A DNA stretch of 44,989 nt from Verrucomicrobiia bacterium (GTDB taxonomy: Bacteria > Verrucomicrobiota > Verrucomicrobiia > Chthoniobacterales > Terrimicrobiaceae): NCBI GenBank assembly GCA_037129975.1, contig JBAXTX010000001.1:1-44989 (forward strand). Reading direction: 5' to 3'. Both the position numbers and the translations under genes were made by a program. The notes beneath the pieces are model-generated. The model saw only the letters and a program-made list of their open reading frames with translations. It was not told where the DNA came from and did no database searches. Positions 1-44,989 of the stretch are shown here, one piece after another (within the stretch, counting starts at the first letter, position 1; each line of letters begins with the position of its first letter).

Positions 1-2
1 CC

Positions 3-155
3 CACGCCGTGGACGAATGCGAGAGCGTCGCCTTCGCCATGGACCTCACCCCGCTTGTCGCCACCCCCTCGCTCGACGTCGTGGAATACGTGCTCGGGTT
101 CATCCACCGCTTCGAGGCTGACGTCCGCGGCAAGCTCTCCAAACGCCTCGGTTAA
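3..155 (+). CDS. 3' end (about 50 codons) of a gene that starts left of the window; product unknown
   Basis: The frame is open from the window edge to TAA at 153-155 (...VEYVLGFIHRFEADVRGKLSKRLG*). Third positions are GC-rich like neighbouring genes. No recognisable motif. Confidence 0.3.
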   Translation, partial: HAVDECESVAFAMDLTPLVATPSLDVVEYVLGFIHRFEADVRGKLSKRLG

Positions 156-303
156 ATCACACCATGGAAATCACACCCGATCACTGCCAGCAACCCCGCC
201 GCGATCCTCCAGATGCACCCGACGGCGAAACTTCAGAGTGATTTTGATTCGTCAATCCGGGTTTTTCGGGATAGGACGCGTAGTTGGTTCCTCCTTATTG
301 ATT

Positions 304-2838
304 ATGAACACTCCTGCTGCAGCGGTTAAGTCGCCGGAAGAAATCCTTCGCGAGTTGCAGGTTGATCCGGCCCGCGGATTGGCGGCCGGCGAGGCGAAGG
401 CGCGGCTTGCAAAATACGGTCCGAACGCGATCGTGGAAGTCCAAGAGAGCCGGCTGAAAAAATTTCTCGGATATTTCTGGGGTCCGATGCCTTGGATGGT
501 CGAGGCGCCGGCGCTGATGGCGCTGATCATTCAGGACTGGGTGGATTTTGCGATCATCAGCTTCATGCTGGTCTTCAATGCGGTTCTTGGCTATTGTGAG
601 GAAAGCGCCGCATCGAACGCCCTCTCCGCCCTGAGAAATTCGCTGGCACTCAATGCCAAGGCGTTGCGCGACGGGAAATGGGGCGACGTGCTGGCGGCAG
701 ATCTGGTTCCGGGCGACATCATCCGGGTTCGGCTGGGCGATGTGATTCCGGCGGATTCCGTGCTGCTTGACGGGGATTATCTGAGCGTGGATGAGGCGGC
801 CCTCACCGGGGAATCGTTGCCGGTTTCGAAGGAAAATGCGGCGGATGTCTATTCCGGTTCGATTGTGAAAAAAGGCGAGATGACGGCGGTTGTCACAACG
901 ACCGGCAGCAATACGTTCTTTGGCCGCACGGCCAAGCTGGTCGCCTCGGCCGGAGCCAAGTCCCACTTCCAACAGGCGGTGGTTGCCATCGGAAATTTCC
1001 TCATTGTTCTCACGGTCACGCTCGCGGCGATTTTGGTCATCGACCGCCTTGCGGCGATGGACGGGCATTTCTCGAAGGACACCCTCTTCAAGCTGGCCGA
1101 GTATGTGCTGGTCCTGCTCGTGGCGGCGGTGCCGTTCACCACGCCGGCTGTTCTTTCCGTCACGATGGCCATGGGCGCAAGAATGCTTGCGGTCAAAAAA
1201 GCCATCGTCTCGCGCCTGGAATCCATCGAGGAGCTGGCGGGAATCGATATCCTCTGCTCGGACAAAACCGGAACCCTCACGCAAAACAAACTCACCCTGG
1301 GCGACATCATTCCCTGGGGGTCCGCAACCGCGCAGGATGTCATCCTGGCGGGATCGCTGGCATCCAAAGCGGAGGACAAGGATCCGATCGACATCGCCGT
1401 GATGGCGGGGTTGAAGGATGCCGGCCTTCTCAAAAATTACCGGCAGACCGCCTATGTGCCATTTGATCCGGTGACCAAGCGCACGGAGGCGGCCCTGCAG
1501 GACGCCTCGGGGAAATCCTTCCACACCGCGAAGGGAATGCCCGCTGTCATTCTCGATCTCTGCCAAGTGACCGGAGAGGATCGGGCAACCATCGATGCCC
1601 AGGTCACCGGGCTGGCGGTCAAAGGCATGCGGGCGCTCGCCTCGGCGCGCAGCGACGACGGCGTGGGCTGGCAGTTTCTCGGGATCCTTCCGCTCATGGA
1701 CCCGCCGCGCACGGATTCGAAGCAGACCGTGGAGCAGGCCCGCAAGCTTGGCGTCGCCGTGAAGATGGTTACCGGCGACGATGTCGCGATCGCCCGCACG
1801 ATTTCTGGAGAGCTCGGCATGGGCACGAACATCCAGCTTGCGAGCGATCTTTTCCCGGCGGATTCCGCCAACGGCTCGCTCCCGTCCGGTTCCGTGGACA
1901 AGATCGTCGCGGCCGATGGATTCGCGCGGGTTTTCCCCGAGCACAAATACGGGGTGGTCAAAGCCCTGCAGGAAGCGGGTCACATCGTGGGGATGACAGG
2001 CGACGGAGTGAACGACGCGCCCGCGCTCAAGCAGGCCGATGTGGGCATTGCCGTTTCCGGGGCGACCGATGCGGCCAGAGCCGCTGCCGCGCTCATCCTC
2101 ACCGCCCCCGGGCTCTCGGTCATCATTGACGGCATTCTCGAGGCGCGGCGGATTTTTGAGCGGATGATGAGCTACATGCTCTACCGGGTGTCCATGACGC
2201 TCGCGATCATGCTCTTCGTGGTTTCATCGATCCTTTTCTTCAACTTCTTTCCGTTGACGGCCGTGATGATCATCGTGCTGGCATTGTTGGACGACCTGCC
2301 GATCATGACCATTGCCTATGATCGGGCGACCGCGGCCCCGAAGCCGGTGAAGTGGGACATGCCCCGCGTGTTTCTCATCTCCTCGGTGCTGGGGCTTTGC
2401 GCCGTTGTGCAAAGCTTCATGCTCCTCTTCCTCGGGCGGAATCATTATCATCTCGACGGACCCCACCTTCAAACCATGATGTTCCTGCAATTGGTGGCCG
2501 GCGGACATCTGCTGCTGTTTGTGACACGGGCGGTCGGCCCCTTCTGGATGCCGCCCTTCCCGGATCCCCGACTGTTCTTTGCGATTGTTGGAACCCAGTT
2601 GGTCGCCGTGCTGGCGTGCGGCTTCGGAATCGGAACCGTCGTTCCCGCGCTGCCCTGGACGATTATCGGCTGGGTCTGGGTCTATAACATCGCGTGGATG
2701 TTCGTTCTCGATCTCGTCAAAATCGCCCTCTACCGCGTCCTGAACGGATGGAACCTCCACGGCAGGCCGTCCACACTGTTCATCCGCCTCCGCACGAATG
2801 TGAGCCCCTACGGCGCGCTCCACGCGGGCCGGAAATAG
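304..2838 (+). CDS. P-type cation-transporting ATPase, type IIIA (plasma-membrane H+-ATPase-like)
   Basis: This is ORF 55-2838. The family-like N-terminus begins at ATG 304 (MNTPAAAVKSPEEILRELQVDPARGL..GEAKARLAKYGPN). P-type signatures are the phosphorylation loop CSDKTGTLTQNKLT, MDPPRTDS, MVTGDDVAIA and the hinge GMTGDGVNDAPALKQADVGIAV. There are multiple C-terminal hydrophobic helices. Confidence 0.85.
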   Translation: MNTPAAAVKSPEEILRELQVDPARGLAAGEAKARLAKYGPNAIVEVQESRLKKFLGYFWGPMPWMVEAPALMALIIQDWVDFAIISFMLVFNAVLGYCEESAASNALSALRNSLALNAKALRDGKWGDVLAADLVPGDIIRVRLGDVIPADSVLLDGDYLSVDEAALTGESLPVSKENAADVYSGSIVKKGEMTAVVTTTGSNTFFGRTAKLVASAGAKSHFQQAVVAIGNFLIVLTVTLAAILVIDRLAAMDGHFSKDTLFKLAEYVLVLLVAAVPFTTPAVLSVTMAMGARMLAVKKAIVSRLESIEELAGIDILCSDKTGTLTQNKLTLGDIIPWGSATAQDVILAGSLASKAEDKDPIDIAVMAGLKDAGLLKNYRQTAYVPFDPVTKRTEAALQDASGKSFHTAKGMPAVILDLCQVTGEDRATIDAQVTGLAVKGMRALASARSDDGVGWQFLGILPLMDPPRTDSKQTVEQARKLGVAVKMVTGDDVAIARTISGELGMGTNIQLASDLFPADSANGSLPSGSVDKIVAADGFARVFPEHKYGVVKALQEAGHIVGMTGDGVNDAPALKQADVGIAVSGATDAARAAAALILTAPGLSVIIDGILEARRIFERMMSYMLYRVSMTLAIMLFVVSSILFFNFFPLTAVMIIVLALLDDLPIMTIAYDRATAAPKPVKWDMPRVFLISSVLGLCAVVQSFMLLFLGRNHYHLDGPHLQTMMFLQLVAGGHLLLFVTRAVGPFWMPPFPDPRLFFAIVGTQLVAVLACGFGIGTVVPALPWTIIGWVWVYNIAWMFVLDLVKIALYRVLNGWNLHGRPSTLFIRLRTNVSPYGALHAGRK

Positions 2839-2901
2839 CTGCCCCCGCGGTCGTGTCGCGCATCGGAAAATCAACCAAACCAAAAACCAACCAAACCAAA
2901 A

Positions 2902-3660
2902 ATGAAAAAACCGCTCACAATCATCGCCCTCGTGGCGGCCTCGCTCGGAGGGCTGCAGGCGACAGTGCTCCTTCAGGACAATTTTCCGACGGACGGCCCG
3001 CTCGTGGGAACGACTCCGTCCGTTGGTGGAATTTGGCAAACCCTTTCCGGCACGGCGGACACGCTCGTTGTATCGGGGAACAAGCTGCAAATCCAGGACA
3101 CTAACACTGAAGATGCGAAGTCGGATTTCCCGACATTACAGACGGTGGACTTGTTTGTCGGTTTTACCCTGAATATGTCGGCGGCAAATCTTCCCTCAAC
3201 GACCGTGGAATACTTTTCCTCCTTCAGAAGCACGACAGGTTACGACGGTCGCATCCTTGCTGTCCGCCCCGCGGGCACTGCGGCCGGAAAGTTTCGCCTG
3301 GGCATCTCGAATACCGCAGAGGCATCCGTGAATTGGGCTTCTGATTTGGATCCCGGCGTGGATTACCGGGTCGTCGTCAAGTTCACCCAGAATGGATCGA
3401 ACGACTTTGTCACACTTTGGGTCGGCCCCTCTTCGGAAGCCAGCAGCTCGGTGTCCACGGCCGCCGCCGGGATCAACACGGGCTTGTCCGGATTTGCGTT
3501 CCGGCAGGCAGCCGCGATCGGTGCCATGGCGGTTGACAATCTCGTGGTCGGCACGACCTTCGCCGAAGCCATCCCCGAGCCATCCACCTGGGCACACATC
3601 GGCATCGGTTCCTCCATTGTGTTTTGGAAAATGCGCCGTGCCCGCCGGTGGGAAGGCTGA
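2902..3660 (+). CDS. secreted PEP-CTERM-anchored protein (putative exosortase substrate), function unknown
   Basis: N-terminal signal peptide MKKPLTIIALVAASLGGLQA. The C-terminus IPEPSTWAHIGIGSSIVFWKMRRARRWEG has the PEP motif, a hydrophobic helix and a basic tail. Confidence 0.8.
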   Translation: MKKPLTIIALVAASLGGLQATVLLQDNFPTDGPLVGTTPSVGGIWQTLSGTADTLVVSGNKLQIQDTNTEDAKSDFPTLQTVDLFVGFTLNMSAANLPSTTVEYFSSFRSTTGYDGRILAVRPAGTAAGKFRLGISNTAEASVNWASDLDPGVDYRVVVKFTQNGSNDFVTLWVGPSSEASSSVSTAAAGINTGLSGFAFRQAAAIGAMAVDNLVVGTTFAEAIPEPSTWAHIGIGSSIVFWKMRRARRWEG

Positions 3661-3668
3661 GGAAAGTC

Positions 3669-3688
3669 GGTGCTGACGGAGCAGCACC
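3669..3688 (+). terminator. weak candidate intrinsic terminator hairpin after the PEP-CTERM gene
   Basis: GGTGCTG-ACGGAG-CAGCACC forms a 7 bp stem starting 9 nt after the stop. A short T run (ATTTT) starts only about 8 nt downstream, so the call is weak. Confidence 0.2.
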
Positions 3689-3894
3689 CTCCAGATTTTG
3701 GGACGGAGCCTTGCGCCCCAAACTAGCACCGCAGACATTTTGAGACAGGAAGGCGAGCAGAGGGGGCAACTTCTGGTGCCTTTCACGCCGCCCGTAAAAC
3801 CGCCACAATCCCCTTGACCGGACGTGATACGGTTTACAAGATCGCCCGGTGAAAACCAGATTGAACCCCAAACCTTTTTTCAAAAGTTAATCTT

Positions 3895-4176
3895 ATGAGT
3901 GAATCAAGGGTTGTCGTTACAGTGATCGGGCCGGACCGGATTGGAATTGTGGCGGATGTGGCCACGCTCTTGGCCCGGCAAAACGCCAACATTCTCGATA
4001 TCAACCAAAAAGTCATGGGCGGTGACATCTTCGCCATGACCATGCTGACGGACATGAAAAAGACGACGGTTGCTTTTGCCGAACTCAAACGGTTGCTCGA
4101 GGAAAAAGGCGGGGAACTCGGGCTGAAAATCCACGCCCAGCACGAAGATATTTTCAAGTTCATGCACCGGATTTGA
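3895..4176 (+). CDS. ACT-domain protein (UPF0237 family)
   Basis: 93 aa. [38 protein letters not shown] is a typical ACT beta-alpha-beta start. It lies directly upstream of a UPF0210 gene, which is the conserved pairing. Confidence 0.75.
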
Positions 4177-4231
4177 TCCCGTTCCGGGAGCGGCGCGCGC
4201 CGGGCTTCGCGAAGTTCAAAAAAACAATTTT

Positions 4232-5593
4232 ATGACCATTTCGTCCGACGAGATTTTAGAAACGATCGAGATGATCGAGCGGGAATGCCTGGATGTCCGC
4301 ACCGTGACCATGGGGATCTCCCTCCTCGACTGCTCCCATCCCGATGTCGAGGTGGCAGGAAAAAACATCATCGCCAAAATCGAGCATCTGGCCGGGAAAC
4401 TCGGCGATACCGCCCGCGGAATCGAGATGGATTACGGCATCCCGATCATCAACACGCGGATTTCCATTACCCCCATTTCGCAAGTGGTGGCGGGAGGCGA
4501 CAAGGCGGGGTTTGTCTATATCGCGGATTGCCTGGATGAGGCGGCCAGGCGGGTCGGGGTGAATTTTATCGGCGGCTTCAGCGCGCTGGTGCAGAAGGGA
4601 TTCACCCACCAGGATCGGGCCCTGATCGAAGCCATTCCCGAGGCGCTCTCCCGCACGGAACGGGTCTGCTCGTCCGTGAACGTCGCCTCGACGCGCGCCG
4701 GGATTAACATGGACGCCGTGAAAATCATGGGCCAGATCATCAAGGAAACCGCCCGGCTCACGTCTGATCGCGATGGCCTGGGCTGCGCCAAGCTGGTGGT
4801 CTTCGCCAACGCGGTGGATGACAATCCTTTCATGGCCGGCGCCTTCCACGGAGTTGGCGAGCCGGAATGCGTCGTCAACATCGGTGTCAGCGGCCCCGGA
4901 GTGGTGCGCGCTGCCGTCGCGGACGCCAGGGGCAAAAACTTGGGCGAGATCGCGGAGATCATAAAAAAAGTGGGGTTCAAAATCACCCGGATGGGAGAAC
5001 TGGTGGGGCGCGAAATTTCCAAACGCCTGAATGTCGAATTCGGCATCCTCGACGTGTCCCTCGCCCCGACCCCGGCCGCCGGCGATTCGGTGGCTGAAAT
5101 CCTCGAGGCGATGGGAATCGAACGGGTCGGCGCCCCCGGCAGCACAGCAGCGCTCGCGCTGCTGAACGACGCAATGAAAAAAGGGGGCGCGTTCGCCTCG
5201 TCCTATGTCGGCGGACTCTCCGGAGCATTCATCCCGGTCAGCGAAGATCAAGGGATGATCCGGGCTGCTCGGGAGGGCGTTCTCTCCCTGGATAAACTGG
5301 AGGCGATGACTTCGGTCTGCTCGGTCGGCCTGGACATGATCGCGATTCCAGGGGAGACGCCAGCCGAGACCATTTCAGCCATTATCGCCGACGAAGCCGC
5401 CATCGGAGTCATCAACAACAAGACCACGGCGGTGAGAATCATTCCGGTGCCGGGCAAAAACGTCGGGGACACCGCGCACTTCGGCGGTCTTCTGGGGGAA
5501 GCTCCGGTGATCCCTGTGAGCAAACTCAGCTCCAAGGAGTTCATCGACCGGGGCGGCAGAATCCCGGCCCCGATCCAGGGAATGAAAAATTAG
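4232..5593 (+). CDS. UPF0210 / DUF711 (PFL-like) family protein
   Basis: 453 aa. The N-terminus ...[27 protein letters not shown] and the overall length and pattern match the UPF0210 family that pairs with UPF0237 ACT proteins. Confidence 0.75.
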
Positions 5594-5649
5594 CCCGCAT
5601 ATCTCACAGCAAAAGGGGGGTCAGTCCTGAATGGCGCTGGTACCCGTTC

Positions 5650-5723
5650 CAAAGTTATTCAGCAATTGGCGGGAGGCAGGGCCTCCGGCCCATGCCTCAG
5701 GCCGCCAATTGTGAATAACTTTG
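5650..5723. other. 74-nt extended imperfect hairpin (about 33 bp paired), function unknown
   Basis: 5650-5672 (CAAAGTTATTCAGCAATTGGCGG) pairs with 5702-5723, with one bulged G at 5662. The stem continues GAGGCA (5673-78)/TGCCTC (5693-98) after a 3-nt bulge, then GGGCC (5679-83)/GGCCC (5687-91) around a 3-nt loop. It lies 56 nt after the UPF0210 stop and 243 nt before the IS110-type ORF stub. Confidence 0.6.
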
Positions 5724-5965
5724 CCGATGCGCGAAGCGCAAAGGTGAGTAAATTTCCATCGTCGGCTCCGGCCGATGGCGGCAACGCCACGAGCGCGGCA
5801 CGGTCCAATGGCGCAGGCCTCAAGAAGGCTGAAGTTAGAACACCGGCCCGCTCGTCGGCTTCCACCAAGAGGTCTGATAGAACAACAGCTCATGAAGCTC
5901 ACAGTACCAGTTCGACCTGTGGTGGAGCCACCGCGCCGAGTCGCCAACTCAAACCAAAGAAAGCC

Positions 5966-6247
5966 ATGAACCAACAACCACCTGTCAGTCATTTCGCGGG
6001 TTTCGATTGGGCCAGAGATCACCACGACGTGGTCATCCTGGACAACGGGGGCCGCATCGTCGTGGAGTTTCGCATTGAGCACACAGCAACCGGCTGGAAG
6101 GCGTGGAAGGAGAAAATCAAGGCATTCCCGTCGTTGGCAGTCGCGATTGAGACCAGCTACGGGGCGGCCGTCGAACAACTCCTTGATTGCGATCTGCAAG
6201 TCTATCCTGTGAACCCAATGAATGCCAAACGCTACCGGGAACGAAAA
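5966..6247 (+). pseudogene. IS110-family transposase, N-terminal stub (about 94 of about 400 codons)
   Basis: MNQQPPVSHFAGFDWARDHHDVVILDNGGRIVVEFRIEHTATGWKAWKEKIKAFPSLAVAIETSYGAAVEQLLDCDLQVYPVNPMNAKRYRERK matches the DEDD N-terminal domain pattern (G.DWA...H.., vaiE, vy.vNP...ryRer). Similarity is lost after RERK, and no C-terminal domain is present in any frame. Confidence 0.65.
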
Positions 6248-6420
6248 TGTTCCAGCAGCATTCGGGTGAGTATGCGTTGTTTTCATAATAGTTGCCCATT
6301 ACTGTTTTTCTTCAGCCACCTTCACCCCCGCCTGATCGGCCGACAGACTGTAATATCGTCCTCCCCAGCGCAGGCCGCTCAAACAGACGAAATGTTTTTT
6401 CATCATCCGATCCATTTTTA

Positions 6421-8853
6421 TTATTCGCAGTTCACTTCCGTCGCTTGCCCGGCTTTGAGAGAAACCGTTTTCTTTTTTCCTGCGGGGGTGATGATCGTTA
6501 CGTTCTGATCCTTGTCCGAGACCAGCACCGCCTTGGCTCCTTTCTCATCCCAAGTGAGATCCTTCAGCGTGATCGCCCCGCGCAGACGCAGCCCCTTGAT
6601 CGAGCCACTTTTCCATTGCGGGGGCCGGGCGGGGAAGAAGCGGATCAGCCCCGGATCGGAATAGACCAGCGTGGAGGCGCAGACGTAGGGAAACCCTCCG
6701 GAGATATCCATCATGAACATCCCATGCCGATTACTGTAAGAGCCCATGCCGGTGGACCAATAATTCTTGCCGAGTTCGTTGATTACCCGCTGCGCCAGCT
6801 CAGCGTCACCCACCCGTGCGGCGGCCAGACCGTTCTGCACAACCCCAAAGGCTGCGCCGGATGATTTATTTTCGAGGTACGTCAGCCGTTCGCGCACGGA
6901 GTGGCAGACCGCGTTCTTTAGCGCCGGGCTGTCGACGATCTCCGGGGGCATCTCGTCATAGAGCGGATAAAAGTGCGAGGCATGGCGGTGCAGATTGCTA
7001 TCTTTTAGCCCCGGCCAAAGCCATTCACGAAACGACCCGTCCGGCCCCACCTCATAGGGGGGGATTTTCGCCAGCAACTCCGCCCACTTCTTTTGCAGCT
7101 CATCGTCGCGGCCCAACTCCTTGGCTGCGGCGATCGTGTTGCGTAACAATTGCCTGGCTGCACCAACCTCCATCGTCGCATTGATCGAGGTTCTCACATA
7201 AGAACCATCCGGTCCGTTTTCCGGCGAGTAGGTGGGCGCAAATACCACCCAGCCGTTCTTATCCGTGTTTGTGAGATAATCTTCGTAGAAGGCTGCCGTC
7301 TCCTTCATGAGCGGATAAGCGCGCTCCTCCAGGAACTTCCGATCGCCCGTGTACTGCCAGTGATCATAGAAGAATTGGCAAGCCCAGGCCGCCCCCGCAT
7401 ACCAATAGCAGAAAGGCTGGGAGGGCGAAATGCCCACGAAGACGGGGGCCGTCGTAAGCTGCGCCGGCACCAGAAATCCCCGCATACCGGTGACCTCCTT
7501 CATGAGCTTGCGGAATCCCGGCAACATCCGCTCGTAAAAACGGAAGTAGGGCTCCATCAATTCTGGCGTGTTACCCATACCAAGGAAAGCAACCGCACAG
7601 GGCACGTTGGCATCAGTAGTCAAGGCCGACCCCCAACGTGCCAGCCACGAGGCGTTCCAAAGCCCCTGGAGATTCGGCGGATTATATCCGGTGGAACTAA
7701 TGATGTTGTAGCGGCCTGCGTCGAAGGCCCTCTCGATTTGGGCTAGCGGCGACTCCATTTTATCGGAATCCTTCATCAGGTATTCCGTTGCCTTGGCCCG
7801 ATCTTCAGCCGGAGCGTTGAGCGAGAAACTTACCCGTCCCATCAAATCACCGTGAATCTTCGCATGTGCCGCCAGCAGCTTGCCATAGTCTGCCGGAAGC
7901 GCTTCCAATTCTCTCCGGATCTCCGGCGCAGAGGTTTCACCCTTGTCGCTCCTGAGACGGGGACGGATTTTGATCAAAACGAGGATCTTCTCAGCTCCCC
8001 TGATCTGATAGCCGGGCTGAGTCCGCCCGAAGCTGCCGCCCTTGTGAATGATGCGGCCCACGGCTTCATAGCCCACCACCGGGTTGTCGGCGTTTGGCGT
8101 GGCAAAGGTAGACTGGAACTGGATGAATTTATCGGACAATACCCCGGCATTGACCTCCTTGATCCGTTTGCAGATCTCCCTGGCTTCCTTGAAATTGTGG
8201 GCCTCCAATTCGGCAAAAGAGATCGCCGCCTCCTGCTTGGCGCTACCGTCGAGCCGCACGACGATGACATCATCGGCACGGGAAACAAAGGTGCTGCGCC
8301 GGGAAATACCCTCAGGAGAGGTATAAGTCACCGTTGCTTCGCCGGTCATAAAATCCACCGAGCGCTGGTAGCGGCTGACATCCTCCGGCTCCTGTTCGAT
8401 CCGCAGGGTACATGCGCCGATAAAGGGGTCCGTCAGATTCACCGAGTACCCATGCTGGGCGGTGTCTTCGCGGTGGATTTTAACAATCATCTCCCCGGCT
8501 TCGTCGAATTTCCCCTCCATACAAAGCCGCCGGATTTCCTCGAAGTGATTGGCCATGATAATCGGCTGGGTGCGTTTATCCCGGGGCATGTAAAGGGCTG
8601 CGTGGCTAAGGTAGAGTGTCTCGTCGAAGGGATTGCCCGGAACCATCACGCCCACGATGCCGTTGCCACTCAGAAGCGACTTTTCCCAGTCGTTGCCTGC
8701 GGAGCGGTGGCTTACGAAGCCGCGGGCCGGCGTTTTGTACAACGCCTCGGAATCGACCGCTGTTATTTCCGAAGATGGTTTCGCCGCCCACAAGGTGCCC
8801 GCGGACATTGCCCAGAGCAAACCCAGATTTACTGCCTTTTTTAGTGTTTTCAT
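6421..8853 (-). CDS. secreted glycoside hydrolase, GH95-like (alpha-L-fucosidase/galactosidase type)
   Basis: 810 aa with signal peptide MKTLKKAVNLGLLWAMSAGTLWA. The N-terminal motif WEKSLLSGNGIVGVMVPGNPFDETLYLSHAALY resembles the GH95 N-domain (lP.GNG.lG.mv.G...e...l). The large (alpha/alpha)6-sized body fits. Confidence 0.6.
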   Translation of the reverse strand: MKTLKKAVNLGLLWAMSAGTLWAAKPSSEITAVDSEALYKTPARGFVSHRSAGNDWEKSLLSGNGIVGVMVPGNPFDETLYLSHAALYMPRDKRTQPIIMANHFEEIRRLCMEGKFDEAGEMIVKIHREDTAQHGYSVNLTDPFIGACTLRIEQEPEDVSRYQRSVDFMTGEATVTYTSPEGISRRSTFVSRADDVIVVRLDGSAKQEAAISFAELEAHNFKEAREICKRIKEVNAGVLSDKFIQFQSTFATPNADNPVVGYEAVGRIIHKGGSFGRTQPGYQIRGAEKILVLIKIRPRLRSDKGETSAPEIRRELEALPADYGKLLAAHAKIHGDLMGRVSFSLNAPAEDRAKATEYLMKDSDKMESPLAQIERAFDAGRYNIISSTGYNPPNLQGLWNASWLARWGSALTTDANVPCAVAFLGMGNTPELMEPYFRFYERMLPGFRKLMKEVTGMRGFLVPAQLTTAPVFVGISPSQPFCYWYAGAAWACQFFYDHWQYTGDRKFLEERAYPLMKETAAFYEDYLTNTDKNGWVVFAPTYSPENGPDGSYVRTSINATMEVGAARQLLRNTIAAAKELGRDDELQKKWAELLAKIPPYEVGPDGSFREWLWPGLKDSNLHRHASHFYPLYDEMPPEIVDSPALKNAVCHSVRERLTYLENKSSGAAFGVVQNGLAAARVGDAELAQRVINELGKNYWSTGMGSYSNRHGMFMMDISGGFPYVCASTLVYSDPGLIRFFPARPPQWKSGSIKGLRLRGAITLKDLTWDEKGAKAVLVSDKDQNVTIITPAGKKKTVSLKAGQATEVNCE

Positions 8854-9021
8854 GTTGTAGGATAGAGTGATTGCTTCACCACCAGGTTTTACAGTGATCC
8901 GCGCTGTATTATCCGGCGGCGGTTTTTTGCCTGAACACCAACGCCAGACCCTTCGGCCTGAGAGGAAAAAACGTCATTGATTGAACTGTAGACAACTCCG
9001 GATGCATCCAATCACTCCTCG

Positions 9022-11640
9022 TTATTGCATTTGCAGCTGCACTGTAGCGGAAGGCAATCCATCGGCCGCAGCTTTCAGAGTGATCTTTCCGGGCTTCCTC
9101 CCGGCGCGAACCACCACCAGCATGCGGCCCTCATAGGCGTGGAAGGAATTGCCACGGTAGGAGTCCGTGGCCCTCAAGTCGGCGTTGCCGATCCCGGCGA
9201 TCACGCCTTCCCCCTCAATCTCTACTTTAATGGAACGTGCGTCATGAGGTGCAACGTTGCCCTCCTTATCCACCACCTCAACATTCACAAAAGACAAGTC
9301 CTGCCCATCGGCATGAATGGCTTGGCGGTCGGGCTCAAGGCGGATAAATGCCGGTTGCCCCACCGTGGCAAGGAGAGCTTCGCCAATTTCCCGGCCATTT
9401 TCGACTGACACTGCCCGCAAGGTTCCGGGACGGTAAATGATCGGGTAGGTGCTCTTGAAACCGCTCTTCTCGCCAGCTTCCTCTTCGCCCACCAGTTTGC
9501 CGTCCTGGTACAGACGGGTCTTGCTGTGGCGGGAATAGACTTCCACCTGGATGTTCTTGCCTTCCCATCCAGGCCAGGTCCAGCATTTACGCGTAGGATG
9601 CCAGCCCCAACTCTGGTAGACGACCATCCGGTGGCCCGGCTGTTCCGGCAGCCGCACCGCCATCGCCACCTCCGGCCCGGAACCCCAGGCCATTCGCCGA
9701 AGGTCATTGACAGCCTTCTCCGCGCCGGTCAGATCGAGTAGGCCACAACAGGTGCCGTGCCAGGGGAAAACCTCGTCCTTGGCCCCCGGGTAGCGAGGCA
9801 CCGGGCCCGTGGGTTTTTTCTTCCCCGGCTTCGAAACCTGTTCGGATTCAACCAGCACTTGACCGGCCTCCGCGGGATCGTCCTCGTAGAAACAGCGGCC
9901 TGCCCCCGATTCACCCAAATAGTCCTGCGCCGTCCAGACAAAATCCCCGACACAAAAGGAGTTTTCGAAAATCTGCTTCCACTTGCCCAGAGGCGGATAG
10001 CTCTCCGTGGACACCAGAACGCGCTGCGGATGATTCGCATGCTGGGAAATGTGCCAGTTGAAGATGTCGTAATTGCCCCCGACAATATCCAGCGAATTAT
10101 AGTTGGTCTCAGCATTCGCCAAGGACTGCGCATCGTCCGGCTTGGGATGTTGCTTGTTTATCGGCCAGCCACAAATGCCGTTGCTCACAGGGCGGGTCTT
10201 GTCTCGTGCGCGGATGCGCTCAGCGAGCTTGGGGCCGTATTCGGCGCCCATGGCCGTAAATCTTCCGGGAATCTCGTTGCCGATGCTCCACATGACCACC
10301 GAAGGATGATTGCGGTCGCGGGAGACGATGGAGTCAAGGTCGCGCTCCCACCAATCCATGAAGGCGACGTGGTAATCCATCAGGTTCTTGCCGAGGGCCC
10401 AGCAATCAAAAGCCTCGTCCAGCACTAGCATGCCCAGCCGGTCAGAGGCCTCCAGCAACGCCGGCGAGGGCGGATTGTGGGCTGTGCGAATGGCATTAAA
10501 CCCAGCCGCCTTGAGCCGTTCGATCTTGCGTTCCTCGGCCCGGTCGAAAGCGCAGGCACCTAGCACGCCATTATCGTGATGAATACAGCCCCCGTTGAGC
10601 TTATAAGGGGCGCCATTAATGGTAAACCCCTTCTCTGCCGACCATGCCAGCGTCCGGAATCCGAATGGGGTACTAACCTCATCCACCGCTTTCCCTCCCG
10701 CCACTACCCGAGTTACCGCCCGCGAAAGCTGCGGCTTTTCCGGCGACCACAGGGCCGGATTTTTTATCATGAGAGTCTGGGCAACCTTGTTCGTTTTGGA
10801 GAATTTCAATTCACATGGGGTCTCCGCTTTTCCAATGGAGCGGCCATCCGGCGCAAACACCTCCGTCTGCACCGTAACAGAGGCATCGGCCGGAGATTCA
10901 TTCACCAACTCGGTCTCCACCTCGAGAACAGCGGATTGGGCATCGGCCTGCGACACGCTTGCGAACACGCCCCACGGCAGAACGTGAACCGGATTCTCCA
11001 CCGTCAGCCAGACATGCCGGTAAATACCCGAACCACTGTACCAGCGCGAGTTCTTGTGCCGTGAATTATCGACTCTCACCGCCAGCACATTGTCACCGCT
11101 GCGGTTCAGAGCCGGCGTAAGATCCACAAAGAACGATGTGTAACCGTAGGGATGAAATGCCAGTTTCTGACCGTTGCAGTAAATCTCGGCGTTCATGTAC
11201 ACGCCCTCAAATTCGATGCGCACTCTTTGGCCGTCCCATTTTATGGGCACGTTCAAGTGGCGCCGATACCAGCCCACGCCTGCCAGGAAAAAGCCGCCAT
11301 TTCCGCCCATGGGAGCTTTGGGGCACAGCTTTCCCTCAATACTCCAGTCATGCGGCAGATCGACCACACGCCAGGCAGAGTCATCGAAGTTAATTTCCTG
11401 GGCTCCTTCCGGTTCCTTGTCCCCGTCGTTGGCCTCTGCAATCCCTACATTCTGAGCAGCGAAAAACCGCCACCCATCGTCCAAGCGCGCTCTATACCGG
11501 GGGCCCGTTGGTTCACTTGCAAAATCCGGCGCAGCCCACGCAGACTGGATCAAAAAGACAGCGAGCAAACTAACAACGGCTCGGCCAACAATCCGGCTAT
11601 CATTGTTAGTTTTACAAGTATTCTTACGTTCATTGTTCAT
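9022..11640 (-). CDS. secreted glycoside hydrolase family 2 (beta-galactosidase/glucuronidase-like)
   Basis: GH2 hallmarks are WRVVDLPHDWSIEG, NAIRTAHNPPSPALLEASDRLGMLVLDE and VVMWSIGNEIP (acid/base NE). The likely ATG is at 11640 (MNNERK...signal LLAVFLIQSAWA). The track start at 11670 is a GTG overlapping the upstream gene. Confidence 0.8.
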   Translation of the reverse strand: MNNERKNTCKTNNDSRIVGRAVVSLLAVFLIQSAWAAPDFASEPTGPRYRARLDDGWRFFAAQNVGIAEANDGDKEPEGAQEINFDDSAWRVVDLPHDWSIEGKLCPKAPMGGNGGFFLAGVGWYRRHLNVPIKWDGQRVRIEFEGVYMNAEIYCNGQKLAFHPYGYTSFFVDLTPALNRSGDNVLAVRVDNSRHKNSRWYSGSGIYRHVWLTVENPVHVLPWGVFASVSQADAQSAVLEVETELVNESPADASVTVQTEVFAPDGRSIGKAETPCELKFSKTNKVAQTLMIKNPALWSPEKPQLSRAVTRVVAGGKAVDEVSTPFGFRTLAWSAEKGFTINGAPYKLNGGCIHHDNGVLGACAFDRAEERKIERLKAAGFNAIRTAHNPPSPALLEASDRLGMLVLDEAFDCWALGKNLMDYHVAFMDWWERDLDSIVSRDRNHPSVVMWSIGNEIPGRFTAMGAEYGPKLAERIRARDKTRPVSNGICGWPINKQHPKPDDAQSLANAETNYNSLDIVGGNYDIFNWHISQHANHPQRVLVSTESYPPLGKWKQIFENSFCVGDFVWTAQDYLGESGAGRCFYEDDPAEAGQVLVESEQVSKPGKKKPTGPVPRYPGAKDEVFPWHGTCCGLLDLTGAEKAVNDLRRMAWGSGPEVAMAVRLPEQPGHRMVVYQSWGWHPTRKCWTWPGWEGKNIQVEVYSRHSKTRLYQDGKLVGEEEAGEKSGFKSTYPIIYRPGTLRAVSVENGREIGEALLATVGQPAFIRLEPDRQAIHADGQDLSFVNVEVVDKEGNVAPHDARSIKVEIEGEGVIAGIGNADLRATDSYRGNSFHAYEGRMLVVVRAGRKPGKITLKAAADGLPSATVQLQMQ

Positions 11641-11659
11641 TTTCTTAATTCGTAATGTG

Positions 11660-14600
11660 TCACTCCGCACTCATGACCCGCACCGGACCGAGCAGACCGG
11701 AGGGGAGCAAGTCGGCGGGCTTGCCGGTCTTCATACGCTCGGAACAGGATTTGCAACTGCCACGAGCCCATGCGTTGATGCCGCGAAAACCGTCCGAATT
11801 TACTGACTCATAGGTTGCCACATTGGTCACGATGCGCCGCTTGTCAGGCGGCAGACTCGCGTCGCCGATCAAGCGGTTGGGCCAGAGGTTGGCCACCTCG
11901 ATTTCCAGTTCGTTGTCCGCACTCTTGAGCAACCCCGCAGGAATCTCCACCTGCCACGGCGCGCACCACACCACCCCGAGATCCCGGCCGTTCAAGCGAA
12001 CGCGTGCGAGATTCTTGAGCTCCCCAAGCGAGAGAACCAGTTTTTGAGCTTCGCTTTTTTGGTCGAACGTCTTTTTGTAAACCGCAATTCCCGAGTAATA
12101 CTTGATCGCCTCCTCCGGACGTTTCGTCCAATCGACCAGTTGGTCAAACCGGACTTTCCCTCCCGTACCATTGTCCGGATAAAACCAGTGCGGATCAAAC
12201 TGCACATCCCACGGCCCCGCCAACTCCTGCACCGCCTTCAGCTCCGGAAAATTCTTCCGGTTTCCAGTTTCAGCTTTCAGGTTTGCAGCTTTCCGGAACA
12301 CCACAAAGAACGACTGCCTCGGCGCGAACGCCATCGGCACCAGGGTCCGGCCCTTCTCTTCGCGCCATTCCGGCAGGTCGGCAATCATTCCCGTCACCGC
12401 GTCCCAGAGTTCCGGCTGCTTGCCGCTGACCCGGAAGACGACCTCGGCTTTGGCATCGAGTGTTCGTTGGTTGCTAATGAAGTAAATCTCCGTCTCGCCA
12501 TCCCGGCGGTGGATCCAGTCGAAGTTGGAAGCCGGAAGGTTGAAGTCGGAACGCTGAAGGTTGAGGGCTGAAGGGGCCGGGCGAAACTCGATGTCCGGCG
12601 CGAGTCCGTCGGCCCGCACGATTCCTTCCAAAGCGCCTTCGCGCACCTTCGGCACTGACTCGGCAAATGATTTGGGGCCGATCACAGGAACCCCGGCTTC
12701 GGCCAGTTCGTTGATCTTTTTCAGCGTGGCGGGGGAGAGGATCGCTTCCGGCTGATGTGGCAAAACCAGGTAACGGTAGCTCATGCCGTTGGGCAACATC
12801 AGCCGGCCATCCTTGACCGAGGCACGCGTCAGGAGCACCTCAGCATTCATCGCATCGTATTCGAATCCCTTTGGCCGCTCTGGCTTTTGATAACGAGGGC
12901 TCACGACAAAACTGGGGATGGATTCGTCTTGCAGGTAGGCAAAGTCCGCCACGAACAGCCCCTGACGCAAGAGGTACTGACAGCGGGCCAAGTAAGTCAA
13001 CCAACCGTCGGCCATCGGCCACCAAGTCAGCTTGTAGCCAAAATGGGTCCCGACATGAGTAAACCAGATGCCCGGCCGCACGTCTGGGTGCAGTTGAGTG
13101 GGCCAGTTGTGGAAGACCATTCGCTTCAGGCCGTAACAGAAGGCCTCGTCGCCGATCTTCTTCAATCCCCAAGGACTTTCCGTAAAATCATCCCCCAGAG
13201 TGGTAAAGGTTTCGGCCTGGCAGAGCGGCTTGCCATAGATATGTGCGGCGCTGGCCACCCCCTTGACACTCGCGTTGGCCGGGTGGGGAGCGTCCTCGTC
13301 CAAGGAGCTGGCACGCAACCAAAATTCACCCATCGGCACGGCCTGGGAGCTTAGGCATTGCAACGCATCGATCCAATGATTCCCGGGGCCACCCGATTCC
13401 GAGTGGGTTCCGCGGAGACCACCCTTGCAGGTCAATTCCGCCATCCGTCCGTAATAATTCTCCGCTACCAGGTCGGCCACAGTGCGGCGGAAATCCTGCA
13501 CGAATCGTTTCGTTGCCTCGGCATTGTCCACAGTCCATCCGACCATCGCTGGCAGAAACGGCAGCGGGTCATAGCCACGTCTGCGCTGGAACTCCTCGCG
13601 CATTTTTAGCGTCCAGCTTGGATAGCCCTTTTCCCAACTATCAATATGGAAATACTGGAGCGTCTTGCCCGCCAGCGGCCCGGCGTCGGCAATCAGTTTC
13701 GCGCCGGTATTGGCGAAATGCAGATCCATGGCCTCCGCGTTCAGCGGATCGATCTCCGGTCCGCTCGGCCCGCTTCCCGCAGCAACGGTTGGCCTTCCCG
13801 TGAGCGTATAGCCAATCCGCATCACCCGCCAACGACCCGCCGGCGCTTCCCAATCCAGCCGCCCGTTGCCGTCCATGAACCGGCTGACATCCACCGCCTT
13901 TTTACTGTCCCACTGGAGTTGTTCGGACCTCGTCTTGTCCACCAGTTGCTTGGGTAGCAGAGCGATCTCGGCCACCCGCACAAAATTGCTTTTGCGGTCA
14001 CTCCCGTACGGATACGCCGACAAAAACAAAACCCGGAAATGTTTCGCCCGGGTTTCTTCAAAAAAAACGCTGCTCGCTTCACCGGGGGTCAAGGTCTGGT
14101 GTTTGAGCGAGCGAAAGGTCTGGCCATCGTCCGAACTCTGCACTTCAACCTCCTTCGGCCCGCAACCATATTGCGCACCTTTCAGGTAAACACCGGCCGC
14201 GGCGCACGGGGCGTCGAAGTCGAATTGCAAATATTCCGGATTCTCCGGCGCCAGGTCCAGACCGGGTTGCGATCCCTTGGATTGCCAGTAAGTCTTGTCA
14301 TCAAAGTCTTGCGCCTTTTCCGAATCATTGCCCGCCTGCTGGGAACTGGCCACCAGTTTGTATACGGGAAGGCTGGTTTCCGGCAGAGGCATGGCAAGCA
14401 CGCTGATGTCATGGTAGAACTCCTTGACAATCTGAGGCTGCGGCAGTTCGACACTCACACGCCCCGGCCCCTGAACTACGGTCGGCGCGGAGGCGACGAG
14501 CTTTTTCATCGCATGCTCGGGTGTCACCCACGGCCCGCCTGCGTCCCAGCCGGTGCAGAGATTGACCGTGAGCGTAATCCCGCAGCGGTCGGCCTCGCGG

Positions 14601-14923
14601 ACGGCATAGCGGAAGAGCTCGCGCCACGCCTCACTCATAAAAGGTGGGCCTTGTTGAATCTTCTTATCTACTTCGCCAGCGTCAAACAAGAGTGCGCCGC
14701 TGATCCCCTGCTTGCGCATCTCCTCGAAATCCCGAGTGATCCCCTCCTTGCTCGCCGCCCCGTTCAGCCACCACCAGTAACACCACGGCTTGTACTCCGT
14801 GGGGGGCGCGGCGAAGGTCTTTCCCAGGTCCTCCGCCGCGCGAGCCTCCGCCCCGGCCAGTCTCCCGGCCAAAGCTGTGGTTATCGCCAAACACGCCAGT
14901 ATTTTTCCTAATATTTTCTTCAT
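11660..14923 (-). CDS. large secreted glycoside hydrolase, GH106-like (alpha-L-rhamnosidase-type; family tentative) with a discoidin-like insert
   Basis: 1087 aa with signal MKKILGKILACLAITTALAG. N-terminal KPWCYWWWLNGAASKEGITRDFEEMRKQGISGALLFDAG is typical of this family. There is a central F5/8-like segment (DDKTYWQSKG...FRVLFL). The C-terminal galactose-binding-like segment ends RVRLNGRDLGVVWCAPWQVEIP...NELEIEVANLWPNRLIGD. Confidence 0.55.
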   Translation of the reverse strand: MKKILGKILACLAITTALAGRLAGAEARAAEDLGKTFAAPPTEYKPWCYWWWLNGAASKEGITRDFEEMRKQGISGALLFDAGEVDKKIQQGPPFMSEAWRELFRYAVREADRCGITLTVNLCTGWDAGGPWVTPEHAMKKLVASAPTVVQGPGRVSVELPQPQIVKEFYHDISVLAMPLPETSLPVYKLVASSQQAGNDSEKAQDFDDKTYWQSKGSQPGLDLAPENPEYLQFDFDAPCAAAGVYLKGAQYGCGPKEVEVQSSDDGQTFRSLKHQTLTPGEASSVFFEETRAKHFRVLFLSAYPYGSDRKSNFVRVAEIALLPKQLVDKTRSEQLQWDSKKAVDVSRFMDGNGRLDWEAPAGRWRVMRIGYTLTGRPTVAAGSGPSGPEIDPLNAEAMDLHFANTGAKLIADAGPLAGKTLQYFHIDSWEKGYPSWTLKMREEFQRRRGYDPLPFLPAMVGWTVDNAEATKRFVQDFRRTVADLVAENYYGRMAELTCKGGLRGTHSESGGPGNHWIDALQCLSSQAVPMGEFWLRASSLDEDAPHPANASVKGVASAAHIYGKPLCQAETFTTLGDDFTESPWGLKKIGDEAFCYGLKRMVFHNWPTQLHPDVRPGIWFTHVGTHFGYKLTWWPMADGWLTYLARCQYLLRQGLFVADFAYLQDESIPSFVVSPRYQKPERPKGFEYDAMNAEVLLTRASVKDGRLMLPNGMSYRYLVLPHQPEAILSPATLKKINELAEAGVPVIGPKSFAESVPKVREGALEGIVRADGLAPDIEFRPAPSALNLQRSDFNLPASNFDWIHRRDGETEIYFISNQRTLDAKAEVVFRVSGKQPELWDAVTGMIADLPEWREEKGRTLVPMAFAPRQSFFVVFRKAANLKAETGNRKNFPELKAVQELAGPWDVQFDPHWFYPDNGTGGKVRFDQLVDWTKRPEEAIKYYSGIAVYKKTFDQKSEAQKLVLSLGELKNLARVRLNGRDLGVVWCAPWQVEIPAGLLKSADNELEIEVANLWPNRLIGDASLPPDKRRIVTNVATYESVNSDGFRGINAWARGSCKSCSERMKTGKPADLLPSGLLGPVRVMSAE

Positions 14924-14993
14924 GTGTTCATTCCTTTATTAGCGAGTCAATTTTTGCATCGCTCCACTTATCACCATCAACGACCATCCGCCG

Positions 14994-15012
14994 CGACGCA
15001 TCATCGGCGTCG
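14994..15012. other. small GC hairpin in the 101-nt intercistronic gap
   Basis: CGACGC-ATCATCG-GCGTCG forms a 6 bp stem with no adjacent U run on the minus strand. It could be an RNA processing or stability element, or nothing. Confidence 0.25.
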
Positions 15013-15024
15013 TTCAGTCATTTC

Positions 15025-15924
15025 TTATCGCAATGCCTTTTCCCCAGGATCATCGAGAACTTGAAAACAAGTCATTTTTTTAACATCTTTGTGATCCTCG
15101 AAGGTCCAGACGACTTTCTTGTCAGGCGAGATTTCCAGCAGATGCGGTGCCGGGTCAATCTGGCCATGAGGGAAATTACAAACCACCGTATTCCCATTTG
15201 GGAGACGCTGTACGCCACAAACAAATTTGAGCGGATGCCCCGGCAGATCGTCATTCGAAACCTCCCAGACCACTTTTCCCTGGGCGTTAACTTCAAATAC
15301 TCTGGCATTATTTGTCTTGTCCGCCGCACCTATCAATGTATTGCCGTTCGGAAGCCGTATCACAGACCGCCCGCCGCCAGGCGCTGGAACCTGCCAGACA
15401 ACCTGACCTTGCCCGTCATACTCCCGAGCCAACTGGCCGCAATAGATTCCGGCGAGAAAGTTGCCACCCGGCAATTGCCTGGCATTGGCCAGGAATCCGT
15501 GTGAGCCGTGCTCTCCCGGTTGTAACAGCGGAACTTCCTGAACAACTTGCCCAGACTGATCAACAACGACCAATCGCCCAAATGTCGTCTCACCAACCAA
15601 CGTTTGTCCGTTCGGCAATCGCTGACACGTGAAGACCTCGCTCTTGGTGGTATATTTGAACACTTCCTTTTTTTCGCGCGTAACCTCCACCACTCCATGT
15701 CCCGTGGTAAACAAGAGGTTGCTGTTGGAAAGAACCCACAGATCGCAGACATGTTCCGCCGGATACTCCCACTCCACGCGCCCTTCGCGACCCACGATAA
15801 AAACTTTGCCCAGCACATAGTCGCCGCACACAACCTCGTGGCCGACAGCCGGCTCAGCCGCCGCCACGCTCCCTCCGAGAGCAATCATTGTTATGAGCAG
15901 ACACGCACCGGTTTTCATTCGCAT
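15025..15924 (-). CDS. secreted beta-propeller protein (PQQ/ASST-like blades), function unknown
   Basis: The likely start is ATG 15924 (MRMKTGACLLITMIALGGSVAAAEP signal), 13 nt after the upstream stop and preceded by GAAGGGGGG. A blade motif recurs four times: RLPNGQTLVG, QLPGGNFLAG, RLPNGNTLIG, RLPNGNTVVC. Confidence 0.7.
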   Translation of the reverse strand: MRMKTGACLLITMIALGGSVAAAEPAVGHEVVCGDYVLGKVFIVGREGRVEWEYPAEHVCDLWVLSNSNLLFTTGHGVVEVTREKKEVFKYTTKSEVFTCQRLPNGQTLVGETTFGRLVVVDQSGQVVQEVPLLQPGEHGSHGFLANARQLPGGNFLAGIYCGQLAREYDGQGQVVWQVPAPGGGRSVIRLPNGNTLIGAADKTNNARVFEVNAQGKVVWEVSNDDLPGHPLKFVCGVQRLPNGNTVVCNFPHGQIDPAPHLLEISPDKKVVWTFEDHKDVKKMTCFQVLDDPGEKALR

Positions 15925-15937
15925 AAGCCCCCCCTTC

Positions 15938-18900
15938 CTATTGACGTCTTCCATAAATAAACTTCACTTTGGACAATCCAACGGCGTCTCCGCCGTAATT
16001 GCTGATGACCTTAATTTTTACATACCGTGCACTGAGGACATTCGCGAAACGGTGTTCAAATCCTTTATAAGTGTCCATTCCGTCCGCTTCGGGAAATACG
16101 AGGGATTCGGGAAGAGAGTTCCAAGTCGTGCCATCGGCCGAGAACTGGAGCTCCGCTTGCTTGATCCCGCATTTCGTACTTAAGTCGCCTGGGGCTCCGA
16201 GGGGAGGAGTCCCCTTGAAAAAGCTACTTGCGGCGATCGCTTGCTGATTGAGATTCCAGATCCGTAACCCCGCTAATGGAAGCACACGGCCAAGATCAAA
16301 TTGAAGCCAAGCGCCGGAAACCTCACCTTTTTTGGACAACCACCAATGCCCCTGATTGGTATGTCGTTCCCCGTCGTCGCTCAACCCGCCGCCATTGAGC
16401 ATATTATTGCAGCTGTTTCGGTAATCACTCGATACGGTCGCCTTCATGTTGTCGGGATCCCATTCCAACAAGTGCGGAGTTGCCGCATTCCAATCGCAGA
16501 TGGCGGATACAGAACTCGATTTCGGACCTTCGTTGCCATTCCGGTCAATGGCAGCAACCTCATACACATGGGTCTCCCCCTGAAGAGTGTCGTGATCGGC
16601 AAAGGCTGGGGTCATCGCCCATGTGAAACGTTTGCCGTCACGATAGATGACATAGCAACCGGTGCCACTTTCGCGATCGATGACCGGCTCCCATGAAAGT
16701 TCGATCCGCACCGGACCGTTCGACGGGGATGTCGCCCGCAGACTTGACACGGCCGGAGGCGGAGTCTTGTCCTCCCGGTAGATTTCCAATCCCAAAGGAT
16801 TCCAAGGTTGGAAGTCAACCATGGGAAAAACTTCCTCTCCTCGCGTCTGAGCGGCCACCTGTTTTTTGCTGAAGACCGTTCCGAACTGCGCCGAGTTGCA
16901 GTCAAGCCACAGAACGACCCGGCGGAAATCCTCGTCGCTAATGACGCCCGCCTTCCTCGCCGCCTGATGCGTCGGGCTCAACAACGCTTGCCCCATCTTC
17001 GATGCCAAAGCCCCGAAATGCCCGGGAATTGTACGCGACCCCGCGCAGGCGACACCACCAACCGCGCGGCTTGCTTCAAACCAAAAGGCATAGGGGCGCA
17101 ATGCGGCATAATCCATGTTTTTCGGTCCCGTCTTTGCATTCTGCCCTGCCTCTTTCACATGGCAGGGCTGACAGGTGTTATCGAATACCGGTTTGACAAG
17201 ACGGTGATAATTGAACGGTATGTCACCGTCGGACACTTCAGGCTTGAGGAGGGACGGCTCGCGTGTGAACGCCGTGGGCCTGCGGGTCAGCCGGGGTGCC
17301 CGCCATTTGTTTTCATGGCATCCCTGGCAGGTGAGTTGTTCACCGGCCTGGACGTGGGTTGCCGAGCGCATGGATTGCACAGCCATGCCATTCTCATCGA
17401 GCGCCTGGAAGTAGATATCTTTGTGGATCGGCGCGAAAAAATAGGCACTGCCATCGTCGTCCACCGGCACGATCCCCAATGGCATTCGGCAGTTGTTGAC
17501 TCCATTATCATAGCCGGCATTCGCGGCATAGCCCATTGCACCATGTCCATGCGTGTAGAAAGGGCCCTGGTCATCCTCATTTTTGGGAAAGAACTGGAGG
17601 ACGCGCAGCCACTTGATCTTCTTCAGGCCCGCGGCCACCTCGGGCGGCCAAGGGAGATCCGCATCATAGATGTTCATGATTTTGATCGTGGCGGGGGGAT
17701 GCGGCATCGCATGGCGCGCGCCTTCGTACGTCTGCACCGGGATCTCCGGCGGCTTGAGCCGCGGCCGCAGGGGAATCGGATCGCACAACCCGCCTGCCGC
17801 CCCAGGCACCTCACATCTGGCAACAATCAACTCGCGGTTGCCGAACCGGTCCAGATAGAAGATATCCGGACCATAGGCACAGAGGTAGAAATCGCGATGG
17901 AGCGGCCAGCAATAGCCATACACCTTGTCGCTGCCCACGCCAAAAGGCTCGCAGGTGTCCGCATCCCCGAGGCCATAGGACATGCTGTTGCATTCGGATT
18001 CGGGGAAAAAGAGCTCCGGCGTCAATCGTGAGACCTGTCCCATGCCAAAATCGTCTTCTTTTTTCAGATTAATGAGGACCAAGGAGCCGCGTTCTCCTCC
18101 ATGTATTGTGCTGGCCGTGGCCGTGTATAAGCCTGGAAAGCCCGGAACCGCGCGGATCCCCTGTTCCATGAAAGGATTCCCGACACCCAACCCTTTCCCA
18201 TTCGGCAAAGTCCGGTCGAACGTCTGATGGGGGAAGGGATAATTGCCATGCGGCGCCCGCGGATCGCGTCCGTCCGGATACGTCGTCCAAAGATTCCCGG
18301 TCCAGTGGGAAGCTTTGTCATAGTATTCCCAACGCGTAAAAACGATTTTCCCGTCAGAATCCACGCTCGGACTATATTCCGGCAGATCGTGATAACTCAT
18401 CGTGACAATGTCGCTGCCATCGGCCGCGCACGAATGCAGGGTGTACACGGCCGGGTACTGGTGGCCACACCGGAGCAGCATGCTGGTTTTGTCGGGCGAG
18501 CGGCGAAACGAGGTAAATGCGATCCTGCCGCTGGGAAGGTAACACGGATCCATGTCGGCAAAAGGACCGTCCGTTAGCTGAACGCAGTTCGATCCATCAA
18601 CATTTGCCTCGAAAAGATGCCAAACACCATCCGAGTCCCAAATCGCTGATGGATGTGATCGCAAATAAATTCCGTGCGGAAGCATTGGCGACCATGCAAA
18701 AAGGATTTTCTTGCCATCGAACGACAATTCCAGCGAACTGAAGGCTCCGGCCTGCAGCAACGGGCCGGTGGCGGGTGGCGCCAGCAATTTGCCGGCATAA
18801 CGTCCACGCGCAATGGTCTTGCCTGCGAAGATGTTTTCAACTTTTGGTGCGGCGCCAAAGGGATCTTGAACGACCCAAACACCTTTCCCCGCCATCCAAT

Positions 18901-19471
18901 TCAGATCTACGCAGTTGCGATAGTCAGCCCGCGATCCGACCAGAAGCTTGTCAAAGTTCAGCAAGGGATTGCTAAACGCGAGCCGCCGGCGCAGCGCGCA
19001 GACCTGGCGATAGAGATCCTTGCGGGCGCCGGGGTCGGACGCCGCGGCGGTTTGTCGTTCGATGCTGGCTAATTGCTCCTGGTAGTCGCCGGAATTTCCC
19101 TTCCATCCCGGCATCGTCGTCAAATAACCCAGCAACGCCTTGGTACGGCGCAATACGATAGCGAGCGGATCCTTATCCGCCTTGTGGTAGAACGCCTGCA
19201 GGTCGAGCGCATGAGCCTTGTCGTCGTTACCGATCCCCCGGGCGGCGAGATCGGGGTCCTTCTTCAGCCAGCTCAGGTCCTTCGGTTTATACAAGAAGCC
19301 GTCCCTCGCGATGATCTCCTGCATCTCGGCGTAATGGCGGTCCCACTCCGCCAGCACGCTGGCGCGAAATTCGTTGCTCCCGGCATGTGGCTCATCGTCC
19401 GCCGCAAATCCCGCGCCACCCAGCATTGCCAGAGCCAACACCACCAGCATTGCGGTCTTGCGCTTGTTCAT
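15938..19471 (-). CDS. HzsA-related secreted protein: helical N-region + TolB/PD40-like beta-propeller + two c-type haem motifs + FN3 + F5/8-type-C (discoidin) domain
   Basis: 1177 aa with signal MNKRKTAMLVVLALAMLGGAGFA. Propeller segments include DPCYLPSGRIAFTS and DSDGKIVFTRWEY. The CxxCH motifs are CQGCHENKW and CQPCHVKEAG. The FN3-like part is VRIELSWEPVIDRESGTGCYVIYRDGK...YEVAAIDRNGNEG. The discoidin-like tail is WWLSKKGEVSGAWLQFDLGRVLPLAGLRIWN...YVKIKVISNYGGDAVGLSKVKF. It is colinear with the paralog at 41335-44466. Confidence 0.6.
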   Translation of the reverse strand: MNKRKTAMLVVLALAMLGGAGFAADDEPHAGSNEFRASVLAEWDRHYAEMQEIIARDGFLYKPKDLSWLKKDPDLAARGIGNDDKAHALDLQAFYHKADKDPLAIVLRRTKALLGYLTTMPGWKGNSGDYQEQLASIERQTAAASDPGARKDLYRQVCALRRRLAFSNPLLNFDKLLVGSRADYRNCVDLNWMAGKGVWVVQDPFGAAPKVENIFAGKTIARGRYAGKLLAPPATGPLLQAGAFSSLELSFDGKKILFAWSPMLPHGIYLRSHPSAIWDSDGVWHLFEANVDGSNCVQLTDGPFADMDPCYLPSGRIAFTSFRRSPDKTSMLLRCGHQYPAVYTLHSCAADGSDIVTMSYHDLPEYSPSVDSDGKIVFTRWEYYDKASHWTGNLWTTYPDGRDPRAPHGNYPFPHQTFDRTLPNGKGLGVGNPFMEQGIRAVPGFPGLYTATASTIHGGERGSLVLINLKKEDDFGMGQVSRLTPELFFPESECNSMSYGLGDADTCEPFGVGSDKVYGYCWPLHRDFYLCAYGPDIFYLDRFGNRELIVARCEVPGAAGGLCDPIPLRPRLKPPEIPVQTYEGARHAMPHPPATIKIMNIYDADLPWPPEVAAGLKKIKWLRVLQFFPKNEDDQGPFYTHGHGAMGYAANAGYDNGVNNCRMPLGIVPVDDDGSAYFFAPIHKDIYFQALDENGMAVQSMRSATHVQAGEQLTCQGCHENKWRAPRLTRRPTAFTREPSLLKPEVSDGDIPFNYHRLVKPVFDNTCQPCHVKEAGQNAKTGPKNMDYAALRPYAFWFEASRAVGGVACAGSRTIPGHFGALASKMGQALLSPTHQAARKAGVISDEDFRRVVLWLDCNSAQFGTVFSKKQVAAQTRGEEVFPMVDFQPWNPLGLEIYREDKTPPPAVSSLRATSPSNGPVRIELSWEPVIDRESGTGCYVIYRDGKRFTWAMTPAFADHDTLQGETHVYEVAAIDRNGNEGPKSSSVSAICDWNAATPHLLEWDPDNMKATVSSDYRNSCNNMLNGGGLSDDGERHTNQGHWWLSKKGEVSGAWLQFDLGRVLPLAGLRIWNLNQQAIAASSFFKGTPPLGAPGDLSTKCGIKQAELQFSADGTTWNSLPESLVFPEADGMDTYKGFEHRFANVLSARYVKIKVISNYGGDAVGLSKVKFIYGRRQ

Positions 19472-20265
19472 AGCGACTCCTTGGATTCATGTCCCATAAT
19501 TTTGGAAATCTCCTTGCCGGCATTCACGATTTTGGGGCCTAGCTCGTGAAGCAATCCCTCCGATGTAAAATGGTAGGTCAAAACGGACTGCCCCAGCGTT
19601 GCCACGACCTCGCCTTTATAATCGAAAACCGGCACGGCAAAACATACACACCCGTCGAGGCATTCCTCCAGATCGGTTGCATAACCCAGTTTGCGGACTT
19701 GCCGTAAATGGCGGCGAAGTTTTTCTCCACCGCAGATGGTCCGGCGTGTGAACCGTTCCAATCCCCCGGCCAGCAACCGTTGCAAAAGCGGTTCGCCGGC
19801 ATGGGCCAACATGATTTTTCCAGGCGCCGAACAGTGAAGCACCTTGTATCGGCCACCCACGCGCGAGGCTATTTTAACATCCGTGGTTGCTTCGAGATAC
19901 TCCAAATGAAGAACCTGATCGTCATCCAAAACGCTGAGGTAGGTACTCTGCCCGGTTTCCCGCCATAATGCGCGCAACGGTCCTTCGGCGGCCACACGGA
20001 CATTCATGCGGCTGACGGGTTTGCTGGTATGATGAAACGCGCGCAGCGTCATGGCATATTTGGGGGCATCCGGTTGACGGACAACCCACCCCTGCTTTTC
20101 CAGGCTGCTGAGCAGGCGGAATGTCGTGTGCTTGTTCACGCCAATCTGCTGGGCAATCTCAGAAATCCCCAACGCGTTCTCACTGGCACACAGGAGCTCC
20201 ATCAGACGCACGGCCTGTTCCACCGCCGGCGCCCCATAGGTTCGACCTTTTTTGGGAATATTCAT
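19468..20265 (-). CDS. IclR-family transcriptional regulator
   Basis: 265 aa. The N-terminal wHTH is VEQAVRLMELLCASENALGISEIAQQIGVNKHTTFRLLSSLEKQGWVVRQ, followed by a C-terminal IclR effector-type domain. Its stop overlaps the next start (ATGA at 19468-19471). Confidence 0.85.
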   Translation of the reverse strand: MNIPKKGRTYGAPAVEQAVRLMELLCASENALGISEIAQQIGVNKHTTFRLLSSLEKQGWVVRQPDAPKYAMTLRAFHHTSKPVSRMNVRVAAEGPLRALWRETGQSTYLSVLDDDQVLHLEYLEATTDVKIASRVGGRYKVLHCSAPGKIMLAHAGEPLLQRLLAGGLERFTRRTICGGEKLRRHLRQVRKLGYATDLEECLDGCVCFAVPVFDYKGEVVATLGQSVLTYHFTSEGLLHELGPKIVNAGKEISKIMGHESKESL

Positions 20266-20306
20266 ATACGTAACGACGGACTACATGTGAAACGCTCTCG
20301 TGTCAA

Positions 20307-20316
20307 GGGCAAATGC
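20307..20316. repeat. left copy of the target-site duplication flanking the IS (GGGCAAATGC)
   Basis: This 10-mer is identical to 22220-22229 and directly abuts the terminal inverted repeats. If the adjacent C/G pair belongs to the IR, the TSD is 8 bp (GGCAAATG). Confidence 0.8.
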
Positions 20317-22219
20317 CAGGGCGTTTGGTTTGAAGCCAACGGAAGCAGATAGAGAAAGGGGAAAAGAAAAGGCTAGACAAAAGGGCACCGAAAAGCTGAA
20401 CTACGGTGGTGAAAAAGAAGACACCACAAAAAGTCGGCGTCATTGCCGGGGTTGAGGGGAAATGGGAAGTGAAGGTGGCGCATTCGGCGCAGGACTGGCG
20501 ACGGGCGAAGGAAGCCCTCGGGCGGGAGCACGGTTTAGGGGCCGGGAGCGAGGCCGGAGACCGGCTCTGTCAGCTGGTGATGGAGGAAGGGAGGCTTGCC
20601 GGGGTTCTGGTGTGGTGCGCGGCGGCGTGGCATTTGAAAGATCGCGACGAAGCGGTGGGGTGGGATGCGGTGACGCGCTCGGAGCGGCTCAAGTTGGTGG
20701 TGCAACTGCGACGCTTCCTGGTTTTGGAAGAGGCACGGCGGCCGAATCTGGCCAGCCAATGTCTTGGGGCCGGGATGCGCGAACTGGTTGCCCAGTGGGA
20801 AAGCGAGCACGGCTACCGTCCGCTTTTGGCGGAAAGCTTCAGCGATCCGGAAAGTCACGCGGGCACCGTTTACAAAGCGACGAACTGGACGCAGGCCGGG
20901 ACGACGAGGGGGTTTTCCCAAGACCACACCGATTATTACATCCCCAACGGGAGGCCGAAGAAGTTGTGGCTCAAAGAACTCGCGCCACGCGCCTACGAGT
21001 TGATGAGTGCGCGCGAGTTGCCCGAGGCCTGCAAGGGGGCGTTGGTGACTCGCGGGGGAGCCCGCAGCCCGCTCAAGAACGCGGGGCTCAAAAGCCTGCG
21101 CGACGCGCTGGCTGAAGTGCCCGATCCTCGTCACCCCAAGAGCCGCCGCCACCCCCTGCCAGCGATGCTCGCCCTGATCGCGCTCGGCTTGCTGATGGGA
21201 GCGCGCGACGTGCTGGATATTTGGAGGAAGGTCGCCTGCCTGTCCCAGAGCCAGAGAGAGGCCATCGGCCTGCGAGTGCGCGACAAGCAGACCAAGCGAC
21301 TCAAGATGCCTGGCTACGACGCGCTCAATGATCTTCTGGCCGCCGTGGAACCCACCGCCTACGCCCGCGCACTCACGGCATGGTTGCAGGCCAACGCGGG
21401 TGTGCTTCCCCGCAGTCTGGCCCTCGACGGCAAAAGCGTGGGAGACGGACGCTGCGGCATGATCGTCACTCTTTGCCGTCACGAGGACGGACGTCCCGTG
21501 GCCATGATCCCGGCCAGCGGGAAAAAAGAGGACTGTGAAGTCTCCGAGGCCCGCGCCCTGCTCTCCGATGCCCAGGTGGAACTGGTCAATGCGCTGGTGA
21601 CGGCTGATCCCCTTCACAACAAGGAGGCCACCGTGCGGGTCATCTTGGAAAAAGGTGGCGACTACCTCATCGGCACAAAACAAAATACTTCCAAGCGACT
21701 GGAGGGAGCCACCCGCGCCCTTGAGGGCTCCCCTTTTTTGACCTGAGTTGCGAAGGCGATCACGGCCGCATCGACTCCCGCAAAGCCGCTGTGGAGGCCA
21801 TCTCCCCGGTCTCGGCCGGACTGCCCGGTGCCCGTTCCGCCGTGACCGTGCAGCGCGACTGGAGCGAAAAGAAAGAACCTCAAACCCTCAAAAGCCATAC
21901 CCGCGTCTTCCTCTCCAGCCTGCGCACGGAAGAAAAAGCCCGTTCCACAAAGGCCGCCCGCGAACACTGGAGCATCGAGAATCGCAACCACCACAAACGC
22001 GACGCCTCCGCCTGGCAAGAAGACCGGCACCGGCATCGAAGACCCAATGCCGCTCTGAACCTGGCACTCACGCGCAACGCCCTGCTTGCCATCATTCCCT
22101 TCCAGCAGGGCGAGCCCCTCGCCCACTTCTTCGAGCTTTACCACCGCCACCCGGCCCAAGCCCTCAACCTTATCCTTCAAGCCCGCCCCGTCTTATGATT
22201 CCTCCAGCCAAACGCCCTG
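20317..22219 (+). mobile_element. ISAs1-family insertion sequence (1903 bp) with terminal inverted repeats and a TSD
   Basis: IRL at 20317 is CAGGGCGTTTGG. IRR at 22208-22219 is CCAAACGCCCTG, its exact reverse complement (12/12, then 4 of the next 7). The ends start CAGGG, as I recall for the ISAs1 family. The element contains one transposase reading frame at 20406-22198. Confidence 0.8.
20406..22198 (+). pseudogene. DUF4338-domain::ISAs1-family DDE transposase, split by a -1 frame change at 21734-21740 (597 codons if fused)
   Basis: The N-terminal about 200 aa show the DUF4338 pattern (HGYRPLLAESFSDPESHAGTVYKATNWTQAGTTRGFS...RPKKLWLKEL). Next comes the ISAs1 N-domain (VPDPRHPKSRRHPLPAMLALIALGLLMGARD) and the DDE core (LALDGKS..., VTADPLHNKEAT...GGDYLIGTKQN). 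Frame 0 stops at 21744-46. The -1 frame continues DLSCEGDHGRIDSRK...AAREHWSIENRNHHKRDASAWQEDRHRHR...NLALTRNALLAI, the typical ISAs1 C-terminus. Confidence 0.75.
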
Positions 22220-22229
22220 GGGCAAATGC
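22220..22229. repeat. right copy of the target-site duplication (GGGCAAATGC)
   Basis: Identical to 20307-20316 and immediately outside IRR. Confidence 0.8.
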
Positions 22230-22531
22230 GGAAACCTTCCCTTTTTTCTTTAGCCAGCCTGCCGCGATTGTCGCAAAGCGGCCTTGGAGTGCGCGAGTTT
22301 GACCTGCTCTTTACCCGATCGCCACCTTTGACAACCGCACGCCGCCATCGCCCGATAATGTCCAGTCCTTGTCCGAGGCTGACCGATCTCTCCGCAATGC
22401 GTCCGGGGCATACCGGTACGCGGCCAAGGGATTCTGCGCCGCCGAACCAACCGTCCCGCCCAATTCGAGGGTGCAACATCTCCTGGATTTTTCCTTGCCT
22501 TCACGTCTAATTCGGTCTAGTCTTAGGCCGT

Positions 22532-24205
22532 ATGGAATCGATCTGCCCCCGGAGGAATCATTTCCTTGTGGTTTTGGTAGCGGTCCTGTTGCTTTGGTGT
22601 CCCGAGGAGTCGCACGCGGTGCCGCCCGACAAGCCCAACATCATCGTCGTCCTGGCCGACGATCTCGGCTACGGGGATGTCCATTGCTTTGATCCTGATC
22701 ACGCCAAAATCTCGACGCCCAATATTGATCGGCTGGCCGAACAGGGGGAGCGGTTCACCGATGCCCATGCTGGCACGTCGGTTTGTACTCCTTCCCGCTA
22801 CGCGGTTCTTACCGGCCGGTTCTGCTGGCGGTCGCGTTTGCAGGTTCATGTGGTGGGGCACTACGGTACGCCGGTGATTGCCCCAGACCGGCTGACCCTG
22901 CCGAAAATGTTGCAACAGCAAGGCTACGTGACCGCCTGCATTGGCAAGTGGCACTTGGGATGGGACTGGCCGCTCCGCCGGAAGGATGGCTCGATAGCCC
23001 GCGCCCCGGCCGACAAGTATGTCCATACGCGGGAAAGTGAAGGGGAGCCGATCTTCGAAATGCCCATCGAGCAAGGGCCGATCACCCGCGGATTTGGCTA
23101 TTATTTTGGTGTCGATGTCCCGAATTTCCCACCCTTCACCTTCATAGAAAATGACCGGATGGCTATTAATCCCACCGATCGCATCATGATCGGGACGGGC
23201 AAGCCCGGAGAGCTGGTGCCTGCTCCGATTGCGCCCGGCTGGAAGTACGAAAACATTTTGCCGAAGATTGTGGAGAAGACGGAAGGCTATCTGGCCGAAC
23301 GGGCGAAAGACAAAAAGCCCTTCTTTCTTTACATGACGCTGACCTCTCCGCACGAGCCGGTTGCGCCATCGGCGGAGTTTAAAGGCAAAAGCGGCATCAG
23401 CCCGGTGGCCGACTTCATCATGCAGACCGATGCGGCCTTAGGCCGGGTGATGACGGCATTGGACAAGCACGGCCTTGCTGAAAATACGCTGCTGATATTT
23501 ACTTCCGATAACGGCCATGCGGCCTACACGGGATTGGCTCCGCTTTACAAGGTGGGCCACCGCGTCAACGGTCCGTATCGGGGCTATAAGTGCAACATCT
23601 CCGATGGCGGACAGCGCGTGCCATTGGTGGTGCGGTGGCCTGGGGTTACACCGGCTGGCTCCGTCAACAGCCAGCTGATTTGCTTGAGCGATCTGATGCG
23701 CACCTGCGCCGACCTTTTGCAGGTTAAGCTGCCAGACAATTCTGCCGAAGACAGCGTAAGCATCCTGCCCTTGCTCCGCGGCCAAGACCGTCCGGTGCGC
23801 GAGGATTTGGTGCTTCAGCCTATTAGCTCGAGCTATTTGGCGATTCGCCAAGGGCCTTGGAAACTGGCTCTTTGTGCGGGTGACGCCGTCTGGGGTGGCG
23901 TCTGCACGGAAAAGGGAGTGCCCCACGACCTCGGCGAGGATGAGGCCCGCAAGCTCGGGCTGCCGCCTATCCAGCTTTACAATATGGCGGACGACCCCGG
24001 CGAGACCATGAATCTTCAAGCGGTGCATCCGGAAATTGTGCGTAAACTCCATGCCCGGCTCCAAAAATACGTTTCCGAAGGGCGCAGCACCCCCGGTGCT
24101 CCCCAAGCCAATGATATGTCCGTACCGATGCCTCCCCTTCCGCCGCTTCCCAAAGAAGGCAATCCTTCTGGTGGGGTGCCTTGGCCAATTCAGTGGCCGA
24201 AGTAA
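22532..24205 (+). CDS. secreted arylsulfatase-type sulfatase (formylglycine-dependent)
   Basis: 557 aa with a signal peptide. Motifs are [16 protein letters not shown] and the FGly motif SVCTPSRYAVLTGR. The C-terminus LYNMADDPGETMNL is typical of family S1 sulfatases. Confidence 0.9.
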   Translation: MESICPRRNHFLVVLVAVLLLWCPEESHAVPPDKPNIIVVLADDLGYGDVHCFDPDHAKISTPNIDRLAEQGERFTDAHAGTSVCTPSRYAVLTGRFCWRSRLQVHVVGHYGTPVIAPDRLTLPKMLQQQGYVTACIGKWHLGWDWPLRRKDGSIARAPADKYVHTRESEGEPIFEMPIEQGPITRGFGYYFGVDVPNFPPFTFIENDRMAINPTDRIMIGTGKPGELVPAPIAPGWKYENILPKIVEKTEGYLAERAKDKKPFFLYMTLTSPHEPVAPSAEFKGKSGISPVADFIMQTDAALGRVMTALDKHGLAENTLLIFTSDNGHAAYTGLAPLYKVGHRVNGPYRGYKCNISDGGQRVPLVVRWPGVTPAGSVNSQLICLSDLMRTCADLLQVKLPDNSAEDSVSILPLLRGQDRPVREDLVLQPISSSYLAIRQGPWKLALCAGDAVWGGVCTEKGVPHDLGEDEARKLGLPPIQLYNMADDPGETMNLQAVHPEIVRKLHARLQKYVSEGRSTPGAPQANDMSVPMPPLPPLPKEGNPSGGVPWPIQWPK

Positions 24206-24275
24206 GCGCTGACCTCAAACAAGGGGAACGTGTTTCCAGCCAACAAGATTCAACCGAAAAATGAAAACAATGAAA

Positions 24276-24407
24276 CGAAAGTCCGTTGCGGCCCGGCGGG
24301 GTCGCGCCACGAAGTGCCGGGCGCGGACCGCGATGGAGTCGCAACGTGTCACACACGGCATTGAGACTGATCGGGTGAGTCAACTGCGCGCAGAGCATCA
24401 GGACCAC
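24276..24407 (-). pseudogene. possible IS4/IS5-superfamily (DUF4372-type) transposase N-terminal fragment
   Basis: VVLMLCAQLTHPISLNAVCDTLRLHRGPRPALRGATPPGRNGLS resembles the conserved f..ml.aQl....SLr.i...l.....L...G......StLs block. It is truncated on both sides. This is a weak, motif-only call. Confidence 0.3.
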
Positions 24408-24498
24408 ATATTTTCAGCTGTTTCTATGGGACGGATGTGAATACAAAACAATGATCATGCTAACAAAACACGCTGTCGGAATGAGAGAATAAGCGCGG

Positions 24499-24701
24499 AT
24501 GACCACCGCGGAGATGCGGGACACATTCCTGTTGACCGCCTCTTTATCGGGGGAGAGTTGCCGCTTTGTTATTGGGAAACGGATCGCGCCGTCATCGGCA
24601 CGGCGGTCCCGCTCAAAGTGCCGCTGCGTCTGGAAACGGCATCGGAACTGGCGGCGGACTTTTTCTGCCAGCGGAGGGAACTCGGAGTGGTTGTCCTATA
24701 A
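24499..24701 (+). pseudogene. kduI: kduI (5-dehydro-4-deoxy-D-glucuronate isomerase) 5' remnant, frameshifted and truncated
   Basis: Frame 1 reads MTTAEMRDTFLL. After a shift near 24530, the next frame reads DRLFIGGELPLCYWETDRAVIGTAVPLKVPLRLETASELAADFFCQRRELGVVVL*. This parallels E. coli KduI as I recall it (...[34 protein letters not shown]...YFLERRELGVINIG). The remaining about 200 codons are absent. Confidence 0.5.
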
Positions 24702-24708
24702 CCCCGGC

Positions 24709-25941
24709 CTATGGGGCCACGTTCAGGCAAAGCAGCGACTTCTTGTTACGAAACAAAAGTTTGCCATCCGCAACGATCGGCAGGTTCCAGGCAGGCGTCG
24801 GCTTTTCCGATTTGATGCAACCAAGTTCGCGGTAGGCCTCGCTGGTCGCTTCGACAAGGACAATGTCTCCCGTATTCCCATTGAGCACGATTAGCGTGTC
24901 CCCCACGGCGCCTAAAGGCCCGAAACCAAATCCCGGTTGCTTCCACTTTGTCGCCCCGGTCATGGCATCAAGACACACAAGATGCCCGGGCGGCTGAGGT
25001 TCACTGACCCCATAGATAAACCCGTTGATATGCACGGGGCTGGTAAAACGCGCTTGAAGATCCTTTGTTTTCCATACAATTGACGGCTTGTTGTCCGTGA
25101 TATCCACCAGCCCGGCCCCCACCCGCCAGGCGCTGGTGATAAAAATCTGTTTCCCGATCACAATCGGCGTGGCCGCATTCTGGTTGTGGGGGGTAATCCA
25201 AGGCTGCGTCCAAAGGCGGCGACCATCGCGGGGATTAAATCCAATCAACCCTTCGCTGTTGAATGCCACCAACTGCCGGTTTGTGCCGTCGCCATAAAAA
25301 ATCGGGGAAGCATAACCGGCCGGCCCCCCGGGCGCTTTCCAACAGAGAGCGCCTGTATTCTTGTCGAGGGCCACCACGGAGGCATCCGGCCCTCCCGGCA
25401 CAATGTACACGTGTTGCGCATCCACCAGAGGCGAGGCGGTATGCGCCAACGGCTTCTCGGCGGGGCAGGCAGAAAAATCGCGGGAGGCATCACGCGTCCA
25501 GATGGTTTTGCCGGTGGCGGCATCAAGGCAACTCACCTGCATGGAGTGGCTGACGCAATACAGTTTCCCATCGTCGAGCGCGGGGGTCTGGGCCGTATAG
25601 CCATATTTATCCTGGCTGGGCCCGGTAAGCGGCGTATTCCAGATGGCCCGTCCGGTTTCCAAATCCAGGGCCCGCACAAGATCCGGACTTTCTTTCGTGC
25701 CCTCATGGTCCAACAAAAACACACGGCCATCCCCCACGCACGGATTGCCCCAACCCTCGTCGCCCAAGGGATAGGACCAGAGCAGCACCGGCGGCTTGGC
25801 TTTCCAGTCCCGGTTGATCACGGTGTCGGACGAAGTCCCGTCGCCGTGGGGGCCGCGGTATTGCTTCCAATCATTCGCCAAGGCGAACGTCGAACCCAGC
25901 AACCACCCTGCGCTCAAAATCATCAAAATCCGAAGAATCAT
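24709..25941 (-). CDS. secreted PQQ-like (BamB-type) beta-propeller repeat protein
   Basis: The likely start is ATG 25941 (MILRILMILSAGWLLGSTFALANDWKQYRGPHGDG). PQQ-repeat motifs recur: ALDLETGRAIW, CLDAATGKTIW, ALDKNTGALCW, CLDAMTGATKW. The 89 codons upstream in the track ORF look non-coding. Confidence 0.75.
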   Translation of the reverse strand: MILRILMILSAGWLLGSTFALANDWKQYRGPHGDGTSSDTVINRDWKAKPPVLLWSYPLGDEGWGNPCVGDGRVFLLDHEGTKESPDLVRALDLETGRAIWNTPLTGPSQDKYGYTAQTPALDDGKLYCVSHSMQVSCLDAATGKTIWTRDASRDFSACPAEKPLAHTASPLVDAQHVYIVPGGPDASVVALDKNTGALCWKAPGGPAGYASPIFYGDGTNRQLVAFNSEGLIGFNPRDGRRLWTQPWITPHNQNAATPIVIGKQIFITSAWRVGAGLVDITDNKPSIVWKTKDLQARFTSPVHINGFIYGVSEPQPPGHLVCLDAMTGATKWKQPGFGFGPLGAVGDTLIVLNGNTGDIVLVEATSEAYRELGCIKSEKPTPAWNLPIVADGKLLFRNKKSLLCLNVAP

Positions 25942-26342
25942 GGCCAGAGAATAACAAATCGTGTTCCGGGTGCCGCGAGGGGCAGATCCATCCAGACCGA
26001 TCAGGATGGGTCTTTCACGCGAAAAACTTGTCATAAGCGAATCGAATGTGTCAAGCAATTGCCGGGGTGGTGTTTGTCTCTTTGTCTCTTGGAAAGGGAA
26101 AGCGCCAGAAGGGGAGAGCGACAAACGATAGATAAGGGAGGGGCATCGCCCGCGGTGCCCTTGCTGTGGCAGAGCGGAGTTGGGTTTCCGAGTCAGAGGC
26201 TTCCTCATTTCACCGCCCTCTTTTGCTTCCGCTTCGTGCGGACCAGCCTGAGCCGCCCCCGGGTTTCAATCGTCCATTCCACGATCTCTCCCTTTTTTGA
26301 GATTCCTATTGCCCGCCCGCTATTCTCCGGCAATGATTTTTC

Positions 26343-27581
26343 GTGAGCAAAAAACTTCGCAACCGCCTGCTGGCCCTTGTCTGCCTGATCGTGTTCTTTG
26401 CCGGGGGGGGCCTCTTCTATGTGAACTGGGTGATCCAGCGTCCGTTCGCGATTATTCTTTTTCTGTCGGACACTCTCACGCCCTCGGTCCTGACGGCATC
26501 CAGGATTTACGCGGGAGGCGCCGACCACAGGCTCGGCATGGAAAGGTTTCCGCACCTGGCGCTGCTGACCTCGCAGGCCAACGACTTCGCCGTGGCCGAT
26601 GGCGCGGCGGCGGCGGGCTCGGTGGCGACCGGACAGAAAGCCAACAACGGATCCCTTCGGTTCGAGGGAGGCAAGTCCCCGCTTCCCACGCTCATGGAGA
26701 TGGCCAGGAAAAGAGGCCGTGCGACAGGGATTGTTTCCAACACCTCCCTGACCGAAGCGACGGCCGCGGCATTCTATGCCGGGACTTCCGACCCTCTCGA
26801 TTTCGAAAACATCGGGAGGGAGCTCGCGGAAAAATCCGGGATCAATGTCCTGCTGGGCGGCGGAGCGGCGGATTTGCTGCCGGATACAAAAGACGGCCGC
26901 CGTCGTGACGGCCGCGACCTGATTCTGGAAATGCGCAACCGGGGATATGACATCGTGCGCAACAGGCAGGAGATGGAAAGCACCCCGCAGTGGCGCGCCC
27001 CCAAGGTCCTCGGAGTCTTCAGCAAGGGGCCGCTTGCTTTCGCGGACGAGGTGCAGGTATCGGCCTCGCAGCCTTCGCTTTCCGACATGGTGCTCCAGGC
27101 CATCCTTCTTCTTCAATATAATCCCAAAGGATACTTTCTCGTCGTGGATGCGGGGTTGTCGGGGAAAGCGGCGTTGCAGAATCAGGGCGAGCGGATGATG
27201 AAAGAGATTCTCGTGCTCGACCGTGCGGTCGCGACCGCCCAAACATATGCGGGAGAGAATGCGCTGATCGTGGTTGCGGGACGTTCCAACCCCGGAGGCA
27301 TGCGCATGAACGGGTATTCCTTCCGCAATGACAAGGGAGCCGCGGTCCTCGGCATCAACGCCCAGGGAGTCCCCTCGCTGACATGGTCCACCGGACCCGG
27401 CTCCGGCTCCAAATCCTCTCCGGAGGGACTCGCCCGCACCGAGCCGACGGCTTTTCAAACCGCTTCCTCCATCGGCGTGGCCGAGGATGTCGTCGCCGTC
27501 AGCCAAGGTCCCGGAACCGAAACGCTCCAGGGATTTCAGGACAACACGGAGATCTTTCGCGTCATCAGCAAAGGCTTCTGA
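26343..27581 (+). CDS. membrane-anchored alkaline-phosphatase-family homolog with degenerate active site
   Basis: GTG start and an N-terminal TM helix (LLALVCLIVFFAGGGLFYV). It is colinear with the PhoA family (ILFLSDTLTP...; ...FAVADGAAAAGSVATGQKANNG; PTLMEMARKRGRATGIVSNTSLTEATAAAFYA; GYFLVVDAGLSGKAA; LIVVAGRSNPGG). The nucleophile motif D-S-A is D-G-A here, and the metal-ligand motifs are replaced. Confidence 0.6.
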   Translation: MSKKLRNRLLALVCLIVFFAGGGLFYVNWVIQRPFAIILFLSDTLTPSVLTASRIYAGGADHRLGMERFPHLALLTSQANDFAVADGAAAAGSVATGQKANNGSLRFEGGKSPLPTLMEMARKRGRATGIVSNTSLTEATAAAFYAGTSDPLDFENIGRELAEKSGINVLLGGGAADLLPDTKDGRRRDGRDLILEMRNRGYDIVRNRQEMESTPQWRAPKVLGVFSKGPLAFADEVQVSASQPSLSDMVLQAILLLQYNPKGYFLVVDAGLSGKAALQNQGERMMKEILVLDRAVATAQTYAGENALIVVAGRSNPGGMRMNGYSFRNDKGAAVLGINAQGVPSLTWSTGPGSGSKSSPEGLARTEPTAFQTASSIGVAEDVVAVSQGPGTETLQGFQDNTEIFRVISKGF

Positions 27582-27641
27582 TGACACATCCGCGCATGTC
27601 GCGCATTGACAAACCGGAAGCATTCCGGGATCAGTAGGCAT

Positions 27642-28337
27642 ATGCGTACGCTTCTTCTGCCGGTGATCGCCGTTGCTTTTCTGGGAGCGGGCTGTGAACG
27701 GCCCGCGGAGCCAGCCGGTTCTCAGCGGACGGTCCGGCCAACGGAGCCGGCCACGCCGACGCCGGCCGGCGTCGTGACGATCCCGGAAGAGTTCCAATCT
27801 CCGACGCAGACTCCGCTCCCTGCCACCCCGAAAATTCTTTTTGCCGTCAAAAATTTCCAGGTGAAGACCGGTTCCGGAATCCAGGGGATCATGGCGGGAG
27901 AAACGGTGAACGTCATCCGCGAGGTGCGGGATGACGTCGTCGTGCAATACGGCGAACTCGAATTCACCAGGCCCCAATCGTTTTTTTCTCCGACCTTTGT
28001 CGGTTCGAATCCCCCACAGGAGGTTCCTGCCGCGGTGCCTGCGGAGCCGGCCGAAACGATCGGACTGGCCGCTCCTGTCCCGGCCGCCGAACCCGTCCTC
28101 CCGGAGGAAAATTTCCCGGCAAGGCCTTTGCCGCGCCCCCCTCTGACCGCGGGGGAAAAGAAAATGGCGGAGCTGGCGGATTCGATTCGTGCCCTGAACG
28201 AAAAGATCCGGACCGCCCAGGCGAATGCCGGGTCTCCGGGGAAACAACCGACCCGCGCGGAAAAACGCGCCCTGGAACAAATGAAGGCGGACCGCGATGA
28301 GCTCAGCCTCCAGTTGACGACATTGGGAAAGCCCTGA
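27642..28337 (+). CDS. lipoprotein with Pro-rich linker and C-terminal coiled coil, function unknown
   Basis: ATG 27642 starts MRTLLLPVIAVAFLGAGC, a lipobox (LGAG|C). The C-terminus (MAELADSIRALNEKIRTAQ...EQMKADRDELSLQLTTL) looks like a coiled coil. Confidence 0.6.
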   Translation: MRTLLLPVIAVAFLGAGCERPAEPAGSQRTVRPTEPATPTPAGVVTIPEEFQSPTQTPLPATPKILFAVKNFQVKTGSGIQGIMAGETVNVIREVRDDVVVQYGELEFTRPQSFFSPTFVGSNPPQEVPAAVPAEPAETIGLAAPVPAAEPVLPEENFPARPLPRPPLTAGEKKMAELADSIRALNEKIRTAQANAGSPGKQPTRAEKRALEQMKADRDELSLQLTTLGKP

Positions 28338-28355
28338 TCGCCAGTTGGGAAATTT

Positions 28356-29615
28356 ATGAAAATTCTTCCGGGCCAGGGGCAGGCAGTTGATAACCCGGCC
28401 CGCTTGGAGGCGCTGGCGGATATCGGGGTGCTCGACACTCTGCCGGAAGATTCCTTCGACCGCTATACCCGGATCGCCTCGGCTATGCTGCATTCCGAGG
28501 TGGCGCTGGTTTCGTTTGTGGATCTGGAGCGCCAATTTTTCAAGAGCCAGGTCGGGCTGCCCCCGCCATATGACCAGACCCGCCAGACACCGCTTTCCCA
28601 TTCGTTTTGCAAACTTGTCGTCCAGAGTGGAGAGCCCTTGATTGTCGAGGATGCACGGACGGACCAACGGGTGTGCGACAACCTGGCCATCCTCGATCTC
28701 GGGGTCATTTCCTATCTGGGGATGCCGGTGAAGTCGCAGGAGGGGTTCCTTCTGGGATCGTTGTGTGCGATTAACTCGATGCCGCGGGCATGGTCCGCAG
28801 CGGATCAGAGCCTGCTGGCCGATCTCGCGCGAGCGGTTTCAACGGAGATCGGGCTCAGGCAACGCACCGTTGCCCTCAAGGAATCGTTCGCGATCCTGCA
28901 GGAGACCGAGGAACAGCGAGAGACAAGCCTGCATATGCTCATGCATGACCTGAGAACGCCGGCGGGCGCCATTGTGAGCGTCACCGATCTGCTCGGTTCG
29001 ACGACGCCCTCTCTCAGCCCGGATCAACAGGAGTTGATCCAAATCTGCCGCGACTCCGCGGAAAGCCTGCTCGCGATGATCCGCGACCTTCTCGACATGA
29101 ACAAAATGAAGTCCTCCGATTCTCCGGCGGACCTTGCAGATGTCTCGGCCTCCCATTTGCTGAGGCGTGTGGCCCAGATGATACAGCCCGCTCTTGACGC
29201 CGCCACGATCCGGCTTTCGATGGACTATCCAGATTGCGGCGGCACACTTCGCGTGGACGGCCGACAGATCGAGCGTGTGCTGTTGAACCTGCTGACCAAT
29301 GCCGCGAAGTTCTCCCCCGCGGGCGCACTGATTTCGCTCTCGGCCCGCACCGCACATTTCGAAGGCGAAGAAGGATTCCGTTTTGAAATTTGCGACGAGG
29401 GCCCCGGAGTTCCGGACGCAGAGAAGGAGGCCATATTCGAACAGTATTTCCAAGGCTCGATTCGTGCGGCGCGCGGCATGGAATCGTTCGGGATCGGCCT
29501 CGCATTTTGCAAAATGGCCGTCGAAGCACACCGCGGACACATCGGCGTGCAGGATGTCCCCGGCGGAGGCAGCATGTTTTATTTTTTTCTTCCGGCCACG
29601 CCTCCGCTCCAGTAA
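28356..29615 (+). CDS. soluble GAF-domain sensor histidine kinase
   Basis: The N-terminal GAF region is ...HSFCKLVVQSGEPLIVEDARTDQR...ISYLGMPVKSQEGFLLGSLCAI. The H-box is LHMLMHDLRTPAGAI, the N-box is LLNLLTNAAKFSP, G1 is ICDEGPGVP and G2 is GIGLAFCK. There is no TM segment. Confidence 0.85.
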   Translation: MKILPGQGQAVDNPARLEALADIGVLDTLPEDSFDRYTRIASAMLHSEVALVSFVDLERQFFKSQVGLPPPYDQTRQTPLSHSFCKLVVQSGEPLIVEDARTDQRVCDNLAILDLGVISYLGMPVKSQEGFLLGSLCAINSMPRAWSAADQSLLADLARAVSTEIGLRQRTVALKESFAILQETEEQRETSLHMLMHDLRTPAGAIVSVTDLLGSTTPSLSPDQQELIQICRDSAESLLAMIRDLLDMNKMKSSDSPADLADVSASHLLRRVAQMIQPALDAATIRLSMDYPDCGGTLRVDGRQIERVLLNLLTNAAKFSPAGALISLSARTAHFEGEEGFRFEICDEGPGVPDAEKEAIFEQYFQGSIRAARGMESFGIGLAFCKMAVEAHRGHIGVQDVPGGGSMFYFFLPATPPLQ

Positions 29616-29678
29616 CCGGAAACCGCCCGTTTTTTTGTCTCGCAGGAAAAACTCCAGAAAAAAGAAGAGGCCAGCGAG

Positions 29679-30638
29679 TCATACCACAAACGGCTCGACG
29701 GCCTGGAGCGTCTGGCGGAGCGCGCGGTAGCCGAAGTGGCCTTGCCGCACGTGAAGGAGCCGTGAGCCTTTCCAGAGCTTGGTGAGGGCTTCGAGATCCA
29801 CGCGGGGGGAGACACGATCGTAGAGACCGGCGGTCACGATGATCCGTTTCGGATCGCAGAGCGGGATCCCGTGGAGCGGGGAGATGAGGTGCTCGTGGCG
29901 GACGATCTGATTGTGGACATGGCCGAGCGAACGGAGCGACCTCCGCATCGAGGAAGCTCCCGGGTTTTCCCAGATGGCCTTCCCGACATTCACGATCGGC
30001 TGGACGAGCGCGAGAAACCGGAAATCCCTTTCGAGAAACGACAGCAGGGCACCGGTCCAGCCGCCGTAGCTCGTGCCGATGAGCCCGAACTCGCGAACTC
30101 CCCGCGCACGGAGGATTGCCATGAGCTGGCGGAGTTCGACGACCCCCTGCCGGAGCCCCTCCGCATTCCGCACGAGGTCCGCCGTGATCGCGAGCTCGCC
30201 GTTCAGGGAATTTTTTGGCTTCCGCGAGTAGTGGTAGGGCAAATGCGGGAAGGCGACCGCCCAGCCGCGCTGGTTGAACGTGGCGGCCACCCGCCGGTAT
30301 CCCACATCGCTCGCGCTCATCAAAGCGTGCAGCAGCAGCAACACCGGCGCATCGCGACGGGCCGCCGGATAGAACCGCACACGGGCGCGGTCGTTCTCCG
30401 GGAACCCGCTCGGCAGGGGAGTGTCCCAATCAATCCATCCCTCATGGTGGCGTGGACGCACGGCTGGAGGCATGTGGAAAAAACTCTCGCGGCTCATCGG
30501 AGCGCAGGCATCGAGGTAGGCATCGAGCTCGGCTTTCGTGCTGCTGTCCGCCCGTCGCCGCCATTGCAGGATGTTCATCATCCCGCACATCGCGCCGTCC
30601 ATCCCCCACGACGCGGTCCTCTCGACGAGCCGTCTCAT
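29679..30638 (-). CDS. alpha/beta-fold hydrolase
   Basis: 319 aa. The nucleophile elbow is LIGTSYGGW. Candidate Asp is in GLYDRVSP and candidate His in VRQGHFGY. The start overlaps the stop of the upstream acyltransferase gene by 4 nt. Confidence 0.7.
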   Translation of the reverse strand: MRRLVERTASWGMDGAMCGMMNILQWRRRADSSTKAELDAYLDACAPMSRESFFHMPPAVRPRHHEGWIDWDTPLPSGFPENDRARVRFYPAARRDAPVLLLLHALMSASDVGYRRVAATFNQRGWAVAFPHLPYHYSRKPKNSLNGELAITADLVRNAEGLRQGVVELRQLMAILRARGVREFGLIGTSYGGWTGALLSFLERDFRFLALVQPIVNVGKAIWENPGASSMRRSLRSLGHVHNQIVRHEHLISPLHGIPLCDPKRIIVTAGLYDRVSPRVDLEALTKLWKGSRLLHVRQGHFGYRALRQTLQAVEPFVV

Positions 30639-31384
30639 GGTTCGGACATGCGTTGTTGCGGCGAGTGTGGCAGATCCCGGTCATCAAGCCCGCACCGGGC
30701 AACCAGGTCGTCTTTCAATCGGATCATCGCCGCCGCCAGTTCGGCCCGCATTCGCTCCCGCGCGGCTCCGCGCGAGGGTTCGCCTGCGGGCGGGGCAATC
30801 GCCGCGCCGACCCCGATATAAACCCGCGCCCGCCGCCACGGGAGCCAGTTTTTCGCGTTGTAGAGACGTTCGCTCCCCAGGATGGCCACCGGCACAATCG
30901 GGCAGCCCGCCCGGACCGCGAGCATCACGGCGCCTTCCTGCACCGGCGCTCCCGACAGCATCGAGCGCTCGCCGTCGCGGATTCCCCCCTCCGGAAAAAC
31001 CCCGATCACACTCCCGCCCGCAAGCCGCCGCAGCGCCTCGCGCAGCGGTCGCCGGTCGTCCCCGCCACGATCCACCGGGATGACGTCGAGCCAGTGGAAC
31101 GCCTTGTTCGACCATCCGGTTCCGAACAACCGGGACATCGCGATCCAGTCGATCTTCCGCCGGGTCCACCCGCTCAAAATCGGCGGATCAAAATGGCTGA
31201 CGTGGTTCGATGCCAGCACGAACGCCCCAGCCGGGGGCTCGTGAAAAACCACGCGTCTCACCCGCGCCCCGAAGGTCAGCAGCACACGCAGCGACCCGAC
31301 AACCAAACGGTAAAAAACGAGGTGAAACAGCGGAGTGCTCAAGCTGGGCAGGAAAATAGCCGGGCACCCGAGATCATGCCACAC
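30635..31384 (-). CDS. PlsC-family lysophospholipid/1-acylglycerol-3-phosphate acyltransferase
   Basis: 249 aa with a GTG start. The HX4D motif is SNHVSHFDPP. Block III is VFPEGGIRDG and block IV is GCPIVPVAILG. Confidence 0.8.
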   Translation of the reverse strand: MWHDLGCPAIFLPSLSTPLFHLVFYRLVVGSLRVLLTFGARVRRVVFHEPPAGAFVLASNHVSHFDPPILSGWTRRKIDWIAMSRLFGTGWSNKAFHWLDVIPVDRGGDDRRPLREALRRLAGGSVIGVFPEGGIRDGERSMLSGAPVQEGAVMLAVRAGCPIVPVAILGSERLYNAKNWLPWRRARVYIGVGAAIAPPAGEPSRGAARERMRAELAAAMIRLKDDLVARCGLDDRDLPHSPQQRMSEP

Positions 31385-31409
31385 CGAATGTCAGAGGGTT
31401 TACAAGCTT

Positions 31410-33107
31410 TCAGCACGCACATTTGGCGGGCGCCTGGGCGGCGTGACCTGCCGATCGCTCATAGAACGTCGGCGGCTCGGCGCTTTCTTCCGAAGGTTTC
31501 TTTGCCTCGGCACAGAGTTTTTTGAAAACGATGCGTCCGCCGATGCTCGCGGCGATTTTTGATGCCGGTCCGAATTCCTTGAAGAGATCCTTCAAAATCG
31601 CATCCGCCTTGCGGTGCATGGCCGGGTCGTTGCGATACCATCGCCTGGTCGCCCAGAGCACGGCGGCGTATTGGAATCTCAAAGAAGAGGCTTCCCGGCG
31701 GAACCGCTTCCGGATCCGCGGGTCGGTGTGACCGCCATATTTTTTCCATCCGCGGAGCGTGGCGCGGGCCATGCGCATGATGCTCGGTCCGTTGGTTTCA
31801 AAATCCCGTGTGAAGGCATTCCGGAGGATCTCCGTTTCCATGCCCGCGGGGATATGAGGGTGTATGTGGGCGAACCGGAGCTGGCCGTGGATGTCCGCCG
31901 TATCCTTGCATTCCGGATCCACGAGGGTGCCGTTCGCGCGGTGCTCCTCGAAGAGCGGGGTGCCGGGGACCGGGGTGTAGAGCATGAACTGGTGGAACTC
32001 GGTGTCGTGCGCGACCGCGTGTTCGATCGCCTCCGCGATATTCTCCGGCGTGTGCTCCTCGAGCCCGATGATCGTCGAGCCCAGGATGCTGATCCCGTGC
32101 GATTGGAGATCGCGCACGAGCTCGTGTGTGTCCGCCCCGGCCAGCTTTTGATACCGGCTCTTCTTCCCCTCGAGCCCCATCCAGACCCAGGAAATTCCCA
32201 GCCGCACGAGCTGGTCGATCGTGTACGACCGCAGCACATTCGCCGAGCTGAAAACATAAAGCGACCAGCTCTTGTTGTGCTTCTCCATGAGCTCCAGCAA
32301 CCGGAGGGCCCGCTTCTTGTGCAGGAGGAAATTCTCGTCCATCGCGAAAAACGACTGGACGCTCATGTCGCGCTCGATCCCGCACATCACGTCGAACAAC
32401 TCGTCGCCGGTCTCGTAGAAGTTGATGAATTTCCCCTTCCCCCCGAACATCGCGGAGGTCGAGCAGAAGTTGCAGCCCATCGGACAGCCGACCGACGGAA
32501 TCAGCGTGGCCGCGACATCGCCCGGCTCCTCGCGCATCCGGAGACCCATCGTCCGGGTTCCGATGCCGGAGAGGATCCGCGGATGGCGGACCGGCGCGCT
32601 GACATCCTCCCCGAGAAACGTGCGCATCCAATGCACGCCCTCGCCGCGCGCCACATGGTCAACACCCAGACGGTTTTGGATGTCCGGCAGCCCGGAAATG
32701 TGCCCGCCGATGATGATTTTTGCGCGCGGCTGGATCTCCCGGATCAGGCGGCACATTTCTTTTGCCTTCAAATAATTCGGAGGAATCGCACTGATCGCCA
32801 CGATGTCGTAAGACTCGGTTTTCAGCTCCTCGATAAACCTGGCGAGCGTCGGAAAATCCAGCAGCGAACTCGGGGCGGAAATGTTGTCCCGCATCAGCAT
32901 GAGCCCCCACGAACGGTGGAACATCCGCAACGAAAACGGCCCCTGCTCCCGCGTGACCTGGTTGTGGTAAAGCTCCATCGGGTTGATCGCCCGACTCCCG
33001 AATTTGTCGTCTTTCGAGTAGGGACCGAAGACGCTGGTGAAAAGAATTCGCGGCTTTGCGGACGCCGTGCCGACGGCTCCGTAATCGCTTTGGGGCATCA
33101 GGGACAT
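31410..33107 (-). CDS. B12-binding-domain radical SAM enzyme
   Basis: 565 aa. The N-terminal cobalamin-binding-like Rossmann part is YDIVAISAIPPNYLKAKEMCRLIREIQPRAKIIIGGHISG. The radical SAM cluster motif is VGCPMGCNFCS (CxxxCxxC). No SPASM-type C-terminal Cys cluster is seen. Confidence 0.85.
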   Translation of the reverse strand: MSLMPQSDYGAVGTASAKPRILFTSVFGPYSKDDKFGSRAINPMELYHNQVTREQGPFSLRMFHRSWGLMLMRDNISAPSSLLDFPTLARFIEELKTESYDIVAISAIPPNYLKAKEMCRLIREIQPRAKIIIGGHISGLPDIQNRLGVDHVARGEGVHWMRTFLGEDVSAPVRHPRILSGIGTRTMGLRMREEPGDVAATLIPSVGCPMGCNFCSTSAMFGGKGKFINFYETGDELFDVMCGIERDMSVQSFFAMDENFLLHKKRALRLLELMEKHNKSWSLYVFSSANVLRSYTIDQLVRLGISWVWMGLEGKKSRYQKLAGADTHELVRDLQSHGISILGSTIIGLEEHTPENIAEAIEHAVAHDTEFHQFMLYTPVPGTPLFEEHRANGTLVDPECKDTADIHGQLRFAHIHPHIPAGMETEILRNAFTRDFETNGPSIMRMARATLRGWKKYGGHTDPRIRKRFRREASSLRFQYAAVLWATRRWYRNDPAMHRKADAILKDLFKEFGPASKIAASIGGRIVFKKLCAEAKKPSEESAEPPTFYERSAGHAAQAPAKCAC

Positions 33108-33182
33108 AAGATTTCCAATCTATGCGCTTCCCAAGATTTCACCAACCGATTCCACACAAAATCTCCCAAAAACTCACGGAAA

Positions 33183-33200
33183 CATTGACGCAGGTCAATG
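33183..33200. promoter_or_regulatory. perfect 7-4-7 palindrome CATTGAC-GCAG-GTCAATG upstream of the radical SAM gene (candidate operator)
   Basis: Read directly from the sequence. It lies 76-93 nt upstream of the ATG at 33107, inside the 167-nt gap after the thioesterase gene. Confidence 0.3.
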
Positions 33201-33274
33201 AAATCGCCCCCGAGGACCGCTTCCATTCAAATCGAGAGGAATTTTGGCGCTGTGTCCGCCCCCAACAATAACTC

Positions 33275-33697
33275 TCAGCCGCCGAGGGAAAGTGACGCGG
33301 GAAACCCGGACGGCAACCGGATCGGTCGGCCTTCGGGCATTTGCACCAAAGCCAGTGCCTGGCGGCACTTGACCAGAAGCGCCCCGTCGGAAGGACGCAC
33401 GATCTCGAACTCCACCCAGAAGCGGATCGCGCTCCACTCGACAACCCGGCCGTCCACCCGGATCTCGTCGCCCAGTCGCGCGGGACGTTTGTAGTCGATC
33501 TCCGTGCGCGTGACGACCGGATGGATGTTCGTCCGGGCGATTTCCCCGAAGCTCATGCCCATCTGGATCGCCAGCAGCGTGCGTGCGGTCTCGATGAAAC
33601 GCAGATAAACGATGTTGTGCACCACGCCGCCGGCGTCGGTGTCGAAATACATGACGCGCACATCGGTCGAAATCCGGCACTGATCGGGCAGGTCCAT
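33275..33697 (-). CDS. hotdog-fold acyl-CoA/acyl-ACP thioesterase (YbgC/4HBT family)
   Basis: The likely start is ATG 33697 (MDLPDQCRISTDVRVMYFDTDAGGVVHNIVYLRFIETART...). The YbgC-type D.D..G.V.N motif is present. The track ORF extends 58 codons further upstream into the divergent promoter region. Confidence 0.75.
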   Translation of the reverse strand: MDLPDQCRISTDVRVMYFDTDAGGVVHNIVYLRFIETARTLLAIQMGMSFGEIARTNIHPVVTRTEIDYKRPARLGDEIRVDGRVVEWSAIRFWVEFEIVRPSDGALLVKCRQALALVQMPEGRPIRLPSGFPASLSLGG

Positions 33698-33860
33698 GCC
33701 GGGGATTGTGCCGAGAGGGACCCCGGCCCCACAAGAGAAAAACCGCGCCCGGCTCCGGCTGGTTTCCACAAAGAGCGCCCGCTTCACGCTGGAAGGACCG
33801 CGTTTGGAGCCGGAGAAAAAACATTTCAGCCGCCAGCCGGTCCGGCTATACAGGCCGTTC

Positions 33861-35150
33861 ATGTTGACCAAACACTTCAGCCTCTTTCTGGCGCTCCGCT
33901 ATCTCAAGCCGAAGCGCACGTTCCTTTCGATCATCACGCTGGTTTCGATCCTCGGGGTGACCCTCGGGATCATGGTGCTGATCCTTGTCATCTCGGTGAT
34001 GACGGGTTTCGAGCAGGAGCTGCGGCGGAAGGTGATCGGGTTCGACGCGCATATCGTCATCAGCAACCGGTCCGTGATGGAGGATTGGTCCAAGACCATG
34101 AAGCTCTGCCTGGAAGAGCCGAATGTCACGGCGGCGGCACCGTTCGTGCAGGGACCGGTCATCGTCGAGTTCCAGAACCGTCGGCTCGCCCCCAAGATCC
34201 GCGGCGTCGAGCCGGAACTTGAGGAAAAAGTCGTGAACGTCGGCGAGTATATTATTGCGGGAAGCTACGACCTCGCGGGCGACAAGACGGTGCTCGGGTC
34301 CGAGCTGGCGCGCACGCTCGGCGCCGGGGTGGGGGACAAGGTCACCGTCTATTCTCCGGGAAATTTCAACCAGATCCTCGAGGAGTTGAACCGGATCGAA
34401 AAAGAGGGCGGGAAGGCCGCCGACGCGGCGGCCTTGAAGCAGATGGTTCTTCCCAAGGAGCTCGAGGTGACCGGGATTTTCGAAAGCGGACGCTACCTCT
34501 ACGACAGCGAGTTTCTCATCGTCCCGCTCCACATCGGGCAGGAGCTCTACAACCTTGGCGACGCGGTTCACGGGCTCGCGCTCAAGACCACCGACCCCTA
34601 CCTCGCGCCGGAAATCCGCGAGTCGCTCAACAGGAAACTCACGCCGCCCGAGTCCGCGCTCACGTGGATCGACCTCAACAAGCAGATCTTCGACGCGATC
34701 CGCATGGAGCGCAATGTCATGTTCTTCCTTCTGATGTTCATCGTTCTGGTCGCCGCGTTCGGGATCATGAACACGCTGATCACCGTGACGGTTCAGAAGA
34801 CCCGCGAGATCGGAGTGATGAAGGCGCTCGGCGCGCGGACGCACCAGATCATCGGGGTCTTTCTCGCGCAGGGAATGGTCGTCGGGGTTTTCGGAACGAT
34901 CACCGGACTCGGGCTCGGCATCGTCATGGTCCAATATCGGAATCAGGTCAGCGACTGGCTCGCCACCACGCTGCACATCGAGATTTTCCCGCGCTCGGTT
35001 TACCAGTTCAGCGAGATCCCGGCCCAGGTCATCCCATCGGATGTCGCGATCATCTGCGCGAGCGCGTTTATGATCTGTTCGCTCGCGGCCCTCATCCCGG
35101 CTTGGTTCGCCGCGCGGCTCGATCCGGTGAAGGCCCTGCGCTACGAGTGA
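33861..35150 (+). CDS. LolC/LolE-family lipoprotein-releasing ABC transporter permease
   Basis: ATG 33861 starts MLTKHFSLFLALRYLKPKRTFLSIITLVSILGVTLG, the canonical LolC/E N-terminus. There is a periplasmic MacB-like domain and a C-terminal FtsX-type 3-TM bundle (...KTREIGVMKALGAR...RLDPVKALRYE). Confidence 0.85.
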   Translation: MLTKHFSLFLALRYLKPKRTFLSIITLVSILGVTLGIMVLILVISVMTGFEQELRRKVIGFDAHIVISNRSVMEDWSKTMKLCLEEPNVTAAAPFVQGPVIVEFQNRRLAPKIRGVEPELEEKVVNVGEYIIAGSYDLAGDKTVLGSELARTLGAGVGDKVTVYSPGNFNQILEELNRIEKEGGKAADAAALKQMVLPKELEVTGIFESGRYLYDSEFLIVPLHIGQELYNLGDAVHGLALKTTDPYLAPEIRESLNRKLTPPESALTWIDLNKQIFDAIRMERNVMFFLLMFIVLVAAFGIMNTLITVTVQKTREIGVMKALGARTHQIIGVFLAQGMVVGVFGTITGLGLGIVMVQYRNQVSDWLATTLHIEIFPRSVYQFSEIPAQVIPSDVAIICASAFMICSLAALIPAWFAARLDPVKALRYE

Positions 35151-35171
35151 CTCAAACCGGATGCGGGCGCG

Positions 35172-35450
35172 TCAGCGCGGCAGAGTATGCGGAGCCAGAA
35201 CCGCCGTGCCGATCCCAAGGACCATGGCCAGCAGGAAGCCGATGACTGCCAGAGCCAGCAGCACCGTGGCAATAACGCCGAGGATCTTGCCGATCTGAGT
35301 GAGAGATTTCCCTTCCGGATCCATCGTGCCGGCCGCGATCTGTTTGAGATCGGCATTCCCCATGACCCACGCGGCAATGCCGACGGGCTGGCAGATGATG
35401 AGACCGAGAATTCCGAGAACGAGAACGAGTGTGCCGCGATGTGGTTTCAT
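35172..35450 (-). CDS. small two-TM membrane protein (DUF4190-like)
   Basis: ATG 35450 starts MKPHRGTLVLVLGILGLIICQPVGIAAWVMGNADLKQIAAG, followed by a second TM helix. The track start at 35486 is a TTG. Confidence 0.5.
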   Translation of the reverse strand: MKPHRGTLVLVLGILGLIICQPVGIAAWVMGNADLKQIAAGTMDPEGKSLTQIGKILGVIATVLLALAVIGFLLAMVLGIGTAVLAPHTLPR

Positions 35451-35546
35451 GAGAGGATATTTATCCGCCGGATTTTTTAAATTCAAGAAGTTTTCTCCCG
35501 GGGGTCACGTCATTGGGTCTTGGCAAAGACGGAAAAACTTGCAAGG

Positions 35547-36116
35547 ATGACACATTCTCCCATGACCTTCGACCACTTGGAAAACTGGTATCTCCGCAAG
35601 CACGATTCCGCGGAAGTGTTCGGCCCCGTGCGCTTCGAGCAAATCCGGGCATGGGCGCGGGCGGCGCAAGTGAACTCGCATGACATGGTTTCGACGGACA
35701 AGGATGTCTGGACGAAAGCGCCCATGATTCCGGATCTTGCCATGGACTGGCTGATCGAGGTGTCGGGCAGCCTCCTCTATGGCCCGACGACGGCGGAAGC
35801 CCTGCTCGAGTTCGTCAGAATCGGCGAAATCAACCGGGAGACAACCGTCATCAACTGTCGGACATCTGATGCCATGGCGCTCTGGAAAACCCCGTTTTTT
35901 CGGGAGAAGGCATTGTCGCCGGCGCCGGAAATTGTTTCCCACCCTCCGACGATCGGGATCCGGGTCAATCTTCAAAAACGCATCCGCGATCTCGAGTCCG
36001 CCCTGATCGAATGCCGGCGTCAGCATGAGACCGCGAAGGAGACGATCGCCAAGCTGGAGGCGACGGTCGCGGAGTTGCAAGGCAAACTGACTGATTTCCG
36101 GGCAGGCCGAAAATAG
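35547..36116 (+). CDS. cytoplasmic protein with two GYF_2 (DUF4339)-like repeats and a C-terminal coiled coil
   Basis: The repeats are WYLRKHDSAEVFGPVRFEQIRAWARAAQVNSHDMVSTDKDVWTKAP and WLIEVSGSLLYGPTTAEALLEFVRIGEINRETTVIN...ALWKTP. The tail ...IRDLESALIECRRQHETAKETIAKLEATVAELQGKL is coiled-coil-like. The start is uncertain (ATG 35547 or 35562, or TTG 35520). Confidence 0.45.
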   Translation: MTHSPMTFDHLENWYLRKHDSAEVFGPVRFEQIRAWARAAQVNSHDMVSTDKDVWTKAPMIPDLAMDWLIEVSGSLLYGPTTAEALLEFVRIGEINRETTVINCRTSDAMALWKTPFFREKALSPAPEIVSHPPTIGIRVNLQKRIRDLESALIECRRQHETAKETIAKLEATVAELQGKLTDFRAGRK

Positions 36117-36223
36117 TCGGCAAGAGAACGCGGTTTGTGAGGCGCATCCGAACCCGCCCCAGTCGCGAATGACGGCGCGGATGGCATCGGGGTATGCAAC
36201 GCCCGTGCCGGACGTTCCGGATT

Positions 36224-37243
36224 TCAGCCGGAGATCGTCGTCGGTCCGCGCCCCCACGCCCGCGTGATCTCGCGGACGAGGCCGGGGCCGTGGTAGACGA
36301 AGCCGGTGTAGATCTGCACGAGCGAGGCACCGGCTTTCAGCTTCTCCACCGCCGATTCGGCGCTCATCACTCCGCCGGAGGCGATGATCGGAAGCGCGGT
36401 GTGTTCGCGGAGAATTTTGAGAACTTCGGTCGAGCGGACGCGGAGCGGCGAGCCGCTGAGCCCGCCGGTCTGGTCGCTCTCCGCGGGCACGGCCGAGTGG
36501 TCAAGCGTCGTATTGGTCGCGATGAGACCGTCGAGTTTTTCGACCTCCGCGAGCTCCGCCATTTCGCGCACGGCGGCGTCCGGGAGATCGGGCGCGATTT
36601 TCACCAGCAGCGGCTTCGTGGCATCGATCGCCTTCAATGTGCGGACGATCTCCGCGAGCGAGTCGCGGTCCTGAAGCTGGCGCAGCCCCGGCGTGTTCGG
36701 CGAGCTGACGTTGATGACAAAATAATCGCCGAATGGCAGGAGCAGGCGGAAGCTTGTGGCGTAGTCGGCGGCCGCCTCTTCCAGCGGCGTGACTTTCGAT
36801 TTTCCGATGTTCATCCCGACCGGGATCCCCGGCCACTTTCCGGAGGACTTGAGCGCAGCCAGCCTGGCGGCAATGCTTTCCGCGCCGTCGTTGTTGAACC
36901 CCATCCGGTTGATGAGCGCGTGCTGGCGCGGATAGCGGAAGCACCGCGGCTTGTCGTTGCCCGGCTGAGCCCGCGCGGTCACCGTGCCGGCTTCGACAAA
37001 TCCAAACCCCAGAGCCTCCCACGCTCCCAGGACTTCCGCATTTTTATCCATCCCCGCCGCGAGCCCGACCGGATTCGGAAATGTCAGCCCGAAAAGTCGC
37101 AGGGGGCATCTCTCTTTTCCTCCGAACATCGCCCGCACAACCCCCGGGGGAGTGAGGCGCAGCCCGGCGAGTGCCAGATGGTGGGCCGTCTCCGCGTCCA
37201 GGCGGAACAGGCAGGGACGGACGATGTCAGTGTAAAGATTCAA
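36224..37243 (-). CDS. pyrD: dihydroorotate dehydrogenase (quinone), class 2
   Basis: MNLYTDIVRPCLFRLDAETAHHLALAGLRL..., FPNPVGLAAGMDKNAE, GFGFVEAGTVTARAQPGNDKPRCFR, NVSSPNTPGLRQLQ and IASGGV form the full PyrD pattern. It has a TTG start overlapping the upstream stop. Confidence 0.9.
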   Translation of the reverse strand: MNLYTDIVRPCLFRLDAETAHHLALAGLRLTPPGVVRAMFGGKERCPLRLFGLTFPNPVGLAAGMDKNAEVLGAWEALGFGFVEAGTVTARAQPGNDKPRCFRYPRQHALINRMGFNNDGAESIAARLAALKSSGKWPGIPVGMNIGKSKVTPLEEAAADYATSFRLLLPFGDYFVINVSSPNTPGLRQLQDRDSLAEIVRTLKAIDATKPLLVKIAPDLPDAAVREMAELAEVEKLDGLIATNTTLDHSAVPAESDQTGGLSGSPLRVRSTEVLKILREHTALPIIASGGVMSAESAVEKLKAGASLVQIYTGFVYHGPGLVREITRAWGRGPTTISG

Positions 37244-37749
37244 TCGGTGGAATGGAGGTAGTGAAGAATGACATCGTCGGTGAATTTCAACCTGCGGGCG
37301 AGCTCGCGCGCGATATTCATCATCAACAGGGCGAAGAGGGCAATGTCCTCGTGCTGCAACGCGATGAGCGAATGTCTGGAAAGGGCGAGCACCTCGCCGG
37401 CCTCAAGGGCGACGACGCTCGCCGAGTGCCGCTGCATGGACAGCAGGGACGCCTCCCCGAAGCACTCGCCGACATCGAGAACCTTCCTCTTGAGCACCGT
37501 CTTGTCGTCACCGGTGACAAGCAGTTCGAGTTTTCCCGACTTCACGACATAGATGTGCGTGGGTTCGCTCCCCTTTTCAAAAACGGCGTCCCCCTTGTTG
37601 AAAGAAGCCGCCTCCAGGCGACGGAATATCCTGGTTCGCTGAGAATCAGACACCCCGCCCAAAATCGAAATTTGCGAAAGGATGGGGAGGATGGACTCGT
37701 GATCAGTCAGGGGAGCAAAAGCATTCATAACCGGACAGTGCCCACCCAT
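37240..37749 (-). CDS. cyclic-nucleotide-binding (cNMP/Crp-type effector) domain protein, stand-alone
   Basis: FNKGDAVFEKGSEPTHIYVVKSGKLELLV...LDVGECFGEASLLSMQRHSASVVALEAGEVLAL is the classic cNMP-binding beta-barrel. There is no HTH. An alternative start is ATG 37728. Confidence 0.75.
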   Translation of the reverse strand: MGGHCPVMNAFAPLTDHESILPILSQISILGGVSDSQRTRIFRRLEAASFNKGDAVFEKGSEPTHIYVVKSGKLELLVTGDDKTVLKRKVLDVGECFGEASLLSMQRHSASVVALEAGEVLALSRHSLIALQHEDIALFALLMMNIARELARRLKFTDDVILHYLHSTD

Positions 37750-37893
37750 GCCATTTTCTCCTTCAATGCACGAGAAAAAACCGCGTCCCGTCGTGCCCGC
37801 GGCCGATTCACGAAGGCAGGGAACATGCCTTGGGGAACTTCGGGGATATTCCGCTGTCGGGGATATTCCGCTTGCATCTCCTGATTTTTCCCG

Positions 37894-38787
37894 TCAGTTT
37901 TCACTTAGTTTTCGCACGGTTGGCGCAGTGGTAGCGCACCTCCCTGACACGGAGGGGGTCGTAGGTTCGAACCCTACACCGTGCATATTTCCGAACCCGG
38001 ACAGATCAAGAAGACAAGCCGCCACCATCCCGTCGGAGCGGGCACAGAGCCGCTCGATTTTTTCCCGCTCCATATTCATCCAGGCAGTGGAGAGGGCGTC
38101 CGCCTCGGCTGCAGTCGGGGCAAGGGCCCAGGAACGCCGATATCTGGAGGCCGGGTTTCCCGTTGAAGGATCGATGATATGCCGCCCCCGCATATCGAAT
38201 CCCGAAGTGCCAAGAGCGCGCCGACACAGCGGCAGCTCCCTGGAGCCGGCGCCATCGCCAAGGCGAACCGCCCACCCTTCTTGTCCATCCGGAGCATCAC
38301 CCGCCAGAATGCTGCTCCCGGAGCTCATCAGGAGAAATCTTTTGATCCCCCACACGTGAAGTTCCTCCGCCATCCGGTCGAGAGAGAATCCCTTTGCGAT
38401 CGCGCCCAGATCAATCACGCAGGGAGCGGAGTCGGCAACGAACTCGACTGTGGCGTGGTCGAGATGCCAGCGCGGCGAGGCAATTTCCGGGCGGCCTTCG
38501 GTGGCGCACACATGGAAAGCCCCCTCCGTGGCTTTCTGCACCTCGGCGGCAAGCGCAAGGCAATCAAAGACCTCCCGGGAGAGACGCCGGCGCCCTCCCG
38601 TGGGAAGGGCCGCAAGAGCGGACACTTCGCTGTCATCGCGGAACCGGCTCATGAGGGATTCCATGCGGTCGGTGATCGCGAACGCCGCCTGCGCTGCCTG
38701 CGCGGCATACGCTTCCTCTTCGCCGGCAATTCTCACCTGCCACCAGGTGTTCATCGCGTGGTGCGATGCCACATGGATGCCGCTCAT
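37894..38787 (-). CDS. apbE: FAD:protein FMN transferase (ApbE family)
   Basis: ATG 38787 (MSGIHVASHHAMNTWWQVRI...) overlaps the upstream stop (ATGA). ApbE-like blocks are SEVSALAALP, VIDLGAIAKGFSLDRMAEEL, LLMSSGSSILA, ALGTSGFDMRGRHIIDPSTGNP and AAEADALSTA. The last about 30 codons (…GVGFEPTTPSVSGRCATTAP…) are the antisense translation of the tRNA-Val gene. Confidence 0.8.
   Translation of the reverse strand: MSGIHVASHHAMNTWWQVRIAGEEEAYAAQAAQAAFAITDRMESLMSRFRDDSEVSALAALPTGGRRRLSREVFDCLALAAEVQKATEGAFHVCATEGRPEIASPRWHLDHATVEFVADSAPCVIDLGAIAKGFSLDRMAEELHVWGIKRFLLMSSGSSILAGDAPDGQEGWAVRLGDGAGSRELPLCRRALGTSGFDMRGRHIIDPSTGNPASRYRRSWALAPTAAEADALSTAWMNMEREKIERLCARSDGMVAACLLDLSGFGNMHGVGFEPTTPSVSGRCATTAPTVRKLSEN
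37914..37985 (+). tRNA. tRNA-Val(GAC): tRNA-Val (anticodon GAC)
   Basis: I folded the cloverleaf by hand. The acceptor is GCACGGT/ACCGTGC, the D-arm GCGC-AGTGGTA-GCGC, and the anticodon arm CCTCC-CTGACAC-GGAGG (anticodon GAC). The variable loop is GGGTC, the T-arm is GTAGG-TTCGAAC-CCTAC and the discriminator is A. CCA is not encoded. Confidence 0.9.
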
Positions 38788-40265
38788 CGCCCGGCCTTTC
38801 CGGCCCGCTCGTAAATCAGGAGCAGCGCTCCCGGTCGCTGGCAGAAGATCGAGGGGCGCCACCCCTTGCTCTCCAACTGCAACCTCTCGGCCTCCGCCTG
38901 ATCCAGAATCACGATATCCGCTTCGGGCATCGCATCTCCGGGACGCCAATATCCGACCTGGGGATAGCTCCGCAAATACCAGGGCAGCGGCCAGGGATCA
39001 TCGGCCATGACAGCGATGCGAAGCGGGCGGGCGGCTTGCTTTTGCAGACGCTCCATGGTGCCCGAGAGGTTGCGGATATCTTCGGAGGTATGCGAATAGG
39101 CAAGCGGGTTGCTCTCCCCGGCGGCATGACGGAAGACGCGGTCGTCGAGATCCTTGGAAATAAAAAAGCCCAGGACCAGCATGGCTGCCTCGCTCAGAAG
39201 TCTGGAGCGTCGCCAGAGGAACGAGAGGGCCAGCGCCGCCAGCAGTGCCAAGGGAAGCCAGATATTGAGAAGCAGCCAGGGAGTTTTGTAGGGGATCAGG
39301 GAATAAAGGAGGAACACCACCAAGGCATAGATCGAGAGAAACCGGCCGGCCTCCCGATGTGCTGTCCCGCGCCAGGCGAGCCAGCCTCCGGCAATCGCGA
39401 GGGCAAGCGTCGGCGGCCCCGAACTCATTCCCAGGAAGAGTTCCCAATAATAAATGAACGGCTTCTCGTGTCCCTGCCCCCCCGCACGCGAGCAGGCATG
39501 GCCGACTGCTGCGAAGATCTCACCAAAAGCGGACCAGTTTCGGAATCCCCAGGTAAAGCAGAGAAGAACGACAGCCGCACCCGAAAGGACGAAGAGAACT
39601 GCCTCGCGCCAACCCGGCGCCGGTTTCCCGCGCAGGGAAATCATGGCGGCCGCGGCTGCCGCGAAGGCGACGACGGATGTCGCCTTGGTCGCGATCATCG
39701 CGCCCGCACAGAGCCCCGCCATGCAGAACCAGCCCGCGGCCCGCGTGCTTCGGGCCAGGAGAATCGAAACCAGAAATCCGAACGTCAGCGAAAGGAAAAG
39801 CGATTCGTGGATGGCATACCTTCCATAATAGACGCAGAGGGGATCGAGCGCCCAGAGCAGCGCCGCAAACCCGGCGGCGGCCGCACCGGCGACGCGCGAA
39901 AAGGGAATGAAGAACAGGATTCCGAGCAACGACGAAAGAACCGCCGGGAGCCTGAGTTCCTCCGCGGTCAGCGCGGCAAGATTCCCGCTTCCCGCCAGCC
40001 TGCAGATCCCGTCACTCAGCGCAAAGTAAAGCGGACCGTGGTGATCCGTCGGATCGTAGCGATACGGTTCGCCTTCGAGAATCTTTCCGATCAGGTAGGC
40101 ATTGACCGCCTCGTCGGTATGCATCGGACGGTCAGCCAGCCGGGGAACGCGAATCGCCAGAGCAAGAAGCACGATAACGAGGAAGGCCGCCCATTTCAGA
40201 AACGGCCTCTCGCGACCGTTCCGCCCGGAAGGAAGCCCCTCCTCCACATTGCGGCCGGTCGTCAT
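38784..40265 (-). CDS. GT-C-fold membrane glycosyltransferase (GT39/ArnT-like; TIGR03663-type)
   Basis: 493 aa with more than 10 hydrophobic helices. The first-loop motif RLADRPMHTDEAVNAYLIGKILEGEPYRYDPTDHHGPLYF is typical of this family as I remember it. Confidence 0.65.
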   Translation of the reverse strand: MTTGRNVEEGLPSGRNGRERPFLKWAAFLVIVLLALAIRVPRLADRPMHTDEAVNAYLIGKILEGEPYRYDPTDHHGPLYFALSDGICRLAGSGNLAALTAEELRLPAVLSSLLGILFFIPFSRVAGAAAAGFAALLWALDPLCVYYGRYAIHESLFLSLTFGFLVSILLARSTRAAGWFCMAGLCAGAMIATKATSVVAFAAAAAAMISLRGKPAPGWREAVLFVLSGAAVVLLCFTWGFRNWSAFGEIFAAVGHACSRAGGQGHEKPFIYYWELFLGMSSGPPTLALAIAGGWLAWRGTAHREAGRFLSIYALVVFLLYSLIPYKTPWLLLNIWLPLALLAALALSFLWRRSRLLSEAAMLVLGFFISKDLDDRVFRHAAGESNPLAYSHTSEDIRNLSGTMERLQKQAARPLRIAVMADDPWPLPWYLRSYPQVGYWRPGDAMPEADIVILDQAEAERLQLESKGWRPSIFCQRPGALLLIYERAGKAGR

Positions 40266-40289
40266 TCCAAAGAAGACGGAAGCCCGCGC

Positions 40290-40955
40290 CTATTGCGCCG
40301 GTTTTCCGTAAACCTCCACTTCGATATAGTGGTTCAACTTGTTCGTGGTATTTCCTGAACTGTAAAGGCGGACATAACGGCCTTTGGTTCCCTTCGCATC
40401 AATGAGCTTGCCTTCGCAAGTCTCGATATACATCAGATCCTTGCCCGCTCCCAGACCGGAGCTGTTTTCCGAATCGTTGTTGAAAACCGTCGTCACGCCC
40501 TGCTCAAATTTCGGATCATCGGAAATCTGCACGATCACGGAACGATAAACCCGCGCGTCCGCGTGAAAATGCCAGGCCACAATCGCATAGATATTCGCGG
40601 ACTGACCGAGGTCGATCTGCACCCACTGCGTGCCAGCACCGAACTCCACGTAGCACCCCTCGTCGCCGGCTTTGTCCCCGTCCGTCACAAGATCCTGCGC
40701 ACCGACCACCGGCTCCGAGTCGCTCGATGTGACACGCTTTCCGTTGGCAAGGTTGACCGTCCCTGCCGGCACGAGGAAATCAGGGCGTTTCCCCTTGCTC
40801 GGGGGTTCCAAATTGGGAATTTTAACAGGCACGGGAGTGCCAACAAAAAGCGGGGGCGGAAGTTCAAGTTTCAACGGCACCTTGGCATCTTGCGCAAATG
40901 CGTTTGTTCCGAGTGGAGCCAGCGCGAGCAGGACAGAGCAGAAAATAGCTTTCAT
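40290..40955 (-). CDS. secreted discoidin (F5/8 type C)-domain protein
   Basis: Signal MKAIFCSVLLALAPLGTNAFA, then a Pro-rich linker. The discoidin-like part is VTSSDSEPVVGAQDLVTDGDK...GTQWVQIDLGQSANIYAIVAWHF...GRYVRLYSSGNTTNKLNHYIEVEVYG. Confidence 0.7.
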   Translation of the reverse strand: MKAIFCSVLLALAPLGTNAFAQDAKVPLKLELPPPLFVGTPVPVKIPNLEPPSKGKRPDFLVPAGTVNLANGKRVTSSDSEPVVGAQDLVTDGDKAGDEGCYVEFGAGTQWVQIDLGQSANIYAIVAWHFHADARVYRSVIVQISDDPKFEQGVTTVFNNDSENSSGLGAGKDLMYIETCEGKLIDAKGTKGRYVRLYSSGNTTNKLNHYIEVEVYGKPAQ

Positions 40956-41013
40956 ATTATTAGATATTTGTTGGAGCTTAGTTTATTGGCGGTTATTTAG
41001 GTTTGTACACGAA

Positions 41014-41311
41014 CTAAATGGCTTCCATTTCAGCGGGATTAAGGTCAAGCGTGCGCCGGGCGGAGAGAGCCTCATTGGCCTTGTGGATGATGTATTCGCT
41101 TGAGAACGCTTCATCCGCGGGGCAGTTCAGCTTGGCCGTTCCACGGATGGAGTTAAAGAAGTTCTCCAGGTGCGGTTGGTGGATCGCCTTGTTAAAGGGA
41201 AACCGGAATATCAAAGGAGGCAAGCGCCGCCGTTTCACGAACGTCCACCTGGGTGTTGTCGTCGGAGTCGGCCTTGGGCGGGAGCCCCTGCGCACGGATA
41301 TAGTTTTTCAT
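41014..41311 (-). pseudogene. 3' remnant of a Gfo/Idh/MocA-family oxidoreductase gene (frameshifted, lacks the Rossmann domain)
   Basis: One frame reads MKNYIRAQGLPPKADSDDNTQVDVRETAALASFDIPVSL*. The next reads ...FPFNKAIHQPHLENFFNSIRGTAKLNCPADEAFSSEYIIHKANEALSARRTLDLNPAEMEAI*. That tail matches the C-terminus of PVC/Bacteroidota Gfo/Idh/MocA enzymes (H.L.NFF.aIRG...LNCPa..). No N-terminal part exists upstream, because the HzsA-like stop is at 41335. Confidence 0.4.
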
Positions 41312-41334
41312 AGAGGCTCATTAAACAGCTTTTT

Positions 41335-44300
41335 TCAAAACCTGTCTTGTCCCCCTTTTGTTGACACGGGCGGCGGTGTGAGGGGTGGCAGGTCGCGGCA
41401 AGCGCCCGGCTCGATCTGGGCCCCGGGCATATCCACACGCGGCGCTTGAAGCGCTTCGTTCCTTGCTTGCGTGATGATCGCCAGCATGGCCTGGTATGAT
41501 CGTGCATTTGTGTCGGCAAAACTCACCGCCGGCACCCCCGCCCTGTCCGGCAAAGGCTGGCGTTTGGGGGTGAAGACATCCGGCGACTTGGCCGTCCAGT
41601 TCAGGATCAGCGGGTAATCGGGCGCGGCTGCCTTGCGCTCGCGACACCACCCCAAGCCGAGTGGCTGGCCAGGAGCCATTGGCGCGCGCAGCAAGCGGCT
41701 CTTCGCAGGCTCGCGCAAATTAACCCAGTCGTTGCCGATTGCTTTCGAATGACAGCGCAGGCAACCGGCGTTCTCCATCTCGCGCGTGAGCGACTCACCG
41801 ATCTTCAGCATCGCATTACACGTGGCGCTGGGGGTGTAATCCCAAGTTCCGTAATAACCGCTGTTGAGATCCATCCATGCCAGAAGCAGATCGATCTGCT
41901 GGCGGGGCATTTTTGCGAGCCGTCCTTTGTGGCCGCTGAGCAGAAGCGATGCCAGAGGCGCCTGGCCGGAGCCATGGGTCAGAGGCGGAAGGATCTCCAC
42001 GGTGCGCATCGCCGTATTGTCGCAGTTCAAAAAACCGGTCAGGGTGTTTTTGAGCAGCGTTTCGTAACTGATATTGAAGGCCCAGGTCCAGCCGCCGCTC
42101 AAGTCGAGGCCAGCCGCTATGCCATCTTGGCCGCCATGGCAGGAGACACAATTACGATCCAATACCGGTTGGACACGCTTAGCATAATCCAGAAACCCTG
42201 CGCCCCAGGATTCGGGTTCAATCTTTGCAGCTGGCTTTTGTAATGCCGCCAGCTTCAGTCTGGGGTTGGCTGGCGCCTGGTTGTCTTCTTTGTTGTGACA
42301 GCCTGTGCAAGAGCGCGTCGTCCCCTCAACCGCCTGAACAAAGGTGCGCTGGCTTTGCAGCATTCGACCATCCCCATCCAAAGCCTGAAAATAGAGCGCC
42401 TTACCCGGCGGCGCCTCGAAATAGGCGGTACCGTCGCTCTCGACCGGAACGACGCCAATGACATTCTTGAGGTCGTAGGAACCCTGCCAACTGACCAGAA
42501 ACGCCTGGTTCCACCAGCGTCCGCCCGGCGGACGGCCGCTTACCCGGGTGGTGGTTTCAATGATGCGCAATTTTTTCACCCTGCCGCGCTCGACGCCGGG
42601 CATCCCTTGGTAAATGTCATTCACCAGGAATCTGGCGGGTTGGCCAGGCTGAATCAACGAGGGCCGCATTGGGGGGCGCGGGCGCGCGGCGACCGGCCGC
42701 GGAGCATAGCAGGAAAAGAGGCCGTCGCGGTAGATCAAGGCGCGCGAGCCGAACCGATCGATCAATTGGATCGCCCCGCAGGTCCCGCCGCTCGGTTGGT
42801 TGTTGGCGATTAAGACGAAGTCCCGATCAAGCGGCCAAGGATCGCACGGGCCTTCGTACAACCCGCCACCCGCGGTCGAGTATTCTGTGGTAAAATTAGC
42901 GATGGCGGCCGGGGAATTTTTCCCCATCCGCGGATCGATCATGGCAATGGCGCCGACCGGTTGGCCGTTATGCCCGGAGAGTGTGGCGACAACCAGCTCA
43001 CTGTCAGGCACGGGCCGCGCCTGCAAAAGCGAGATTGGCAGGGCCATGTTATTGGCGAAAAACGCGGTTTCATTGCTGCCGTCCGGATTGACCGTCCAGA
43101 GGCATTGAATGTAGAACGCCGTCTTGTCTATGTATTCCCAGCGGCCGTAGAGGATCCGGCCGTCGGGCAGGACGCATGGGTCGAACTCGGACGCGTGATT
43201 GACGGAGAGGCATTTCAGGTCGCTCCCGTCGGCGTTGCAAGAGTGCAGGATGGCGAAGCGGTTGTTGAAGCACATCACCAGCCCACCGGCGCGAGTGCTG
43301 GTAAAGATGATCCGGCCGTCGGGGAGGTAGCAGGGATTGACGTCATGCTGCCCCATGCCCACAATACCGGACGGAGCTTTTTTGCAGGCGCAGTCAGCAC
43401 CCGGATTGGTGATCCGTCTTAGGCCCTTTCCGTCGATGCCGATTTCATAGAGGCTGGTATCGCCGTCTTCCTTGCCCTTAAAGGCGAAGAGAACGCGTTT
43501 GCCATCCCATGAGAGATCCGGATCGCGGTAGACGCCTTCGCCAAGGGTTTCAGGTGTTGTGGGATCGATCACCGCCCGGACCCGCTGCTTCGGCAGGGGA
43601 TCCGACGGATTCTCAAGCACATAAATCCCGCCGCCTGGATGCCACGTCAGATAAGTGTCGTAGATATGAGTGCTGTGGTAGAGCGGATGCCGGGCAAAGA
43701 GCAGCGGCTTGTCGAGCAGTGAACACAGAGCATGGCGTTTCACCTCGATGAACGCCTCGGCTTCCGCCAGGACCGTGAAGTCATAGGCCTCCAATCCAGC
43801 CCGGATGGCCCCCAACCGCGCACGAACCGACGCTATTTTTTCCTCATCTTGGCGATAATCGGCCGCCTTTTCGGTTTTGACCCGACAGAGCGCCTTCAAG
43901 GACTTTTCGAAATTCGCAAGGATTGTTTCCGTCAGCTCCTGCCGCGCGATCTCAAAACGTTGATAATCGTCAGGACCAAACGGCAGCGTATTCACACTGA
44001 AAATCGCATGTTGCTGAACGGACCCGTCATGATTGATTCCGACCAGAGACTCAAATCCAACGGCATCCGACGGCACCTCGAAGACCAGTCGGCTGTTGGC
44101 GAAAGCAAACAGACCACTGGTTAGAGTCCGGCCGGGGATTTGCAGCGGTTTTTGATCCGCGCCCCGGTCGACATATACCTGAAAGGCTCCCACTCTCGAG
44201 CTGGCCGGTTTGCACTTGGAGAGGGCCATCTTCGTCCCATCGCGCAAAATCAGAAAGGGCTCACCCCACACCGCATACCCCCCCCCCTGCGCTTCGAGCA

Positions 44301-44466
44301 CCAGGGTCTTCGCCCCAGTGATCGACAAAGTGATGGTGCGGGCAGGTTCACCGCCCTTGAGCGGGCCGCATTCGACCCGGTTGAACGCGGAGGGCTCGCT
44401 TCCCGGCACGGCCACGGAGCCAGCCAACAGAACTATGACGAGAGGCGTGATCAGTCGGAGTTTCAT
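41335..44466 (-). CDS. HzsA-related secreted protein: NPCBM-like module + helical region + TolB/PD40-like beta-propeller + three c-type haem motifs
   Basis: 1043 aa with signal [20 protein letters not shown]. The N-terminal NPCBM-like part is ...[50 protein letters not shown]. The propeller includes [14 protein letters not shown] and [13 protein letters not shown]. The haem motifs are [19 protein letters not shown] and [10 protein letters not shown]. It is a paralog of 15938-19471. Confidence 0.6.
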
Positions 44467-44864
44467 TGTTTATGACCTTCAGGCGCCAGGTGCGACGCCG
44501 GTTTATAGATGAACGAATCCCAATATTTGCGGTCCATTTCGTAAACATTGATCGGATCCTTCGCCAGATCGAACGTCTCGGGCAGCAGCCCGTATCGCTT
44601 CATCTCCCGCACGTACTCCGCCGGCGGTTTGAAACCCGGCATATCGAACCGCATACCGGTCTGCGCCAGCTTGTCGAGAACCGGCGTTTGATAGGTCTCG
44701 CCGCCGTCGGCCCCGATGCATTCGTAGCCAAGATCGTCAGCCAGGACAATGATAATGTTCGGCCGTTGCGACGGAGCTCCGGCAGAAGGTCCGGCAACGC
44801 CAGCCCTGCCGAACGCGGCCAATGCGAGCACGAGAGCGATTTCTTGCAATTTCCTCATTTTCAC
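44463..44864 (-). CDS. 132-aa chimeric ORF: signal peptide + first about 70 residues of a sulfatase, fused to an unrelated about 58-residue tail
   Basis: [19 protein letters not shown]...[40 protein letters not shown] is a sulfatase N-terminus that ends just before the CxPxR site. It is followed by [49 protein letters not shown].... The stop overlaps the start of the HzsA-related gene (ATGA at 44463-44466). Confidence 0.5.
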
Positions 44865-44989
44865 TTTTTCCCTTTCTCTGAAACGGTTCTTCTCAAAGTC
44901 ATTTCATATCCGAGTGATGGGGTGCTTGAGCACCGGCGGCTCGAATGCCCTATTCCTCAGGAATCTTTTTGTTTATTTACATTTGATGT

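Follow-up and report, generated by a model that had tools for sequence, protein, structure and literature searches.

In the 44,989-nucleotide stretch of DNA that we analysed (the window), we found that the gene at 41335..44466 encodes a three-haem relative of the alpha subunit of hydrazine synthase (HzsA). From its propeller onward, the protein is shown to be homologous to and colinear with HzsA. The family to which it adds a new member has a name but is uncharacterised, and the protein is not a hydrazine synthase. Ahead of the propeller it carries an N-terminal module that, from its sequence, we identify as a circularly permuted CBM51. We propose, with a probability of about 0.4, that the protein is a glycan-targeted periplasmic haem-c redox enzyme of glycan catabolism.

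Table 1. Positions of the three-haem gene, its predicted parts and the neighbouring genes discussed in the text.
Feature	Position in window	Strand	Evidence
Whole gene, three-haem HzsA-related protein	41335..44466	-	ORF, orthologs, dN/dS, AF2
Putative Sec signal peptide, residues 1-23	44398..44466	-	By-eye reading of sequence
Permuted CBM51/NPCBM beta-sandwich, residues 24-166	43969..44397	-	Pfam, family profile, re-permutation
Helical bundle between CBM module and propeller, residues 167-250	43717..43968	-	AF2
TolB/PD40-like beta-propeller, residues 251-610	42637..43716	-	AF2 strands, Foldseek, alignment to two-haem paralog
HZS_alpha middle domain ending in haem motif 1, residues 611-725	42292..42636	-	Pfam PF18582
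Haem motif 1, CTGCH at residue 720	42295-42309	-	CxxCH motif
Helical domain with haem motif 2, residues 726-867	41866..42291	-	Alignments to HzsA and two-haem paralog
Haem motif 2, CVSCH at residue 773	42136-42150	-	CxxCH motif
C-terminal extension with haem motif 3, residues 868-1043	41338..41865	-	Invariant motifs in homologs
Haem motif 3, CLRCH at residue 902	41749-41763	-	CxxCH motif
Chimeric 133-aa ORF, 4-nt overlap with start of three-haem gene	44463..44864	-	Pfam, C-terminal matches
Discoidin-domain gene	40290-40955	Downstream of three-haem gene, same strand	Pfam
GT-C/Agl23-like gene	38784-40265	Downstream of three-haem gene, same strand	Pfam/NCBIfam
ApbE gene	37894-38787	Downstream of three-haem gene, same strand	Pfam/NCBIfam
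Two-haem HzsA-related paralog, 1177 aa, C-terminal F5/8 type C	15938..19471	-	Pfam, BLASTP
ASST/Mala_s_1-like small beta-propeller gene	15025..15954	-	Pfam

The gene is intact and under purifying selection. The ORF is complete, starts with ATG, encodes 1043 aa and ends in a stop codon at 41335-41337, and its orthologs, 1000-1079 aa long, align over 95-100% of its length. As compared to an 86%-identical gene in another locus (L007), dN/dS is 0.16 over the whole gene and is lowest in the middle domain (0.056), with values of 0.13 in the propeller and 0.33 in the CBM module. The AF2 model of the protein has a pLDDT of 87.2 and a pTM of 0.85. Read by eye, the N-terminus resembles a Sec-type signal, with a hydrophobic core after a positive n-region and PGS at the end (pLDDT below 50 at residues 1-9 and 12-23), in agreement with an earlier note on this DNA that described the protein as secreted. 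We found no promoter or terminator consensus around the gene.

To place the protein relative to HzsA, we compared both its sequence and its model with known families and structures. Pfam HZS_alpha (PF18582) matches residues 628-725 over the whole profile (1-98 of 98) with 70.9 bits, as compared to a gathering cut-off of 26.6, and the segment around haem motif 1 aligns to the CSGCH of HzsA. Residues 759-806, which span haem motif 2, align to the C-terminal haem domain of HzsA (chain 644-694), and in all there are four colinear phmmer segments between the protein and 5c2v_A. This structure is the best match to the protein in sequence, and it also tops the Foldseek search with the model (E 4.2e-25 over 786 aligned columns with 17% identity; TM 0.61 when normalised to our protein). 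With both the HZS_alpha score and the colinearity, the protein belongs to the group defined by PF18582 that NCBI names 'HzsA-related protein'. It shares with HzsA of Kuenenia stuttgartiensis (PDB 5C2V) the propeller, the middle domain ending in CxxCH and the C-terminal helical domain with a second CxxCH; beyond HzsA, it has a third haem module, the N-terminal CBM and a helical bundle (AF2 helices at residues 165-177, 180-196, 198-216, 218-226 and 230-248). The two proteins also differ in the spacing between haem 1 and haem 2, which is 53 residues here and, by our estimate, roughly 100 in HzsA. A further feature of HzsA itself is a Zn site made up of His587 and Cys303.

All three CxxCH motifs are kept in 120/120 of the best homologs, so the cysteine variation among orthologs that might have undermined them is absent from this set. 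The spacings between motifs in these homologs are 50-110 residues (nearly all 50-54) and 121-140 residues (nearly all 121-131). By our arithmetic with typical Cys and His frequencies, about 0.005 CxxCH motifs are expected by chance in 1043 aa. With conserved CxxCH motifs and an apparent export signal, the protein reads from its sequence as a multihaem c-type cytochrome. The family consensus around haem motif 1 is CxGCHxKxDxxAP. The extension that carries the third motif also contains invariant SRxLRA and RVDMPGA motifs and has no match in PDB or Pfam. It is common to about 40% of the nearest family representatives and, among the loci examined, is restricted to HzsA-like ORFs. The propeller is conserved as well: many of its residues are invariant in the family, among them HIYD 267-270, HD 374-375 and RWEYxDK 442-448, and this cross-phylum invariance is more than we expected of a passive scaffold.

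At the N-terminus, Pfam NPCBM (PF08305) matches residues 80-158 with 39.1 bits (cut-off 23.9), and covers only positions 3-81 of the 137 in the profile; the module in isolation scores 47.2 bits. A profile of this module built from the family finds the CBM51 structures 7js4 (E 2.7e-18), 2vmh and 2vmg (E about 2.5e-9) in PDB, with two parts in swapped order. When the module is computationally re-permuted, it gives one continuous NPCBM match (profile 3-121 of 137), and re-permuted modules of homologs give single-stretch matches over 3-136 and 2-134 of 137. Circular permutation of the module thus explains why the native sequence is matched only in part, and in its native order the protein does not follow the canonical linear order over the whole NPCBM module: it starts with the ~50 residues that end a canonical CBM51. 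Once the order of the parts is restored, the beta-sandwich is homologous over its full length to CBM51/NPCBM modules of known structure (PDB 2VMG, 2VMH, 7JS4, 2YGL, 8PVS), and residues 24-166 are modelled with pLDDT of 84-97 per 10-residue block. The earlier note's NPCBM-like label therefore holds for the type of module, with the qualification that the match is partial and in permuted order. Known CBM51 modules are joined to a glycoside hydrolase or peptidase, whereas here the module is joined to a cytochrome. In both our protein and its 86% relative, residues that are near-invariant in the family are changed (GYSWGQAVWGE to G--GGYAVWGE and FAHADS to FAFANS), which makes sugar binding by this particular module uncertain. 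Our literature search on circular permutation of CBM51 returned nothing relevant, and the permuted module is a small structural novelty by itself.

The window encodes a second member of the family, the paralog at 15938-19471. BLASTP aligns residues 273-874 of the three-haem protein with residues 190-865 of this paralog (182 bits, E 8e-51, 27% identity), and the two peptides that the earlier note had quoted as matching align to each other, so the proposed paralogy is sound. The paralog has two CxxCH motifs, at 715 and 767, and lacks the C-terminal extension in which the third haem motif of our protein is located; haem motif 2 aligns to the CQPCH of the paralog. The earlier note had described a shared helical, propeller and haem core. 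Our comparison confirms this for the propeller, for the middle domain with its haem and for the first of the C-terminal haem domains, but the helical region gives no sequence-level signal: a Smith-Waterman comparison of the helical and N-terminal regions scores 26, as compared to 27.9 +/- 4.5 for shuffles, and detects no similarity. The accessory modules also differ, with a C-terminal F5/8 type C module (and FN3, according to the earlier note) in the paralog and the N-terminal permuted CBM51 in the three-haem protein, although both proteins are secreted and both carry a module of glycan-binding type. In the putative FN3 region, NCBIfam gave only a weak CbhB-like match. Beside orthologs of the three-haem gene in three loci (L011, L012, L087) there is a two-haem F5/8C paralog, which we considered as an ortholog of the one in the window and rejected, as it is 30% identical and its F5/8C module is N-terminal.

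The family is very large, with 6006 clusters in public data when sequences are grouped at 50% identity, and is concentrated in Planctomycetota, Verrucomicrobiota and Lentisphaerae. These phyla are known for degrading both sulfated and complex polysaccharides. The accessory modules of the family include permuted CBM51, F5/8 type C, Laminin_G_3, FN3 and FGE-sulfatase domains, all of ligand-binding or lectin type. In a rough tree, the CBM51-type architecture forms one broad clade across several phyla. The module shuffling suggested in the earlier note is thus borne out in that ligand-binding modules vary among members, but the CBM51 architecture does not look like a recent shuffle. At least two family paralogs occur together in 21/77 loci, where three-haem and two-haem members co-localise. 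Our literature searches on HzsA-related proteins, and on hydrazine synthase together with sulfatase and polysaccharide, returned nothing relevant. HzsA homologs of non-anammox bacteria (clades I-IV, PMC12758564; also PMC10732223) are biochemically uncharacterised HZS_alpha cytochromes. Like our protein, they come from Planctomycetota, Verrucomicrobiota and relatives and lack the HzsA-specific ligand residues; in contrast to it, they were chosen beside HzsBC-like genes and have one or two haems, whereas the protein described here has no such neighbour, three haems and a CBM51. Neither study draws a link to glycan degradation.

The carbohydrate link of the family comes from gene context only. 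In the window, the two-haem paralog overlaps or abuts IclR, ASST-like propeller, GH106, GH2 and GH95 genes, all on one strand. The ASST-like gene has homologs at six further HzsA-like loci, one of them the operon of the closest ortholog of the three-haem protein (L007). Upstream of the three-haem gene, the contig sequence just past the end of the window codes for the C-terminal part of a GH106-like protein. In loci of orthologs, we found seven sulfatases with heparinase II/III; a DUF6807 gene overlapping by 4 nt, with GH29; GH38 with an M60-like peptidase; ThuA, a sulfatase and a 3-keto-disaccharide hydrolase; and a tight operon of Gfo/Idh/MocA, an F5/8C protein, the HzsA-like gene and a sulfatase, with gaps of 23-27 nt. 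At the same time, neighbourhoods across the family are heterogeneous and some are unrelated to glycans. Sulfatase, glycoside hydrolase and Gfo/Idh/MocA genes are abundant in genomes of these phyla, so the chance of their lying near a family gene is high. The carbohydrate-linked hypothesis of the earlier note has support at the level of gene context, where co-location with such genes is strong for the two-haem paralog and for several ortholog loci.

If the protein is a glycan-targeted redox enzyme, the permuted CBM51 would hold it on the glycan, a role that an F5/8C, Laminin_G_3 or FGE-like module would fill in other members. Haem 1, which by analogy with HzsA would sit where the propeller meets the middle domain, is the proposed site of substrate processing, and it is this middle domain that holds the protein's most constrained residues. 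Electrons would pass through haems 2 and 3 between the haem 1 site and a soluble carrier or partner in the periplasm, perhaps a neighbouring paralog. As for the reaction, our best guess is that a sugar, or a group derived from one, is oxidised as a fucose-, rhamnose- or sulfate-rich polysaccharide is broken down. Counting against sugar oxidation, the site in HzsA that corresponds to haem 1 performs nitrogen chemistry. The placement of haem 1 relative to the propeller and the identity of the distal ligands are assumptions taken from HzsA; H831, H846 and M1013 are candidates for distal ligands.

A propeller body combined with a cytochrome and a CBM outside the cytoplasm follows the same logic as fungal AA12 pyranose dehydrogenase (with AA8 cytochrome and CBM1) and bacterial quinohaemoprotein dehydrogenases, which depend on PQQ and contain a b-type haem or a single c-type haem. 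These enzymes are an analogy only: they are not homologous to our protein, in which there is no sign of PQQ. If HzsA-related proteins prove to be haem enzymes directed at glycans, models of polysaccharide turnover would gain a new redox step, and hydrazine synthase alpha, the origin of which is debated (PMC12758564), would gain a concrete ancestral setting. We also considered, as a broader and rather speculative extension that we think unlikely, that HzsA-related proteins with two or three haems make up a large class of haem-c-dependent, carbohydrate-active redox enzymes outside the cytoplasm that has gone unrecognised and resembles a bacterial 'auxiliary activity' family. Its members would be targeted by interchangeable lectin-type modules, would work in paralog arrays and would be the stock from which anammox hydrazine synthase alpha came. 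Whichever reading is right, the window offers a useful experimental pair: a two-haem and a three-haem paralog in one genome, with the two-haem gene inside a glycoside-hydrolase gene cluster.

The best-surviving alternative, which we judge doubtful, is that the protein is an electron-transfer hub rather than an enzyme, passing electrons from periplasmic sugar dehydrogenases to the respiratory chain, with the propeller and CBM as docking or targeting surfaces. Candidate donors would be TAT-exported Gfo/Idh/MocA proteins, PQQ_2-type propeller proteins and two-haem paralogs. Cytochrome c is the acceptor of periplasmic glucoside 3-dehydrogenases, which is in favour of a hub. So is the finding that TAT-signal Gfo/Idh/MocA is the commonest non-paralog neighbour of the family (23 loci, eight within 500 nt), as are the recurrent PQQ_2 propeller genes near family members, the co-localised paralogs described above and the third haem, which lengthens the possible wire. 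However, the Gfo/Idh/MocA adjacency is weak (by our rough count only about 2-fold enriched in the adjacent slot as compared to slots further off) and far from universal, with none near the three-haem gene in the window, and no partner is conserved across loci. In addition, constraint is strongest in the middle domain and propeller, which is unusual for a simple carrier.

It is much less probable that the protein carries out hydrazine-synthase-like nitrogen chemistry, in which haem 1 would act on hydroxylamine, on NO or on some other small N- or S-oxyanion and the glycan association would be incidental or linked to the breakdown of amino sugars. HzsA is the only characterised homolog, and hydrazine-synthase-like enzymes have been suggested to be a wider family with alternative substrates (PMC10732223). 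Against this, the protein scores 60.4 bits with the equivalog model for hydrazine_alpha (NCBIfam NF052339), far below its curated cut-off of 800. In HzsA, Tyr591, four residues past the CxxCH His, is the iron ligand of haem alpha-I (PMC12758564), whereas we found no Tyr within the 21 residues that follow His724. The window has no HzsB/C-like or CCP/MauG-like gene, and CxxCH motifs in it are confined to the two HzsA-like ORFs. The accessory modules of the family are of glycan-binding types, and the host is not an anammox bacterium, unlike the source of HzsA; its closest relative is a Spartobacteria MAG. A non-redox, TolB-like glycan-binding or scaffold protein with structural haems is likewise very improbable: TolB is the second-best propeller match in Foldseek after HzsA (2hqs, E 7e-11), the modules are lectin-type and no catalytic domain is recognised, but the three haem motifs do not vary from phylum to phylum and their spacing hardly changes, dN/dS is lowest in the haem-bearing middle domain, and haem motifs are kept in 118/120 full-length representatives of the two-haem and three-haem branches.

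Downstream on the same strand, after a 379-nt gap, are the discoidin, GT-C and ApbE genes that the earlier note had described, followed by genes for a cNMP-binding protein and dihydroorotate dehydrogenase. When we searched about 85 other family loci (tblastn, E <= 1e-5), we found no homolog of discoidin, GT-C or ApbE, so that the larger redox context proposed from ApbE is left unsupported, and we rejected the three genes as family partners since they are absent beside the other members sampled. An F5/8C protein beside an ortholog (L091) and the discoidin protein of the window have the domain alone in common, with 25% identity. The ORF at 41014-41295, which lies in the gap directly downstream of the three-haem gene, was considered as a Gfo/Idh/MocA remnant and rejected: Pfam gives nothing for it at E <= 1, and tblastn finds no similarity to the Gfo/Idh/MocA cluster. 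An 820-aa ORF at 26205-28667 is probably spurious.

The 133-aa ORF that overlaps the start of the three-haem gene is a chimera: its residues 1-74 are the N-terminus of a sulfatase, and the 59 aa that follow in the same frame are the C-terminal end of another HzsA-related subfamily. We rejected it as a conserved upstream partner because its 82-aa counterpart in L007 is unrelated and the upstream DNA cannot be aligned. Its match to Pfam Sulfatase covers only profile positions 1-40 with 20.9 bits, under the cut-off, and its tail corresponds to the C-termini of ORFs of 716-870 aa in three loci (L045, L032, L075), which carry HZS_alpha. The chimeric ORF is present in two assemblies and is probably the deletion scar of an upstream tandem paralog.

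The three-haem HzsA-related protein (HzsA is the alpha subunit of hydrazine synthase), which we call the target, has an N-terminus that, read by eye, looks like a Sec signal. Pfam searches place the HZS_alpha middle domain at 628-725 (70.9 bits; cut-off 26.6). They also score residues 80-158 as NPCBM (39.1 bits; cut-off 23.9), a match limited to positions 3-81 of the 137-position profile. The open reading frame, the three CxxCH motifs and the NPCBM match described in an earlier note on this DNA were thus borne out. An AlphaFold2 model built with 70 homologs is confident (pLDDT 87.2, pTM 0.85) and comprises, from the N-terminus, a beta-sandwich (29-161), a helical bundle (165-248), a propeller (about 255 to 600), a middle domain rich in beta structure (611-720) and a helical C-terminal part. 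Residues 868-1036 are the third-haem extension, in which the SRxLRA and RVDMPGA motifs are invariant; it has no match in PDB or Pfam and, in the loci examined, is confined to HzsA-like open reading frames. The closest relative among 80 loci from GTDB genomes is from a Spartobacteria MAG (86% identity). Compared with it, the target is under purifying selection (overall dN/dS 0.16), with regional values of 0.056 for the middle domain, 0.09 for the haem-2 domain, 0.13 for the propeller, 0.21 for both the third-haem extension and the helical bundle, and 0.33 for the CBM module. The window sequence is also carried by contig CAYNAQ010000004.1 of GCA_964395245.1, where the start of the target lies 785 nt from the contig end.

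Features of the target, its surroundings in the window and one related operon
Feature	Position	Strand	Remarks
Target gene	41335-44466	minus	ATG start, 1043 aa
CxxCH motifs of the target	residues 720; 773; 902		CTGCH; CVSCH; CLRCH
IclR gene	19468-20265	same as two-haem paralog	clustered with two-haem paralog
ASST/Mala_s_1-like small beta-propeller gene	15025-15954	minus	adjoins two-haem paralog
Chimeric 133-aa ORF	44463-44864	minus	upstream of target; 4-nt overlap with its ATG
Discoidin, GT-C/Agl23-like and ApbE genes	37894-40955	minus	24-nt gap, then 4-nt overlap
Tight operon of a CBM51-type ortholog	L091:5423-12675	one strand	Gfo/Idh/MocA, F5/8C protein, CBM51-type HzsA-like, sulfatase; 23-27 nt gaps

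We built a profile of the N-terminal module from 20 homologs and searched with it for solved structures. The profile matches solved CBM51/NPCBM modules (7js4, E 2.7e-18; 2vmh and 2vmg, about 2.5e-9; also 2ygl and 8pvs), and two parts of the module are in swapped order: the ~90 residues that open CBM51 are matched by profile positions 50-136, and the ~50 residues that close it by positions 5-50. When re-permuted to the canonical order, the modules of two homologs gave a single-stretch Pfam NPCBM match (3-136 and 2-134 of 137, 88-94 bits) and the target module matched positions 3-121 in one stretch (49 bits); in the native order, the match ends at position 80-81. The N-terminal module is a circularly permuted CBM51, which explains why the Pfam match of the target is partial. 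The NPCBM-like domain proposed earlier stands on its Pfam score and structure matches, but not in the canonical order. We found no mention of a permuted CBM51 in the literature. In the target and its Spartobacteria relative, near-invariant residues of the module are altered: GYSWGQAVWGE is changed, another stretch has become VGAF, and FAHADS has become FAFANS. Altered specificity of the putative CBM module seems more likely than decay, because the module is still constrained.

When we compared the target with the two-haem paralog of the window (15938-19471) by BLASTP, residues 273-874 aligned with 190-865 (182 bits, E 8e-51, 27% identity), and the two peptides quoted in the earlier note pair up within this alignment. 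The paralog has CxxCH motifs at 715 and 767 only and a C-terminal F5/8 type C domain. The shared core that had been claimed holds for the aligned residues but not for the helical regions upstream of the propellers, where similarity is not detectable (Smith-Waterman score 26; shuffles 27.9 ± 4.5). At E ≤ 1e-5, a word-indexed search with the target found 1571 homologs. Those that are named in their sources come from Verrucomicrobia, Phycisphaerae and Planctomycetota and are called 'NPCBM/NEW2 domain-containing protein', 'HzsA-related protein' or 'PD40 domain-containing protein'. An exhaustive search of 50%-identity representatives found 6006 clusters at E ≤ 1e-3, of which 3258 remain at ≤ 1e-10 and 1374 at ≤ 1e-30, and the 80 GTDB loci are mainly from Planctomycetota, Verrucomicrobiota and Lentisphaerae. 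The target is a typical member of a named, uncharacterised family and is not new in kind. The three CxxCH motifs are kept in 120 of the 120 best homologs; the first two are 50-110 residues apart (50-54 in nearly all) and the last two 121-140, and the cysteines do not vary. The 150 best representatives from the exhaustive search include 120 of full length: two motifs are present in 71 of these, three in 47, four in one (a tandem fusion) and none in one; the third haem therefore marks a major branch of the family and is not an oddity of the target. P0131, a 1774-aa protein from the same search, has four CxxCH motifs spaced like two complete two-haem cores in tandem fusion.

The 120 best homologs differ in their accessory modules: 55 have CBM51, helical bundle and core, 13 have helical bundle and core, 9 are a bare core, and in 23 the core is followed by a Laminin_G_3 region of ~280 aa at the C-terminus. 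In a further 11, the Laminin_G_3 region occurs along with a long N-terminal stretch of unknown type; 8 have that stretch but no Laminin_G_3, and one homolog combines CBM51 with Laminin_G_3. In other loci, the core is fused to an N-terminal F5/8C domain or to FGE-sulfatase domains. Because such varied modules are fused to the core, the earlier note was right, for the family as a whole, in picturing a conserved haem core with ligand-binding modules that can be exchanged. In a rough, crude neighbour-joining tree of the core, the CBM51 type is one broad clade with scattered losses; this architecture is old and widespread.

At least two HzsA-like genes lie within 10 kb in 21 of 77 non-redundant loci, mostly a three-haem with a two-haem gene, and in arrays of up to five. 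A further locus (L092:1-19003) has seven tandem HzsA-related genes, of which four carry a fused FGE-sulfatase domain; a gene for an ASST-like propeller lies within this array. Apart from these paralogs, a TAT-signal Gfo/Idh/MocA oxidoreductase is the most frequent neighbour (23 of the 77 loci, eight within 500 nt), at an adjacency only ~2-fold above more distant positions by a rough slot count; sulfatases are found in ~10 independent loci of the 77. Homologs of the ASST/Mala_s_1-like propeller are present in six other HzsA-like loci (L092, L069, L047, L007, L001/L009 and L015), which suggests that it is a specific partner of HzsA-related genes. The operon of the closest ortholog (L007) consists of IclR, ASST-like propeller, SDR, an 82-aa ORF and the HzsA-like gene. 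Neighbours of CBM51-type orthologs, in one locus each, are seven sulfatases and heparinase II/III; ThuA, AP_endonuc_2 and a 1064-aa PQQ_2 protein; GH29, a two-haem paralog and a DUF6807 gene that overlaps the ortholog; GH38 with an M60-like peptidase; and ThuA, a sulfatase and a 3-keto-disaccharide hydrolase. One CBM51-type locus has no obvious glycan theme except an FGE-like gene and a sugar ABC transporter.

The target is an HzsA-related protein that is predicted to be exported and to bind three haems and that carries a permuted CBM51; members of its large family carry lectin-type modules and often lie among glycan-degrading genes. We infer, tentatively (probability about 0.4), that the target is a redox enzyme of glycan catabolism, in which the reaction would take place at haem 1, where the propeller meets the middle domain, with haems 2 and 3 serving as a wire. 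A pure electron carrier for periplasmic sugar dehydrogenases is a less likely alternative.

The sole PDB sequence match of the target is HzsA (5c2v_A, E 6e-10); it falls into four colinear segments, which cover two propeller blades, the middle domain to CSGCH, and the C-terminal domain around CAMCH. The best Foldseek hit in PDB is again 5c2v_A (E 4.2e-25 over 786 aligned columns; TM 0.61 when normalised by the target), with TolB and peptidase propellers ranked below. We reject the target as a hydrazine synthase because it scores 60 bits against a cut-off of 800 in the NCBIfam equivalog model, because it has no Tyr in the 21 residues that follow His724, in contrast to HzsA, where Tyr591 is an iron ligand (PMC12758564), and because the window has no HzsB/C-type partner, its only CxxCH-bearing ORFs being the two HzsA-like ones. 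Nitrogen chemistry like that of hydrazine synthase is improbable for the target, and a non-redox binding role is equally improbable. HzsA homologs outside anammox bacteria have been noted in print with their function left open (PMC12758564; PMC10732223), and neither paper links them to polysaccharide degradation. The finding of the earlier note is real and its domain reading largely right; what is added here is that the CBM51 module is circularly permuted, that the family divides into a two-haem and a three-haem branch, that paralogs cluster, that an ASST-like partner recurs, that a probable deletion scar lies upstream of the target, and that ApbE, GT-C and the discoidin protein drop out of the picture. 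The importance of the target rests on the size of its family and the link to the origin of hydrazine synthase.

In the window, the two-haem paralog lies in a one-strand cluster of IclR, HzsA-like, ASST/Mala_s_1-like propeller, GH106, GH2 and GH95 genes with overlaps or short gaps. Between this cluster and a sulfatase gene, an ORF at 20406-21746 (+) has DruA (Druantia) and DDE_Tnp_1-associated domains and may be a mobile or defence-related element. Downstream of the target, a 379-nt gap is followed by genes for a secreted discoidin protein, a GT-C/Agl23-like membrane protein and ApbE, which are probably an operon of their own, and then by those for a cNMP-binding protein and dihydroorotate dehydrogenase. 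No flavoprotein that ApbE could modify is apparent close by, and the redox context earlier drawn from these neighbours is not supported, since discoidin, GT-C and ApbE homologs are absent from ~85 other family loci (tblastn E ≤ 1e-5). We found no promoter or terminator consensus around the target. In the chimeric ORF upstream, which is found in two assemblies, residues 1-74 are a sulfatase N-terminus with a signal peptide and without the catalytic motif, and the last 59 residues, fused in frame, match the C-termini of 716-870-aa HZS_alpha proteins in three loci (L045, L032 and L075); in L032, a gene of this kind lies directly upstream of a three-haem gene. On the simplest reading, the chimeric ORF would be a scar left when a deletion took out most of an upstream tandem paralog and joined the remainder to a sulfatase gene. 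Further upstream on the strand of the target, just past window position 44989 on the same contig, L005:2-244 encodes the last 80 aa of a GH106-like protein, which has NLWPNRLIGD...SGLLGPV in common with the window GH106 at 11660-14923 (pairwise E 5e-9). Elsewhere in the window, an 820-aa arginine-rich ORF without a family match (26205-28667, minus strand) is probably a spurious frame antisense to real plus-strand genes.
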